NCBI GenBank assembly: GCA_035637655.1
Contig: DASPWT010000210.1
Coordinates: 1-60,222, forward strand
Source of the DNA: Burkholderiales bacterium
Lineage (GTDB): Bacteria; Pseudomonadota; Gammaproteobacteria; Burkholderiales; SG8-39
DNA: 60,222 nt
Reading direction: 5' to 3'
Shown piece by piece: positions 1 to 60,222 of the stretch. Position 1 is the first letter of the stretch; each line of letters opens with the position of its first letter. The translations under genes were made by a program, and so were the position numbers. The notes below the pieces were generated by a model that saw nothing but the letters and a program-made list of their open reading frames with translations, did no database searches and had not been told where the DNA came from.

Positions 1-745
1 CTCTTTGCCCCTTGCTCCTTCGGAGCTCTCCGAACATGGCGAGCTCCCAGGGCCGTATCGCCATGACCAGGCTCGTGCCTTCGCGCATTTCGTGCGCGAG
101 GCGCTTGTCCTGCTCGGCGAGCATGTCGAATTCCTCCGCGAGCTTGCGCATGCGCTGTTGCAGCACTGCGTTCGATTTCTCGGACAGGCTTCCGTGCACC
201 GTGACGCGCAGCTCCCCCGCTCGCAGAAAAGACGCTTCGAAAAACTGACGCTGCACCCGCTCTTCGAAAAAGCGCTGGATCGCTCCGCCTTTGCGCCAGT
301 TGAAGTTGCGAGCCAGCCGCAGCTTGATCCGGTTCTCGGGCAGCAGGTCGATGATCCTCATGCGATCGAGCCGGGTGAGCAGGCCCACGAGCTCGGCCTC
401 GGAAAACCGATACGTCTCCAGGATCTTCGCGGCCGTCCAGTGGCTGAGGGCCAGCATCGCGACCAGGAGCAACTTGGGGTTGCCTACCAGCTCGCGCTCC
501 TGTTTCTCGCTCAACTCCGTAACGCTTCCGTCCGCGGCACGCGTCAGATCGAGCAGATCGGCGATTTCGAGATTCATCAGCGCGCAAAGGCGCTCGAGCC
601 GATCGAGGCTGAGGCTGCGCCGCGCGAACATCCGCTTGACCGAGGACTCGGAGAGCTTCAAGCCCTTCGCCACGTAGCGGTAAGTCAAGCCCTTGTGGCG
701 CAGCGTTCGCTTGACGGCGTCGATGAGCAGTGCGGCTTGAGACAT
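1..745 (-). CDS. XRE-family helix-turn-helix transcriptional regulator; 3' end runs off the window
   Basis: Not in the ORF track because there is no stop inside the window. Minus-strand ATG at 745-743 reads MSQAALLIDAVKRTLRHKGLTYRYVAKGLKLSESSVKRMFARRSLSLDRLERLCALMNLEIADLL..., an HTH_3-like N-terminus, and stays open to position 1. The plus-strand ORF 5..1930 is its antisense shadow. Confidence 0.7.
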   Translation of the reverse strand, partial: MSQAALLIDAVKRTLRHKGLTYRYVAKGLKLSESSVKRMFARRSLSLDRLERLCALMNLEIADLLDLTRAADGSVTELSEKQERELVGNPKLLLVAMLALSHWTAAKILETYRFSEAELVGLLTRLDRMRIIDLLPENRIKLRLARNFNWRKGGAIQRFFEERVQRQFFEASFLRAGELRVTVHGSLSEKSNAVLQQRMRKLAEEFDMLAEQDKRLAHEMREGTSLVMAIRPWELAMFGELRRSKGQR

Positions 746-860
746 GCAGAAGTAGCGAAAAGTGATACTTTGAGAGCAATTGTAGGCCACTTTTCCCGCG
801 AGGATTGCGCAAAGTGCTCAGTCCCCGGAGGCTACTGCCCGCGGGTTCCTCTGGGGAGAG

Positions 861-1628
861 ATGATGAAGAACGCTTCGACGTTCGCAGCACATCCGATCA
901 ATGCGGCCGCGGCGATCCTGATTGCGGCCTGTGGGCTGGGAGCTTGCGGGAACCTGCCCCCCGCTCCAGTTCTGAAACCCATCGAGGTGAGGGATCCCAA
1001 CACCACGATTCCCTCGGCGCGTCTCTCCTGGTATCCGCAGGGGTTCGAAACCGCGCCGCGATCGCTCAATTGGGGCGTCGAACTAGAATATGCGCGCGGT
1101 ACCGCACGCAACGACCAGCAGCTCGGCGGCAACGAGTATATTTCACTGGGCGGGAACAACCTCCAGGGACCCCAAGAAGTCCATCACCGCGCCGAGTTGC
1201 GCTACGGACACCTCGGCTTGACCGGCTCGCAGCGCTTCGGGGGAAGAGCGTCCTCGCTCGAGATCGAATGGTTGGCAGGCCTGGGAGCCGCCGAGTTCAC
1301 GCTCGTATCCCAGAGCCGTATAGCGGGCAGCCCCGCGCTCTCCGCGAGGCAGGGCTTGAGCGGCGTGGCCTTGGGCGTGGGCCCGCGTTGGAGCATTACG
1401 AACGAGCTGGCTCTCGAGGGGCGGCTGCAAGTCCTGCACCTTGGGCCCTCTTTCGGAGAAACCCTCTGGTATCCGGAGATCGCCGTGCGCTACCGGCCCG
1501 CCAAAGCGGTTGCCCTGCGGATGGGGTATTCCAGCATGAGCTACGACCCTTCGAAGCTAAACGGAGGAGACTCGGCCGTCCGTATCCGCATCAGCGGCCC
1601 GTTCCTCGGGCTGCATCTTATCTTCTAG
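861..1628 (+). CDS. putative outer-membrane lipoprotein / small beta-barrel protein
   Basis: GGGGAGAG Shine-Dalgarno before the ATG. Signal peptide with lipobox LGAC. Alternating hydrophobic beta-strand pattern and C-terminal ...LGLHLIF (terminal Phe typical of OM beta-barrels). Confidence 0.55.
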   Translation: MMKNASTFAAHPINAAAAILIAACGLGACGNLPPAPVLKPIEVRDPNTTIPSARLSWYPQGFETAPRSLNWGVELEYARGTARNDQQLGGNEYISLGGNNLQGPQEVHHRAELRYGHLGLTGSQRFGGRASSLEIEWLAGLGAAEFTLVSQSRIAGSPALSARQGLSGVALGVGPRWSITNELALEGRLQVLHLGPSFGETLWYPEIAVRYRPAKAVALRMGYSSMSYDPSKLNGGDSAVRIRISGPFLGLHLIF

Positions 1629-1652
1629 AACTTGCGCTATGCGGAGGAATGG

Positions 1653-2426
1653 ATGAAAAGACTTCTGGTGAGGCTCGTTTCGGCAATCGTCAGCGTGGTA
1701 ATTACTTCCATCGTGCAGGCAGCCCCGACGGAATCCACAGGAGATATTGGATCCTCCGACGTCACCCGCGAACCACGGACTGCCTGGGCTGCGGCGCTCG
1801 AAAGCAAAAACTCGCTCACCCCGAAGTTCGGGTCGTACGCGCTGTCGGCGCACAGACAAGACCTGAAAGTGTATGGAGACGAGGGGTGTATCCTCTTCTG
1901 TATTTTCGGGACAGGATTCGCAGTTCATAGCTTTCCGATTGAGATGCAGTCGTCGTCGGCCGTCGCGGGAATGGAATATGAACGCAGGACCCCTTGGGGA
2001 TACAGCCTTGGCGGTGAATTCCTGCATATGGAGCCCCGCTATACGGCCTCGCTCATCGATCCGCACACGGGAGCGTTCACCACTCGCGCGGATGGACAGA
2101 TGAGAATCAACCAGCTGTTTGTCATGATCAAAAAATACCTTGCCTTATCCGAAGGCTTCCAAATTTTCGGAGCCGCAGGTGGCGGCTACACCCAGGCCAG
2201 CTTGTCGGGTGCAGTCGACGAACGAGCCAGCGGCGCTGCGCTGCAGCTGGCGACCGGGTTGCAGTATCGAATGGATCGAATCAGTGTGAAAGCCGAATAC
2301 CACTACGTCCTTGCGCCTAAAATCTCCCTTCGAGCCAACGATAGTGCGCCCAGAACGGGCCAGATCTTCGGAGATCTCGACTTGAGCGGACGAGGACTGT
2401 TCATCGGCGCGAGCGTTCATTTCTAG
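1653..2426 (+). CDS. outer-membrane beta-barrel protein (OmpW/porin-like)
   Basis: Internal ATG at 1653 preceded by GGAGGA. Signal peptide MKRLLVRLVSAIVSVVITSIVQAAP. The C-terminus ...LFIGASVHF ends in Phe. Confidence 0.55.
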   Translation: MKRLLVRLVSAIVSVVITSIVQAAPTESTGDIGSSDVTREPRTAWAAALESKNSLTPKFGSYALSAHRQDLKVYGDEGCILFCIFGTGFAVHSFPIEMQSSSAVAGMEYERRTPWGYSLGGEFLHMEPRYTASLIDPHTGAFTTRADGQMRINQLFVMIKKYLALSEGFQIFGAAGGGYTQASLSGAVDERASGAALQLATGLQYRMDRISVKAEYHYVLAPKISLRANDSAPRTGQIFGDLDLSGRGLFIGASVHF

Positions 2427-2483
2427 AGCAGGCACGCGGGAGCACTGCTATAGTCGCGCGAGATCCCCTAGGGAGGTTCGATC

Positions 2484-3308
2484 ATGGCGGATGGTGACAC
2501 GAAGACCGAATCCGACTACGACGTCCTGTACCGCATCATGACCACGCGCATGAGCGTGCGCCGCATCAGGCCCGATCCCATCCCCGAGGAGTACGTGGAG
2601 AAGATTCTCGAGGCGGGCCGCTGGGCGATGTCCGGCGCGAACGGCCAGCCCTGGGAGTATCTCGTCATCAAGGACGCGAAGAAGAAGAAAGAACTCTACG
2701 ACGCCTTCCAGGACACCAACCAGGAGTTCTGTTTCTGGATGGAGCAGATGCGGCCCTTCGAGCTGCGCCACCCCGCCTTCCAGGTCAAGGGGGACGATCT
2801 GAAGGATGAATGGCAGAAGATCCGCAACAGCACTGGCGGGCAGCAGCGCCGTCCCTGGCACGAGGCGCCGGTGGTGATCGTGGTGCTCGGCGACGGCCGC
2901 AGGCAGTGGGCTACGGTGAACGCCGCCTTCACCTTCGGGCGGCACGCGAGCCACTTCACCGACGGCCTGGCGAACACCTGCACCCACATGCAGCTCGCGA
3001 TCGCGTCGCTCGGCCTGGGCTCGCATTGGGGAACGGTCCACGTCCAGGAGCCGCTCAAGCGCGTGCTCGGCGTGCCCGACCTGATCGACGTGTACCTCAT
3101 CATCTCGGTCGGCTTCGCCGACATCGAGAGAAAGCCCGGCGTGAGACGCGATTTGAAAGAGCTCGTGCACCACGAGAGCTACGACATGTCCAAGTTCATG
3201 TCGAACGAGGACATCATCGACTACCTCTACAAGCTGCGCGGCAAGACGATGTTCCGCTATCACCTGAAGGACAGTCTGCTGCCGGGTTCCGGCGACAAGA
3301 AAAGCTGA
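2484..3308 (+). CDS. nitroreductase-family oxidoreductase
   Basis: GGGAGG SD. N-terminus ...RMSVRRIRPDPIPEEYVEKILEAGRWAMSGANGQPWEYLVIKD matches the nitroreductase FMN-binding signature. The stop overlaps the next start (TGATG). Confidence 0.8.
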   Translation: MADGDTKTESDYDVLYRIMTTRMSVRRIRPDPIPEEYVEKILEAGRWAMSGANGQPWEYLVIKDAKKKKELYDAFQDTNQEFCFWMEQMRPFELRHPAFQVKGDDLKDEWQKIRNSTGGQQRRPWHEAPVVIVVLGDGRRQWATVNAAFTFGRHASHFTDGLANTCTHMQLAIASLGLGSHWGTVHVQEPLKRVLGVPDLIDVYLIISVGFADIERKPGVRRDLKELVHHESYDMSKFMSNEDIIDYLYKLRGKTMFRYHLKDSLLPGSGDKKS

Positions 3309-4273
3309 TGGGTGTCTGCCGTTTTGCGGCCTGCGCGGCCGCGTCGGTGCTCGCCACCGCCGCATGGCCTCAAGCCTACCCTTCCAAGCCGATCCTCGTG
3401 GTCAGCTCCGCCTCGCCGGGCTCGAGCGGCGATGCCGCGCTGCGTCTGATGGCGGCGAAGATGAGCGCGAGCCTCGGCCAGCCGGTGGTGGTCGAGCTCA
3501 AGACCGCCGCCCGCGGAGCACAGGCCGCGCAGGCTCTCGCGCGGGCCGGCGCAGACGGCTACACCATCACCTACGGCACCTCCGGCACTTACGTCAACGC
3601 GCGTTTCCTGTTCAAGAACCTCGCGTTCGACGTTCTCAAGGATTTCGCGCCGATCAGCCTCGCCGTCAGCTCGCCGAGCTACGTCGCGGTCCACGTGTCG
3701 GTGCCAGTGAATTCGCTGCAGGAGCTGATCGATTACGCGAAGCGCAATCCCGGCAAGCTCGAGTACTCCTCGAGCGGGGTCGGATCGGTGTTTCACCTGG
3801 CGGGCGAGTCCCTGAAGCTCTACGCGGGGATCGACCTGCTCCACGTGCCCTACGCGCAGGCGAATTTTCCCCAGATGGTCAACGACTGGGCCGCCGGCCG
3901 GGTGGCGCTGTGGTTCCCGACTTATGCGTTCCTCGTCCCGAACATGCCGAAGGTGAAGCCGCTCGCGATCGTGGACAACCAGCGCAGCGCCCGCATGCCC
4001 GATATTCCCACCGTGGCCGAAACGCTTCCCAACTTCCGCGGCTTCCCCGCCTGGTGGGCTTTCTTCGGGCCCGCGGGCCTGCCCGTTCAGATCGCCGAGC
4101 GCTTGAGCGGCGAAGTGCGCGCCTCGCTCAGGCAGCCCGAAGTCGTCGCCAAACTGGGTGATCTGGGACTCACCACCATCGGGAGCACGCCCGAAGAACT
4201 CGCCGCGCACCTCAGGCGCGAAATCGACGCGGTCGGAAGCCTCGCCAGGGCGATCGGGCTCGAGCCCGAATAG
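3308..4273 (+). CDS. Bug/TctC-family tripartite tricarboxylate transporter substrate-binding protein
   Basis: Internal ATG at residue 167 of ORF 2810..4273. Signal peptide ...ATAAWPQAYPSKPI. Family pattern P.G...D...R (SPGSSGDAALRL) and ADGYTI. Confidence 0.85.
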   Translation: MGVCRFAACAAASVLATAAWPQAYPSKPILVVSSASPGSSGDAALRLMAAKMSASLGQPVVVELKTAARGAQAAQALARAGADGYTITYGTSGTYVNARFLFKNLAFDVLKDFAPISLAVSSPSYVAVHVSVPVNSLQELIDYAKRNPGKLEYSSSGVGSVFHLAGESLKLYAGIDLLHVPYAQANFPQMVNDWAAGRVALWFPTYAFLVPNMPKVKPLAIVDNQRSARMPDIPTVAETLPNFRGFPAWWAFFGPAGLPVQIAERLSGEVRASLRQPEVVAKLGDLGLTTIGSTPEELAAHLRREIDAVGSLARAIGLEPE

Positions 4274-4274
4274 G

Positions 4275-4463
4275 CTACTGCTTCGAACCTCCGCCCGCGG
4301 CCAGCAACTTGTTGCCGGGCAGATTGCGCAGCTCGGCCTTTCGCCTCTTGTTGCAGGCGACGCAGATGAACCTGACGGGGCCGATCTTGAGGAATTCGCT
4401 CGTCGTCCAGTGACTCCCGGCGCTGCAATAGCGCTTCTTTGCTTCCTTGGCGGCTTTTTTCAC
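4275..4463 (-). CDS. small basic Cys/His-containing protein (possible zinc ribbon), 62 aa
   Basis: GTG at 4463-4461 overlaps the TGA of the HD gene (GTGA). Reads VKKAAKEAKKRYCSAGSHWTTSEFLKIGPVRFICVACNKRRKAELRNLPGNKLLAAGGGSKQ with C-x4-H ... C-x2-C. GC3-rich codons like its neighbours. Confidence 0.35.
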   Translation of the reverse strand: MKKAAKEAKKRYCSAGSHWTTSEFLKIGPVRFICVACNKRRKAELRNLPGNKLLAAGGGSKQ

Positions 4464-5194
4464 AGTGGGTTGTCGGGATAGATCAGCGAGCGCCACATAT
4501 GGGCGACGGGGCTGCCGTCGAACCCCAGCCCCTCTTTCGGCTGCTTGAAGTGGCGGCCGATCACGTCGATGAAGGGATCGAGCGTCACTTTCACCCCGGG
4601 TTCGAACGCGTAGAGGTCGTGCACGGTGATCATGCGCGCCTCCATGTACCACTTGTGCTTGCGCGCCTTTTCGTACGCCGCCCTGATGTAAGGCTCCGGC
4701 ACGTAGCCCTCGCCGAAAATCTGGACGTAGCGTTCCGGATACCCGTACCCCACCGAGGGGTCGGGAAAGAAGCGCAGCGCCTGGTGATAGCGGATCGCCC
4801 AGCTCACCTTCTCGGACACATAGGGCTCGACCATCTGCGCCGCCCACCAGCCGTGATCCACCTTGATGAGATTCACCGCGATGTCGTGCAGCAGGCAGGC
4901 GAGCACCGTCTCCTCGGGCTCGCCTTTCTTCTGCGCATCGTTCGCGCTCTGCAGCATGTGGGTCACCGTGTGCGGCATGAAGCGCAACTTGAAAAAATCG
5001 ACGATCGTGGGTTTGGGCGGCATGGCAGCGAGCGCGCCCAAAGTAAGCGGCGAGCCGCCCGGGGTCAGGCCCCCGAAAAGGAGGCCGGTGCCGCGCCGCA
5101 CCCCTCGCGGCTGCGCCGCCTTGTCGAGCTGCCTCATCATGCTTTCCTCGAGGGCGTCGGCGCGCTCTTCGGAGGTCTTGCGCTGGACTTCCAT
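4460..5194 (-). CDS. HD-domain metal-dependent phosphohydrolase-like protein
   Basis: ACLLHDIAV HD motif in a 244-aa ORF with host-like codon usage. Confidence 0.7.
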   Translation of the reverse strand: MEVQRKTSEERADALEESMMRQLDKAAQPRGVRRGTGLLFGGLTPGGSPLTLGALAAMPPKPTIVDFFKLRFMPHTVTHMLQSANDAQKKGEPEETVLACLLHDIAVNLIKVDHGWWAAQMVEPYVSEKVSWAIRYHQALRFFPDPSVGYGYPERYVQIFGEGYVPEPYIRAAYEKARKHKWYMEARMITVHDLYAFEPGVKVTLDPFIDVIGRHFKQPKEGLGFDGSPVAHMWRSLIYPDNPL

Positions 5195-5258
5195 GAATCG
5201 CTCCTCTCAATACCGTGCCACGGTATGCCGCGCCGGAGCGCGAGTCAACCGAAGCGAC

Positions 5259-6230
5259 TTACTGCGGCTCGATCTTGGCCAGTTCCACGTAGCGCTTCCA
5301 GCGTTCCGCATCGCTCTTCATGAGCGCCTGCATCTGTTCGGGCGCACCCGGGAACGGGTCGAACGCCGAGTTCGCAAGGAATTGCTTGGTGTCCTCGGCA
5401 GCGGTGATCTGGTTGAACCAGCCGGCGAGCTTGTCCACGATGGGTTTGGGCGTGCCCGCCGCGACCACGACGCCCCACCAGGGCGAGACGTCGGTGCCGC
5501 CGTAGCCGAGCTCGGCGAGCGTCGGCACGTCGGGAATCGCCGTCGAGCGCCTGGCCGCGGTCGCCGCGAGAATGCGCAATTTTCCGCCTTTGGCCTGCCC
5601 CATCCCCCAGGTCGCATCGAAGGAAATGAAATCGAGCTGCCCCGAGAGCAGATCGGTCAGGGCCTGGACGTTCTGCTTGTACGGAACGTAAGTCGTCTTC
5701 ACGCCGGCTGCGGTCTTGAAGAGCTCCGCCGCGATCACGCCGGTGTTGCTGGTTGCGCCGTAGAAGCTCGGGGTCGGTTTCGCCTTGAGGTGTGCGACCA
5801 GCTCGCCGATGGATTTGATCGGGCCCGCGGCGTCCACCAGGATTACGAACGAGAGCGAGGCGATCGTCGTCACCGCAGAGAAGTCTTTCGTGGAGTCGAA
5901 AGGAAGGCTCTTGAACATGTACGGCGCCGACACGATCGTGGCGCTCGCCGGCGTGATGAGGATCGTGTAACCGTCGGGTCGCGATTTCGCCAGAGCGTCG
6001 CTCGCGATGGTGCCGTTCGCGCCGACCCGGTTTTCTACTATCACAGGTCGCCCGGCGAGCTTGGAGAGCCGGTCGCTGTAGAAGCGCACGATGAGATCGG
6101 CGCCCGATCCCGGCGCGTAGTTGCACAGCGAGCGGATTTCGCGCGCGGGGTATTCCTGTGCGGCGGCGAAAGGCGCTGCGAGCGCGAAGAATGCCGCGAT
6201 GAGCAATGCGGGTGTTCGATCGGCTTTCAT
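5259..6230 (-). CDS. Bug/TctC-family substrate-binding protein
   Basis: Signal peptide ...FAAAQEYPAREI, then APGSGADLIVR, VIVENRVGANG, RPDGYTILI. Confidence 0.9.
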   Translation of the reverse strand: MKADRTPALLIAAFFALAAPFAAAQEYPAREIRSLCNYAPGSGADLIVRFYSDRLSKLAGRPVIVENRVGANGTIASDALAKSRPDGYTILITPASATIVSAPYMFKSLPFDSTKDFSAVTTIASLSFVILVDAAGPIKSIGELVAHLKAKPTPSFYGATSNTGVIAAELFKTAAGVKTTYVPYKQNVQALTDLLSGQLDFISFDATWGMGQAKGGKLRILAATAARRSTAIPDVPTLAELGYGGTDVSPWWGVVVAAGTPKPIVDKLAGWFNQITAAEDTKQFLANSAFDPFPGAPEQMQALMKSDAERWKRYVELAKIEPQ

Positions 6231-6235
6231 GAACT

Positions 6236-7228
6236 TTAGTCTATCGTCACGCCCAGCTCCCGGATGATCGGCCTGAACTGCGCGACTTGCCGGCGCAGCA
6301 CCGCGTCCTGCTCGGCGGGCGTCGAGCCGACCGGCTCGGCCGCGAGATCGGTGAGGCGCTTCACCGAATCGGGATGGCGCACGGCCGCTGCGGTCTCGCG
6401 CTGCAAGCGCTCGATGATCTCGCGCGGCGTCTTTGCCGGCGCGAACAGGCCGTTCCAGCCGTCCGCCTCGAGCTTGGGAAAACCGAGCTCGCGCACCGTG
6501 GGCACCTCGGGCAGCGCCGCGAGCCGCTGCGGCGCGTTCGTCGCGAGCGCCTTCAAGGACCCCTTCCTGATGTCAGCGAGCGAGGACGAAAGCTGGTCGC
6601 CGCCGAGCTGCAGGCGCCCGGCGAGCAGTTCCTGCTTGAGCGGCGCCGCGCCTTTCAGCGGGATATGTACCATGTCGATCTTCTCGTCGCGCTTCATCAC
6701 CTCGCCGACGATGTTCATGTACGAGCCCGGGCCGGTCGAGCCGTAGTTGTACTTGAGGGTCCTGTCCTTCTGCAGGAGCGTGACGAACTCGCGCAGGTTG
6801 CTCGCCGGGACACCGGGGTGCGCGGTGATCACGAGCGGCACGTTGGCGGCGATCGAAATCCCGGCGAAGTCGGTGTCGATGTCGTACGGCGCGCGGCCCG
6901 CCTGGGCGAGAGCGACCGAAGCGAGCGGAAAAGTGATGTTGTGCATCAGGATGGTGTAGCCGTCGGGCGCCGCCTTGGCGACCGCGTCCGCGCCGATCGA
7001 GCCGCCCGCCCCGCCGCGGTTCTCGACCACCGCCGGCTGGCCCAGGGTCTCGGACATGCGCTGCGCCACGAGGCGCGCGATGATATCGGTCGTGCCGCCC
7101 GCGGGGAAGGGAACGATGATGCGCACGGGCCGCGCGGGGTAGGCTTGCGCCCAAACCGCCTGCGGCAAGCCGGAAGCCGCGAGAGCCAGCATCAGACAGA
7201 CACTTGTCGGTTTTCCGATATGCAGCAT
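6236..7228 (-). CDS. Bug/TctC-family substrate-binding protein
   Basis: Signal peptide ...AVWAQAYPARPVRIIVPFPAGGTTDIIARL, VVENRGGAGG, APDGYTIL. Confidence 0.9.
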   Translation of the reverse strand: MLHIGKPTSVCLMLALAASGLPQAVWAQAYPARPVRIIVPFPAGGTTDIIARLVAQRMSETLGQPAVVENRGGAGGSIGADAVAKAAPDGYTILMHNITFPLASVALAQAGRAPYDIDTDFAGISIAANVPLVITAHPGVPASNLREFVTLLQKDRTLKYNYGSTGPGSYMNIVGEVMKRDEKIDMVHIPLKGAAPLKQELLAGRLQLGGDQLSSSLADIRKGSLKALATNAPQRLAALPEVPTVRELGFPKLEADGWNGLFAPAKTPREIIERLQRETAAAVRHPDSVKRLTDLAAEPVGSTPAEQDAVLRRQVAQFRPIIRELGVTID

Positions 7229-7270
7229 GGCAACCTTTCTCCTCGTATGAATGCGGAATTCCAGGCCGAT

Positions 7271-8230
7271 TCAGTCGATGCGCGCACCGGAGGCCCTCAC
7301 CACGCGCGCCATTTTCGCGAAATCCGCGCGCAGCAGCGCGTTGAACGCCTCGGGGCTGAGCGCCCGCGGCTCGATGCCCTGCTTCGCCAGACGATCGAGA
7401 ATAACAGGATCTTTGAGCAGCCCTGCGACCGCAGCGTTGATCCGCTCCACCGTCGAGACCGGTATGCCGGCCGGACCGAGCAAACCGAGCCAGGAATCGA
7501 ATTCGTAGCCCGGCACGCCAGCCTCGGCGATCGTCGGCAGATCGGGCAGGAACTTTGAGCGCTTCGCCGAGGTCACCCCAAGCATGCGCACGCGCGCGTC
7601 CTTCGCGAACGGCAGCGCGCCGATGTTGGCAGCGATCACGGCATGCGAGCGGCCCGCCACGACCTCGTTCACCGCTTCGTTGGTCGCTTTGTACGGCACG
7701 TGCACCATGTCGATGCCGGCGAGACCCGCGAAGTACGCCATCGAAAGATGAGTCGCGGTGCCGCTACCCGCGGTGGTGTAATTGAGCTTTCCCGGATTCG
7801 CTTTGGCGTAGTCGACGAATTCCTTTACCGTCTTCGCCGGCAGTGCGGCGCCGATCATCAGCACGTATTCCACGGTGCCGATGTGCGCGACGCCAGTGAA
7901 GTCCCCGAGCGGATCGTAAGGCAGCTTCGCGTACAGCGAGCCGTTGATCGTGTGGCTCGCCGCCGAAAGGATGAGCGTGTGGCCGTCGGGCGCGGCCTTC
8001 GCTACCGAGGCCGTGCCGATGGTGCCTCCCGCGCCGGTCCGGTTCTCGACGATCACGCTGCGGCCGAGCGCAGTACCGAGCTCCGCGCTGATCGCCCGAG
8101 CGAGGATGTCCTGCACCCCGCCCGCCCCGAAGGGAACGATGATGCGCGTGACGTTGCTCTGCGCGGCCGCTGCCGTGGCGGCCAGCGCGAGCGCAAATGG
8201 GATCAAGCGACGAATCGTCAAATTCCGCAC
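7271..8230 (-). CDS. Bug/TctC-family substrate-binding protein
   Basis: C-terminal 319 aa of ORF 7271..8920. Start is GTG at 8230, or TTG at 8221 overlapping the upstream stop as TTGA. Reads IRRLIPFALALAATAAAAQSNVTRIIVPFGAGGVQDILAR, VIVENRTGAGG, APDGHTLIL. Confidence 0.85.
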   Translation of the reverse strand: MRNLTIRRLIPFALALAATAAAAQSNVTRIIVPFGAGGVQDILARAISAELGTALGRSVIVENRTGAGGTIGTASVAKAAPDGHTLILSAASHTINGSLYAKLPYDPLGDFTGVAHIGTVEYVLMIGAALPAKTVKEFVDYAKANPGKLNYTTAGSGTATHLSMAYFAGLAGIDMVHVPYKATNEAVNEVVAGRSHAVIAANIGALPFAKDARVRMLGVTSAKRSKFLPDLPTIAEAGVPGYEFDSWLGLLGPAGIPVSTVERINAAVAGLLKDPVILDRLAKQGIEPRALSPEAFNALLRADFAKMARVVRASGARID

Positions 8231-9342
8231 CAGTCTCGAATCAGCTCTTCGTAGATCGCGACCGATTGCCGGATGCGCTCCATGCTGCAGTACTCGTCGG
8301 TCTGGTGCGCCTGCTGCGGCTCGCCCGGTCCCAGCACCACCGTCGGCGCGCCCCTGTATACTTTCAGGAGATTCCCCGCGTCGGTGTTGTAGGTCTGGGC
8401 GCGCGGCACCGGCTTCACGCCGAGCGTGCGGCCGGTGATCTCGAACACGCGCTGCACCCAGTCCTGCTCCGGCTCGGTCCACACCGCGTTCATGTCCGAG
8501 AACACCTCGAGCTCCGCCTCGTCCCCGAGCATCGCCTGCAACTTCGCGCGCAAGGCCGCGTGATCCATCCCCGGCACCGTTCGAATGTCGACCCCGAAGC
8601 TCGCCGCGTCCGGCACCGAGTTGACCGTGTTGCCACCCTCGAACGTGCCGACGTTCATCGTCGGCTTGCCCATCACCGGATGCGCCGGCTGGCCGAAGTC
8701 GAACGATTCGAGCCTGGACACCGCGCGCACCGCCTTGTAGATCGCGTTCACACCGAGCTCGGGCATGGATCCGTGCGCCGAAACGCCGCGGAATCGCGCG
8801 TAGAACTTGAGCGAGCCCTTGTGCCCGACGTAGGGATAATTCGAAGTCGGCTCGCCCACGATCATCGCCCCGGCGCGGCCGAGCAGCTGCGTCCGGGCGA
8901 GATGCTCCGACCCTACGCATCCGCCCTCCTCCGCGGCGGTGAGCACGATGACTACGCCCGGCGTACCCGGAAATTTCTTCGCGAGATTGTGCGCCGCGAG
9001 CAGGATCGCCGCGACGCCCGCTTTCATGTCGGAGGAGCCGCGCCCGTAGAGCCGGTCGCCGTCGGTTTCCCCTGCGAACGGGTCGCGCGACCAGGCCCTG
9101 GCGCCGAGCGGTACCGTGTCGATATGCCCGGTGAGGCAGAGCGGCGGCCGCGAATCCGCGCCGCCGGCGCGCGCTATGACGCTCGTGCGCCCGTCGGCGA
9201 ACTCGTGGTAGGCGACGCGGAAACCCCAGGTGTCGAGCAGAGCGCCGACGTGGCGCGCGCAGTCGCGCTCACGGCCCGGCGGATTGACCGTATCGAATCG
9301 CAGCAGCGACCGGGTCAGCGCGATGGCTTCTTGATCGCTCAA
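8218..9342 (-). CDS. M20-family metallopeptidase (ArgE/DapE/acetylornithine deacetylase-like)
   Basis: LTGHIDTVP, GRGSSDMKAG and TAAEEGG metal-binding signature blocks. The TTG start directly abuts the SorB stop. Confidence 0.8.
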   Translation of the reverse strand: MSDQEAIALTRSLLRFDTVNPPGRERDCARHVGALLDTWGFRVAYHEFADGRTSVIARAGGADSRPPLCLTGHIDTVPLGARAWSRDPFAGETDGDRLYGRGSSDMKAGVAAILLAAHNLAKKFPGTPGVVIVLTAAEEGGCVGSEHLARTQLLGRAGAMIVGEPTSNYPYVGHKGSLKFYARFRGVSAHGSMPELGVNAIYKAVRAVSRLESFDFGQPAHPVMGKPTMNVGTFEGGNTVNSVPDAASFGVDIRTVPGMDHAALRAKLQAMLGDEAELEVFSDMNAVWTEPEQDWVQRVFEITGRTLGVKPVPRAQTYNTDAGNLLKVYRGAPTVVLGPGEPQQAHQTDEYCSMERIRQSVAIYEELIRDWCGI

Positions 9343-9867
9343 TCAGATCCTGTCGGGAAAGCGGATGATGAATCCTTCGCGGTTGGGCATGCGCACCTTG
9401 GGAAGCGTTTCGGAGTTCATCGAGTCGGCGTCGCGAATCAGCTTGTTCTCGGCGAGGATATAGGCGGTCAGCGCATAGACTTCATCGTCGCTGAGCGAGC
9501 GCGGTTGCTGCCACGGCATCGCGCGCCGGATGAAGTCGAACAGCGTGGTGGAATAGCCCCAGAAGTTGCGGATGGTCTTCACCGCCTCGATCCGGTCGAT
9601 CGGACCGCCGCCCACCACAGCGGCGGCAACCCCGCCTTTGCCGCCTTCGCCGTGGCACATCACGCACTTCTGCGCGTAGATGCGCGCCCCTTGCGCGGGC
9701 GTGCCGCCCCCGGGCGGCAAACCGGTGCCGTCGGGCAGGATGCTGATGTCCCATGCCGCGATGTCGGCGGGATCGATCGCCCTGCCCAAGCCGGGACCTT
9801 CGGCAAAGGCCGCGCCCGCAGCGAACGCAAGCGCGGCGGCGGAGATCGAAACTCTACGCGTAAACAT
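9343..9867 (-). CDS. sorB: mono-haem cytochrome c, sulfite dehydrogenase cytochrome subunit-like
   Basis: Signal peptide, single CVMCH haem motif, and a position immediately downstream of (and overlapping) the Mo-subunit gene. GGGGAGG SD. Confidence 0.7.
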   Translation of the reverse strand: MFTRRVSISAAALAFAAGAAFAEGPGLGRAIDPADIAAWDISILPDGTGLPPGGGTPAQGARIYAQKCVMCHGEGGKGGVAAAVVGGGPIDRIEAVKTIRNFWGYSTTLFDFIRRAMPWQQPRSLSDDEVYALTAYILAENKLIRDADSMNSETLPKVRMPNREGFIIRFPDRI

Positions 9868-11167
9868 GTTTCACCTCCCCTTTGCCGTCGACGCCCCAGC
9901 TCGTGAGGCTGTTGTAGTGCTGGTTCGGAAAGCCGAGCACGGGCGGGATATTCCGGGTCTCGCCGCGCTCGGCCACGAACTGGGCGCGGGTCGGCTGCAC
10001 GTTGCCGGCTTCGTCCCACGCGCGGCTCTGCAATACGGCCGGCCCGCCGTCCCAGCGCCAGGGCATGCGGAACCGGGTGAACGCCTTGGGGAGCACCGGC
10101 GCCTGCAGCGCGGCCTCTCCCCAGCTCTTGCCGCCGTCGGCCGAGACCATCACCTTGGATATCCGCCCGTTGCCCGAGTAGGCGATGCCCGAGATTTCGT
10201 AGAAGCCCGGCCCTCTCAAGGCGAGTCCCGGCGAAGGCTGCGTGATGAAGGACTTCACCTCCTGCAGGAAATAAAACCTGAACGCCTTTCCGCCCGGCAG
10301 GATCTGCGAGTAGGTCCGGGTCTCGTAGTAGCTCATGGCCGGCTGCTCGACCAGCTTCAGGCGCCGCAGGAACTTGACGTTCATGTTGCCTTCGTACCCC
10401 GGCAGCAGGAGCCTCATCGGATAACCGTTGCCAGGCATCAAGCGCTCGCCGTTCTGGTAGAGCGCGATCATGGCGTCGTCGAGCGCTTTCTTGACCGGCA
10501 CGCTGCGGCTCAAAGCGAGCGAGTCGGCGCCTTCGGCGACGATCCATTTCGCCTTCGGGTCGATTCCGGTTTCCTCCAGCAAAGTGGAAAGCGGAACACC
10601 GGTCCATTCGGCGCAGGACACGAGGCCGTGCAGCGCCTGCACGCTCGCCTGGATCGGCTCCCTCGAGAACATCGGCGCGCTGTTGCCGCCGCATTCGACG
10701 AAGCTCATGCGCGACACCATCGGATAGCGCGCGAGCGTATCGAGCGTGAACACCAGGGGGCGCTTCACCAGGCCGTGGATCACCAGGCGATGCTTGTCCG
10801 GGTCGATGTCCGGAGTGCCGGAATGCACGATGGTGAAGTGCAGGCCGTTCGGGGTGAGGGTGCCGTTGATGAGGTGATGCGGCGTGCGCGCGTGCGAGGT
10901 GCGCGGGTCGCCGTTGGGATTGCTGAGCGTGCGCGCGATTTTTTCCTCGAAGCGCGAGCGCTGCTCGTAGGGCCGGCTGACGCCGCCGGGAACGAGGCTC
11001 CACGGATCCTCCGCGAGCGGCTCGGCCGCAGCGGATCGAACGAAGGTATAGCCCATCATGGCTCCCGCAACGGCGGCGCCGCTGCGCAGGAACGCGCGGC
11101 GATGCACCAGCCCGTTTGCGGCGACCAGCTGCACGCCGTCCCATCCTCGCTTCGTGCTTGGTTCCAT
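9854..11167 (-). CDS. sorA: sulfite dehydrogenase / SoxC-like molybdopterin oxidoreductase subunit
   Basis: ATG at 11167 (residue 272 of ORF 9854..11980) preceded by AAGGAGGAGG. TAT signal RRAFLRSGAAVAG. Sulfite-oxidase-family blocks FVECGGNS and GYPMRLLLPGYEGNMNVKFLRRL. Confidence 0.8.
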   Translation of the reverse strand: MEPSTKRGWDGVQLVAANGLVHRRAFLRSGAAVAGAMMGYTFVRSAAAEPLAEDPWSLVPGGVSRPYEQRSRFEEKIARTLSNPNGDPRTSHARTPHHLINGTLTPNGLHFTIVHSGTPDIDPDKHRLVIHGLVKRPLVFTLDTLARYPMVSRMSFVECGGNSAPMFSREPIQASVQALHGLVSCAEWTGVPLSTLLEETGIDPKAKWIVAEGADSLALSRSVPVKKALDDAMIALYQNGERLMPGNGYPMRLLLPGYEGNMNVKFLRRLKLVEQPAMSYYETRTYSQILPGGKAFRFYFLQEVKSFITQPSPGLALRGPGFYEISGIAYSGNGRISKVMVSADGGKSWGEAALQAPVLPKAFTRFRMPWRWDGGPAVLQSRAWDEAGNVQPTRAQFVAERGETRNIPPVLGFPNQHYNSLTSWGVDGKGEVKHVYA

Positions 11168-11199
11168 TGCCGTCCTCCTCCTTGTCAGGTTCAGCGCGT

Positions 11200-12780
11200 T
11201 CAGCCGACGACCGCTTTCCATTTTCCCGCGAGCTGCTCCGCGCCGCGCAGGGAAAGCGCGAAGATCGTGTAGGTCGGGTTCGAAGCGCCGCTCGTGGGAA
11301 AGATCCCCGGCCCGGCGACGAAGAGGTTGGCGATCTCGTGCGCCTGGCCGTAGCCGTTTACGACCGAGTTGCCCGCGCCCGTGCCCATGATGGTCCCGCC
11401 CATCAGGTGGATGGTCGGGATATTCCCGCGCGCGGACCAGGCTTCCTTGGCGCCGGCGGCATTCGCGATTTTCAGCCCTTCCTCGAAGTTCGCGTTCCAC
11501 ACCGCGGTCACGTCCTGGTCGTAGCTGTGGACGATCCTGCCGAGCGGCATGCCGAACTCGTCCTTGTCGAGCGCAAGCTCCACGCGATTCTCGATGTTCG
11601 GCATTTCCTCGCCGAAAGCGCCGATTCGGGTGAGCCCGCGCGCTGCGCGCTTCATGAACGCGTGCAGTTCGGGGCCGAACAAATCGAGCCGCGCGTTGGC
11701 GAAGCCGCCGAGGTCGCTCGTCTTCATCGCGGTGCCCGCGACGATGAACGAGCTGCCGAACGCTCCCTTGTGGCTGGTCTTGCCATAGCGATCGTAGGAC
11801 ATGTATTGCGCGCCCGTGGTGCCCATGTGGTTCTCGACGTTCTCGTCGAAGAGCGCCCAGGTGCCGGAGCTGTAGTGCGTCATCAGGTATTTGCCGACCA
11901 GGCCGCTCCTGTTGGCGAGGCCTTTCGGGTGCGCGCCGTTCGCCGAATTGAGCAGGATGCGCGGGTTCTGCGCCGACCACGCGGCGAGCACCACGACGCT
12001 CGCCGGCTGGAATTGCTTCTCTTTTTTATGGTCGTAGTACTCGACGCCGGTGACGCGGGTGCCCTTGGCGTTGGTGAGCACGCGCGTGACCGTGCTCCAC
12101 GCGCGCACCTCGGCTCCGGCCTTTCTTGCATCGGCAAGGTAGGTGACCAGCGGGTTGGACAGCGCGCCGGTCGGGCAGCCGACATGGCACCAGCCGTCGT
12201 AGATGCACGCCGGCCGCCCCTTGTAATCGGTCGAGTTCATGCCGACCGCGGCAGGCACCATGCGGATGCCGGCTGCCGCGAAGCCTTTCAGCCAGATGTC
12301 GCCGTTGCGGAAGGTCTTCATCGGCGGCATCGGGTAGGGAGCACCGGCCGGCCGCCAGATCTCCTCGGCCCTGGCGTCGCCGGAGACGCCGACGTCGCGT
12401 GCCACCTTGTCGAAGTAAGGCGCGAGGTCCTGGTACGAGATCGGCCAGTCGAGCCCGCGGTTGTGCTCGCTCTTCACCTTGAAGTCGTTCGGCAGCAGGC
12501 GCGGGAAGTTGGCAAAGTAGTGCAGCGCGGCTCCGCCGACGCCCCAGCCCGATTGGTAGCTGTATCCGACGGGATTCCTGCCTTCCAGCAGGAACGGGGC
12601 GCCTGCGGTCTTGATCCGCCGCCCCCAGAAATCCGAGCTGATGAGATCGGAAAGCTTCCAGTCCGGTCCCTGCTCCAGGACCACGACCTTCTTGCCGGTT
12701 TTCGCCAGCACCGCGGCATAGACCGAGCCAGACGCGCCCGCACCGGCGATGACGGCATCGACTTTTTCGAGCTTGGCCAT
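11200..12780 (-). CDS. GMC-family FAD-dependent dehydrogenase, large subunit (gluconate 2-dehydrogenase-like)
   Basis: ATG at 12780. The dinucleotide fold VDAVIAGAGASGSVYAAVLAKTGKKVVVLEQG sits at the N-terminus, followed by a GMC-like C-terminal half. Confidence 0.8.
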   Translation of the reverse strand: MAKLEKVDAVIAGAGASGSVYAAVLAKTGKKVVVLEQGPDWKLSDLISSDFWGRRIKTAGAPFLLEGRNPVGYSYQSGWGVGGAALHYFANFPRLLPNDFKVKSEHNRGLDWPISYQDLAPYFDKVARDVGVSGDARAEEIWRPAGAPYPMPPMKTFRNGDIWLKGFAAAGIRMVPAAVGMNSTDYKGRPACIYDGWCHVGCPTGALSNPLVTYLADARKAGAEVRAWSTVTRVLTNAKGTRVTGVEYYDHKKEKQFQPASVVVLAAWSAQNPRILLNSANGAHPKGLANRSGLVGKYLMTHYSSGTWALFDENVENHMGTTGAQYMSYDRYGKTSHKGAFGSSFIVAGTAMKTSDLGGFANARLDLFGPELHAFMKRAARGLTRIGAFGEEMPNIENRVELALDKDEFGMPLGRIVHSYDQDVTAVWNANFEEGLKIANAAGAKEAWSARGNIPTIHLMGGTIMGTGAGNSVVNGYGQAHEIANLFVAGPGIFPTSGASNPTYTIFALSLRGAEQLAGKWKAVVG

Positions 12781-12781
12781 G

Positions 12782-13342
12782 TCACCACCTCTTCTCGGGC
12801 ACGATGTGCGCCATGTAGGGGATGCCGAGGGATTCGTAACCTTCCACGGTCCCGTAGACCACATCGACGGCGTCGCTGCGCGTCACGAAGTAGACGAACG
12901 GCCCGGGCGGCCCTTGCCAGCCGTCGAGCTTCCCCTGGCGCATCAGGTCGACGAACTCGCGCTGCTCGAGTGTATTGAGCTGCGCGAAGCGACGCCCCTC
13001 GCGCGCCTGGCTCGCCCTGTCCATCGCGCCGATCGCGGCCCGGTAGAAGTTCACATACGGGGGCTTGACGTTGAGGATGCGCGCCTCGAGCAACGCCTCC
13101 TCGGGCGGAACCGAAAGCTGCTGATCGATGAAATGCGAAATGCCCGCCGCGCGGGCGCCGGGGACGAGCGTCTCGCCCAGTGCCTCGAGGGTGTCGGCTT
13201 CGTTGGCCTTCAAGAAGCGAAAGGGCACGCCCTGGGCACGGGCCTCGCGCGCGGTCAGGAGAATTTTCGCGCCGCCCACCGTGAACGCGAGCGCGCCGAG
13301 CGTCGCGCCGCGGATGAAGTCCCGTCGTTTCATCTCGTGCAT
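12782..13342 (-). CDS. gluconate 2-dehydrogenase subunit 3-family small subunit (TAT-exported)
   Basis: Twin-arginine signal MKRRDFIRGATLGALA. Sits 1 nt upstream of the GMC gene, the typical pairing. Confidence 0.75.
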   Translation of the reverse strand: MHEMKRRDFIRGATLGALAFTVGGAKILLTAREARAQGVPFRFLKANEADTLEALGETLVPGARAAGISHFIDQQLSVPPEEALLEARILNVKPPYVNFYRAAIGAMDRASQAREGRRFAQLNTLEQREFVDLMRQGKLDGWQGPPGPFVYFVTRSDAVDVVYGTVEGYESLGIPYMAHIVPEKRW

Positions 13343-13511
13343 GATGTCCTCCTCGACAAGATGCGGGCTGCTGCTCCGGATGGAGGGGTGGGCTGCAAGG
13401 GGATTCTAGGCCAACTCCAGCTTCCAAATAAAGGGGGCGGGCCGGCCCTGTTTACGGCGAACCGCCGAAGGAGCAACATGACGGCCTTTATCCGCGCCAC
13501 CAGGGGGACTC

Positions 13512-15191
13512 ATGAAATTCGTCGTATCGGCCGCTGCCGTTCTGTTCTTCTCCATCACCGCCGTGACCGCGCAGACGCTCGATGACCTCAAGAACGACGG
13601 GAAGAATACGGACAACATTCTCACCTACGGCATGGGCTACCACCAGCAGCGCTACAGCCCGCTCAGGCAGATCGACAAGAACACCGTCAGGCGCCTGGTG
13701 CCGGTCTGGAACCTGAGCCTCGACAACAACTGGGGCGAGCAGGCCCAGCCGATCGTCTACAACGGCATGATGGTCGTGACCAACGCCCGCGCCACCGTGG
13801 CGATCGACGTCGCCAGCGGCAAGCAGATCTGGAAGCACACGCTCGAGTGGCCGCCCGAGACGCCGCGCGTCGTGTGCTGCGGCGTGTCCAACAAGGGGGC
13901 GGCGATCTACAACGGCAAGGTCTACCGCACCACGCTGGACGCTCACGTGATCGCGCTCGACGCGAAGGACGGCAAGGAACTCTGGAAGTCGAAGGCCGCG
14001 GAGTGGAAGGACGGTTTTTCGCTCACCGTCGCGCCGCTGGTGGCGAACGGCGTGCTGGTCACCGGAATTTCCGGCGCCGAATTCGGCGTCCGCGGCTTCA
14101 TCGACGGCTGGGACCCCGAGACCGGCAAGCAGCTGTGGCGCCACTACACCATCCCCGCGCGCGGCGAGAAAGGCAACGAGACCTGGCCGCAGGACAACAA
14201 CGCCTGGGAAACCGGCGGCGGCTCGGCCTGGATCACGGGTTCGTACGACCCCGAGCTCGATCTCATGTACTGGGGCACCGGCAACCCCGCGCCCTGGGCC
14301 TCGCAGAGCCGGCCCGGCGACAACCTGTACACATCGTCCGTGCTGGCGATGCGGCCCAAGACCGGCGAAGTCGTCTGGCACTACCAGTTCACGCCGAACG
14401 ACGCCTACGACTACGACGCCTGCTGGGAGCTGATCCTCGCCGACCTCAGCGTGCAGGGCCGGCCGCGCAAAGTGGCGATGCAGCTCAACCGCAACGGCTT
14501 CCTCTACGTGCTCGATCGCACCAACGGAGCGCTGATTTCCGCGAAAGCGTACGGAAAGGTGAACTGGGCGAGCCATGTCGATCCGAAAACCGGGCGACCG
14601 GTCGAGACCGAGATCGCCAAGAGCATTCGCGAGGCCAAGGCCACCGAGCACTGGCCGTCCACGCGCGGCGCCAAGAATTGGGAGCACGCCGCGTTCAATC
14701 CGCAGACCGGCCTCCTCTACGCCAACACGCTGCACGAGGGGCGGATGTACAAGCACCTGGAAATCAAGCCGCACGTCGTCGGCCAGCGCTACATGTACAT
14801 CGAAAACCTGCCGCTGCCGCGCGCCGCCGGCGAACCGGTCGGCCACATCGAGGCGATCGATCCGCTCACCGCGGAGAAGAAATGGCGCGTGCCGCTCACC
14901 GATTTCCAGATCTGGTCGGCGATGCTCGCAACCGGCGGCGGCCTGCTCTTCACCGGCAAGGAGACCGGCGAATTCATCGCACTCGACGCCGCCACCGGCA
15001 AGCAGCTGTGGCAGTTCCAGACCGGCTCGGGCATCAACGCCATGCCCGTCACCTACACGCTGAACGGCCGGCAGTACGTCACGGTGCTGTCCGGGGTCGG
15101 CGGGCTCTATTGGAACATCGCGCGCGAGCGGCTCAAGGACAAGGTGCCGCCGGGGGGCTCGGTCTGGACTTTTGCGCTGATGCCGAACTAA
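13512..15191 (+). CDS. PQQ-dependent alcohol (methanol/ethanol-type) dehydrogenase with lanthanide-type DYD motif
   Basis: Signal peptide; NILTYGMGYHQQRYSPLRQI; vicinal disulfide VVCCGVSNKG; GTGNPAPW; TPNDAYDYDA. Eight-bladed propeller W-motif periodicity. Confidence 0.85.
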   Translation: MKFVVSAAAVLFFSITAVTAQTLDDLKNDGKNTDNILTYGMGYHQQRYSPLRQIDKNTVRRLVPVWNLSLDNNWGEQAQPIVYNGMMVVTNARATVAIDVASGKQIWKHTLEWPPETPRVVCCGVSNKGAAIYNGKVYRTTLDAHVIALDAKDGKELWKSKAAEWKDGFSLTVAPLVANGVLVTGISGAEFGVRGFIDGWDPETGKQLWRHYTIPARGEKGNETWPQDNNAWETGGGSAWITGSYDPELDLMYWGTGNPAPWASQSRPGDNLYTSSVLAMRPKTGEVVWHYQFTPNDAYDYDACWELILADLSVQGRPRKVAMQLNRNGFLYVLDRTNGALISAKAYGKVNWASHVDPKTGRPVETEIAKSIREAKATEHWPSTRGAKNWEHAAFNPQTGLLYANTLHEGRMYKHLEIKPHVVGQRYMYIENLPLPRAAGEPVGHIEAIDPLTAEKKWRVPLTDFQIWSAMLATGGGLLFTGKETGEFIALDAATGKQLWQFQTGSGINAMPVTYTLNGRQYVTVLSGVGGLYWNIARERLKDKVPPGGSVWTFALMPN

Positions 15192-15264
15192 AAGCCGTGC
15201 ACCCGGGTCGCTGAAGCCGGAAGAGATCGAGGCGCTGTGGGCTTACGTGGTGGCGGGCGAGAAG

Positions 15265-15804
15265 TCATGATGGCAGCATGCGGCGCAATATCCCGTGGCG
15301 CGGGAAGATCAGGTGCTTGAGGGCGGCGAGAGTGTGGACAGCGATCAAGGTCACGAAGACATAGGACGTCCCCACGTGCAGGCCGTTGAAGAAAGCGTAG
15401 AGGCCGCGGTCGTCCACGCCCCAGGGCGGGAGCGGCACGGCGTTGAAGAACTTGACCCCGAACTTGCTGAAGTTCGAGGCGGTATAACCCGCGATCGGCA
15501 TGATCAGCATGCAGACGTACAGCAGAACGTGGTTTATGCGCGCCGCGCCGCGCTCCCAGGCGGGCATCGACTCGGGCAGCGGGGGCGGCGTGTGGGTCAG
15601 GCGCCAGGCCAGGCGAAACACGATCAGCAGCCCGATCACGATCCCGGTGGACTTGTGGAAATTGACGAAGATCGTGCGGTCGGGCGTCTCGCGCGGAACG
15701 AGCTGGAGGTACCAGCCGAACGCGATCTGCCCGAGCACGGCCAGGGCGATCAGCCAATGCAGCGTCATGGCGGTGCGGGTATAGCGCGTCGGCAGGGAGT
15801 TCAT
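15265..15804 (-). CDS. cytochrome b561-family membrane protein
   Basis: ATG at 15804 (residue 50 of ORF 15265..15951). Reads TAMTLHWLIALAVLGQIAFGWY ... FHKSTG ... INHVLLYVCM ... AVHTLAALKH, i.e. four TM helices with conserved His residues. Confidence 0.8.
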   Translation of the reverse strand: MNSLPTRYTRTAMTLHWLIALAVLGQIAFGWYLQLVPRETPDRTIFVNFHKSTGIVIGLLIVFRLAWRLTHTPPPLPESMPAWERGAARINHVLLYVCMLIMPIAGYTASNFSKFGVKFFNAVPLPPWGVDDRGLYAFFNGLHVGTSYVFVTLIAVHTLAALKHLIFPRHGILRRMLPS

Positions 15805-15842
15805 CGCGGGCCGGACCCTTATTATAAGAACTTCGTTATCGC

Positions 15843-16811
15843 ATGGAGAGCCCCATGAGCGCCGTGGCGTTGTTGCTGGTCGCGTCTCTCGCCGCCGGCG
15901 CGAGCCCGGCTCAGGATTACCCGAGCAGGCCGGTTCGAATGGTAGTGCCATTCTCGCCGGGCGGGTCGACCGACACGCTCGCGCGCATCGTCGGGCAAAA
16001 GCTCACCGAGCGCTCGGGGCAGCCGGTGATCATCGAGAATCGCGCCGGCGCGGGCGGACACATCGGCGCGGAGCAGGTGGCGAAATCCGCGCCGGACGGA
16101 TACACGCTGCTGCTGGGAGGCGTTCCCCACGCGATCTCGGCAAGCCTTTATTCGAAGCTGCCGTACGACCTCGCCAGGGACCTCGCGGCAATCGCGGAAG
16201 TGGCGTCATTTCCCAGCGCGATCGTCCTGCATCCATCGCTGCCCGCGAAATCGGTGAAGGAGCTGATCGCGCTCGCTCGGGCCCGGCCCGGACGGCTCAG
16301 TTTCGGGTCGGCCGGCATCGGCTCGCCGAATCATCTCTCGCTCGAGCTGTTCCAGGCGATGGCCGGCGTCAGCATGGTGCACGTTCCCTACAAGGGATCG
16401 GGGCAGCTCGTCGGGGATCTGCTTGCCGGGCAGGTGCAGCTCGCGTCGATGGGCTTGCCGGTGGCGATGCCGCACGTTCAATCCGGAAAGCTGAGAGCGA
16501 TCGCGGTGACGGGCGCCGCGCGCTCCCCGCTGCTGCCGGAGGTGCCCACCGTGAGCGAAGCAGGATTGCCGGGATTCGAGGTGACGTCCTGGTACGGCGT
16601 GTTCGGTCCGGCGGGACTGCCCGCAGACATCGTCGCGAAACTCAATTCCGAGATCGGCAGCGCGGTCACGGCGCCCGAGGTCAAAGAGCGCCTCGCCGCG
16701 CTGGGGGCCGAGCCCTCGGTAAAGGCTCCCGATCAGTTCGCCCGCTACGTCCGGCAGGAAATCACGAAATGGGCAAAACTGGTCAGGGACTCGGGCGCCA
16801 AGGCCGAGTGA
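15843..16811 (+). CDS. Bug/TctC-family substrate-binding protein
   Basis: AQDYPSRPVRMVVPFSPGGSTDTLARI, IIENRAGAGG, APDGYTLLL. Confidence 0.9.
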   Translation: MESPMSAVALLLVASLAAGASPAQDYPSRPVRMVVPFSPGGSTDTLARIVGQKLTERSGQPVIIENRAGAGGHIGAEQVAKSAPDGYTLLLGGVPHAISASLYSKLPYDLARDLAAIAEVASFPSAIVLHPSLPAKSVKELIALARARPGRLSFGSAGIGSPNHLSLELFQAMAGVSMVHVPYKGSGQLVGDLLAGQVQLASMGLPVAMPHVQSGKLRAIAVTGAARSPLLPEVPTVSEAGLPGFEVTSWYGVFGPAGLPADIVAKLNSEIGSAVTAPEVKERLAALGAEPSVKAPDQFARYVRQEITKWAKLVRDSGAKAE

Positions 16812-16836
16812 GCGCGGCCGCGCGCCCTTTTGTCTT

Positions 16837-18696
16837 TCAGTTTTTCTTGCCGTCGAGCGCCGCCAATTTCCTGAAGTTCGGCTCCGCGTGCGGCAGAGGC
16901 GGCAGGGACCAGGTGCCGGTGCCCACCGGCCGGATTTCGCGATCGACGGGAACCTCGACCAGATAGGGCCGGTTGGCCTTGATCGCGGTTTCGAGCACGC
17001 CTTCGAGATCGCCGGCGCGCTCGACGCGGGCGGACTCGACTCCGAACGAGCGCGCGAGCATCGCGAAGTCCGGGCTGTAGAGCTCGCCGGTCTTGTGATT
17101 CTCGAAGCTCGTCGCCAGCTCCTTGCCGAACATGCCGAGCTGCATGTCGCGTATCGAGCAGTAGCCGTGGTTGTTCCACACCACCCACACGGCGGGAATG
17201 TCGTATTCCACGGCGGTGGCGAGAATGTGCGGCGTCATCAGGAACGAGCCGTCGCCGACGACCGCCACCGCCGGGCTCTCGGGCTGGGCGAGCTTCGCGC
17301 CGAGAATGCCGCAGGTGGCGAACCCCATGGACGCGAAGCCCCATGATTGCAGCAGATGACGCGGCCGCCGCGCCTTCCACAGCTGCACCACCCAGTTGTG
17401 ATGCACGCCGACGTCGGTCGCGAAGATCGCGTCTTCCGGCATCACCCGGGACAGGCCTTGCATCAGGCGCTCCGGGCGCAGCGGAGACTGGTCGTTTCCG
17501 GCAAACGGGGCCTGGTATTTGTCCCAGGCCGCCCGGCAGTCGCGCAACTGCGCCGTCCAGTCGTCGAAGTTCTTTGTCGACGACTTCAGCTTTTCCTGCG
17601 CGCGCCGGGTCATCGCCTCGAGACTCGCCCGGATGTCGCCCACGATGCCGAGGTGGACGGGGTAATTGCGCCCGATTTCCGCCGGATCGTTGTCGATCTG
17701 GATGAGCTTGGTGGGCGGTATGGTGAGCGTATAGCCGCTGATCCACGCGCTGGTGGTGCGGTCGTCGAAGCTGCAGCCGAGCGCGAGCACGACATCGGCG
17801 TTGCGCGCGGCTTCGTTGGCGGCATAGGGCCCGTTTCTGCCGATCGCGCCGAACGCGAGCTCGTGGGTTTCATCGAGGGTGCCTTTGCCGTTGGGGCTGG
17901 TCACCACCGGGATGCGCACGAGCTCGAGAAACTCGAGCAGCGCGTCCGTGACTTCGCCGATCAGGCCGCCCTGCCCGACCAGCACCACCGGGCGGCGCGC
18001 GGCAAGCAGCAGCTCGAGCGCCCGGGCTAGCGCCTGCAATTCGCCGGGGAAGCGCTGGTTCACCCGCGGATCGGGATCGGGGATCTCGACTTCGGCGGTT
18101 TCCTGGAAAACGTCGAGCGGAACGTCGATGTTCACCGGTCCGGGGCGGCCGGTGCGCAGGAGACCGAACGCCTGCTTGACGGCGAGCGGCAGCATTTCCA
18201 CGCGCGTCGGCTGAAAGCTCTTCTTCACCAGGGGGCGGATGACCGACGGGAAATCGCCCTGGAAATAGCGGCCGGTTTCCTGGAACGGCATGCGGTTGAA
18301 CTGGGTGGTGGGCACGTTGCCGGTGATCGCGAGAAACGCAGACGAATCCATCATGGCTCCCGCGAGCGCGACCGGAAGATTGCACGATCCCGGTCCGCAC
18401 GAGGTGATGGTCGCCACCGGCTCGTGGCGGACCTTGTAGTAGGCATCGGCCATGTAGCCCGCCGCCTGCTCGTGATGCACCGAGATCGTCTTGATGCGCG
18501 AGGCGGCATCGGCGGCGGCGTCGAGAAAGCCGATGTTGCCGTGCCCGCACACGCCGAACAGGTAAGGGACTTTCTCCTTGATCAGGTATTCGACCAGGAT
18601 CTCCGCGCCCTTCCAGGTCTTGCGTTTCGGCGCAACGCGCGGCGGAGCCTCGTTCTCCGTCGCGACCTGCTTGAGAACCGGGCTGGACACATCCAT
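16837..18696 (-). CDS. thiamine-diphosphate-dependent enzyme (acetolactate synthase-like superfamily)
   Basis: ATG at 18696 preceded by GAAGGAGAG. Pyr-domain block HHEQAAGYMADAYYKV...GPGSCNL and PP-domain block VVGDGSFLMT...VWNNHGY. Confidence 0.8.
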   Translation of the reverse strand: MDVSSPVLKQVATENEAPPRVAPKRKTWKGAEILVEYLIKEKVPYLFGVCGHGNIGFLDAAADAASRIKTISVHHEQAAGYMADAYYKVRHEPVATITSCGPGSCNLPVALAGAMMDSSAFLAITGNVPTTQFNRMPFQETGRYFQGDFPSVIRPLVKKSFQPTRVEMLPLAVKQAFGLLRTGRPGPVNIDVPLDVFQETAEVEIPDPDPRVNQRFPGELQALARALELLLAARRPVVLVGQGGLIGEVTDALLEFLELVRIPVVTSPNGKGTLDETHELAFGAIGRNGPYAANEAARNADVVLALGCSFDDRTTSAWISGYTLTIPPTKLIQIDNDPAEIGRNYPVHLGIVGDIRASLEAMTRRAQEKLKSSTKNFDDWTAQLRDCRAAWDKYQAPFAGNDQSPLRPERLMQGLSRVMPEDAIFATDVGVHHNWVVQLWKARRPRHLLQSWGFASMGFATCGILGAKLAQPESPAVAVVGDGSFLMTPHILATAVEYDIPAVWVVWNNHGYCSIRDMQLGMFGKELATSFENHKTGELYSPDFAMLARSFGVESARVERAGDLEGVLETAIKANRPYLVEVPVDREIRPVGTGTWSLPPLPHAEPNFRKLAALDGKKN

Positions 18697-18748
18697 GGCT
18701 GCTCTCCTTCGGTATGTAGCGACGTCTTCGCGGGCGATTCTACTACCG

Positions 18749-19903
18749 CTATAGATTCGCGCCGATCCAGTCGGCGATGCAATCGATCCCGACCTGCCGG
18801 TTGTCGGCTTGCGCATGATACGTGCTGCCGTCCTCGGCGGTGAGGATCTTCAGGCTCTTGCGCCGGGCACCGATCGCCTCGAAGAGCTTGTGGGCGGAAG
18901 CGACCGGCACGACCTTGTCGTCCTCGGCGTGCACGATGAGAAACGGGCAGGTGATCTTCTGCGCGACCCCCACGAGCGAGAAGCGCCCGGCCCGCTCGAT
19001 CGCCGCGTCGATGTCCTCGGCCCCCATGATCCAGCGGAAATGAAAAGCCGATTGCGGGGTGGTCTTCGGGTCGGTCGCGTGCCTGCGCTTGACCTCGCGT
19101 TGCCACGCCGCCAGGTCCCAGTGCAGCGCGCTCATGGCCACGCCGGCGGCGTAGCGCTTCTCGAATGCGGCGATGCGGGCAGCGTAATAGCCGCCGAAGC
19201 TGTAGCCCATGATCACCACCTTGCGCGGATCCACCTCCCGCCGCTGGGCGGCGTATTCGTACGCCGCCGTGCCGGGCACTTCGTAATCGTGACGGGCATG
19301 GAGCCCGCGAAGACGCAGCGACTCGCCTTGCCCGGGCCCGTCGATGGCGAGCGTATGCCAGCCGCGCCTGGCGAACTCGAGTCCCGCGAAGAGAACGCTC
19401 ATCTCCTTGCAGTTGTCCATGCCGTCGAACACGACCACTGTCGGCGCGCGTCCCGGCGGTCCCGGGGCTTTCATGAACAGCGCGGGCAGCGTCGTATTTT
19501 CGTACGGCACCTCCACGCGCTCGATGTTCGGGTAGCGCCGCTCCAGGCCTGCGTGCTGGCATTGAAGAGCCTTGCGGCCGATCTCGCGTTTTTCCTCGCC
19601 CGGGACGACGAAGCGCTCCCCGGTGAAGTAATACATGCCGGCGCGCAGGAAACAGTTGCCCGCCGTGAGCTGGCGCCCCTCGCGGGCTGCCGCGTCGGCG
19701 GCGCGCTCGAGCCGTCTCGCCATCGCGCACCACTCTTCCCGCCAGGCGTCGGCTTCGCCCTGGCGAGCTTTCAGCCTTTCGCAGACTTCGTCGATCTCGC
19801 CGAGCGCGACCGCGCCGTAAGGCGCCATCCCCTTCGTGACGAGAGCCGCGTTCGACCAGGTGAGATTGCCGGGGAATTGCTCGATCCAGGCGCCGGACGA
19901 CAT
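18749..19903 (-). CDS. alpha/beta hydrolase (2,6-dihydroxypseudooxynicotine hydrolase-like)
   Basis: Nucleophile elbow GYSFGGYYA, later HAEDD and a C-terminal His. 384 aa with no signal peptide. Confidence 0.7.
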   Translation of the reverse strand: MSSGAWIEQFPGNLTWSNAALVTKGMAPYGAVALGEIDEVCERLKARQGEADAWREEWCAMARRLERAADAAAREGRQLTAGNCFLRAGMYYFTGERFVVPGEEKREIGRKALQCQHAGLERRYPNIERVEVPYENTTLPALFMKAPGPPGRAPTVVVFDGMDNCKEMSVLFAGLEFARRGWHTLAIDGPGQGESLRLRGLHARHDYEVPGTAAYEYAAQRREVDPRKVVIMGYSFGGYYAARIAAFEKRYAAGVAMSALHWDLAAWQREVKRRHATDPKTTPQSAFHFRWIMGAEDIDAAIERAGRFSLVGVAQKITCPFLIVHAEDDKVVPVASAHKLFEAIGARRKSLKILTAEDGSTYHAQADNRQVGIDCIADWIGANL

Positions 19904-19916
19904 GATGCGATCCTTG

Positions 19917-20891
19917 CTAATCGACCCGGATGCCCGTCGCCTTGATCACTCCCGACCACGTGGCCAGTTCCTTCTTGATGTAATCCGCAAACTCCGCCGG
20001 CGTGCTCCCCACCGCGTGCGCGCCCACGCCGGCAAGGCGTTCGTTGAAATCCGGAGCCTTTACCGACTCGACGATCGCACGGTTGAGCCGGCCGATGACC
20101 GGGCCGGGCGTGCCCGCAGGCACGACGACGCCTTGCCATTCGACCGCTTCGTAGCCCGGCACGCCGGCCTCGGCGACGGTGGGTATTCCGGGAAGCGCGG
20201 GATCGGGCTTCGAGCTCGTCACGGCGAGGACCACCAGCCTGCCGGACTTTATGTGCTGCACCTGGGAAGGAATGCTGCCGGCATAGATCGGGACTTGCCC
20301 GCCGACCACGGCCACGACCGCCGGGCCGCCGCCGCTATAGGGAACGTGCACGATGTCGGTCCCGGTCATGGTTTTGAACAGCTCGGTCGCCATGTGGGTC
20401 GCGCTGCCGTTGCCCGAAGAGGCGTAATGCAGGCTGCCGGGCTTGGCTTTAGCGAGCGCGATCAATTCCTTCACCGACCTTGCCGGCACCGACGGGTGCA
20501 CCGAAATCGCGAGGGGCACGATCGTGACCAGGCTGACCGGCGCGAAGTCGCGCCCGGTATCGTAGGGCAGCTTCGCCATCAGGCTCGGATTGACGGCGAA
20601 GGAAAGATTGGCAACGCCGAGCGTATAGCCGTCCGGCGCTGACTTGGCGACGGCGTCCATGCCGATGGTCGAGCCCCCGCCCGGGCGGTTGTCGATGACC
20701 GCTTGCTGGCCGAGGCTCTCCGACAATTTCGGAGCGAGCAGGCGAAACACCACGTCGGTCGCGCCTCCGGGCGCGAACGGCACGATCACGCGCACCGGCT
20801 TGGCGGGGAAGTTCTGGGCGGCCGCGGATGCGGCGTGAAAGCACGCCACGCACAGCAAGGCCAAAACAAGCCGACGCAACCGAAAACTCAC
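19917..20891 (-). CDS. Bug/TctC-family substrate-binding protein
   Basis: GTG start after AGGAGAAG. Reads AAAQNFPAKPVRVIVPFAPGGATDVVFRL, IDNRPGGGS, APDGYTLG. Confidence 0.9.
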   Translation of the reverse strand: MSFRLRRLVLALLCVACFHAASAAAQNFPAKPVRVIVPFAPGGATDVVFRLLAPKLSESLGQQAVIDNRPGGGSTIGMDAVAKSAPDGYTLGVANLSFAVNPSLMAKLPYDTGRDFAPVSLVTIVPLAISVHPSVPARSVKELIALAKAKPGSLHYASSGNGSATHMATELFKTMTGTDIVHVPYSGGGPAVVAVVGGQVPIYAGSIPSQVQHIKSGRLVVLAVTSSKPDPALPGIPTVAEAGVPGYEAVEWQGVVVPAGTPGPVIGRLNRAIVESVKAPDFNERLAGVGAHAVGSTPAEFADYIKKELATWSGVIKATGIRVD

Positions 20892-21087
20892 TTTCTTCTC
20901 CTGAAGTTGAGCGCGGATCGTATCCTATCAGGGAACGCACGAGGCTCCACCCACGCCCGCTCACCGCGAGGCCGATCGGAGGCGGCGGATTTGAAAGCAA
21001 GAGCCGGAGTGCTTGCTTTCGTGCCGTCCCCGAACATGGCGCCATGGCGAGCCCAATGGCGCGCCGCCACCGAAAAGGAGCGTTATC

Positions 21088-22173
21088 ATGGAATTCGCAA
21101 TGACGAGGAAAGCAACCGACTGCCTGCCTTTCGCAAGCGACGCCGAACGCTGGGCGGCGGTCCAGCGCAAAGACCGCGACGCGGACGGCGTGTTCTGCTA
21201 CTCCGTGCGGACCACCGGCGTCTATTGCCGCCCCTCGTGCGCCGCGCGGCTCGCGCGGCGCGAAAATGTCCGCTTCCACGCGAGCTGCGAGGAGGCCGAA
21301 GCGGCCGGGTTCCGGCCGTGCAAGCGTTGCCGGCCGAACGAGGCGGCTCTCGCCGTGCGCCGCGCCGCCGCAGTGGCGAAGGCCTGCCGCCTGATCGAGA
21401 CGGCCGAGGAGATGCCGAATCTCGCGGCGCTCGCCGCATCCGCGGGAATGAGCCCCTTTCACTTCCACCGCGTCTTCAAGACGGTCACAGGGGTCACTCC
21501 CAAGGCCTACGCGGCGGCTCATCGCGCCCGGCGAGTGCGCGAAGCCTTGCCGCAGAGCTCCACGGTGACCGAGGCGATCTACGGCGCGGGATTCAATTCG
21601 AGCGGGCGCTTCTATGCCGAGTCTGCGCAGGTGCTGGGAATGACGCCGACCCGCTTCCGCTCCGGAGGCAGCGGCGCGGCGATCCGCTTCGCCGTCGGCG
21701 AATGTTCGCTCGGCTCGATTCTCGTCGCCGCCACCGGCAAAGGCGTCTGCGCCATCATGCTCGGCGACAAGCCCGAGGCGCTGGTGCGCGAGCTCGAGGA
21801 CCGCTTTCCCAAGGCGGCTCTGATCGGCGGCGACAGGGACTTCGAGCAATGGGTGGCCAAAGTGGTCGGCTTCGTCGAAGCGCCGGCGCTCGGCCTCGAT
21901 CTGCCGCTCGACGTGCGCGGCACCGCCTTTCAGCAGCGCGTCTGGCAGGCGCTGCGCGAGATCCCGGCCGGCTCGACGGTGACCTACTCGCAGATCGCGC
22001 AGCGCATCGGCCTGCCGAAAGCCGTGCGGGCGGTGGCGCACGCCTGCGCCACGAACGCGATCGCCGTCGCCATTCCCTGCCACCGGGTCGTGCGCAACGA
22101 CGGCTCGCTCTCGGGCTACCGCTGGGGCGTCGAGCGCAAGCGGGCGCTGCTCGACCGTGAAGCGCGATCCTGA
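21088..22173 (+). CDS. ada: bifunctional Ada regulator / methylated-DNA-protein-cysteine methyltransferase
   Basis: ATG at 21088 after AAAGGAG. N-terminal Zn-Cys cluster (YCRPSCAARL...FRPCKRCRP), AraC-type HTH (MSPFHFHRVFK) and a C-terminal PCHRVV active site. Confidence 0.85.
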   Translation: MEFAMTRKATDCLPFASDAERWAAVQRKDRDADGVFCYSVRTTGVYCRPSCAARLARRENVRFHASCEEAEAAGFRPCKRCRPNEAALAVRRAAAVAKACRLIETAEEMPNLAALAASAGMSPFHFHRVFKTVTGVTPKAYAAAHRARRVREALPQSSTVTEAIYGAGFNSSGRFYAESAQVLGMTPTRFRSGGSGAAIRFAVGECSLGSILVAATGKGVCAIMLGDKPEALVRELEDRFPKAALIGGDRDFEQWVAKVVGFVEAPALGLDLPLDVRGTAFQQRVWQALREIPAGSTVTYSQIAQRIGLPKAVRAVAHACATNAIAVAIPCHRVVRNDGSLSGYRWGVERKRALLDREARS

Positions 22174-22197
22174 GCATGTCCTGCGGCGCTCGCCGCG

Positions 22198-22803
22198 TTA
22201 CATCGGCGGCACCTGGCCTTTCAGGCCGACGTTGACGCGCGCGGCGGTGAGGCTGCCGTCGGGCTGGCGCTGCGTGACTGCAAATACCTTGGCGCCGGGC
22301 TTGAGCTCGCCGCGCTCGGTGGGCGTGAAGGACACGATCACCGCGTTTTCGGGGACCAGCACCTTCTTCTCGCCGCCCTTGTACTGCACCGTGAGGACGC
22401 GGTCCTTGCCCATGCTCGTGACATTGGCCACGTTCGCATTGGTCATCTTGCTGGCGGGCCTCAGGTCCCAGTCGTAGTGCCCCTCGCCGGTGCCGCGCAT
22501 GTTCTCCGGGAAAATGTGCACCTCGAGCGCGACCAGCGCGCCATCGCGCTCGCCGAGCGTCGTGGTGCCGATGAATTTTCCGCTGGCGACATCGGCGAGG
22601 CTCGCCTTGGCGATCCCCATGACCGCGTAATTGTCCGCGAGCTTGACGCTCATGCTCTGGCCATTGTTGGCCTTGATGGTCAGGTTGGTACCGTCGATTC
22701 TCTCCACCGTGCCCCGGATTCTCACCGGCGGATTGGCGGGGGCCTGGGCGATGGCGACAGCGGATACGGAGGCAATCAGCAATGCAAGGATGGTGCGGGT
22801 CAT
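22198..22803 (-). CDS. secreted hypothetical protein
   Basis: ATG at 22803. Signal peptide MTRTILALLIASVSAVAIAQA. Beta-rich sequence with no motif I recognise. Confidence 0.5.
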   Translation of the reverse strand: MTRTILALLIASVSAVAIAQAPANPPVRIRGTVERIDGTNLTIKANNGQSMSVKLADNYAVMGIAKASLADVASGKFIGTTTLGERDGALVALEVHIFPENMRGTGEGHYDWDLRPASKMTNANVANVTSMGKDRVLTVQYKGGEKKVLVPENAVIVSFTPTERGELKPGAKVFAVTQRQPDGSLTAARVNVGLKGQVPPM

Positions 22804-22924
22804 GGAGTTTCCTTCGAAGTGAACGACACAGCGCAAACGTTGCGAGCGCGAGACTTATTCCCTAAAAACGCTCTGCGATCGATATGCATGGCCCCTCCTT
22901 TTCCCGGAACGCGATCTAAGGAAA

Positions 22925-23386
22925 TCAGCCGCGACCTTCTTTCGGCTCTTGTTCGCCGCCGGTCCGCTGCCAGGGGTCGCGGCGAAAGCGCGCGCGGCGC
23001 GCGGAGCCCTCCGCGTCTTGCAGCGCGTACTCGCGCAGTCGCGCCTTCAGTGCCAGGCGCAGCGCCTCGGGCAGCTCGCTTGCGGCGAGCTCGAAGCGCG
23101 CGATGATCGGATCGGCCTCAAGCGGGTCTCCGGGGGCAAGCCGCGCCCCGATGAAGTCTTCCGAGCCGGACATCCCGCCGTCGTGAAAGTAACCACTGCC
23201 GCGGATCCACGCCAGGGCCCGCTCGTTGGAACCGATTCCGTAGCAGAGCTCGAACGCAGACAGCTCGCCACCCGTCTCGCGCACGAACAGATCGAAGTAA
23301 TCGTCGTGGAACCAGCGCCGCTCGCTCGAGGGGTCGTCCTGCAATACGTCGCGGATCTCTCTCAGCACCGCAATGCTCCCGCTCAT
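22925..23386 (-). CDS. hypothetical protein
   Basis: ATG at 23386 (MSGSIAVLREI...). Host-like codon usage and no recognisable motif. Confidence 0.4.
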   Translation of the reverse strand: MSGSIAVLREIRDVLQDDPSSERRWFHDDYFDLFVRETGGELSAFELCYGIGSNERALAWIRGSGYFHDGGMSGSEDFIGARLAPGDPLEADPIIARFELAASELPEALRLALKARLREYALQDAEGSARRARFRRDPWQRTGGEQEPKEGRG

Positions 23387-23447
23387 CGTCCCATAACCGT
23401 AACATAGGGCATAGGGCGCAGGCAAAAGTTTTACAGGTCTTGTGATT

Positions 23448-23897
23448 TTATGATTCTTGAATCTCCGCAGGGCTCAAATCGCGCGTGCGCCTCGCCACAG
23501 ACCAGCGGTGCCCGAACGGATCTTCCAGCTCGGCATACCGGTCGCCCCAGAACATGTCCGCGGGGGGCATGGCGATCCTTGCGCCTGCGGCGACGGCCCG
23601 CTCCACCACCGCGTCGGCGTTCTCCACGTGCAAGCGTACCGTAACCGGCGAGCCTTTCGGCGATTTCGGCCCGAACCCGCCCCACTCGGGAAACTCGTCC
23701 GTCAGCATGAGCGCCGAGTTGCCGATCCGCAGCATGGCGTGCATCAGCTTGCCCTTCGGACCGGGCAGGCGCGACACTTCGACGGCATTGAACGCCTTGG
23801 TATAGAACTCGATCGCGTCGGCCGCGCCGGCGCAGGTCAAGAGCGGGGTGCGGGAACGCATCCCGTCGGGAATGGGCTTGACGGCTGGTTGGGTCAT
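23448..23897 (-). CDS. VOC-family (glyoxalase/PhnB-like) protein
   Basis: Length (149 aa) and the blocks AIEFYTKAFNA ... MLRIGNSALMLTDEFPE ... MFWGDRYAELEDPFGHRWS are typical of PhnB-like VOC proteins. Confidence 0.75.
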   Translation of the reverse strand: MTQPAVKPIPDGMRSRTPLLTCAGAADAIEFYTKAFNAVEVSRLPGPKGKLMHAMLRIGNSALMLTDEFPEWGGFGPKSPKGSPVTVRLHVENADAVVERAVAAGARIAMPPADMFWGDRYAELEDPFGHRWSVARRTRDLSPAEIQES

Positions 23898-23947
23898 GAT
23901 GCGGCTTCCTCGTATCGACAGTGGGGTTTATCTGCTCGCTGAGGGAC

Positions 23948-24430
23948 TCAATGAGCGCGATGAGCCCGCTGCAGTGCCGCGATGTCGATCTTGGTCATCT
24001 GCATCATCGCCTGCATGACGCGTTGTGACTTCTCGGGATCCTTGTCTCGCAGCAGTTCGATCATGACGCGCGGAACGATCTGCCAGGACAGACCGAACTT
24101 GTCCTTGAGCCAGCCGCACTGCCCCGGCGCGCCGCCCGCGGAGAGCTTCGTCCACATGTCGTCCACTTCTTTCTGCGAGTCGCAGTTGACGACCAGGGAG
24201 ATGGCTTCGGTGAATTTGAATCGCGGACCGCCGTTGAGCGCGGCGAACTCCTGGCCTTCGATCTGGAAGTTGCAGACCATGACCGTTCCGGCAGGGCCGG
24301 GTCCCGCCTTGCCGTATCGCGTCACGCTCAGGACCTTCGAGTTCCTGAAGATCGAGACGTAGTGATTCATCGCCTCCTCGGCGTTGCTGTCGAACCAGAG
24401 GAACGTCGTGATTTTCTGCTTGCTGGCCAT
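23948..24430 (-). CDS. VOC-superfamily protein (3-demethylubiquinone-9 3-methyltransferase-domain/PhnB-like)
   Basis: ATG at 24430. Reads [22 protein letters not shown] ... [16 protein letters not shown], characteristic of this family. Confidence 0.75.
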
Positions 24431-25092
24431 GGCTCGTGCTCCTTCGTCGGGGTGAACTGGGTTTCGATGTAGCGCCGCAGGTGCCGCAGGCACTCGGCGG
24501 CGATCCGCGGACCTTGCCTGGCTTTGGCCAGGATGAAGGCGCCCTGGATCACCGCCTGGATGTGGAGGGCGAGGCTTTCAGCGCTCCACGGCGCATCCGG
24601 TGCGTAGCGACGCCTGGCTTCGGCGATGTCCTTGGCCACCCGCGCCGCGTGCGCGCTGATATGCGTGTCGCACGCCGCGCGGATCGCCGGGTGCGTGTCG
24701 TAGGTTTCCTGGACCATCGTGCCGAGCAGGCAGGTGAACTCCGGCAGCGAGCCCTGCAGGATCGCAATGCGGAACTCGACGTAGCCCAATAGCCGCTCGA
24801 GCGGGTCGGTGGCGCTCTGGTAAGAGGCGGTCGCAAACAGTACGTCGGCCATTGCCGCGAAATGATCCGCCGCGGCAAGCGCCAGCTCTTCCTTGCTGTC
24901 GAAGTGGTGGAAGAAGCTGCCCTTGGTGAGTTTGGCGGCCGCGCAGACGTCTTCGATGCGCGTCGCCGAATACCCTTTGGTTCGGATGACTTGCAGGGCG
25001 GCGTCGAGGAACCCGTGCCGGTCGCGAGCTAGGCTCCGGAGACCTCGAGCTCGACGGGAACGTTGTTGCGCGTCGCGTGCGAGTACGGGCAG
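24367..25092 (-). CDS. TetR-family transcriptional regulator (start codon unresolved)
   Basis: [46 protein letters not shown]. There is no ATG/GTG/TTG between the HTH and the ohr stop. The 5' end is drawn at an in-frame CTG (25092) only as a placeholder. Confidence 0.6.
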
Positions 25093-25466
25093 ATCTGTTC
25101 GTGCGCCTCGCGGGCGAGCGCGGCGAGCTCGGCCTGCGGCAGGCTCTTGTCCTGCACGCTGAGCTTCACGGCGAGGCCGAAGCCCCCGCCTTCGCGCGGG
25201 CCGATCGTGACGGCGCAGGTGATCCGCGCCTTCGCCGCGTCCTTCTTGTGCCGCTTGCCGACGAAGTCTAGCGCGCCTCCGAAGCACGCGGCGTAGCCGG
25301 CGGCAAACAGATGCTCGGGCGTCGCAGTGCCGGGCTTGCCCGGGCCGCCCATCTCCTTCGGTACCGAGAGATTGGCTTTCACCACGCCGTCGCTCGACTC
25401 GGTGTAACCGTTGCGCCCGCCGGTGGCGGTCGCGGTCGCGGTGAAGAGGGGCTTGATCGTGTCCAT
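25029..25466 (-). CDS. ohr: organic hydroperoxide resistance protein (Ohr/OsmC family)
   Basis: ATG at 25466. Reads PEHLFAAGYAACFGGA and [11 protein letters not shown], giving the two conserved Cys. 145 aa. Confidence 0.85.
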   Translation of the reverse strand: MDTIKPLFTATATATGGRNGYTESSDGVVKANLSVPKEMGGPGKPGTATPEHLFAAGYAACFGGALDFVGKRHKKDAAKARITCAVTIGPREGGGFGLAVKLSVQDKSLPQAELAALAREAHEQICPYSHATRNNVPVELEVSGA

Positions 25467-25516
25467 GCGGGTCTCCGGGGTGGTCGCTGGTCCCTCATTA
25501 TATGGATGAACCCAGG

Positions 25517-26020
25517 TCAGGCCACCAGCGCGCGCAGCTTCGGGTGCCGCCCAAAAAACGCGAGCCTCTCCGCCCACGCATCCAGGCCCCAGACGTGTCC
25601 GGCGCGCTCGACGATCAGCTGCACGAGCACGCCCGCGTACACGATGTGGTAGTCGAGGAGGAAGTTGTTTTTATTCTCGATATAAGGGAAATTCATGTGC
25701 GCCGTCCAGTAAAGGAGCAGCAGCAGGATGCCGAAACCCGCGCTCACCCGCACGAACAGGCCCAAGAGCAGCGACAAGCCGATGAGCAGATGGCCGTATT
25801 CCACGAGAAACGTGAGGGTCGGCGCCCAGGCCGCGCTCGTGAAAGGCGCATACACATCGTGGAACGTCTTGGTTCCCTTGAGGAACCCGGCGACGCTCCA
25901 GTTGGGATCGAAGACCTGGTGCGAGGCGGCGTAGAGGAAAGTCCACGCCATGGCGAGGCGGAAGAAAACGATCAAAGCCCTTCTTGTCGCAGCGGTGTCC
26001 ATGCTCTCTCCTTTGGTCAT
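25517..26020 (-). CDS. DoxX-family membrane protein
   Basis: Four predicted TM helices in DoxX-like order (RLAMAWTFLYA..., HLLIGLSLLLGLF, GFGILLLLLYW). An alternative ATG at 26002 follows AAGGAGAG. Confidence 0.65.
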   Translation of the reverse strand: MTKGESMDTAATRRALIVFFRLAMAWTFLYAASHQVFDPNWSVAGFLKGTKTFHDVYAPFTSAAWAPTLTFLVEYGHLLIGLSLLLGLFVRVSAGFGILLLLLYWTAHMNFPYIENKNNFLLDYHIVYAGVLVQLIVERAGHVWGLDAWAERLAFFGRHPKLRALVA

Positions 26021-26066
26021 GTCCCTCGAATTCCGCCTGCAATATACGCGCCTCGGACCGGGACGC

Positions 26067-26714
26067 TCACGCCGGGTCGCGAAATCCCACCTGCCAGTGC
26101 GAGCCGTCGCAGAACGGCTTGTTCTTCGACGCGCCGCAGCGGCACAGCGTGTAATGCTCGGTCGAGCCGCCCTGCCCGAACTTCACGCCCATCAGCTCGA
26201 TGCCGCCCGTGACTGCGTACGGCCCGTCGTTCGTCACCGTGACCATCGGCGGGCGCTCTAGCGGCTCGGCCTCGACGCCGCCGATCGCGTAGCTGAGGGC
26301 CCCGGACGGGCACTTCCTGATCGTCGCGATGATCTCCTCCACCGCGGCGGCGTCCGGGGCTATCCAGGGCTCGTCATGCATGCGGAACACCGACTTCAGC
26401 TCGTCGGTGCAGAACCCCGCGTGCGCGCAGATCGAGCGATTGTCGAGGATCGTGATGCGCTTGCCTTCGTAGGCCTGGCGCTTGTCCTTTGCAGGGTCGG
26501 CGGTCTTCGCGTCCTTGAAGCCGATCACGCTGTGCGTCCCGTCGCAGAAGGGCTTGTTCTTCGAGGCGCCGCAGCGGCACAGCGCCACCGCGCGCACGTT
26601 CGCGCAAGCTTCGCCGGAGGCGCGGCGCAGGTTCGGCACCGGCCTCACTTCCATGTCGTTCAGGAGATAGTACGGGCCGTTCGGGGAGCAGCCCATTTTC
26701 GGTTTGGGGTCCAT
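26067..26714 (-). CDS. CDGSH-type iron-sulfur domain protein (two CDGSH motifs)
   Basis: CRCGASKNKPFCDGTH and CRCGASKNKPFCDGSH flank a Cys-containing central segment (ICAHAGFCTD ... CPSGAL). Confidence 0.85.
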   Translation of the reverse strand: MDPKPKMGCSPNGPYYLLNDMEVRPVPNLRRASGEACANVRAVALCRCGASKNKPFCDGTHSVIGFKDAKTADPAKDKRQAYEGKRITILDNRSICAHAGFCTDELKSVFRMHDEPWIAPDAAAVEEIIATIRKCPSGALSYAIGGVEAEPLERPPMVTVTNDGPYAVTGGIELMGVKFGQGGSTEHYTLCRCGASKNKPFCDGSHWQVGFRDPA

Positions 26715-26818
26715 GAGCCGATGTTACGCCACTTGGCTCGCAGCCTGCCATCGCGCGCCTTCGCGCGAGCGTCACGTGTGGAAGCGCGCCGCGCCCTGAG
26801 CGGGGCGCTACGGTCGAT

Positions 26819-28966
26819 TCATTTGGGGACCCGCCTGTCCCCGCCCGAGACGACCCTGAGCCGACCCCGCGCTTCGCGCCGCCGGCTCTCCTCGAGCGCC
26901 GCTCCCTGCTCCTCCAGGTAGGCCGTCAGCTCTTCCGCCGGCAGCGGCTTGCTGAAGTAGTAGCCTTGCATTTCGTCGCAGCCTCTGCGCTCGAGGAATC
27001 GCACCTGGTCGTGGGTCTCGACGCCCTCGGCGACGACTTTGAGCCCCAGGCTGGCCGCCATGGCGAGGATCGTCTCGGTGATCGCGACGTCGCTCGCGTC
27101 CACCGGAATGCCGCGGATGAACGACGCGTCGATCTTCACGCAGTCGATCGGCAGGCGTTTCAGGTAGGCGAGCGAGGAGTAGCCGGTCCCGAAGTCGTCG
27201 ATCGTGAGCCGCACGCCCATCGCCTTGAGATTGCGCAGCAGCTTCACCGCCTGCTGCGGATCCGGCAGCATCACGCTCTCGGTCACCTCGAACTCGATCC
27301 AGCGCGGATCCATCCCCGTTTCCCTGATCGTGCGCGCGACGTCCTCCAGCAAGGTGGCGCTCATGAATTGCCGCGCCGACAGGTTCACCGCCATCCGGAA
27401 CATCGGCAACCCCTGCCCCGTCCACTTTTGCGCCTGCAGGCAGGCGGCGCGCAGCGCCCATTGTCCGATCGGGACGATCAAGCCGGTCTCCTCCGCGAGC
27501 GGGACGAGCTGATCGGGCAGGACGAGACCGACGGTCGGATGCTGCCAGCGCAACAGACACTCGATTCCCGTCACGCGCCCGGACCGCGCTTCGACCTTGG
27601 GCTGGTAATACAGGCTCAGCTCGTTCCGTTCCAGCGCGCGGCGCAGCGCGGCTTCGAGCTCGAGCCGCTCGACGGAGCCGGGGTTCATCCCGCTGGCATA
27701 GTGCTGGGCGGTGTTCTTGCCCTGCTCCTTCGCGCGGTACATCGCGATATCCGCGTTCTTCAGCAGGGCCCGCAGATCCTTGCCATCGACCGGAGAGACG
27801 CTGATGCCGATGCTCGCCGTGATCTGGAATTCCTTGCCGTACACCGTCATCGGCTTCGCCACCTCGACGAGGATCTTTTGCGCCACCTGGGCGAGGTCGC
27901 CCCGGTCCTGGAACGCCTCGATCAGGACCACGAATTCGTCGCCTCCCTGCCGCGCGATCGTGTCCGACCTGCGCACGCAACGCGCCAGCCTGGCCGCCAC
28001 GTTCTGCAGGAGCCGGTCGCCCGCCTCGTGGCCCAGGGCGTCGTTGATGTTCTTGAAGCGGTCGAGATCGATGAACAGCAGGCCGACGGGGCGTCCCCCC
28101 CTCTTCGCCGAGGTGAGAGCGCGATTGGCCCGTTCGGCGAGCAGCAGCCGGTTGGGCAGGCCCGTCAGAGGGTCGTGCGTCGCCGCGAACCTGACCACCT
28201 CTTCCGCCTGCCGCCTCTCCTTGATTTCCCGCCGCGCGAGCAGGATCAGAAGGCCGAGCAGGCCGAGGTTGAACAACGTCGCGACGGCGGCGGTGATGAC
28301 GCTCAAGTCCGAGCTGCGCCTGGATTGCTCGGTGCGGCGCGCGAGCCGCGCATCCGCCGCGCCCAGAAGCTCGGCCGTGAGGAGCTGGACGCGGTGAATC
28401 GTCGCCGGGCCCGCCGTAGCGCGGATGTTTCGGATGGTTGCTGCGACGCCGCTCCGGCGGTGGATTTCGATCAGGGTGTCGAACCGTGCGAGCTCCTCGC
28501 CGATCTGCGCGCCGAGCAACTCGATCTGCTGCGCCTGATCCGGAATCGCTCCGGACAAGGCCCGCAGCGTTTCGACGGGCTTCGCGGCGCGCTCGAGAAA
28601 CGCTCGAGCCCGTTCGAGGCGTTCCCGCTCGCCGCCGATGATGTAGCCGCGCAGCTCGATCTGCGAATCGGCGACGTCGCCCTGGACGTCCTTGAGGGCT
28701 TCGACGACCTTGAGCGTGTTTTCGGCGATCCGCGAGGCCTCGATCAGATTGGCGATCGTTCGATACGTCACGAAGGCGTTCGCGACGAGGATGCCGAACG
28801 CGACGAGCGAGCCGATGACGAACCGTCGCGAGAGAAAAGGCGGGCTCTCCCGCGTTTCCGTGTCGCCGCGTTCGGGCTCGGGTCCCCTGCGGCTCTCCTC
28901 GGGGATCCCGCCGGTGCGGGAAAGGGATTTGGGCTCGGAATACATGGGCCCGTCGAGTATACTCAA
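26819..28966 (-). CDS. CHASE3-GGDEF-EAL signalling protein (diguanylate cyclase/phosphodiesterase)
   Basis: TM1, then a CHASE3-like periplasmic region (LRGYIIGGE), then TM2. GGDEF domain with I-site (RRSDTIARQGGDEF). EAL domain (ECLLRW, NLS, EVTE, DDFGTGYSSL, KID, EGVE, QGY). The start is TTG 28966 or ATG 28945. Confidence 0.85.
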   Translation of the reverse strand: MSILDGPMYSEPKSLSRTGGIPEESRRGPEPERGDTETRESPPFLSRRFVIGSLVAFGILVANAFVTYRTIANLIEASRIAENTLKVVEALKDVQGDVADSQIELRGYIIGGERERLERARAFLERAAKPVETLRALSGAIPDQAQQIELLGAQIGEELARFDTLIEIHRRSGVAATIRNIRATAGPATIHRVQLLTAELLGAADARLARRTEQSRRSSDLSVITAAVATLFNLGLLGLLILLARREIKERRQAEEVVRFAATHDPLTGLPNRLLLAERANRALTSAKRGGRPVGLLFIDLDRFKNINDALGHEAGDRLLQNVAARLARCVRRSDTIARQGGDEFVVLIEAFQDRGDLAQVAQKILVEVAKPMTVYGKEFQITASIGISVSPVDGKDLRALLKNADIAMYRAKEQGKNTAQHYASGMNPGSVERLELEAALRRALERNELSLYYQPKVEARSGRVTGIECLLRWQHPTVGLVLPDQLVPLAEETGLIVPIGQWALRAACLQAQKWTGQGLPMFRMAVNLSARQFMSATLLEDVARTIRETGMDPRWIEFEVTESVMLPDPQQAVKLLRNLKAMGVRLTIDDFGTGYSSLAYLKRLPIDCVKIDASFIRGIPVDASDVAITETILAMAASLGLKVVAEGVETHDQVRFLERRGCDEMQGYYFSKPLPAEELTAYLEEQGAALEESRRREARGRLRVVSGGDRRVPK

Positions 28967-29025
28967 GGCCCGCCGATCGCAGGGCGCTGACCCTCCCTTT
29001 AGCTAATGCCGATCGGGAAAAAGTC

Positions 29026-29240
29026 ATGAAACGCCTCGCATTTCGCGAGCCGCTTGCGCTCGCCCTGCTGCTCGGGCTCGCCGCGCCCGCCCTCGCCCAG
29101 TCGGGCGGCCCGCGCACCCTGCCCGAGCTCAAGGCCGACGTCCAGGAGCGCTCCGACCGCCACGCCTATCCGGTGTCGGAACTCGATGCGGCCGAGGTGC
29201 GCGAAGCGCTCGGCAATCTCAAGACTCTCGACCTTTCCGA
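29026..29240 (+). pseudogene. 5' fragment of a secreted-protein gene truncated by the low-G+C insertion
   Basis: Good signal peptide MKRLAFREPLALALLLGLAAPALAQ and ~70 host-like codons. The frame then runs into AT-richer DNA antisense to the RES gene and ends in junk. The junction position (~29235) is approximate. Confidence 0.5.
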
Positions 29241-29280
29241 AGACACCCCGCGGCGAAAGAAGTACGGGACCCCCAAGCCC

Positions 29281-29907
29281 CTATGCCGCGCTGACCGTTA
29301 CTTCGCCATTCTCGGGGTCATAGCTAAATACTCGGTAGCCTTGGAGTTCGACTTGGGACAGCGAATTCTTTGAGAAAACCGGTAAGGTTGTACCGTCCGG
29401 ACGACGAGCCGATCTAGACATCAGAGCCGCAAGCCCCGATTCGACGGCCTCCTCCCCTAATTGATTGCAAGCGTCGTACCCGTTTTCAGCAACGAGGAAC
29501 GGCCACTCCTCGACTTTCGGCCTCAAGTCTTTTACGTCCCCGGCAAATCTAACGCGAGCCAAGCGATAGTACGCTCGGGTAGGCACGTTGCCTTGAAGCA
29601 GTGGTTTGAGATACCAGTACCTGATTTCGCGCTCGACCGTTTCAGCCTCTAGCGCACTATAGAAGACCCTCAACGTTCCATCGGAGAATCGGGTCTGGTC
29701 CGTTTTGTAGAGAGACTTATTGGCAAAAGGCCCTTCGATGACATCAGAAGGATCGTCAGTGAAACCTCGGTCCCTCAATAATTCGATCATCTCCTCAATT
29801 TGTCTGGGATCGAGGCCTAGGTCCCTTAGCTTCTCCATGTGACTTACCTGGTTGACCAGTCGAAGGGTGGGGCCTTCAAACGTCGTTGTCTCGACCTGTT
29901 CCAACAT
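29281..29907 (-). CDS. RES-domain toxin (type II TA, NAD+-targeting family)
   Basis: R...E...S arrangement: TRFSDGTLRVFYSALEAETVEREI and LMSRSARRPDGTTLPVF. Located 3 nt downstream of a DUF2384-type antitoxin gene. Confidence 0.75.
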   Translation of the reverse strand: MLEQVETTTFEGPTLRLVNQVSHMEKLRDLGLDPRQIEEMIELLRDRGFTDDPSDVIEGPFANKSLYKTDQTRFSDGTLRVFYSALEAETVEREIRYWYLKPLLQGNVPTRAYYRLARVRFAGDVKDLRPKVEEWPFLVAENGYDACNQLGEEAVESGLAALMSRSARRPDGTTLPVFSKNSLSQVELQGYRVFSYDPENGEVTVSAA

Positions 29908-29910
29908 CCC

Positions 29911-30558
29911 TCAGAGCCCCGAGATGTGCTCAACATATTGCCGCAGCGCTAGTAGGTTCTCCATAGAACCCTCGAGGAGCATGTCGAGTGGTGCGCGATT
30001 TCCAAGCTCAAGCCTGGGAGTACGCATCCACGCTTGCTCGCCCTCTCTAAACAGCCCACTCGCAAGGGCTTTGATCCGGAACAACGCGGCAATTCGCGCC
30101 TTGACATCGGCTCCGCGCAGGGAAGTGCGACCGGCCAAAATCGCTGCGACGGTAGGCTGGTCTCCGGGTTCATAACCTAGCAACCGAGTTGCCTGTGCTA
30201 GGTCAAGATTCCAAGACTGAAAAAGCTTCGATACAAATTGAACGGGACCAACAATACGATCCGCGCGAAATGGGTTTTCAGAGCCGCTCTGAGTCGTAAA
30301 GATTTTGAAACCGGCCTCTTTCGCCTCGCGCAAGAACTCATCTGCTTTCGCCCAGCGGAATGGCGACAATGACTCTTCCATCGCACGCCGCAAATCTTCA
30401 GATTGGACTAGGGCGCCTGTATGCGTTGGCCGTCTGAGTGTTGCAGGCGACTGCGAAGACTCGCCAAGGGATCGGCCGATTCCCTCTAATGGAGCAAATC
30501 TTATTCGCTCCGCAAGTGGCGTTTCCGCATCTTGCCCGTTCGGTCGTGGTCGAAGCAT
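29911..30558 (-). CDS. Xre/MbcA/ParS-like antitoxin with C-terminal DUF2384 toxin-binding domain
   Basis: The C-terminus AWMRTPRLELGNRAPLDMLLEGSMENLLALRQYVEHISG fits the DUF2384 signature. It carries a ~100-aa N-terminal extension. Confidence 0.7.
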   Translation of the reverse strand: MLRPRPNGQDAETPLAERIRFAPLEGIGRSLGESSQSPATLRRPTHTGALVQSEDLRRAMEESLSPFRWAKADEFLREAKEAGFKIFTTQSGSENPFRADRIVGPVQFVSKLFQSWNLDLAQATRLLGYEPGDQPTVAAILAGRTSLRGADVKARIAALFRIKALASGLFREGEQAWMRTPRLELGNRAPLDMLLEGSMENLLALRQYVEHISGL

Positions 30559-30567
30559 AGTTCGCCC

Positions 30568-31344
30568 TTAGCTCTTACTCGATGGTTGTGGTTGTTTCTG
30601 TGGTTCTAGACCCGCGCGCTTGAGAACCTCTTTCGTAAGATTGACGGCATGCTCTATTTTTTCCTTGAGTGCGGAGAATGCACCACCTTCACGAAATTGG
30701 GTGCTAGTCGAGAAGAATAGTTCCTTGGAAGAGCGTATCGCACGAGTGAGATCGAAGTTGAAAGTCCACTTCTCCTCATTCTCCACGAACTCTATGTGGA
30801 ATCCTGGAATTGCCTCAGCGTGGCGTTTGCCAGCTGGCGCAGCGAAGAGGTCGGATCGGTTGAATAGGCCTCGCAGCAATTCGGTTACGTTCGTCGAACT
30901 ATCCAGCAGCTCGATAAACATTCGCCCCCCTAGGATCTCTTCCTGTACGGCGAATTTGCTGCCGCCAACGGTTGCTAGGGCTTCGATGGTCAATTGAATG
31001 CAGTCCTCAATCGTGTCCAGGTCGCCAGGGGCATTGGGGTTTGTAAACTTTGCCGTAAAGACGTCTGCACGAATATCCAAACTTCCGTTGCCCGCAAATA
31101 GGTTGATGCGCGAATGAACGTCACCAACGCTACGACCAGAGTCGACGACGAGATCACTCGGCGCAAGGGCGTACTTGGGTGAAAGGCGACCGTGCACGGC
31201 CTCCAAAATAACCACGGGAGTTCCAGCCAGCACAAACAGCGGTGCTCGAAATTTTGCTTCGTACGTCACGTCAAAGAAGTTTGTCTTATATAGCATCGTG
31301 GCGGTCTGCCTAGCAACTTTCGGCGGCTGAGGACGACTAGTCAT
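30568..31344 (-). CDS. hypothetical protein, 258 aa
   Basis: ATG at 31344 overlaps the upstream stop (ATGA), and its stop lies 9 nt before the antitoxin start. No motif recognised; it vaguely resembles TIGR04255-size proteins, but this is not supported. Confidence 0.55.
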   Translation of the reverse strand: MTSRPQPPKVARQTATMLYKTNFFDVTYEAKFRAPLFVLAGTPVVILEAVHGRLSPKYALAPSDLVVDSGRSVGDVHSRINLFAGNGSLDIRADVFTAKFTNPNAPGDLDTIEDCIQLTIEALATVGGSKFAVQEEILGGRMFIELLDSSTNVTELLRGLFNRSDLFAAPAGKRHAEAIPGFHIEFVENEEKWTFNFDLTRAIRSSKELFFSTSTQFREGGAFSALKEKIEHAVNLTKEVLKRAGLEPQKQPQPSSKS

Positions 31345-31724
31345 ATCGATGAACCCAAGCCCCCGAACCAACTTGACGGTGACGACGAGCGGTGGGCGGG
31401 ATCGGATGACGCGAATGGGGGTGACTGAAAGAGTTGGCCACTGATAGTTTCCGCAATCAAATAGACATTGTAGTTGTAGATTTGCGGATCATCATTCGAA
31501 TCGATACGCTCGGTCAGCAAAGCGCCCCGGATTGCCGATGAGGGAGAGGTCAAACCGAAATCGCGCAGAGCGTCACCCGAAACAAGCAATATGCGGCTGA
31601 ACTGAGTGCTTGAGTCAGTCCACCGCGGCCAATTGCCACGCGAGAGTTGGTGCATCCCGTTCTCCAACGCGTTCCTTAGAACTGGCAGATCGAGGGGCAC
31701 CCATTCTGCTGTGCTGGAACGCAT
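31341..31724 (-). CDS. hypothetical protein, 127 aa
   Basis: The ATG lies 1 nt after the stop of the upstream ORF (TGAaATG). The N-terminal two-thirds look globular; the C-terminal tail is Ser/Pro-rich. Confidence 0.4.
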   Translation of the reverse strand: MRSSTAEWVPLDLPVLRNALENGMHQLSRGNWPRWTDSSTQFSRILLVSGDALRDFGLTSPSSAIRGALLTERIDSNDDPQIYNYNVYLIAETISGQLFQSPPFASSDPAHRSSSPSSWFGGLGSSI

Positions 31725-31725
31725 T

Positions 31726-32037
31726 TCAGGATGAAATCTTTTCGATTAAGAAGGATAAGCCCGAGGTTCTTGAGTTCACGTTCTTGATGCATTGAACCAA
31801 TGAACTTTCCATCTTACTTGTATTTTGGTCCGATTCGAGGGTCACATATATGGAGTGTGGTTCCCCAGGCAGAAGGTCCGTACGCGCTTCAACGAAAGAC
31901 TTTGCGAAATGGAGCCGCAGCGCCGTGGGCAGTTCCTCCAGCTCGTGCTCTAACCGAGCGGACGAAAGCTTGGATACCGCCCGCTCTACTTTCGGAACAC
32001 CATCTTCAGAGTGATATATCCGGTACTTTAGTTGCAT
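31726..32037 (-). CDS. hypothetical protein, 103 aa
   Basis: First gene of the cassette (MQLKYRIYHSEDGVPKVERAV...). No motif recognised. Confidence 0.4.
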   Translation of the reverse strand: MQLKYRIYHSEDGVPKVERAVSKLSSARLEHELEELPTALRLHFAKSFVEARTDLLPGEPHSIYVTLESDQNTSKMESSLVQCIKNVNSRTSGLSFLIEKISS

Positions 32038-32238
32038 ATCGTGGATCGAAATTTCTGCAAGATTACCCCAAACGGGCCCGGCATGGCGATTGGGCCCGCT
32101 ACTCGACAGAGCGCGAACAGCTTTCTGGCCCGATCCTGAGCAGACCTAGACAACCCGCAAGCTCTCCCAGGCTAAAAGGCTCTCGCGCGCAGCGAGCTGA
32201 CAGAGCTAGCGCCGATTGATGGGAAAATCGACGCAGGT

Positions 32239-33294
32239 CTACCGCAACGCCGCGTTTATCTTCTCCAGCATCCCCGCCCCCGGACACAGCTCTTTCTCGC
32301 CGAGCTTGTTGAACGGGGTCTCCACGGTGTTGAGGTGGGCGTGGAGGTCTTCGGAGTTGGTGTCGAGGTACAGCAGGCCGGTGACGACTTCGCCTTTCGC
32401 CGCATGGTGGGCGACGTATTCGAGCGCCTGCACGCGGTCGGTCGGGTCGTACTCGGGATGGGTCTTGCGCAGGCGGATGATGGAGCCGTCGTGCTGGGGC
32501 ACTTCGATGGCGTCGCCGTCGTTGTATTCGACGTTGATGGCTTCGCGCGAAGGCCAGAAGTCGAGGCGGTTGACGGCTTCGTTGTGGTCGCGCACGTAGT
32601 CGTAGCTCTTGGTCGAGCCGGCGTGGTTGTTGAACGCGACGCAGGGAGAGATCACGTCGATGAAGGCCGCACCTTCGTGCGCGATCGCCGCTTTCACCAG
32701 GGGAATGAGCTGGGCCTTGTCGCCCGAGAAACTGCGCGCGACGAAGGTCGCGCCCATGATGAGGGCGAGGGAGACCGTGTCCACCGGGGCGTCGGCATTC
32801 ACCACGCCGCGCTTGGACTTCGAGCCGGCGTCGGCGGTGGCGGAGAACTGGCCTTTGGTGAGACCGTACACGCCATTGTTCTCGAGGATGTAGGTCATGT
32901 TCACGCCGCGGCGCATCACGTGCGCGAACTGCCCCAGGCCGATCGAGGCCGAGTCGCCGTCGCCCGAGACGCCGAGGTAGATCAGTTCGCGGTTGGCGAG
33001 GTTGGCGCCGGTGAGGACGCTGGGCATTCTTCCGTGGACGGTATTGAAGCCGTGCGAGTTGCCGAGGAAATAGTCCGGAGTCTTCGACGAGCAGCCGATG
33101 CCCGAGAGCTTGGCCACCCGGTGCGGCAGGATGTCGAGCTCGAAGAAAGCCTGGATCAGCGCCGCCGAGATCGAGTCGTGGCCACAGCCGGCGCACAGCG
33201 TCGAGACCTTGCCTTCGTAGTCGCGCCGGGTAAACCCGGCCTTGTTCTTCGGCAGGCTCGGGTGATGGAGCGTGGGCTTTGCGAGGTAGGTCAT
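32239..33294 (-). CDS. korB: 2-oxoglutarate:ferredoxin oxidoreductase subunit beta
   Basis: CAGCGHDSI, GIGCSS, GDGDSASIG and ILENNGVYGLTKGQ ThDP/Fe-S blocks. Confidence 0.9.
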   Translation of the reverse strand: MTYLAKPTLHHPSLPKNKAGFTRRDYEGKVSTLCAGCGHDSISAALIQAFFELDILPHRVAKLSGIGCSSKTPDYFLGNSHGFNTVHGRMPSVLTGANLANRELIYLGVSGDGDSASIGLGQFAHVMRRGVNMTYILENNGVYGLTKGQFSATADAGSKSKRGVVNADAPVDTVSLALIMGATFVARSFSGDKAQLIPLVKAAIAHEGAAFIDVISPCVAFNNHAGSTKSYDYVRDHNEAVNRLDFWPSREAINVEYNDGDAIEVPQHDGSIIRLRKTHPEYDPTDRVQALEYVAHHAAKGEVVTGLLYLDTNSEDLHAHLNTVETPFNKLGEKELCPGAGMLEKINAALR

Positions 33295-33340
33295 GCTTGA
33301 AAAGCAGATTCTTCGCTACGCTCAGAATGACAATGTGGGT

Positions 33341-35200
33341 TCATGCCGCTTTGTCCTTCTTCACCAGAGGCCGCACGTTCAGCGCGGTGACGATCTCGGC
33401 GATCTCGGCGGTGATGTAGCGCGCGGTGATCGGCGTGCCGTCGTAGTGCAGGACCGAAATGAGGCTCGCCGGGTTGATCCCCGCGTCGTTGACGAGCAGC
33501 GTCTTCAGCTGCGCGTCGCGGTTCTGCTCGATCACGAAAACCTTGGAGTGCGAGGCGACGAAGTCGAAGATCTCGTCCTGGAACGGGAACGAGCGCAGGC
33601 GCAGGGCGTTCACGTAGATCCCCTGACGCGAGAGCGCGTCGAGCGCCTCGGCCATCGCGGGACTCGTCGAGCCGTAGTAGATCGCGCCGAAGCGCGCCGG
33701 CTCCTTGGACGCGTTCAGGATGGGCTTGGGCACCAGCGTCTTCGCCGTCTCGAACTTCTTCAGGAGGCGCTGCATGTTGGCCTTGTAGTCCGGGCCCTGC
33801 TCCGAGTAGATCGCGTAGGCGTTCTTCGAGGTGCCGCGGGTGAAGTAGCCGCCCTTCGACGGGTGCGTGCCCGGATAGGTGCGGAACGGAATCCCGTCGC
33901 CGTCCACATCCAGATACCGCCCGAATTCCTTGCCGGCCTCCAGCATCTCGGCAGTCATCACCTTGCCGCGGTCGTACTTGCGCGAGTCGTCCCAGACCAG
34001 GGGCTTCGCCAGGCGCTGGTTCATGCCGATGTCCAGATCGCTCATCAGAAAAACCGGAGTCTGCAGGCGCTCGGCGAGATCGAGCGCCTGCGCGGCGAAC
34101 TCGAAGCACTCGTGCGGGTCCTCGGGGAAGAGCAGCACGTGCTTGGTGTCCCCGTGCGATGCGTAGGCGCAGGCGAGGATGTCCGACTGCTGCGTGCGCG
34201 TCGGCATGCCGGTCGAAGGCCCGCCGCGCTGCACGTCGATGATCGTGACCGGGATCTCGGCGAAGTAGGCAAGGCCGATGAACTCCTGCATCAGCGAAAT
34301 GCCCGGCCCCGAGGTCGCGGTAAACGCGCGCGCGCCGTTCCAGCCCGCCCCGATGGCGATGCCCACTGAAGCGAGCTCGTCCTCGCCCTGCACGATGGCG
34401 AACTTGTTCCTGCCCGTTTCCTTGTCCACCCGCAGCTTCGAGCAGTACTTCTGAAAGGCTTCGGCGAGGGAGGAGGACGGCGTGATCGGGTACCAGGCGC
34501 ACACCGTCGCCCCGCCGTAGATGCAGCCGAGCGCCGCGGCGGCGTTGCCCTCGATGAAGATCTTCTCGCCGACTGCGTTGGCCTCGCCTTTCAGGCGGCG
34601 CACGCGGATGCCCAGGGGGCACTTCAGGTGCTCGAGCGCGTAGGTGCGCCCGAGCTGCAGCGCGTTCAGGTTGGGCTTCAAGAGCGCTTCCTTGCCCCGG
34701 TACTGCTCGCCGATCAGCTCGGCGATCACCAGCGGGTCGACGTCGAGCAGCGCCGAGAGCGCCCCGACGTAGATGATGTTCTTGAAGAGCTGGCGCTGGC
34801 GCGCATCGGTGTAGGCCTGGTTGCAGAGCTCGGTGAGCGGCAGGCCGACGACGTTGATGTCGTCGCGGAACTTCGACTTGGGCAGGGCCTTGGTGTTGTC
34901 GTAGAAAAGGTAGCCGCCGGGATCGATCTCCTTCACGTCGGCGTCCCAGGTCTGCGGGTTCATCGCGACCATGAGGTCGACGCCGCCGCGGCGGCCGAGC
35001 CAGCCCGATTCCGAGACGCGCACCTCGTACCAGGTGGGCAGGCCCTGGATGTTCGAGGGGAAGATGTTGCGCGGGCTGACCGGTACGCCCATCCTCAGGA
35101 TGGATTTCGCGAAGAGCTCGTTCGCCGAGGCCGAGCCCGAGCCGTTCACGTTGGCGAACTTGACGACGAAGGCGTTGACGGATTGGATGGCCTTCGTCAT
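33341..35200 (-). CDS. korA: 2-oxoglutarate:ferredoxin oxidoreductase subunit alpha
   Basis: N-terminal gamma-like domain (VKFANVNGSGSASANELFAKS...PSNIQGLPTWYEVR) fused to the alpha domain (AWYPITPSSSLAE). Confidence 0.9.
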   Translation of the reverse strand: MTKAIQSVNAFVVKFANVNGSGSASANELFAKSILRMGVPVSPRNIFPSNIQGLPTWYEVRVSESGWLGRRGGVDLMVAMNPQTWDADVKEIDPGGYLFYDNTKALPKSKFRDDINVVGLPLTELCNQAYTDARQRQLFKNIIYVGALSALLDVDPLVIAELIGEQYRGKEALLKPNLNALQLGRTYALEHLKCPLGIRVRRLKGEANAVGEKIFIEGNAAAALGCIYGGATVCAWYPITPSSSLAEAFQKYCSKLRVDKETGRNKFAIVQGEDELASVGIAIGAGWNGARAFTATSGPGISLMQEFIGLAYFAEIPVTIIDVQRGGPSTGMPTRTQQSDILACAYASHGDTKHVLLFPEDPHECFEFAAQALDLAERLQTPVFLMSDLDIGMNQRLAKPLVWDDSRKYDRGKVMTAEMLEAGKEFGRYLDVDGDGIPFRTYPGTHPSKGGYFTRGTSKNAYAIYSEQGPDYKANMQRLLKKFETAKTLVPKPILNASKEPARFGAIYYGSTSPAMAEALDALSRQGIYVNALRLRSFPFQDEIFDFVASHSKVFVIEQNRDAQLKTLLVNDAGINPASLISVLHYDGTPITARYITAEIAEIVTALNVRPLVKKDKAA

Positions 35201-35207
35201 GGCGACC

Positions 35208-37028
35208 TCAGGCCGCTTTCCTCTGCGGCGTACGGCAGCCGTGGCCGGCGTGCGTCAGGTCGAGCAGGAACTTCTGCATGTCCCAGGCGCCCGTAGGGCA
35301 GCGCTCGGCGCACAGGCCGCAGTGCAGGCACACGTCCTCGTCCTTCGCCATGATCCTGCCGGTCTTGAGGGGGCCCGAGACGTAGAGGTCCTGGGTGGGA
35401 TTCCTCGCCGGCGCGGTGAGGCGGGTGCGCAGGTCCGCCTCCTCGCCGTTCTGCGTGAAGGTGATGCAATCCATCGGGCAGATGTCGACGCAGGCGTCGC
35501 ATTCGATGCACAGCTTGTCCGCGAACACCGTCTGCACGTCGCAGTTCAAGCAGCGCTGCGCTTCCTTGAAGCCGGTGGCCGGATCGAAACCGACCTCGAC
35601 CTCGACCTTGATGTTCTTCAGCGTGATTTTCTGGTCCTTCCAGGGGACCTTGTAGCGCTCGTCGGGCGAGATCTGGTTGTCGTAGCTCCACTCGTGGATG
35701 CCCATCTTCTGGCTCGAGAGGTTCACGATCGGCGACGGGCGCTCCCTGATGTCCTCGCCGTTGAGAAGCTTGTCGATCGAGATCGCGGCGTCGTGACCGT
35801 GCGCCACGGCCCAGATGATGTTCTTCGGGCCGAAGGCCGAGTCGCCGCCGAAGAAGATCTTCGGCTGTGTGGACTGCATGGTGACCTTGTCCACCACGGG
35901 CATGCCGTGCGGGTCGAACTGAATTCCAGCGTCGCGCTCGATCCAGGGGAAGGCGTTCTCCTGCCCCACCGCGACCAGCACGTCGTCGCACTCGAAATGC
36001 TGCTCGGGCTCGCCGGTGGACACGAGGCTGCGCTTGCCCTTGTCGTCGAAGACGGCTTTGACCTTCCCGAAAGTCATGCCGGTGAGCTTGCCGTTCTCGT
36101 GCTCGAATGCCTTGGGGACGAGATAGTTGAGGATGGGAATGCCCTCGTGCTGAGCGTCTTCCTTTTCCCAGGGCGAGGCTTTCATTTCCTCGAAGCCCGA
36201 GCGCACGATGACTTTCACGTCCTCGCCGCCGAGGCGCTTCGAAGATCGGCAGCAGTCCATTGCGGTGTTGCCGCCGCCCAGCACGATCACCCGCTTGCCG
36301 ATCCTGTCGGTGTGGCCGAAGGAGACCGATGAAAGCCAGTCGATGCCGATGTGGATGTTCTTGGCCGCTTCCTTGCGCCCGGGAATGTCGAGATCGCGCC
36401 CGCGCGGCGCCCCCGAGCCGACGAAGATCGCGTCGTAATTCTCCGAAAGCACTTTCTTCATGCTCGCGATCTTCGTGCCGCCCTTGAACTCGACGCCGAG
36501 ATCGAGGATGTAGCCGACCTCCTCGTCGATCACTTCCATCGGCAGGCGGAAGCGCGGGATCTGCGACCAGATCATGCCGCCCGCGCGCGGGTCCTGGTCG
36601 AACACGGTGACGTGGTAGCCGAGCGGGGCGAGATCGCGCGCCACGGTGAGCGACGCTGGCCCGGCGCCGATGCACGCGATCCTTTTCCCGTTTTTCTTCG
36701 CGGCGGCCTTCGGCATCCTCGCCTTGACGTCGCCCTTGTTGTCCGCGGCGACGCGCTTCAGGCGGCAGATCGCCACGGGCTCGGGCTTCTCGCCGTTGTT
36801 TTCCTCGACGCGCCCTCGCCTGCAGGCGGGCTCGCAAGGGCGGTCGCAAGTGCGCCCGAGTATTCCTGGAAAAACGTTGGAGTACCAGTTGACCATGTAG
36901 GCGTCGTCGTAACGCCCTGCCGCGATCAACCGGATGTATTCGGGGACTGGAGTATGGGCCGGGCAGGCCCACTGGCAATCTACGACTTTGTGGAAATAAT
37001 CCGGTGCACCGATATCAGTCGGCTTCAA
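35208..37028 (-). CDS. GltD-like NAD(P)H-dependent FAD oxidoreductase fused to a C-terminal 2x[4Fe-4S] ferredoxin domain
   Basis: TTG start after GGAGGGAA. N-terminal Cys clusters (CQWACPAH, CDRPCEPAC). Two dinucleotide folds (IACIGAGPASL, VIVLGGGNTAMD). C-terminal CIECDACVDICP and CLHCGLCAERCP. Confidence 0.8.
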   Translation of the reverse strand: MKPTDIGAPDYFHKVVDCQWACPAHTPVPEYIRLIAAGRYDDAYMVNWYSNVFPGILGRTCDRPCEPACRRGRVEENNGEKPEPVAICRLKRVAADNKGDVKARMPKAAAKKNGKRIACIGAGPASLTVARDLAPLGYHVTVFDQDPRAGGMIWSQIPRFRLPMEVIDEEVGYILDLGVEFKGGTKIASMKKVLSENYDAIFVGSGAPRGRDLDIPGRKEAAKNIHIGIDWLSSVSFGHTDRIGKRVIVLGGGNTAMDCCRSSKRLGGEDVKVIVRSGFEEMKASPWEKEDAQHEGIPILNYLVPKAFEHENGKLTGMTFGKVKAVFDDKGKRSLVSTGEPEQHFECDDVLVAVGQENAFPWIERDAGIQFDPHGMPVVDKVTMQSTQPKIFFGGDSAFGPKNIIWAVAHGHDAAISIDKLLNGEDIRERPSPIVNLSSQKMGIHEWSYDNQISPDERYKVPWKDQKITLKNIKVEVEVGFDPATGFKEAQRCLNCDVQTVFADKLCIECDACVDICPMDCITFTQNGEEADLRTRLTAPARNPTQDLYVSGPLKTGRIMAKDEDVCLHCGLCAERCPTGAWDMQKFLLDLTHAGHGCRTPQRKAA

Positions 37029-37217
37029 AACACGTTCCCTCCAGCGTCAAGCCTGCCGTTTCTCATTTCGCAGCGCCTGACTGCGCGTAAGTCTACCGCC
37101 TCGTGGCGGCGGTGAAAAGACTTAGTTTTCAATTACTAGGGCCTTTTCCCTTGAAGCCCGGAGAATCTTTTTTCGAGGAGCGATTCCAGCGCTCGCGCCT
37201 CGGGCGCTCCGGGCTCA

Positions 37218-37290
37218 GTATACAGGCAGGCTATAAATTACTTTAATATAACGTGATACTCCATTGATACAGCATGGAAATGTTCTAAGG
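37218..37290. promoter_or_regulatory. conspicuously AT-rich intergenic tract upstream of the gltD-like/korAB operon
   Basis: GTATACAGGCAGGCTATAAATTACTTTAATATAACGTGATACTCCATTGATACAGCATGGAAATGTTCTAAGG is far more AT-rich than any other core intergenic region here. It lies ~190-260 nt upstream of the TTG at 37028. No specific -35/-10 assignment is attempted. Confidence 0.3.
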
Positions 37291-37363
37291 CATGCGCTCG
37301 CGCGCTACGCTTTGCGCCTACGGGGGAGTTAACGCGCTTCCCGGACTTCGGGAAGACAAGGAG

Positions 37364-37510
37364 CTACGGGCGGCGCGGATCCTGCAGCTCGCGAGCGAGG
37401 CGCTGCCGCTCGCGCTTCGCGCGGGAGGGGGAAACGAAGAGCCAGTAGGTGACGGCGATCGAGAGCAGCAGCGCCGCGACGCCTTCGAGCAATTGCCAAC
37501 CTGTACCCAC
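37364..37510 (-). CDS. possible small membrane protein, 48 aa
   Basis: GTG start. Reads MGTGWQLLEGVAALLLSIAVTYWLFVSPSRAKRERQRLARELQDPRRP, one TM helix plus a basic tail, with GC3-rich codons. Below the ORF-track length cut-off. Confidence 0.25.
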   Translation of the reverse strand: MGTGWQLLEGVAALLLSIAVTYWLFVSPSRAKRERQRLARELQDPRRP

Positions 37511-37617
37511 GCGAACCTTTTTTGAAATTCCGGCATTTTCGAATGCCGGCGGCGCTTATTGCGACCGGAGAACCGCGATGCTACTCGCTAAGCCAGGGGC
37601 AAGCAAGCTTGTCCGCG

Positions 37618-37935
37618 CTACAACGGCGAGAACGAGGTGGACTTGAGGATCCTGGATTCCTGGTGCTGGTGCGCGCCCATCTCGGCGCTGCGCCGCAGGT
37701 AGTCCTGGAACACGGGATCGCTCATCAGGGCGTCGCGTTTTCTCTCGCGGTCGGCCTGGCTTTCGTAACTCCACACGTGTACCACCTGGTTGAGCGGCCC
37801 TACCTCGGTGACCGCGTAGAACACGGGTTCGCCGCAGTGCTTGACCTGGGTCGGATGTCCGTACTGTTCGTACATCTTCAGCCAGGCGGGCAGACGGCCC
37901 GGGTGCAGCGAGTAGATGCGCAGATCGAAGATCAT
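37618..37935 (-). CDS. NIPSNAP-family protein
   Basis: MIFDLRIYSLHPGRLPAWLKMYEQYG ... VVHVWSYESQADRERKR matches the NIPSNAP pattern. GGGAGGAA SD. Confidence 0.75.
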   Translation of the reverse strand: MIFDLRIYSLHPGRLPAWLKMYEQYGHPTQVKHCGEPVFYAVTEVGPLNQVVHVWSYESQADRERKRDALMSDPVFQDYLRRSAEMGAHQHQESRILKSTSFSPL

Positions 37936-37946
37936 CGTGTTCCTCC

Positions 37947-39092
37947 CTACTTTGCCGATGCCGCCGGCAAGGTGGCGATGATCTGCTGCCTGCCGTTCAC
38001 GACCCTGGTCATGAAGCTCTCCCGATCGAGGTCGCCGTTCTGATCGAACGTCACATCGAGCAGCACGCCAGGGTAGTCCTTCGCGGAAAGCGCCGCGCCG
38101 TGCATCGCGGCGGCAAACGCCTTGGGGTCGAACTTGCCGACCCTTTCGGTCACCGCCTTGACGATATACATCGCGCTGTAACCCTTCAATCCATTGTGGT
38201 CCGTCTTGTATCTGTATTCCTTCTGGAAGCGCCCATCGAAGGCCTTGATCGTCGGCTGCGGCGCATCCGCGCTCAGCCCGACGTGCGCCACGGCGCCATT
38301 TGCAGCCTCGCCCGCCATCTCGATGACCTTCTGGCTGGTGAGCGTCGTTTCGCCCACGATCGGCCTGTCATAGCCCTGCTTCTTCAGCTCGCGCAGCGCC
38401 CGCGCCGATTCCTCCTCGTTGGTATACACGAACACGGCGTCGGCGTTCGACTGTTTCACTTTGAGCACCGGGCTCGAAAAGTCGACCTGACCGGGATCGG
38501 TCGAGATGTCCGCCGCGATCTTGATGCCCTGCGCTTCGAGCGCTTTCATGATCATGTCGCGCCCGCCCTTCCCGAAGTCGTTGTTCACCCACACGATGGC
38601 GATGGTTTTGGCCTTGACGGTGTCCTTGATGTAGCGCGCCACCTTGGGCATGGCCGTCGCCTGTGTGAACGACGTGCGAAAGATGTAGGGATTGCCTTGC
38701 TGGGTGATGGCGGCGCTCTCGCCGCCCGTGAAATTCGGAATCCCGGCGCGTCGGGTCTCGGCCATGCTGACGAGGATCGACCCGGAAAATACCGGACCCA
38801 TCACGATGTAGGCCCCGTCATCGACAGCTTTTGTTGCCAGGGCTTTCGCCGTCTGCGGCGCCGACTGCGTGTCGCTGCTCGTGTACTCGATCTTCCGTCC
38901 GAGGATGCCGCCCGCAGCGTTGATTTCCTTCACCGCGAGCTTCACTCCGTTATCGAAATTCGTCCCCGAGGTGGCACCGGTCCCCGACAGCTCGACCAGT
39001 CCCACGATCCGGACCGGAACCTGCTGCGCGAGGGACGGCAGCGCAGCGGTCGCAAGCCAGACAGCCGCAGAAAGAAGATAAAGTCTTTTCAT
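37947..39092 (-). CDS. ABC transporter periplasmic substrate-binding protein (LivJ/branched-chain amino acid family)
   Basis: ATG at 39092 after GGAGGAG. Signal peptide ...ALPSLAQQ. Reads VRIVGLVELSGTGATSG...GVKLAVKEINAAGGILGRKIE. Confidence 0.85.
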   Translation of the reverse strand: MKRLYLLSAAVWLATAALPSLAQQVPVRIVGLVELSGTGATSGTNFDNGVKLAVKEINAAGGILGRKIEYTSSDTQSAPQTAKALATKAVDDGAYIVMGPVFSGSILVSMAETRRAGIPNFTGGESAAITQQGNPYIFRTSFTQATAMPKVARYIKDTVKAKTIAIVWVNNDFGKGGRDMIMKALEAQGIKIAADISTDPGQVDFSSPVLKVKQSNADAVFVYTNEEESARALRELKKQGYDRPIVGETTLTSQKVIEMAGEAANGAVAHVGLSADAPQPTIKAFDGRFQKEYRYKTDHNGLKGYSAMYIVKAVTERVGKFDPKAFAAAMHGAALSAKDYPGVLLDVTFDQNGDLDRESFMTRVVNGRQQIIATLPAASAK

Positions 39093-39161
39093 GAACTCCT
39101 CCATTGGGTGAAAAAGATCCGCTTGGTTTGGCACCAAGTTTACCGCTGAACTCTACTGCAA

Positions 39162-39992
39162 TCAGGCACGGCTCGAGGTCTCGATGATGCTGCGTTCGTC
39201 GGGGAACGGGATGCCGAAGAATTCCAGATACATCGGGACCTGCGCGTCTACCATGTGATGTCCGTGGTGTACTCGCATCCCACGCGCGCGCGCCGCCTTC
39301 AGCAGGCGCGTTTCCTTCGGTTTCATGATGATGTCGCACACCACGGTCTTTGCCGGAAGCAGCGACGGTTCGAAGGGCAAGGGGTCCTCGGGCCGCAGCC
39401 CCCGGGGCGTCGCGTTGATCGCGTAGTCCAAGAACGCGGGCGGCGCGGTGACGATGTCCGCCGCCATCTTCGGGTAATGCCGCCGAAGGCGCTCGATGAG
39501 GCCTGCCGCCCGCGCTGCGTCGGTCTCAGTCACATGCAGCCGCTGCGCGCCGGCTTCGGCCAGGGCGGTCGCAATGGCCGAGCCGCCGCCGCCCGCGCCG
39601 ACCAACCACGCGGTGACGCCCTCGACCGAATGGCCGCACAACTCCAGCCCGCGCACGAAGCCGGCACCGTCGACGATGTCGCCGTAGAGCTTGCCGTCGG
39701 GATCGAGGCGCACCAGGTTCACCGCGCCGGCGGCCTGCGCGCGCGGCGAGAGCCGATCTAGCATAGTGGCGACCGCCGGCTTGTGGGGAATCGCGACCGT
39801 GATGCCGCGAAAATTGCGCATGGTGCGCAGGGCCTGCAGCACGACGCGCAGGCCCTCGTGGTCCACGTGCATGGGCACCCAGACGGCGTTGACGCCCAGC
39901 TCGGCGAAAACCGCTTCCATGACCTGAGGAAGCCGGACCTGCGCCACCGGGTCTCCCGGCGTCGCGAACAGGAGCGTGTCTCCGTCGATCAC
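39162..39992 (-). CDS. shikimate/quinate dehydrogenase-family (AroE-like) protein, divergent
   Basis: GTG at 39992 overlaps the livF stop (GTGA). Reads ITVAIPHK, GAVNLV, DIVDGAGF and the Rossmann motif LVGAGGGGSAIA. It lacks the canonical SxS and NTD motifs. Confidence 0.7.
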   Translation of the reverse strand: MIDGDTLLFATPGDPVAQVRLPQVMEAVFAELGVNAVWVPMHVDHEGLRVVLQALRTMRNFRGITVAIPHKPAVATMLDRLSPRAQAAGAVNLVRLDPDGKLYGDIVDGAGFVRGLELCGHSVEGVTAWLVGAGGGGSAIATALAEAGAQRLHVTETDAARAAGLIERLRRHYPKMAADIVTAPPAFLDYAINATPRGLRPEDPLPFEPSLLPAKTVVCDIIMKPKETRLLKAARARGMRVHHGHHMVDAQVPMYLEFFGIPFPDERSIIETSSRA

Positions 39993-40753
39993 GGCGCCAC
40001 CGCGCGGCCGGTCCGGGCCGCCGCCCCACCCAGGAACAAGCGATTCAAATTCGGATCTTCGAGGAACTCGCCCGCGGGGCGATCCAGTGCGAGCCGCCCC
40101 ATCTCGAGCACCAAGGCGCGGTCCGCGTACTTGAGCGCGCTGCGCACATTCTGCTCCACCATCAGCAGGGTGGTGCCTGTGTCCGCGAGCCTGCGCAGCA
40201 GCTGGAACACCTCCTGGCTGATCTTCGGCGACAGCCCGATCGAGGGCTCGTCGATCAGGAGGACGCGCGGCTTGAGCAGGAGCGCCCGACCGATCTCGAG
40301 CTGCTTCTGCTCGCCGCCCGAGAGCGTCGAGGCCTGGTTGCCGAGGCGCTCGCGGATGCCCGGAAAGAGCTCGAGGATCTCTTCGACGCGCTCCCGTCGC
40401 AGCGCCTTGCCGGGAAGCGTGATGCCGCCGAGCTCCAGGTTGTGCAGCACCGAGAGCGACGCGAACAAATTGCGGCCCTGCGGGACGAAGGCGAGGCCGC
40501 AATCGATCATGTCGCGCGGCGACATCCCGGAGATTCGCCTGCCCTCGAGCCGGATTTCGCCCGTGCGGGGGGTGAGCAGGCCGAACAGCGCTTTCAGCGC
40601 CGTCGACTTGCCGGCGCCGTTGGGGCCGATCAGCAGCGTGATCTCGCCCCGGCGGGCGTCGAGGCTGAGCTCGTTCAGGATCGTCAAGGTCGGCGAGTAG
40701 CCGGCGACCACGCGCTCGAACTCGATCAGCCTGCCTGCCCGGCTAGCTTCCAA
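39989..40753 (-). CDS. livF: ABC transporter ATP-binding protein (LivF-type)
   Basis: Walker A GPNGAGKST, signature LSGGEQKQL, Walker B LLLIDEPS. Confidence 0.85.
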   Translation of the reverse strand: MEASRAGRLIEFERVVAGYSPTLTILNELSLDARRGEITLLIGPNGAGKSTALKALFGLLTPRTGEIRLEGRRISGMSPRDMIDCGLAFVPQGRNLFASLSVLHNLELGGITLPGKALRRERVEEILELFPGIRERLGNQASTLSGGEQKQLEIGRALLLKPRVLLIDEPSIGLSPKISQEVFQLLRRLADTGTTLLMVEQNVRSALKYADRALVLEMGRLALDRPAGEFLEDPNLNRLFLGGAAARTGRAVAP

Positions 40754-41486
40754 GGTAGGCCTCCAGCACCGCGGGATTCGCCTGCACCTGCTCGGGCTTG
40801 CCTTCGACGAGCACCTTGCCCTCGACCATGCAGATCACGCGGGGGCACAGGCGCATGATGAAGTCCATGTTGTGCTCGATGACGATGAAGCTTCCCCCTT
40901 GTGTGCGGTTCAGCTCCAGCAGCAGCTCGCGCAACTGCTCGACCATCGCGGGGTTGACGCCGGCGCAGGGCTCGTCGAGCAGCACCAGGCGCGGCGAAGG
41001 CATGAACGCCATCGCGATGTCGATCAGCTTCTGCTCGCCGTAGGAGAGGCTTCCCGCCGGCAGGTGTGCGACACGCTGGAGGCGAAACAGCTCGATCATC
41101 TCGTCGGCGTGGCGGCCGAGCCCGGCATCGGGTGCGGCGAACAGCCGTCCGGGCAGCGTGCCCCTGAACTCCTGCGAAGCGACGATCAGATTGTCCCGGA
41201 CCGAGAGCTTGCCGAACACCTGCAGAGTCTGGAAGGTGCGACCGACGCCGCGGCGGCTCAGCTCGAGCGGCGACATGCCGGTGACGTCTTCTCCGCAAAA
41301 TTCCATGTGCCCGGAAGTCGGCTTGATCTGCCCGAGAATGCTGTTGAAGAGCGTAGTCTTGCCGCTGCCGTTCGGCCCGATCACGCCGACGATCTCACCG
41401 GGTCCGACCGAGAAGCTCACGCCGTCGACCGCGCGGATCGCGCCGTAGTGTTTGGTGCACAGCTCGACCTGAAGAAACGGCGTCAC
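40743..41486 (-). CDS. livG: ABC transporter ATP-binding protein (LivG-type)
   Basis: GTG at 41486 overlaps the livM stop (GTGA). Walker A GPNGSGKTT, signature LSYGEQKLI, Walker B LVLLDEP. Confidence 0.85.
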   Translation of the reverse strand: MTPFLQVELCTKHYGAIRAVDGVSFSVGPGEIVGVIGPNGSGKTTLFNSILGQIKPTSGHMEFCGEDVTGMSPLELSRRGVGRTFQTLQVFGKLSVRDNLIVASQEFRGTLPGRLFAAPDAGLGRHADEMIELFRLQRVAHLPAGSLSYGEQKLIDIAMAFMPSPRLVLLDEPCAGVNPAMVEQLRELLLELNRTQGGSFIVIEHNMDFIMRLCPRVICMVEGKVLVEGKPEQVQANPAVLEAYLGS

Positions 41487-42430
41487 TTGGCGGCCCCTTG
41501 CGGCGCCGCGCGCAGCCTGATGCGGTCCGGGATCGACAGCAGGCCTCCAGGCAGCCAGATCATCAGGGCGACTATCGACAGTCCGAAGACCACGAGATAC
41601 CAGTCCTTCATGAAGCGCAGCCATTCAGGCAGCAGGACGACGAGCGCGGCGCCGAGCATCGGCCCGAAGAAGCGCCCGGACCCGCCGACGATCACCATCA
41701 GCAGCATGGTGAGCGATGCGCTGAGATGGAACGGCGCCGGATCGACGAACTGCACCAGAGCGGCGAAATACGCCCCGGCCATCCCGGCGCAGGCCGCGCC
41801 GATGGCGAACGCGAGCAGCGTGTAGGCGACGATGTTGACGCCGAGGCTTTCGGCGCGGATCGGATTGTCGCGCAGCGCGGCGAACGCACGGCCCCACGGC
41901 GAGCGAATCAGCCAGGCGAGCAGCAGCGCCAGCGCAATCGTCGCCGCGTAGGTGAAGTAGAAAAACGCGGCCGAGCCGTCGAGCGACAGTCCGAACGGCG
42001 AAGGCCTGCGGATTCCGGAGATCCCGAAGGTGCCTCCGGTGAGCCACTCCTCGTTGCGGAGGACGAGATAGACGAGCACGTTGAAGCCGAGCGTGGCGAA
42101 GGCGAGGTAATGGTGCCGGACGCGCAGCGCCGGGAAGCCGAGCGCGAGCCCGACCGCGAAGCACAGCAGCGCCGCGGCAGGCAGAACGAACCCGAAGGCC
42201 ACGCCCGCTTTCATCAATATCGCGGCGGTGTAGGCCCCGATTCCCAGGAACGCCGCGTGCCCGAGCGAGATCAGGCCGGCGTAGCCCACCGTGAGGTTGA
42301 GGCCCATCGCGGCCATCACGTACACGCACCACAACGTCAGCAGGTACGTCCCGTAGTTCTTCAGCGCCATGGGCGCAAGTGCGAGCGCCAGGAGAATCGC
42401 GGCGAGGCCGATCTTCTGCGTTCCGCTCAT
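41483..42430 (-). CDS. livM: branched-chain amino acid-type ABC permease (LivM-type)
   Basis: ATG at 42430 overlaps the livH stop (ATGA). Polytopic membrane protein with GYAGLISLGHAAFLGIGAY. Confidence 0.85.
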   Translation of the reverse strand: MSGTQKIGLAAILLALALAPMALKNYGTYLLTLWCVYVMAAMGLNLTVGYAGLISLGHAAFLGIGAYTAAILMKAGVAFGFVLPAAALLCFAVGLALGFPALRVRHHYLAFATLGFNVLVYLVLRNEEWLTGGTFGISGIRRPSPFGLSLDGSAAFFYFTYAATIALALLLAWLIRSPWGRAFAALRDNPIRAESLGVNIVAYTLLAFAIGAACAGMAGAYFAALVQFVDPAPFHLSASLTMLLMVIVGGSGRFFGPMLGAALVVLLPEWLRFMKDWYLVVFGLSIVALMIWLPGGLLSIPDRIRLRAAPQGAAK

Positions 42431-43302
42431 ACCTTGCGTTCCTCGGCCTTGCCGAGCAGGCCTTCGGGGCGGAACAGGATGACGACGAGGAACAGCATCA
42501 GCGCCACCCCTTCCTTGTAGGCGGGCGACACGTATGCCCCCATCAGGTTCTCGAGGATGCCGACCAGCACTCCGCCGAGGAGCGCGCCGCGCGTCTGGTT
42601 GAAGCCGCCGATGATCGCCGCGTAGAACGCCTTCAGGCCGATGGTGTCGCCCATGTCGAACTTGGCGAGATAGGTCGGAGTCACGAGCACGGCTGCGACC
42701 GCCGCCAGCAGCGCGTTCATCAGGAAGACGTAGAGAATCATCCGCTTCACGTTGATCCCGAGCACCGCCGCAGCTTCGGTGTTCTGCGCCACGGCTTGCA
42801 TCGCCCGGCCGGTCATGGTGCGGTTGAGGAATGACTGCAGGCAGAAGACGATCAGGCCGGCCACGAACAGCGTCCCGATGTCGAACGAGGAAACCCGGAG
42901 CGTCCCGACCGTCAGCAGCGTGTCGGGAAAGAGATAGGGAAACGGATGGGCCTCGGCGCTGTAGGCGGCCTTCACCATGTTCTTCAGGCCGATGGTCAGG
43001 CCCAGGGTGGCGATCACCAGCGGGATGACGCCGTGGCGTATCAGCGGATCGACCACCAGGAGCTTGAAGCCGATGCCGAGCGCCAGCATCGAAGCCAAGC
43101 AGGCGAGTGCGAAGGCAAGCCACAGGGGCGCGCCGATCGTCAGCAGGAGCAGCATCGCGAACGCGGGCAGCATCACGAACTCGCCCTGGGCGAAGTTGAT
43201 GGTTCCGGAGGCCTGCCAGAGCAGCGTGAATCCGAGCGCGGCGAGAGCGTAGATCGCGCCCGTGGCCGTGCCGGAGATGACGAGCTGCAGAAAGTCGCCC
43301 AA
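42427..43302 (-). CDS. livH: branched-chain amino acid-type ABC permease (LivH-type)
   Basis: Reads FLQLVISGTATGAIYALAALGFTLLWQASGTINFAQGEF. The start is TTG 43302 (after GGGAGGGAGG) or TTG 43323. Confidence 0.85.
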   Translation of the reverse strand: MGDFLQLVISGTATGAIYALAALGFTLLWQASGTINFAQGEFVMLPAFAMLLLLTIGAPLWLAFALACLASMLALGIGFKLLVVDPLIRHGVIPLVIATLGLTIGLKNMVKAAYSAEAHPFPYLFPDTLLTVGTLRVSSFDIGTLFVAGLIVFCLQSFLNRTMTGRAMQAVAQNTEAAAVLGINVKRMILYVFLMNALLAAVAAVLVTPTYLAKFDMGDTIGLKAFYAAIIGGFNQTRGALLGGVLVGILENLMGAYVSPAYKEGVALMLFLVVILFRPEGLLGKAEERKV

Positions 43303-43364
43303 CCTCCCTCCCTGTCGACACAAATGCTACCCTGAAGCCGAATCTTGCGTCCCGGGGAGAATCC

Positions 43365-44240
43365 ATGACGGTTCATGAGCCCGTCGCCGAGCCGAGCAAC
43401 CCGCTCGGGCTGGACGGAATCGAGTTCATCGAGTACGCGACTTCTCACCCGCAGGAGTTCGGCACCCTGCTCCAGAAAATGGGGTTCTCCCTCGTCGCGC
43501 GGCACCGTTCTCGCGAAGTGCTGCTGTACCGCCAGGGTTCGATGAACCTGATCGTCAATGCACATCCGGATGCGCTGCCGGGACTGTCCTCGCCCGGGAG
43601 CACGCCCGCACTTGCGGCGATCGCGCTGCGGGTGCGCGATGCCGCCCACGCGCATCGGCGTGCGCTCGAGCTCGGCGCCTGGGACATGCCGACGAGGGCG
43701 TCCGCCATGGAGCTCAACATCCCGGGAATCCACGGCGTGGGCGACACCCTCATTTACTTCGTCGACCGTCACGGGGATTTCTCGATTTACGACGTCGATT
43801 TCGCGCCGCTGGCGGGCGCCGATCCCCGGCCGCCCGCGATCGCCGGCCTGCACTACTTCGGCGTGGTGCAAGCCATCCTCGTCGACCGCACCGCCGAGTG
43901 GCTGGATTTCTATCGAAGCCTGTTCGGCTTTTCGGTGCTGCCGCAGGGCCAGTATTTCGGCATCCTGCCGAGAGGCACGCTGCTCGAGAGCCCCTGCCGC
44001 AAGTTCTATCTGCAGCTGATCGAGCCGCCGCCCGGGTCGGAGGAAATCCACTGGGACGAGGCCCTGGTGCGCCTCGGCCTTGGCGCACGCGACGTTCCGG
44101 CGGCCACGCGCGCCCTGCAGGAACGCGGCATCGCGTTCGTTGAACGCGGGCCGGTGCAGCCCAGCCAGAAAGGCGCGCTGACGCAGGTCTATCTCGGCGG
44201 GGTCAATTTCGAACTGGTCGTGAGCCACCTGAGGCCATGA
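43365..44240 (+). CDS. 4-hydroxyphenylpyruvate dioxygenase-like VOC two-domain protein
   Basis: Reads GLDGIEFIEYATSHPQEFGTLLQKMGF ... LIYFVDRHG ... FYLQLIEP, the HPPD-like beta-alpha-beta-beta-beta module pattern. GGGGAGA SD. Confidence 0.7.
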   Translation: MTVHEPVAEPSNPLGLDGIEFIEYATSHPQEFGTLLQKMGFSLVARHRSREVLLYRQGSMNLIVNAHPDALPGLSSPGSTPALAAIALRVRDAAHAHRRALELGAWDMPTRASAMELNIPGIHGVGDTLIYFVDRHGDFSIYDVDFAPLAGADPRPPAIAGLHYFGVVQAILVDRTAEWLDFYRSLFGFSVLPQGQYFGILPRGTLLESPCRKFYLQLIEPPPGSEEIHWDEALVRLGLGARDVPAATRALQERGIAFVERGPVQPSQKGALTQVYLGGVNFELVVSHLRP

Positions 44241-45121
44241 ACCTCGACAACTTCGGCATGGACACGATCACGCTCGCCGGGCCGCTGGAGGCGAAGCTCG
44301 ACGCGATCCGCGGCGCGGGCTTCACCCAGGTCATGCTCTCCGCGCCCGACCTCGTCGGACATCCCGGCGGCGAGAAGGCCGCGCTCGCGGCGGTGCGCGC
44401 AAGCGGCCTGCGCGTCACCGGGTTCCAGGTCCTGCGCGATTTCGAGGGCCTGTCGGGCCACCTGCACGCCTACAAGGTCGACGTGGCGAAGGCGATGCTG
44501 CGGATGTGCCGCGCGCTCGGCTCGGAGGTGCTGCTTGCGTGCTCGTCGACTTCGGCGCACGCGGTCGGCGACCCGGAATTCCTGATAAAGGACCTGCAAA
44601 AACTCGCGATGCTGGCCGTGCCCTTGAATATCCGCATCGCTTACGAAGCCCTGTCGTGGGGCCGGCACGTGAACGAATTTCCGCGGGCCGCCGAGCTCGT
44701 GCAAAGCGCCGACCGCGCGAACCTCGGCCTCGCGCTGGATTCGTTTCACATCTTCGCCAACGAAACGCGCCTCGGCGCGCTGCAGGAGATCGACCCTGCC
44801 AAGGTGTTCCTGGTGCAGCTGTCCGACTTCATGTGGGAGGAAATCCGCTCCCCCGACGATCGCATCGAAACCGCGCGGCACTACCGGGTTTTTCCCGGCG
44901 AAGGCGTGCACGGCGCGCAGGTTGCGGAGATGGTCCGCACCCTGGACGAAATGGGCTATCGGGGGGACTACAGCTTCGAGGTCTTCAACGACGACTACCG
45001 CCAGCTGCCGCTGCCCATGGTCGCCGAGCGGGCGCGCCTATCGGTGAAGTGGATCTCGGGTCTGGTGTCGAGGCGCAGCCTTCCCGCGCGGCGCTCCGGG
45101 GGCGCCGCCGCGGTTCCGTGA
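44237..45121 (+). CDS. xylose-isomerase-like TIM-barrel protein (sugar phosphate isomerase/epimerase; dehydroshikimate dehydratase-like)
   Basis: The ATG overlaps the upstream stop (ATGA). Reads ...RIAYEALSWG ... GLALDSFH ... FLVQLSD ... YSFEVFN, the metal-ligand pattern of this fold. Confidence 0.7.
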   Translation: MNLDNFGMDTITLAGPLEAKLDAIRGAGFTQVMLSAPDLVGHPGGEKAALAAVRASGLRVTGFQVLRDFEGLSGHLHAYKVDVAKAMLRMCRALGSEVLLACSSTSAHAVGDPEFLIKDLQKLAMLAVPLNIRIAYEALSWGRHVNEFPRAAELVQSADRANLGLALDSFHIFANETRLGALQEIDPAKVFLVQLSDFMWEEIRSPDDRIETARHYRVFPGEGVHGAQVAEMVRTLDEMGYRGDYSFEVFNDDYRQLPLPMVAERARLSVKWISGLVSRRSLPARRSGGAAAVP

Positions 45122-45127
45122 AGGCTG

Positions 45128-45145
45128 GGTAGGGCGTGTAGGGAT
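45128..45145. repeat. 18-bp direct repeat of the tRNA-Lys 3' end (distal att-like site)
   Basis: GGTAGGGCGTGTAGGGAT is identical to 58511-58528, in the same orientation. Confidence 0.85.
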
Positions 45146-45162
45146 AAACAAAGGAAAGCGCC

Positions 45163-46317
45163 ATGGAGAAGAAGATCATTTTTTTGGCAGATGGAACGTG
45201 GAATAGTCCGGACCAGGACGAGGACTCGGATGGCTCGCCCGATTACACGAACGTGTATAAGTTGTTCCTGACGCTTGAAGGAAACGACCCGGCCGGGTCG
45301 GTGAAATTGGAACGCGAGCAAGAAAAGGAGCTGCGCGCCGACGGCATGGTGCAGATTGCCAAATATATTCACGGCGTCGGCGATTCGGGCAACCCGATCA
45401 AACGGATCATGGGCGGGGTGTTCGGAGCGGGAATCATCTCCCGGGTGGTACGCGGGTATACGTTCATTTCCCGCAATTACGAACCCGGGGCGCACATTCA
45501 CATCGTTGGTTTTAGTCGCGGCGCGTATACGGCGCGGGCGCTTGCCGGTCTCATCGTGTCTCAGGGCCTTTTGGGTCGGCCCATCACCCAGGACAAGGAG
45601 CTCGCCTATCGCTGCGGCAAGGAGGCGTGGTATCGCTATCGCGCGGCCGGTAAGACCAAGCCCAATTTTTGGGTGCGCACGGTCGAAGCCTTGGCCAATC
45701 CACGGGAATTGTTCACACGCGACGTTCTGAAGGACTCCGATCTGATACCGATCGATCGCATCGCCTCCGTTGGGGTGTGGGACACCGTTGGTGCCATGGG
45801 ACTGCCTGACTACAAGAAAGACGCTCGCATCGATGAATTCAAGTTCGCCAATACCCAGCTCAGCACCAAAGTAGCCAAGGGTTTTCACGCGGTCGCGCTG
45901 GATGAGCAGCGCGGCGATTTCACGCCGACACTTTGGGATGCCGCGTCCAACGTGACGCAGGTCCTCTTTCCCGGCGCACACGCCGACGTGGGCGGCGGTT
46001 ATCCGAATAACCCCGCAGAAAGCGGGCTGTCGAATGTACCGCTGGGGTGGATGATCGAGATGCTTAGGAGCGCGGGCGTGCGATTCGCGCAAAACGACGT
46101 AAAGCAGCTCGTGCCGAATGCCGCGGCTACCGCGCACAAGCCATGGGTTCACAATCCGTGGCCAGAACTCCCCAAGAGAAGCAGGACGTTTCCCAAGGGA
46201 ATAATCGAGCATCCATCCATTCTCGAACGCATGTCGGCGGCGGGCGTGATCGCAGAGCCGGGGGAAACTCGAGCTCCGTACCGGCCGAGCAATCGACCGT
46301 CATTGAACAGGGCTTGA
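45163..46317 (+). CDS. DUF2235-family alpha/beta hydrolase (T6SS Tle1-like phospholipase fold)
   Basis: IIFLADGTWNSP, KYIHGVGD, the nucleophile elbow VGFSRGAYTARALAG, WDTVGAMG and FPGAHADVGGGY. Confidence 0.75.
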   Translation: MEKKIIFLADGTWNSPDQDEDSDGSPDYTNVYKLFLTLEGNDPAGSVKLEREQEKELRADGMVQIAKYIHGVGDSGNPIKRIMGGVFGAGIISRVVRGYTFISRNYEPGAHIHIVGFSRGAYTARALAGLIVSQGLLGRPITQDKELAYRCGKEAWYRYRAAGKTKPNFWVRTVEALANPRELFTRDVLKDSDLIPIDRIASVGVWDTVGAMGLPDYKKDARIDEFKFANTQLSTKVAKGFHAVALDEQRGDFTPTLWDAASNVTQVLFPGAHADVGGGYPNNPAESGLSNVPLGWMIEMLRSAGVRFAQNDVKQLVPNAAATAHKPWVHNPWPELPKRSRTFPKGIIEHPSILERMSAAGVIAEPGETRAPYRPSNRPSLNRA

Positions 46318-46373
46318 CGTACCGCGGCAGTTCCCACCACGTTCGGGCTTAGGTCCATCGCTCGCTCCCGTAT

Positions 46374-47843
46374 CTATTTCCTGTTTTTGGGCTGACTGCG
46401 CATCTTCTCGTTAAATTGGTTACGTGCTGCAACGAACCCTGTGTACATCTGGCGCGCGAAGGCCACCATGTTGGCATTGAAGATGTCATTGTGGCCGTGC
46501 ATGATGTCGTCAGTCGTCCGGACCACCCAGAACGGGTTATGGTCTGGGTACGCCTCCTCGGTCCACCTCAACTCCAGTCCATCGCAAAGATACTGCTGGC
46601 CGGGTTTCGCTTTGCGGTGGTCGAACCCGCGTTCTGCAATTGCAAACATATAGGAATATTCGCGAGCGGCCTTGGCTTCAAAGTTGTTTTGAAGAGTATT
46701 GCTGGCAGTCCCTGATGCCGCCTTGCATGCTTCTTGGCAGTCGGTGTTGTCCGGTGCGCACAGACTTAGGTCGTGCGTGATATACCGTGGGTTGTGGCCG
46801 ACAGCCAGGACAGTCGCTGATTGCTCCTCCCCGGACGTTGCTTCAAACACCGTATTGAACCATCGCGCAAGTGGGAAGAAGTATCTGGTTGCCACGTCGG
46901 CCGTAGAAGTCGCGACTATGACGACTGGCAGCTGGTTACGCTCCACGTCCGGCAGCCTCCGAACGGCGGCCCTCAATACCTCGTAGCGTGCCCCTTCGAA
47001 CGCGGGATTTACGATCACGACCAAATCTCCCACCCGAGACATGTAGTGATCGTTTGGTTTCTCAACGTTACGCTTGAAACGTACCGCGTTACGGACGAAT
47101 TCGCCACTCAACGCTTCAAACGTGATCAATCCGCCAAAGGAGTGCCCTATAGTGAGGACAGTGACATTTCGTTCGCCCGTGGTTGGGTCCGTCCCAGTAT
47201 CACGAAACAAATCCAACCATCGAAAAAGTTCCTGAACTTGTCCTTGGGCAACTCGTTCGGCAGTATTCTTACGTTCCCAAAACGTAGTGTTGTCTAGAAT
47301 CGGGATGGTCAGTGACTTACCGCGCCAGCCGACATAAATACCAACGACTCTCGGTTTGGGGCCTTGACCAGCAGCGGCGGCTTCCAGAGTGTCGACCTGG
47401 CGGAGCAGCCTGCGAAACGCGTGCACGTTGGAATCCGTCGCCTCTGCGTTGTGCTGCCAACCGTGAACAAAAACAACGATAGATAACCTCTGTTGGGTCT
47501 TGTCGGGTTTCTCGCGGATTTGTCTGATCGATTCATACAGCTTACTCAGGTGATCTGCTTTGGTAGGGTTGCTCTCTTTGGCTGCGTCCTGCACCCAACC
47601 TTGATCGTCAAACTCGACAAACAAGACGTCGTAGTCTCGGTGGCTCTCGCGGGATTGCTTCCAGCAGTTGTCGCCCTCTTCGATCGGCGGCGCCGCAACT
47701 GACAGAAGCGCGGCGTCGTAGGCGCCGTAAGTTTTCTCACACGATGGAATCGCCCCGTAATCCCCATTGCGGTAGGGCACGCCCGACGTGCATGCAGTCA
47801 ATGCAGCGAGGACAGCAACCCGATACAAAGGCGGGTTTTTCAT
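46374..47843 (-). CDS. lipoprotein alpha/beta-fold serine hydrolase (esterase/lipase-like)
   Basis: Lipobox LAALTAC. Reads VVFVHGWQHN, YVGWRGKS and the nucleophile elbow TIGHSFGGLI. Confidence 0.65.
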   Translation of the reverse strand: MKNPPLYRVAVLAALTACTSGVPYRNGDYGAIPSCEKTYGAYDAALLSVAAPPIEEGDNCWKQSRESHRDYDVLFVEFDDQGWVQDAAKESNPTKADHLSKLYESIRQIREKPDKTQQRLSIVVFVHGWQHNAEATDSNVHAFRRLLRQVDTLEAAAAGQGPKPRVVGIYVGWRGKSLTIPILDNTTFWERKNTAERVAQGQVQELFRWLDLFRDTGTDPTTGERNVTVLTIGHSFGGLITFEALSGEFVRNAVRFKRNVEKPNDHYMSRVGDLVVIVNPAFEGARYEVLRAAVRRLPDVERNQLPVVIVATSTADVATRYFFPLARWFNTVFEATSGEEQSATVLAVGHNPRYITHDLSLCAPDNTDCQEACKAASGTASNTLQNNFEAKAAREYSYMFAIAERGFDHRKAKPGQQYLCDGLELRWTEEAYPDHNPFWVVRTTDDIMHGHNDIFNANMVAFARQMYTGFVAARNQFNEKMRSQPKNRK

Positions 47844-47886
47844 CTCTCTCTCCCTTAGGCGTGTTCGGTCCCGACGGAGAAAACGT

Positions 47887-49347
47887 TCATAGTGTTTTAA
47901 GGTACTCGATCAGCGCATCTTTCCCCGCGGCGGGCAAGCGCGTGCCGTATTCGTGCCCTCGATTGCCGCTGGCTCTCTCGCCCACGTTGAATTTGGTGCC
48001 GACGCGTTGCGCTTCTGGTCCCTGCGTGATGAAACCGACATTGACCGGATCGTATACGTCGTAGCCACGATAGAACTCTTTAGGTCGTTCGGTAGCGGGC
48101 TTGAGCAGATCGCGCAGCGTCGGCACCGAACCGTTGTGTAGATAAGGCGCGCGCAGCCAAATCCCGTCGAGGAACGCGGCGATGTAGCCGCTCGGTTCCG
48201 CCTCGACCAGTCCGCGGCGCTCGAGACCGAAAGCGCGCACGACCTTGTTTGCCTCAATCGCGGCCTTTTTGCTCCAGGTAAGGAGACGCTCTCGATCAGT
48301 GCCGACCTCCTCCACCGGCACCCGCGTGCCGGTCCGTTCCGAGGCGTGGCAGCCCGCGCAGTTGTTGTCGAAGATAGTCTTGCCGACCCTTGCCGCTTGC
48401 GGGTTGATGGGGAACGGATATTTCGGCGCCGGTAGCTCGCGCAGGTACTGTTCAAGCCAGTCGACCTCCTTCAGAAAGTCTCCCTTGTTGTGCGGGGCCG
48501 CACCAAGCAACCCGAGCGCCGAATCCATGATGACCGAGCGCGCGTCGTGGCTGTCGCCCGCCAAGTTCATGAGCATGCCTTTTTCGGGTTTGTACTTTTT
48601 GAGATTCCAGACCGAAGGCATGTCAGTCGGACCGATGGTGTCGTCCATCGGAAACCGGATCATGAAGTACTTGGTGAGGTTCATCGCATCGTCGCGCCCG
48701 CGACCCCATTCGGGGAAATCCTTGCGATAGACCCATGCGAACTGCTGCTCGCGCTCTAGCAGGCGTTTTTTGGTAATAGGGATGATGAGAAAGCGATAGA
48801 GTGCCCGATCAAGCGGCGAGAGCTGGGTGACGAGCTTGATCTCGCGCATGAGGTTATCGGCGTTGAAGCGCGGATCCTTGGCGCAGTCCACCAGGAAGCG
48901 GAAGAATGCCTCAAGGTTGAGCGTGTGATTCGGGCCGGTGGGCACGAAGGTCGGGTTCTCGTCGGAACGCTTGCGATAACTCGCGGTATGGCAGGCCGCG
49001 CAGTTGTTCGCCACGCGCGGGAAGCCGATCACCTTCTTGGTGAAACCGATCGGCAATTCCTGTCCTTGCTCCCACGCCACGCCGAATGAAGCGTAACCAC
49101 CCGGCCCCGGCAGTTTGTCGGGAAACACTCGCGGCAGCACGTAGAAGATCCAGTACGGAATGCCGGCATCGTGCTCGGCTCCGATGGAACCATACTTAAA
49201 CCGCATTTCAGGCGTGGCCGTGATCCATTCCGGCTGCGGTTCTTCGCGAAAGAATTTGTGCCAGCCGACGAAGGCCCCGATGGCGACCAGAACCAGTACC
49301 ACTGCGAGGACGAGCTTCCACTTTCGTTTCTTGGTTGCAGTTTGCAT
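47887..49347 (-). CDS. membrane-anchored di-haem c-type cytochrome, peroxidase/MauG-like C-terminus (486 aa)
   Basis: N-terminal TM anchor. CAACH and CAGCH. Reads LRAPYLHNGSVPTLRDLL ... GHEYG ... KDALIEYLKTL. Confidence 0.7.
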   Translation of the reverse strand: MQTATKKRKWKLVLAVVLVLVAIGAFVGWHKFFREEPQPEWITATPEMRFKYGSIGAEHDAGIPYWIFYVLPRVFPDKLPGPGGYASFGVAWEQGQELPIGFTKKVIGFPRVANNCAACHTASYRKRSDENPTFVPTGPNHTLNLEAFFRFLVDCAKDPRFNADNLMREIKLVTQLSPLDRALYRFLIIPITKKRLLEREQQFAWVYRKDFPEWGRGRDDAMNLTKYFMIRFPMDDTIGPTDMPSVWNLKKYKPEKGMLMNLAGDSHDARSVIMDSALGLLGAAPHNKGDFLKEVDWLEQYLRELPAPKYPFPINPQAARVGKTIFDNNCAGCHASERTGTRVPVEEVGTDRERLLTWSKKAAIEANKVVRAFGLERRGLVEAEPSGYIAAFLDGIWLRAPYLHNGSVPTLRDLLKPATERPKEFYRGYDVYDPVNVGFITQGPEAQRVGTKFNVGERASGNRGHEYGTRLPAAGKDALIEYLKTL

Positions 49348-49380
49348 TTTTTCCCCTCGGCAGGACGCCGGCGACGCGCG

Positions 49381-50994
49381 TTAGAACGTTTTCAGATACT
49401 CAATGAGGGCGTCCTTGTCCCCGGGCCCAAGTTGCGTACCGTAGGCTGGGCCTTCGTGGCCCTTATTCCCGTTGCCGGGCTGGCTGGTGTCGTAGCGGAA
49501 GTACTTGCGACCGCCTTCTTCAGCGACGGTGCTGACGAAGCCGACCTTCCCCGGGTCATACACGTCGTAGCCGCGGTAAAACGTCCTCGGCCGCTTCCCG
49601 CTCGGCTCAAGCAGGTCGCGTAGCGTTGGGACCGATCCGTTATGCAAGTAAGGCGCGCGGAGCCACAGACCATCGAGCGGCATGTTGGCGTAGCCGAAGG
49701 TTTTGCGAAAATGGCAGAAGCGCCACTCGTATCCCGCGTACAAAGCGCTCTGATTCACAGCCAGGGTATAGGTATATGAATCGAGACGGCGGCGGTCAGT
49801 GCCTATCGCCTCGATCGGTGTGATCTTGCCCACTAAGGGACCGTAGAGCACCTCATCCGGCTCGCCCGGCTTTAGGCATTCGATCTTCTGGCCGCCCTCG
49901 GCAGCGCCGAATGCCTGCCCGCTTGCACCGTGACATCCACTGCAGTATTTCTTGTAAATTGGTGCGCCCTTTTCCGCACGCACCTGGTCGATCGGAAACG
50001 GGTAGGACGGTGGGTTCGCGTTCCGAAGCCAGTCCTCAATCCGTCTGATGCGGCCAAGATCTATGGTAGGCGGTGTAGTGCCGGTGCCAAATGCCGCACT
50101 CTTGTTGCGCTCTTCCACCATATTGTTGTTGCCGTCCCAGTGTAACTGCATGCCCTTCTTCCTCTGCTGGTTCCATATGGCAGGAAAGTCAGCGGGGGCA
50201 TTCATTTCGCGGTCCGGCAGTTGGCCCATAGGAAAGTTAAATAACACTTTCGCTGCGTTAAAAGTGTCCACCCGCCCCGGGCCCCAATCGTGTTGCGCAT
50301 ATACGAACTGAAAACGCCCGCGCAGCATGAGCAGGCGTTCGCGCATAATCCAAACGGCGAGCGGATAGACCACGTAGCGGTCGATAAGTCCCAAATCTTC
50401 GCCGCGGGCCTGAAGAAGGCGTCTGACCTCGGGGATGATGAACTCGCCGCTGAATTTGGGGTCAGCGCTGCAATCAAAGAAGAATTTCTCGAACGCCATG
50501 ACGTTGAAGGTGTTGGCGGGCATGCCGGCATAGATTTCCGGCCCACTCTGTTCGGTTTTGCGCACGGTACTGGTATGACACGCCGCGCAGTTCAGAAAAG
50601 TGCGCTCTATACCCATAACCGAGCGCTTGGAGGCGCCAACCGGCAGGTCGTGGCCCGTTTCATAAATCATCCCGAAAGCGGCGTAACCTTTGCCGTCCTC
50701 GTGGCGTGCGCCGGGCGAAGCAAACCCTTTATCGGGGAGGTGTTCAGCGCACACCTGCGGTAGCGCCTTCCAGATCCAGAGCGGAAAGCCGGATTCGCGC
50801 TCGCCTCCAGTGGAACCGTACTTGAAATGCTCTACCACGTCAGCGTAGTCCGTTGGGGTGTCTTCATTCCATAGCCAGACGAGGTACCCGCAAACGAGTA
50901 GCGCGACAACAACAGCGAGCGTGACGATGGCTCGGCACCAGTCACCTAATAGTGCGTTCAAGTTCATGGAACCTGCACCTTGTTTTTGTTCCAT
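49381..50994 (-). CDS. membrane-anchored di-haem c-type cytochrome, paralogue of 47887-49347 (537 aa)
   Basis: N-terminal TM anchor. CAACH and CSGCH. Reads LRAPYLHNGSVPTLRDLL ... KGHEGPAYG ... DKDALIEYLKTF. Collinear similarity to the downstream gene. Confidence 0.7.
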   Translation of the reverse strand: MEQKQGAGSMNLNALLGDWCRAIVTLAVVVALLVCGYLVWLWNEDTPTDYADVVEHFKYGSTGGERESGFPLWIWKALPQVCAEHLPDKGFASPGARHEDGKGYAAFGMIYETGHDLPVGASKRSVMGIERTFLNCAACHTSTVRKTEQSGPEIYAGMPANTFNVMAFEKFFFDCSADPKFSGEFIIPEVRRLLQARGEDLGLIDRYVVYPLAVWIMRERLLMLRGRFQFVYAQHDWGPGRVDTFNAAKVLFNFPMGQLPDREMNAPADFPAIWNQQRKKGMQLHWDGNNNMVEERNKSAAFGTGTTPPTIDLGRIRRIEDWLRNANPPSYPFPIDQVRAEKGAPIYKKYCSGCHGASGQAFGAAEGGQKIECLKPGEPDEVLYGPLVGKITPIEAIGTDRRRLDSYTYTLAVNQSALYAGYEWRFCHFRKTFGYANMPLDGLWLRAPYLHNGSVPTLRDLLEPSGKRPRTFYRGYDVYDPGKVGFVSTVAEEGGRKYFRYDTSQPGNGNKGHEGPAYGTQLGPGDKDALIEYLKTF

Positions 50995-51068
50995 GCGGAT
51001 TCTCCTTCTCCGTTGCGCCCGCTGATCGATGGCGCGTCTCTATCGTGTTCGGGACCGGATTTCACGCC

Positions 51069-53372
51069 TCACAGGCAGCCGCGTAGGTTCTCGTAATTTC
51101 CGTTCAAAAGACGATCAAGATCGGGGGTGCGCCCCGTTTGCGCTTGAAGCAGGTCAACGGCGTACTGCCTGAGTCCCGCCAGTTCCACGCTCCCAGGCCA
51201 CTTCTCCGGTTCCGCATTGAGCTGCGTCAAGGCCAACATGGGTGGCATGGGCGTTTTCGGCCGGTCGTCATGCCGCAGTTGCCACATGCTCAGGCGGAAA
51301 AAAATGCGCTCGGCACAGTGCCTGAGATTCGTCGCTACTTGATCGGCGTCGCCGTAGAGGAAGTTCGGCGGCGAGGGCTCCGACGTTTGATGGCACAAGG
51401 CGCAGTATTGATAGAGCGGCGCTGCGCCCGCAAGCGCCGATTGCATCGCTCGCTCGCCTTCATCAAGGCGCGCGGCGGCCATGTTCTTATCATCAAGGCA
51501 GCACCACTCGCCGGTGGGCATACCTAGACGAGCAAAAAGGGGCGGCAGCACGGCGGCCCGGCGGAAAGGCATTGCGGCGAGCACATCCTTGGCGGTACTT
51601 TCGTCCTCCGCAAGCCGCGCGAGCGCGGCGGCAACTGGTGCAAAATCGTCGAGCGCGCTCATGATTATTTCACCCTTGAGCTCGACGGTTGCGCTGGGGG
51701 AGTTGCTCTCCGGCGCAGCCGCAGAACGCCAGCGCAGATTGATCCGGTCAACGGCGTTGCCGTCGATTAGGCGCACGTGCCGCCCCTGCCGCAGTGCGCG
51801 AACGACGAGCGCTGAGTACCCGTTGCTCCATTCCATTCGTTCGGCATGCACCTCAAACTCGCCGGTATCGCCTGCTATCCCGGACATGCTCAAATTCCTT
51901 ACAGTGCCTGTCGCTGCGCTCCCAGTCGGTATTTCTATGCGTCCGGAAACTCGTAATGCGCTCTCGATGTTTTCTTTCCCCGGGCAACGAAAATCGAGCC
52001 GCTGCGCGAACGACCACGGTCGCGAGAAGACCAAGCTGCACTCGCTTGACCACGTCCGGTGCGGCTGACCAGGTTTTGAGCCGAGGGCGAATAAATGAGC
52101 ATCTAGGCGTCTTACGTCCTCCGTAGCAATGAATTGAGACAGGCCGGCAATCATTCGCCTGGCATAGTCGTTAGCATCGGGAGGCCAGATTTCCAGTGGC
52201 TCCCGCGGGACCAAAGGATCGAAGCGCACTGGCACATGCGCTAGCGTCGTAGCGCCGGCCAACCCCGGATCGTCCGCACCACCCACCAGGGGATCGCGGT
52301 TGGGGATGTCCGGATTCGGAATCGCCAGGCCTCCGGGCCAACGCTCTTTGGTTGTCTGACCGAGTAACGCGAGCAGATTCTCGCGATAGGTCAGCGCGGT
52401 CTGATCGAAACCGTACTCGCTGCTCAAGCGATATTGGAGCAGCGCCTGAAGTAGCGCCGCCCGGCACCGTGCTGACCTGCGGCTGTTCTGGGTATCCTCA
52501 CAGCCTTCACGCCAAAGCTTTTGATACACCGACAGTAGGTTCGCACGCTCCGTGGCATCGTCGAGCGCGTTTGGAACGTCCACGCCACGCGCAACGGGAA
52601 TGCCGTAGAAAACCCGGCTGCGCGCCGTGAGCAGCGCGGCGATGCGCGGATTGGCGTTGGTCTCGTCCCACAACTGACGTGAGAATAGCGGCGCGTGGTT
52701 CTGGTGGCAGGTGACACATACAGTCCGGTTGGCGTAGACGACTTTAGGCGTGGCCCCGACACGGTAGTCTTTGACCAACTGGAACTCAAAGCGGCCGGCC
52801 GCCTCGTTGTAGCTGATCACCTCGATCAGATTGGCCTTCTCTTGGTAGCCAAGATAGAGTCGGTCTTTGAGCAGCATGCGGTGGTACCCTGCGGGTGCCG
52901 TAGCGGGCGACTCGGTATCCACTGCGACAACAGCACGCGGGTACTTGAAGAACTCGGGCCCTGCCGCACTCCGCTGCAGGGAGCGGCCCAATGGGATCAG
53001 CACGCGCTTCAGACACGAAGCTTCGACCGTTCCGATGCCACGCTCCTTGGGGGTGGCACGACCATCGCCTGCGCACCCGAGCCGAGAGTCGATCTTCTTC
53101 GTAAGTGCCTCGAAGGGAAACGGCACCCTGGTTGACTCGCCATCCATGACCACAAAATCGAAGAGGGAGCGGCCCACTGGCGGCAAGCTCTCGCCCGCAC
53201 TTGCAGGGTCAGCCGCCCACACAGGTGCTACTTGTTGAGCGAGGCTTGAGACCTGCTTCCCCTGTACGGTCTCTGCGTTCTGAGCCCCCTGCCAATGCCA
53301 GAGCCCGAACGCGATCGCCATAGAGAAACCGAGCACGCTCAGCAGGGCCGCAGACTTGAGCGGGAGTTTCAT
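51069..53372 (-). CDS. secreted or anchored protein with two CxxCH motifs, otherwise unknown (767 aa)
   Basis: N-terminal hydrophobic segment. CVTCH mid-protein and CALCH near the C-terminus. No other motif recognised. Confidence 0.6.
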   Translation of the reverse strand: MKLPLKSAALLSVLGFSMAIAFGLWHWQGAQNAETVQGKQVSSLAQQVAPVWAADPASAGESLPPVGRSLFDFVVMDGESTRVPFPFEALTKKIDSRLGCAGDGRATPKERGIGTVEASCLKRVLIPLGRSLQRSAAGPEFFKYPRAVVAVDTESPATAPAGYHRMLLKDRLYLGYQEKANLIEVISYNEAAGRFEFQLVKDYRVGATPKVVYANRTVCVTCHQNHAPLFSRQLWDETNANPRIAALLTARSRVFYGIPVARGVDVPNALDDATERANLLSVYQKLWREGCEDTQNSRRSARCRAALLQALLQYRLSSEYGFDQTALTYRENLLALLGQTTKERWPGGLAIPNPDIPNRDPLVGGADDPGLAGATTLAHVPVRFDPLVPREPLEIWPPDANDYARRMIAGLSQFIATEDVRRLDAHLFALGSKPGQPHRTWSSECSLVFSRPWSFAQRLDFRCPGKENIESALRVSGRIEIPTGSAATGTVRNLSMSGIAGDTGEFEVHAERMEWSNGYSALVVRALRQGRHVRLIDGNAVDRINLRWRSAAAPESNSPSATVELKGEIIMSALDDFAPVAAALARLAEDESTAKDVLAAMPFRRAAVLPPLFARLGMPTGEWCCLDDKNMAAARLDEGERAMQSALAGAAPLYQYCALCHQTSEPSPPNFLYGDADQVATNLRHCAERIFFRLSMWQLRHDDRPKTPMPPMLALTQLNAEPEKWPGSVELAGLRQYAVDLLQAQTGRTPDLDRLLNGNYENLRGCL

Positions 53373-53422
53373 TCGACTTGCCCTCTCCGATCTGCCTTAT
53401 CGATTGGTGCCCGTTTCTGACG

Positions 53423-54343
53423 TTATTTCGCCGCAGCCACCAGCCGCTGCTGTGTTCCAGTCCAACAGTCCTCATTGACCTGACCGGTCTTAAGGAATGC
53501 CGGACCATCGCGCTCGGCGATTTCCTTGTTGTAGAGCGTGAAGGTCAGCAGAAAGACACGGTCCAGGTACGCGCGACCTAGATAAAATCCTGGACGCACC
53601 ATGCGGATTTCGTCGCGCACTCTCGCGCCGCGGCGGCCAGCAAGGAAGTCGGGTTTCTCCTGGTAGCCGGGAATCTCGTCGGTGAAGAAATAGTCAATAA
53701 TGATGGACTCGCGCCGCGCATCGAGCAGGCTTTGCCCGCAGTAAAGTTTGGCTGGAAACAAGAGCCAAGTTTCCTTGCCGTTGACGCTCAGCCTTCTTGG
53801 TTCACCTTCGACGAGCCCCACCTTCTTCAGGATGTCGAGCTCCTCGATGCGGTTTCTCAACACGCGCTCGTCCCGAAAAAACACTTTTCCCTTCCACAAA
53901 GCCTCCCCGAGCACCGTCAGCTTGACGCCTTTGAGTTCCAGAGCCAATCCTGCGATGCCGCCCGCGATTTCGGACGCCCGAAAATCGCCGCTCGATCCAC
54001 GAGGAAATAAAATCTTGCCGTCGAATGCGCCATCCGGTATGGGGCCAGCCGTGATCCGAGCGTAGATTTGATCGATTTGTTCTTGGTCCAGACCCTCCAG
54101 ATTCTCCGGCGTAATCTTGTTGAGGTCTGCCGCCGTGAGGGGATACTTGTACTCGATCTGCGCGAAGTCGACCTTGCCTTGATAGCCTGGGCCAGATGGG
54201 GCCACGAATTTGACTTCGGGCCCTTGCGGCTTGAACCGATCGCATTCCGTCAATAAGAGCACAACGAGTGCGCTCATACCAGCGATAAGTAACACTCGTT
54301 TGTCGCGCGAGATCGTCGGATTCCATTTGCTTTGCGTGTCCAT
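53423..54343 (-). CDS. membrane-anchored hypothetical protein (306 aa)
   Basis: Single N-terminal TM helix (VLLIAGMSALVVLLLT). No recognisable motif. Sits inside the haem-protein operon with 19- and 50-nt spacers. Confidence 0.55.
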   Translation of the reverse strand: MDTQSKWNPTISRDKRVLLIAGMSALVVLLLTECDRFKPQGPEVKFVAPSGPGYQGKVDFAQIEYKYPLTAADLNKITPENLEGLDQEQIDQIYARITAGPIPDGAFDGKILFPRGSSGDFRASEIAGGIAGLALELKGVKLTVLGEALWKGKVFFRDERVLRNRIEELDILKKVGLVEGEPRRLSVNGKETWLLFPAKLYCGQSLLDARRESIIIDYFFTDEIPGYQEKPDFLAGRRGARVRDEIRMVRPGFYLGRAYLDRVFLLTFTLYNKEIAERDGPAFLKTGQVNEDCWTGTQQRLVAAAK

Positions 54344-54362
54344 GGCTGATCTCCTAGTCAGG

Positions 54363-56993
54363 TCACATGGTGGCGAGGAATGCTGTCAGCGCTTTCTTGT
54401 CTTCCTCGGACAAGTCTTCACCGAAGCGGTGACCTTCGTTCTCGACTTCTTGCATACAGGTGTCGTATCGGGTGCGCAGAAAGTCGCGCTTTTCCTTGAC
54501 TATCTCGACAAAACGTCCCGGGTGCTTCAACAGATCATCGGCAATGCTCTGCAGTTCGGGGACGATGTCCTTCTTGCCGGCCGCCTCCAGGCGCGCGGGA
54601 TTCCGCTTGGCGAGGTACAGGTCGTCGATGAATTCCTTGTGCATGAGACCGTTGAGGAATCCCGCATGGTTGCCCCTTGCAATCCTTACCTCGCCTGACC
54701 CGAACAACGCCTTTTCTTGCTTGCCATCCCAAGTGCGGACTCCGAGATCCACGATCACGTCGTCGTCGGTCAGGGTCGTCTTTGTTCCACGCTCCTTCGG
54801 GTGCAGGAGCTCATACATCGACTGCTTATAGAGCTTGAAGCGGCCCTCGACGCTCGGGTCGTATCTGAAGCAAGCAGGCTGCTTGTCGAGCAGCTTGCCG
54901 CCGGCGTCCACGTAGCGCGCGCGGAAGAACTCGTTTTCCGGGTTTTTGGGCGTGCCACAAAGTTCCGGACCGATAGCGTTGTTATGCATGAGAGGCGCTG
55001 TCGCCCAGACATTCAGCAAGGAGATGTTGCGGTAGTAACCGCGACCACCGTTCTTGAACTCATCGCGCTCCGGAATATCGGGCACCGGCTTTTTCGCGCG
55101 CATCGTCTCTGAGCCGTACTCGTAAAAGACACGTCCCGCCATGTGATTTGAATGCAGCGCCCGGCAGCGGAACGTACCAACCTCGGTAGCGGGCGTCGCC
55201 TGATCGTTGCCGAGGAAATCCTCGCGCACCTTGCGTGGATGCTCTTTCGCCAGCGCATAGAAATCACGATTCCTGAATGGGCCACCGACGTTCTCGGGGA
55301 TGCTCGAATGACAACGCGCACAGCTTGCGGCGAAGACAGTCTTGCCCCGGGCAACGGCTCGCTTGCCGAACTCTTTATCTAGCTCGTCGATGAGGTCCTG
55401 CTGGGTGTACGGAGGAGCCGCCGGATTCCTTGTCTTGCGTTCGTTGTTTCTCGCGACGTGTAGGTCCATCGCGTCGGCTTCCGCCGAGAAAAAGAAATCA
55501 AGTATGTTGGACAGCCGGTCCTCGATGGCGCGGAAATTTGGACAGTCGCGTCGGCACTGGCCGATGTTGAAAGGCGTCTGGCCAAAGCCGCGGGCCTCTG
55601 GATCCAATTGGCGGAAGTCCGTCAAATGATTGACCCAGCACGCCTCCGCGCAGGAACCAATGTTGAAATAGACGCGTTGGATCGCCTCGCGTGCGCCGAT
55701 CGAATCTTCACCGCCCTTAAGAATGTGGTGCACGCCGCTTAGCGTCACAGACTTGCCGCCGATCCTGGCTGGTGTTTTGTCGTCGCTACGCGTGCTTCGC
55801 TGCCAACACTTGCTATCGCGACCCGGCTCGCACCAGCACTTTTCTTCATCCTTTTCCGCGCCGCAGGTGTCGACCTTGCGCCATTTGTTGATCAACTCTC
55901 CGGTGAAAGTGGGACGTTGCGACAGATTGATGATCGCGTTGATCGTGCCCGGATTGTTCACCTGGTCGTGCGGGATCGCCGAGGTGTCAAGGACACCAGG
56001 CCGTGCATGCGCAAACATCTGCCACTCGAGGCTAGTGCGCGCCATCCCGGAGCCGAAAAGCTCCGACATCCGAGTGTATTGGTTGCCGATAAGGCCTTTG
56101 ATGTTTTCCCACCGTGGGCGAGCAGGGTTTATCGGGGGATTAAGCGGGTCAAACGCGATGTGGCACGAGCCGCAGGTCGTCCCGATGAGGTACGGTGGCT
56201 CAACCGACGCGTCGGCCAGTTTGCTCACCCTTGCGTCCGAAGGGATGCCGGTTTGTTTGACTAGCTTCTTGCTGAAGCCTTCCCAACCGACCGAGCCAGC
56301 GTTGAGCTGCCGCCATTTCTTCGCATCGAAGCGTGGGTTAGGAAACTTGCGAATGCCCAGTGTACCTGTTGAGGTACCGAACTTGAGGTCACATGGGGAC
56401 TGACGCTGATCCAACTTGCTTCCCTTCGTGTGCGGATCATCGGGATCGAGCGCCGCATCCTTCAAACCGCACGCAGGATCGACGTAGCCGATCTTGCCGA
56501 CGTATTTCAGTAGGACGTCGTCCCCGGGGCACCAATCGAAGCCAAAGGTTTCCTCCAGGCTCCTGGCCGGACAATTGGGATCGCCAGGCTTGCAGCAAGC
56601 CGGATCGTTTATGATGCCCCAGGCGTAGAAGCGGTCGTCTCGCTGGTCCGTTCGCAACACCCTATACCAGTCGATCAACACGCCGACACGTTGCTGAAAG
56701 GTATAGGTATGAAACCGGTCGTTGCCAGCAGTGGCTTTGAACCAGATCAGCCGCCCGACACACTCCGACTCATTCAATCCCTCGCGCGCACAAGCCTGGT
56801 AATAAGGCGCGTCCTGATCAACAATAGATTTTTCCGGCGTGGGTCGTGCGGCGTTAGCCCCTTGGCCAACCGTCGCAATAGCAGATCTGTCATCCGCAGC
56901 CTGGGCCCCCTGCGGCGTCGGGTCGATAACTGCATAGGCCATTACAAGGGAAACAAGCAGCACCACAAATCCACCGACAGCGACCCGACTCAT
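54363..56993 (-). CDS. large Cys-rich di-haem c-type cytochrome, peroxidase-like C-terminal region (876 aa)
   Basis: N-terminal TM or signal segment. CGSCH and CARCH. Reads WATAPLMHNNAIGPE ... GHRFGEDLSEEDKKALTAFLATM. Many additional Cys pairs. Confidence 0.65.
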   Translation of the reverse strand: MSRVAVGGFVVLLVSLVMAYAVIDPTPQGAQAADDRSAIATVGQGANAARPTPEKSIVDQDAPYYQACAREGLNESECVGRLIWFKATAGNDRFHTYTFQQRVGVLIDWYRVLRTDQRDDRFYAWGIINDPACCKPGDPNCPARSLEETFGFDWCPGDDVLLKYVGKIGYVDPACGLKDAALDPDDPHTKGSKLDQRQSPCDLKFGTSTGTLGIRKFPNPRFDAKKWRQLNAGSVGWEGFSKKLVKQTGIPSDARVSKLADASVEPPYLIGTTCGSCHIAFDPLNPPINPARPRWENIKGLIGNQYTRMSELFGSGMARTSLEWQMFAHARPGVLDTSAIPHDQVNNPGTINAIINLSQRPTFTGELINKWRKVDTCGAEKDEEKCWCEPGRDSKCWQRSTRSDDKTPARIGGKSVTLSGVHHILKGGEDSIGAREAIQRVYFNIGSCAEACWVNHLTDFRQLDPEARGFGQTPFNIGQCRRDCPNFRAIEDRLSNILDFFFSAEADAMDLHVARNNERKTRNPAAPPYTQQDLIDELDKEFGKRAVARGKTVFAASCARCHSSIPENVGGPFRNRDFYALAKEHPRKVREDFLGNDQATPATEVGTFRCRALHSNHMAGRVFYEYGSETMRAKKPVPDIPERDEFKNGGRGYYRNISLLNVWATAPLMHNNAIGPELCGTPKNPENEFFRARYVDAGGKLLDKQPACFRYDPSVEGRFKLYKQSMYELLHPKERGTKTTLTDDDVIVDLGVRTWDGKQEKALFGSGEVRIARGNHAGFLNGLMHKEFIDDLYLAKRNPARLEAAGKKDIVPELQSIADDLLKHPGRFVEIVKEKRDFLRTRYDTCMQEVENEGHRFGEDLSEEDKKALTAFLATM

Positions 56994-57175
56994 AAGGACC
57001 TCCGCATATGACGTAGCCTCTTAGGCAAATCTACCCTACACAGGTGCGCAACGTGCTCCTCAAAAACTCGGCCTCTGTCTGCCGCAGTTCCGAATTATTT
57101 CCAGCTGCGCCCGAACCCTCCGTACACGCGAGATCAGGTCTCGCCTATGTTTTCCCGCTAAGACACGCGCTATGT

Positions 57176-57955
57176 CTATCTCGCCCGATCGAGGATTGTG
57201 TGCCAGAAGAATCCGTTCTGGAACGCCGAGCAGGCGAGTGCGACGAAGCTCGTCAGGGTGGCGGCTGCAGTCACATCAGCCCCCTGCATAATGCCCAGAA
57301 AAACGATGGGAGAGACCAAGATTGGCAGGAGGCCGGCTCGAATCCGCGCCTTCAGGTTGACGCCCTTCTGATCCAGGAGCGTGTCGAAGAATATCTTCGC
57401 GCCCATGCCGAGCACCATGCAAACGAACAACACCACATAGAAGTTCGCGAGCGCCGAAGCGTCGGCGTTCGCAGCGCCGCCGGGGGACGAGGTTTTAGGC
57501 GGTGGTGGGGCGGCGCGTGCATCGGCGGGCGGACTTTCCGTGATGACCGGCGGCTGCGCACGTGCACTCGGAACGAGGAGGATCAGTTGCGGTAATGATG
57601 TCACCCAGGCCGAAGGCTGATCCACGACAGCCTGTTGGATGTTGTCGCTGACGACCCATCCGTGCTGCCACTTTCCGCTGCTCCAGTATGCGATCTGCGT
57701 CCAGCTTTGCGAGATCACGCCGAAGCGCACGGTGCGTTGGGCACAGACGAAGACCCTCACTTTCGCTCCGAGCACAGCGACGGGGGAACCGTAGACCCAG
57801 CCGTTCGCGGTATTGAATTCGGTCGCCGGGCGCGCGTAGACGGAGGTCTCGCGGGTCACTGCGGCACTCACCTTGCAGTCCTGCGCCGCGACGATCGGAA
57901 CGGGTCCCAGCAACACGCAGAGAAAGGCGAGCACGCGATTGTGCGCAGTCGTCAT
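57176..57955 (-). CDS. membrane protein with a secreted SH3-like N-domain, Pro-rich linker and C-terminal TM helices
   Basis: ATG at 57955 gives the signal peptide MTTAHNRVLAFLCVLLGPVPIVAAQ; upstream alternative starts exist. The C-terminal half is hydrophobic (FYVVLFVCMVLGMGAKIFF..., LLPILVSPIVFLGIM). Confidence 0.5.
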   Translation of the reverse strand: MTTAHNRVLAFLCVLLGPVPIVAAQDCKVSAAVTRETSVYARPATEFNTANGWVYGSPVAVLGAKVRVFVCAQRTVRFGVISQSWTQIAYWSSGKWQHGWVVSDNIQQAVVDQPSAWVTSLPQLILLVPSARAQPPVITESPPADARAAPPPPKTSSPGGAANADASALANFYVVLFVCMVLGMGAKIFFDTLLDQKGVNLKARIRAGLLPILVSPIVFLGIMQGADVTAAATLTSFVALACSAFQNGFFWHTILDRAR

Positions 57956-58509
57956 CCGTGCACCAGAGCGATGTCCTACGCCGTTGTCCGACATGATGTC
58001 CTCCTGTTGCAACTCACCACATATCAATCGCGCGCCGATGCCAATCGAGCTTTGATTCCTTGTGCAGTCGGAGAGGGTCTTCAGCGGACCGACATGGCCG
58101 CTGAGGTGGGCTTGCTCCGAGCAGTGGGAATGAGAGGGCGGTAGAGGACGTAAGCACCACCGCATCCATGGCGCAGAACATCGCGATCAAAGATTTTGCA
58201 GAACAAACTCCATGGCCCCCCATCCCCCTGGGCACGCAGTTTTGCGTGTTGGTGCCCCCTGGCGCCGCTGTGGTAGCTGGAACTGAAACGGAGAACAAAA
58301 TCTACGCGCGTCGTTCCTATGGGTCAAATAAGAAATTTCGAATTTAGGGACAGACCCGACATTTCCTGTAGGGGTTTACCCCGGCTCGGCCTCGCCCGGG
58401 CCATCGCAGTATCTACGCAGGGCCGTCGGGATTGATCTATCTACGAGTCAATGCTACGACAAATCCTATACTTCAAAGGACTGGCAAATGACTAAGCCTC
58501 TGAATTTAT

Positions 58510-58585
58510 TGGTAGGGCGTGTAGGGATCGAACCTACGACCAACGGATTAAGAGTCCGCTGCTCTACCAGCTGAGCTAACGCCCC
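58510..58585 (-). tRNA. tRNA-Lys (anticodon CUU)
   Basis: Minus strand GGGGCGTTAGCTCAGCTGGTAGAGCAGCGGACTCTTAATCCGTTGGTCGTAGGTTCGATCCCTACACGCCCTACCA. It folds as a canonical 76-nt cloverleaf: 7-bp acceptor, GCTC/GAGC D-stem, GCGGA/TCCGT anticodon stem with loop CUCUUAA, GTAGG/CCTAC T-stem, and encoded CCA. Confidence 0.95.
58511..58528. repeat. tRNA-proximal copy of the 18-bp att-like direct repeat
   Basis: GGTAGGGCGTGTAGGGAT lies within the tRNA-Lys 3' portion (T-stem 3' strand through CC) and is identical to 45128-45145. Confidence 0.85.
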
Positions 58586-58638
58586 TTCGCTCCCGGAAAT
58601 TCGTGCTGAATGCCGCGTGAACGGGCGAATTTTAGCAT

Positions 58639-60222
58639 CTAGGTGACCGCGGTGGGAGCCAGGGCCTCGATGTCGGTCACCACGTCCACGATCGCGGGGT
58701 GATCGGCCTTGAGCGCGCGCACGATCGCGGGCGCGAGCTCGCCCGGTTTCTCCACGCGGATGCCGAGCGCTCCGATCTCCTCGGCGACGCGCGCGAAGTT
58801 GACCGGCCTGTAGGTCCAGAGCTCGCGCGCCTGCTCGGTCTGCTGGCCGCCGTAGACGCGGTCGAAGCCGCGCTTGGACTGGTTGCCGCTCGCATTGTTG
58901 TTCACGACGGTGACCGAGTTGATCTTCCATCGGACCGCCGTTTCGATTTCGCCGATGTGGTACCAGAGACCGGCGTCGCCGGTAAACACGACCACGGGCC
59001 GCTCCGGAGCTCCGCATTTCGCTCCAAGTCCCGCCGGGAACGCCCAGCCGAGGTGCCCGGCGCTCCTCATGTAGCTCTGTTCGGGCGCGCGCAGATCGTA
59101 CATCCCTCCCATCCACATGCCCGCGTGCCCGGTGTCGACCACGACGAGCGCGTCCTCCGGCACGTTCTTCGTGAGCTCGCCGCACATGCGCTCCGGCCGG
59201 ATCGGAACGGCATCCGAGGCGAGCTGCGGCCCGTATTTCGCATACCACTCCTTGCACATCGAGCGCGCCTGCTCGACCCAGGGCTTTCTCTTCGCCGCGG
59301 TCCTGCCGTCGGCGTGCGCGAGCATGCGCTCGAGCACGACCCTGGCGTCGCCCAGCACCGACGCCTCGAGGGGGTAGTTGCGCCCCAGCGCCTCCGCATC
59401 GACGTCGATCTGGATGGCGCGGACTCCGATCTTCGGGACCGCCCAGAAATGCGTCGTCATTCCCCCGGTCTCCGTGCCGATGAAACACACGAGGTCCGCC
59501 TGCCCCACCACCCGGTTCGCGCTCTCGCGCGAATAAGTACCCACGACGCCGACCGAAAGCGGGTGCACCCCGGGAATGGAATCCTTGCCGTTGAGCGAGG
59601 TCGCGACGGGGATCGAAAGTTTTTCTGCCAAGGCGACGAGGTCCCTCGCCGCGCCCGATGCGCGCACCCCGCCCCCCGCGACGATGACCGGCTTTTCGGC
59701 GTCCTGGAGAATCCTGAGCGCGGCGCGCACGCTTCCTTCCTCCGGCTCGGGGCGAAACGGCGGCACGCGCGCGAATTGCTGCTCGACGAGCGGCTCCATC
59801 TCGGCTTCTTCGGCGTCCACCTGCCCTTCGTTGCCGCGAAACTGGAGATGCACGGGCCCGGGCGTCCCCGAGACCGCCACGCGAAACGCCTGACGCACCA
59901 TGTCCGGAAAGCGCTCCACCGCGTCCACCGTGGCGTTGAACTTGGTCACGGGCTCGAAGGCCGGCACGTCGTCCACTTCCTGGTAGACCTTGCGGAACTT
60001 GGTCCTGGGATCGCGCCCGCCGGTGAAGGCGATCACCGGCGAGTGCGCGAGATGCGCGTCGCGCAGGCCCGCGGCGAGATTGAGCGCGCCGATCACCTGC
60101 GCCATGCAGATGCCCGGCCTGCCCGAGGCGCGCGCGTAGCCGTCGGCCATGTAAGCGGCGGATTTTTCGCCGTGGGTGTGGATGCGCTTGATCTTCGTCC
60201 GCCGCTCCATCTCGGCGAAGGT
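58639..60222 (-). CDS. thiamine-diphosphate-dependent enzyme (acetolactate synthase-like); 5' end beyond the window
   Basis: The frame is open to the window edge upstream of the listed start. Reads HGEKSAAYMADGYARASGRPGICMAQVIGALNLAAGL and TGDAGLWYHIGEIETAVR...VVNNN, the ThDP motif. Confidence 0.8.
   Translation of the reverse strand, partial: TFAEMERRTKIKRIHTHGEKSAAYMADGYARASGRPGICMAQVIGALNLAAGLRDAHLAHSPVIAFTGGRDPRTKFRKVYQEVDDVPAFEPVTKFNATVDAVERFPDMVRQAFRVAVSGTPGPVHLQFRGNEGQVDAEEAEMEPLVEQQFARVPPFRPEPEEGSVRAALRILQDAEKPVIVAGGGVRASGAARDLVALAEKLSIPVATSLNGKDSIPGVHPLSVGVVGTYSRESANRVVGQADLVCFIGTETGGMTTHFWAVPKIGVRAIQIDVDAEALGRNYPLEASVLGDARVVLERMLAHADGRTAAKRKPWVEQARSMCKEWYAKYGPQLASDAVPIRPERMCGELTKNVPEDALVVVDTGHAGMWMGGMYDLRAPEQSYMRSAGHLGWAFPAGLGAKCGAPERPVVVFTGDAGLWYHIGEIETAVRWKINSVTVVNNNASGNQSKRGFDRVYGGQQTEQARELWTYRPVNFARVAEEIGALGIRVEKPGELAPAIVRALKADHPAIVDVVTDIEALAPTAVT

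Follow-up and report, generated by a model that had tools for sequence, protein, structure and literature searches.

The closest described systems to the genes considered here are the rubber oxygenases RoxA and RoxB of Steroidobacter cummioxidans and Rhizobacter gummiphilus (structure PDB 4b2n), diverged paralogues of about 70 kDa that are secreted and soluble, and that cleave polyisoprene as a synergistic pair (PMC6311187). A second tandem pair of RoxA-like paralogues, FadCcp, is found in P. aeruginosa, in which PA2077 is an oleate 10S-dioxygenase and PA2078 a 7,10-diol synthase; both are periplasmic and act on an unsaturated lipid, with PYFHNGSVP as their MauG motif and CAGCH/CAACH-type haem motifs (PMC4496055). 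All of the characterised RoxA-branch members that we found attack C=C bonds in hydrophobic chains with O2 (PMC6311187, PMC4496055). The CCP/MauG/MbnH/BthA superfamily (PF03150) has an overall logic that the cytochromes considered here share: a catalytic N-terminal haem is paired with an electron-transfer haem, housed C-terminally in a domain resembling cytochrome c, and haem 2 is followed by the "MauG motif". In the case of MauG and MbnH, the gene encoding the substrate protein adjoins that of the enzyme.

A four-cytochrome operon

We analyzed a 60,222-nucleotide stretch of DNA from a Burkholderiales bacterium (the window), in which an initial sequence-only reading had described six co-directional minus-strand genes only 19-74 nt apart. 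The ORF list confirmed all six:

54363-56993, minus strand: gene A, 876 aa
53423-54343, minus strand: gene B, 306 aa
51069-53372, minus strand: gene C, 767 aa
49381-50994, minus strand: gene D, 537 aa
47887-49347, minus strand: gene E, 486 aa
46374-47843, minus strand: gene F, 489 aa

The gaps A/B, B/C, C/D, D/E and E/F are 19, 50, 74, 33 and 43 nt, a GGAG-type ribosome-binding site lies ahead of all six start codons, and a search of the minus strand for terminator-like sites in these gaps revealed none. The two CxxCH motifs that had been assigned to each of four products were found at exact positions: CGSCH274 and CARCH558 in A, CVTCH219 and CALCH657 in C, CAACH136 and CSGCH351 in D, and CAACH116 and CAGCH330 in E. 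Because all eight are invariant columns in the orthologue alignments, they are not chance occurrences, and A, C, D and E would each bind two c-type haems. The N-terminal hydrophobic anchor or signal described for each cytochrome was likewise recovered, as one segment apiece in A-E; an export or anchor signal is shown to be present on all five proteins. Measured against a relative with 83-95% identity, dN/dS for A-F is 0.10-0.29 (0.20 for F). All six genes are under purifying selection.

Families of the encoded proteins

D (186 bits; PF21419 E 9e-16) and E (169 bits; PF21419 E 7e-17) score above the curated cut-off of 150 for NF040606 and are therefore members by NCBI's rule, so these two proteins cannot be called unrecognised. 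NF040606 ("di-heme-cytochrome C peroxidase") is an annotation family, with 36 bits for A and no score for B, C or F; our literature search found no paper mentioning it or testing any member, leaving a name for which we located no experiment. When a D/E profile was compared with the PDB, RoxA 4b2n was the sole significant relative (E 8e-24), matching in three collinear stretches (inter-haem region, haem 2, MauG motif, C-terminal axial His), and the rubber oxygenase comparison suggested earlier thus proved to be the precise one. The alignment of the N-terminal catalytic domains of D and E to RoxA was not significant, and scores against the RoxA, RoxB and RoxC equivalogs were 54-79 bits (cut-offs 900-1000). 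These profile matches place D and E, within the bCCP/MauG superfamily, on the RoxA branch.

Like RoxA and RoxB, D and E are diverged paralogues (37% identity, in tandem, both N-terminally anchored). Their CxxCH motifs are about 215 residues apart (199 in RoxA), and their MauG motif is PY(F/L)HNGSVP, of which the form PYLHNGSVP is identical to that of RoxB and is invariant in the D/E alignment columns together with GH465. In both, a C-terminal His is conserved and lines up with H641, the axial ligand of RoxA, and the tail resembles ...ALIEYIKTL. In contrast to the rubber oxygenases, D and E are 54-60 kDa proteins, their anchor looks uncleaved, and A, B and C join them in a cluster of five genes, an arrangement not reported for rubber degraders; hosts of A-E such as Nitrospira, Accumulibacter and Acidobacteria are not known as rubber degraders. 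The FadCcp pair, compared by description, resembles D/E in its tandem arrangement (43% identity), MauG motif and haem motifs, whereas PA2077 and PA2078 are about 625-635 aa, have cleaved signal peptides and both carry the Phe317 equivalent; A, B and C partners are not reported for them.

D orthologues keep HWDGNN, the equivalent of RoxA Trp302, and SAAFG, the equivalent of Phe317, whereas in E orthologues the former position is variable and the latter is Leu or Ile. On these alignments, D retains the O2-holding and haem-bridging residues of RoxA, and E does not. The asymmetry at Trp302 mirrors RoxA/RoxB and PA2077/PA2078, in which one partner has the Trp and the other lacks it (W251 versus S243 in PA2077/PA2078; PMC4496055).

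A, secreted or anchored, joins a novel Cys-rich N-terminal 540 aa bearing haem 1 (CGSCH274) to a RoxA-type C-terminal haem domain (CARCH558, MHNN670, GH855), which is all that it shares with D and E. Profile-profile comparison of that domain with D/E by hhalign gave 98% probability (E 4e-14), and the proposed kinship with di-haem CCP/MauG-type enzymes therefore extends, beyond D and E, to the C-terminal third of A. The block after haem 2 that had been read in three proteins stands for D and E (APYLHNGSVPTL ... GHE ... ALIEYLKT; PF21419 E about 1e-16), is degenerate in A (APLMHNNAIGPE ... GHRFG ... LTAFLATM) and is absent from C. There was no significant PDB match for A, and its Pfam and NCBIfam matches were weak. 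The A alignment has invariant CxxCH motifs and about 25 invariant Cys, and orthologues from other phyla are 50-80% identical; within the cluster, conservation is highest in A and B.

B has >3000 homologues, ~70% identical and every one annotated "hypothetical", with no match to any Pfam or NCBIfam family and no haem motif. Its lipobox is atypical (LTEC) but is canonical in 30 of 45 homologues, and Cys34 at this site is conserved; B is predicted to be membrane-tethered, and its homologues are mostly lipoproteins by the same signal. B had been described as having an unrecognised fold, and although no sequence family covers it, its AF2 model (pLDDT 73, pTM 0.71) predicts a calycin-like beta-barrel, with 4mve as the top Foldseek match (E 0.0096, probability 1.0), ahead of CRABP2, lipocalins and NanoLuc. 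Its invariant residues are mostly of the charged class as listed (Arg, Asp, Glu, Tyr), and the invariant Trp, Tyr and Cys are W150, Y201, C202, Y218, Y227, Y254, Y259, C293 and W294. Charged invariants, and ~70% identity across phyla, which is unusual for a passive carrier, count against B as a lipid carrier.

C (>1700 homologues in a homologue search) is a novel family that no existing family covers. Its first haem motif (CVTCH219) falls within a new fold; after this come an 8-stranded barrel at about 438-574, predicted to be calycin-like, and a class-I cytochrome c-like C-terminal domain with CALCH657 and the invariant PMPP708-711; PF13442 matches 25 of 32 members. In Foldseek searches with the AF2 model (pLDDT 78, pTM 0.77) the barrel alone was matched, to 2q03 and PloI4. 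The barrel matches of B and C are weak, with Foldseek E-values of about 0.01-0.04 on models with pLDDT 73-78. Comparison of C with A, D and E by hhalign detected no homology, and we rejected C as a CCP/MauG superfamily member (hhalign probability 22%, no PDB sequence or fold match).

As a group, A, C, D and E differ from the CCP/MauG/MbnH/BthA superfamily in that none matches PF03150, they are 1.5-2.5 times longer, and a His, in place of Met or Tyr, is the predicted ligand of their haem 2; C shows no detectable relation to it at all.

F had been described as a lipoprotein serine hydrolase closing the operon, and the lipobox (LTAC) and the elbow GHSFGG are visible in its translation, but its Pfam alpha/beta-hydrolase match (23.5 bits) is under the gathering score of 26.3, and it is not a conserved member of the cluster. 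It belongs to a large uncharacterised family (2546 representatives) with no specific Pfam, and is best described as a putative accessory lipoprotein alpha/beta hydrolase, encoded by the last gene of the operon.

Conservation and genomic neighbourhood

Relatives of C number at least 400 among GTDB species genomes, in Burkholderiales/Rhodocyclaceae, Nitrospirota, Acidobacteriota, Rokubacteria and others; one cultured carrier of the cluster is Lysobacter cavernae KCTC 42875. Of 66 loci with sufficient flank, 61 have A-B immediately ahead of C, and D and E are part of the locus in 39 of 52. Almost every locus has A and B side by side; the order is inverted (B-A) in L056 and L057, and L058 has an additional, divergent B-A pair. 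The linkage A-B-C-D-E persists across phyla, as a conserved neighbourhood would, and the six-gene system of the sequence-only reading is more exactly a conserved unit of five genes, A-B-C-D-E, with F as a lineage-specific add-on found only in the window lineage and in L003. After C, a DyP-like trio replaces D-E in about a dozen beta-proteobacterial loci, a replacement as compatible with a function centred on peroxide as with an oxygenase.

The operon is carried on a 13.4-kb low-GC3 mobile island, bracketed by an 18-nt repeat of a tRNA-Lys gene:

45128-45145: left copy of the 18-nt direct repeat, far island end, at the junction of the core gene and the Tle1-like gene
45163-46317, plus strand: Tle1-like (DUF2235) phospholipase (PF09994, E 1e-65), no signal peptide
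57176-58165, minus strand: upstream membrane-protein gene, island cargo, longest ORF 329 aa
58510-58585, minus strand: tRNA-Lys(CTT), the integration target (ARAGORN)
58511-58528: right copy of the direct repeat, GGTAGGGCGTGTAGGGAT, equal to the tRNA-Lys 3' end

The repeat had 0 matches in 100 shuffles, and at its left copy GC3 falls from 0.84-0.89 to 0.63-0.74, the flanking core gene being high in GC3. The Tle1-like gene, convergent with F and operon-like in GC3 (0.71), is cargo on the same island, and Tle1-like genes are likewise found alongside the cluster in L039, L040, L050 and L051. The upstream membrane-protein gene, called as 272 aa (57176-57994) in identical metagenome contigs, was not found beside the cluster in other loci. 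In L003, A-F again occur together, this time on a tRNA-Ser island and followed by a SLATT-like gene; we propose that small tRNA-targeting islands carry the complete module as cargo.

Among 134 nearest neighbours the top Pfam classes were patatin (8), TIR (4), caspase (4) and Tle1-like (3), with CHAT, trypsin with TPR-S, nSTAND, Macro and GH25 genes nearby; four unrelated types of lipase (patatin, DUF2235, an LCAT-like domain, F) recur beside the cluster. The patatin, TIR, caspase and Tle1-like neighbours have no signal peptides and therefore cannot share a compartment with A-E; being also typical defence-island genes, they may mark a type of region and not a shared pathway. The earlier guess of an oxidative attack on lipid gains indirectly from patatin being the commonest neighbour (8 of 134) and loses from the missing signal peptides of those neighbours and the narrow distribution of F, and stays speculative.

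Possible functions of the cluster

Profile and structure searches of A-F yielded no match assigning the cluster to a characterised pathway, and our literature search found no paper describing an A-B-C-D-E system; the claim that no characterised system has this composition stands within that search. Our tentative preference, held at somewhat below even chances, is that A-E oxidise a hydrophobic substrate, a lipid or an isoprenoid, outside the cytoplasm in a reaction dependent on O2 or H2O2. The core A-E would act at the periplasmic face of the membrane, most likely on an unsaturated lipid or isoprenoid chain. D would perform the first oxygenation and E would then convert the product, while B and the barrel of C may hold or pass on the hydrophobic substrate. 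A and C, in each of which one haem is presumably of class-I cytochrome c type and the other sits in a novel domain, could be larger catalytic or electron-relay partners; the strict adjacency of A and B suggests an A-B complex. In this genome, F may free or trim the substrate.

We consider it unlikely, though deserving of attention, that the cluster is a periplasmic peroxide-reducing or electron-transfer chain, in which D and E would be anchored peroxidases, A and C would relay respiratory-chain electrons through class-I cytochrome c domains, and H2O2 or organic/lipid hydroperoxides would be detoxified or respired. The name of NF040606 points this way, as do the cytochrome c-like domain that surrounds haem 2 in each of the four cytochromes (PF13442, PF00034), the invariant PMPP loop of C, typical of His/Met cytochromes, and anchors on D and E that recall the quinol-linked anchored peroxidase YhjA (PMC10301912). 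A DyP-type peroxidase-like gene does stand in for D-E at some loci, but the DyP-like proteins lack export signals. Moreover, the canonical CCP_MauG Pfam family is unmatched by every protein, the C-terminal haem has a RoxA-type second His and not the peroxidase Met, the cluster contains no quinol dehydrogenase or other electron entry point, and four large di-haem proteins plus B exceed the needs of peroxide removal.

The position of B, which adjoins A as substrate genes adjoin MauG and MbnH, raises a further, rather improbable reading: a system for protein maturation like MauG/preMADH or MbnH/MbnP, with B as end product, in which A (perhaps D and E) would oxidise residues of B or C to give a protein-derived cofactor. 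The pairing of A and B nearly everywhere, inverted and divergent cases included, is consistent with this, as are the conservation of B alongside A, its invariant Trp/Tyr/Cys and charged residues, which suggest an active site rather than a pocket for lipid, and the MauG-type motif kept, if degenerate, by A; diverse protein-modifying roles of di-haem enzymes are established (PMC6405878, PMC11951088). By sequence, however, no member matches the MauG, MbnH or BthA families, the nearest characterised relatives target small hydrophobic molecules, and there is no pointer to a subsequent role for B.

That the cluster is a conflict or defence module, cargo of defence-island-like regions with phospholipases, TIR, caspase/CHAT and SLATT genes, which might for instance oxidise membrane lipids of its own cell or a competitor (chemistry that overlaps our preferred explanation, with a different biological role), is favoured by the two tRNA islands and the neighbour counts given above, but we regard it as very improbable, as PADLOC models match no island gene, the conflict-system papers that we searched do not mention such cytochromes, the neighbours are cytoplasmic and A-E periplasmic, several of the neighbours were seen in genomes that are close relatives, most loci lack such neighbours, and any mobile cargo is expected to co-locate in variable regions.

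Whichever chemistry applies, A-E with their four cytochromes constitute a real, intact and widely conserved cluster, one apparently unstudied so far.

Gene layout and conservation of the cluster

The six genes of the operon, designated A to F, lie on the minus strand at exactly the coordinates claimed in the sequence-only reading, with a spacing of 19-74 nt (19, 50, 74, 33 and 43 nt from A to F). A GGAG-type ribosome-binding site precedes each of the six start codons, and no terminator-like hairpin was found on the coding strand in any of the A-F intergenic gaps. The single N-terminal hydrophobic segment that had been ascribed to each cytochrome was present in A, C, D and E, and also in B, the membrane-tethered protein; F, a lipoprotein alpha/beta hydrolase of a large family that has no specific Pfam model, carries the lipobox LTAC. 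We confirmed the eight CxxCH motifs of the four cytochromes at the following residues:

A (876 aa): 274 and 558
C (767 aa): 219 and 657
D (537 aa): 136 and 351
E (486 aa): 116 and 330

All eight Cys-Cys-His triplets are invariant columns in orthologue alignments drawn from several phyla, and the motifs are therefore not chance occurrences. Compared with L003, the closest related locus (83-95% identical), dN/dS was 0.10-0.29 over all six genes, which argues that none of them is decaying. Thus neither of two outcomes that had been named as counting against the system, homologues without conserved CxxCH and gene decay, was what we found.

To survey the neighbourhood we scanned one genome per GTDB species with an alignment of C, which gave at least 400 confirmed relatives, and we fetched 80 of the loci (L001-L080). 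The relatives come from Burkholderiales, Rhodocyclaceae (Accumulibacter, Dechloromonas/Azonexus, Zoogloea, Propionivibrio), Nitrospirota, Acidobacteriota (Thermoanaerobaculia, Holophagales), Rokubacteria, Binatia, Chromatiaceae, Lysobacter and Luteimonas. In 61 of the 66 loci with enough flank, A and B immediately precede C on its own strand, while D and E together were directly downstream of C in 36/63 and anywhere in the locus in 39/52; in Acidobacteria the gene order is D-E-A-B-C. The tightest pair is A-B, which is inverted in L056 and L057. Conservation of the gene neighbourhood thus holds for A-B-C with D-E, which are linked across phyla. It does not extend to the hydrolase that had been counted as a member of the system: among the loci examined F is confined to the window lineage and L003, so that the conserved unit is A-B-C with D-E and F falls outside it. 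A distant relationship between F and the lipases that neighbour other clusters was considered and rejected, as phmmer detected none.

Two variations on this arrangement were observed. In L058 (1700-4556) a regular A-B-C-D-E cluster is closely preceded by a second B-like/A-like pair, very divergent at 28% and 25% identity, which hints at a wider family of A-B pairs. In about 12 beta-proteobacterial loci three other genes follow C in place of D-E. In L001 (12492-16509) this trio encodes proteins of 432, 493 and 413 aa, the second of which resembles DyP peroxidases; the first and third could be assigned to no family. No export signals were found in the trio, which is also present in L005, L007, L011, L012, L014, L019, L020, L022, L024, L047 and L080.

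A RoxA-like di-haem pair and the other proteins of the cluster

D and E are both members of the NCBIfam family NF040606, 'di-heme-cytochrome C peroxidase', with whole-protein scores of 186.4 and 169.2 bits against the curated membership cut-off of 150 bits; A scored 36 bits and is not a member, and B, C and F had no match. D and E also match Pfam PF21419 (RoxA-like_Cyt-c). Both fall short of the NCBIfam equivalog/exception cut-offs of 900-1000 bits that define RoxA, RoxB and RoxC, D scoring 54, 54.5 and 79 bits and E 56, 65 and 68 bits, respectively. When a profile of 26 D and E orthologues was compared with solved structures, the sole convincing match was RoxA (4b2n, E 8e-24), in three collinear stretches that take in the inter-haem region, haem 2, the MauG motif and the tail of the protein. 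The matches to 6e1c, a di-haem enzyme (E 0.019), and to 9qdt, a probable CCP (E 0.055), were weak. Canonical CCP/MauG membership was rejected, in that none of A, C, D and E matched PF03150 (CCP_MauG) at E <= 0.1.

The signature of rubber oxygenases is two CxxCH motifs and a MauG motif PY(F/L/M)HNGSVP (PMC6311187, Table 1), and D and E have both, with an invariant CxxCH pair in their alignment (C116/C119/H120 and C330/C333/H334) and the RoxB form of the MauG motif, APYLHNGSVP. RoxA is further characterised by its axial ligand H641, Trp302 and Phe317 (PMC6311187), the last of which adjoins the O2-binding haem, is essential in RoxA and is conserved in RoxB. The invariant G464-H465 of D/E aligns with RoxA '...NGGHDF...', which holds H641, and the C-terminal His of D/E is accordingly placed by the alignment as the putative second axial ligand of the C-terminal haem. 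HMM alignment to 4b2n places an invariant HWDGNN of the D orthologues at the Trp302 position, where E orthologues are variable. At the Phe317 position, in a stretch that aligns weakly (E 4e-4), D has SAAFG, with Phe in 11/13 and Met or Thr in 2/13, and E has Leu or Ile (SALG/SAIG).

In A, homology to D/E is limited to the last 330 residues (hhalign probability 98%, E 4e-14), a part that bears long insertions, a degenerate MauG motif (APLMHNNAIGP) and an invariant G854-H855. Its first 540 residues hold haem 1 and about 25 invariant cysteines, and had no family or structural match in Pfam, NCBIfam and PDB searches; A is a new architecture based on a C-terminal domain of RoxA type. C is a different case. 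PF13442 matches 25 of 32 C members, which also have an invariant PMPP loop, and the C-terminal part of C is a class-I cytochrome c domain. No MauG motif was found in C, its sequence profile had no relative in the PDB, and a distant kinship of C with A, D or E was rejected (22% and 6% probability in hhalign). The CCP/MauG-type reading of the cytochromes therefore survives in part: D, E and the C-terminal part of A are related to the RoxA branch, whereas C is unrelated by profile comparison and PF03150 itself is unmatched.

No curated model exists for the families of B and C. B lacks a haem motif and is matched by neither Pfam nor NCBIfam; it has more than 3000 homologues (about 70% identical), most of them carrying a canonical lipobox. 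Among solved structures its model (pLDDT 73) came closest to 4mve (E 0.0096, probability 1.0, TM-target 0.59); the retinoic-acid-binding protein CRABP2, lipocalins and NanoLuc came next, at E 0.1-0.5. With modest confidence we regard B as a predicted calycin-like barrel; the B profile had no match in the PDB. Kinship with GXWXG/DUF4334 proteins found no support, since Pfam scans of 45 members returned nothing relevant at E <= 1. The AF2 model of C (pLDDT 78, pTM 0.77) had no full-length structural neighbour in a fold search, and its residues ~438-574 form an eight-stranded barrel that matches 2q03 (E 0.035, probability 0.97) and PloI4, so that the modelled middle of C resembles calycin-like barrels. 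At the sequence level, no support was found for the calycin barrels of B and C.

Island setting and neighbouring genes

The operon lies in a region where GC content falls from 0.64-0.68 to 0.56-0.60, and GC3 is 0.63-0.74 in the operon, the Tle1-like gene and the upstream membrane-protein gene vs 0.84-0.89 in flanking genes. The features of this region, and the corresponding tRNA and repeat in L003, are:

45128-45145 and 58511-58528: 18-nt perfect direct repeat GGTAGGGCGTGTAGGGAT, the right copy being the 3' end of tRNA-Lys(CTT)
58510-58585: tRNA-Lys(CTT)
45163-46317, plus strand: Tle1-like (DUF2235) phospholipase gene, island cargo, product without signal peptide
57176-58165, minus strand: upstream membrane-protein ORF of 329 aa, its product having a signal-like segment and, towards the C-terminus, three hydrophobic helices
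L003 3698-3788: tRNA-Ser(GGA), the A-F module beginning 320 nt beyond
L003 3775-3788 and 15359-15372: 14-nt repeat of the tRNA-Ser 3' end, the far copy just past a SLATT-like gene

No 18-nt repeat would be expected by chance. Because the repeat of the tRNA 3' end brackets the region, we interpret it as a 13.4-kb integrated island of eight genes. None of the eight matched an integrase in Pfam or NCBIfam, which implies that the island was mobilised in trans or that its integrase was lost. Seven soil or other metagenome contigs hold the same island in the same context. In L003 the A-F module is followed by a SLATT-like gene of 186 aa, and the module has thus been inserted at two different tRNA genes, tRNA-Lys in the window and tRNA-Ser in L003; tRNA genes also adjoin the cluster in L035, L044 and L079. 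The 329-aa ORF, which had no family match and is called as 272 aa in identical contigs, was rejected as a seventh operon gene, having a 182-nt gap to A and an orthologue beside no other cluster, and we treat it as island cargo only. Elsewhere in the window, a second GC dip at 30001-32000 (0.534 vs about 0.65) coincides with three small minus-strand ORFs at 29281-31371 and is possibly another acquired segment.

Among the loci examined there was no conserved synteny beyond A-E. Because taking the longest ORFs in high-GC loci gave shadow ORFs, neighbouring genes were mapped with a GC1>GC2 filter and with tblastn. The commonest Pfam families among the 134 nearest-neighbour ORFs were patatin (8), TIR (4), caspase (4) and Tle1-like (3), counts that are approximate because of residual ORF-calling noise. 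Also near clusters were CHAT with LCAT-like domains, trypsin with TPR-S, nSTAND, Macro, GH25 and NtrC-type regulators. Flanks of conflict type were found as follows:

L059, L061, L067, L073: about 4300-6400 and 14950-21050
L001: 1-2196
L041, L053
L029, L062, L072

The genes in these flanks encode patatin, GH25, caspase, a 1711-aa DUF7379-LCAT-CHAT protein, TIR, TIR-CHAT-STAND, nSTAND1, trypsin with TPR-S, and Macro proteins, and the cluster neighbours are typical genes of defence or conflict islands. No signal peptide was found in any of the conflict-type neighbours checked, so they share no compartment with A-E, and no PADLOC model of a known anti-phage system matches any of the eight island genes. 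Nine loci of different phyla encode an NtrC-type sigma-54 response regulator no more than 4 kb from the cluster (L006, L027, L036, L042, L049, L054 at 2084-3451, L065, L077 and L078). We rejected sigma-54 control of the cluster, as just one of 66 loci showed a strict -24/-12 pattern ahead of A and no site in the window was convincing.

Candidate function and significance

The RoxA branch is the only experimentally grounded anchor for a mechanism. The members of this branch that have been characterised bind O2 through their N-terminal haem and use it to oxygenate the C=C bonds in hydrophobic chains (PMC6311187, PMC4496055); RoxA and RoxB act as a pair of diverged paralogues on polyisoprene (PMC6311187), and PA2077 and PA2078 act as a pair on oleate (PMC4496055). 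Paired, diverged paralogues and an asymmetry of the inter-haem Trp are common to both of these pairs and D/E, the likeness to the FadCcp pair PA2077/PA2078 being drawn from the features tabulated in PMC4496055. By analogy, the closest functional counterparts of D and E would be RoxA/RoxB and the FadCcp pair, yet D and E lie below the membership scores of RoxA, RoxB and RoxC. Because of this pair pattern, the two barrels predicted to take hydrophobic ligands, the tethering to the membrane and the accessory F, the best-supported model, which we advance tentatively, is that A-E would carry out extracytoplasmic oxidation of a lipid or isoprenoid substrate.

We consider it unlikely that A-E form a peroxide-reducing or electron-relay chain instead. 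Somewhat less probable again is a MauG/MbnH-type maturation system with B as its protein substrate, a reading favoured by the extreme conservation of B and the charged nature of its invariant residues. A role in conflict or defence, which may share its chemistry with lipid oxidation, is improbable. In its fullest form, to which we likewise give little credence, A-E would be an unrecognised extracytoplasmic lipid-oxidising machine of four di-haem cytochromes and two new protein families, carried on small tRNA-targeting islands and joined with phospholipases and death or defence effectors (patatin, Tle1-like, TIR, caspase/CHAT, SLATT), so as to peroxidise membrane lipids for defence, antagonism or programmed death.

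The sequence-only reading knew of no characterised system of this composition, and we agree, having found no description of the cluster in the literature searched. That search, which covered a minority of subscription-journal papers, returned no paper on the A-E cluster and none testing the NF040606 subfamily. Part of the cluster already bears a name in annotation pipelines, and the mechanism proposed for it is drawn by analogy alone; we rate it as enzymology of the di-haem bCCP/MauG/RoxA type in a setting that is new in being mobile and made up of several proteins.

To our knowledge, the few known activities of the RoxA branch are rubber cleavage and oleate dioxygenation or diol synthesis. 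RoxA-like pairs form a much larger and phylogenetically broader set than these activities represent, and here they are tied to three more proteins in a conserved cluster, two of which, B and C, are assigned to no family. The cluster is clearly functional and widespread in environmentally important bacteria: its hosts include Nitrospira, Accumulibacter and Dechloromonas/Azonexus, of nitrification and wastewater phosphorus removal, as well as abundant soil phyla. If the link to phospholipases and defence islands is functional, the cluster would represent a new type of conflict system. Identification of the substrate would reveal an oxygenase or peroxidase chemistry new to the extracytoplasmic space, with possible uses in the cleavage of hydrophobic polymers or the making of oxylipins, and would assign a function to thousands of genes annotated as 'hypothetical' or 'cytochrome c'.
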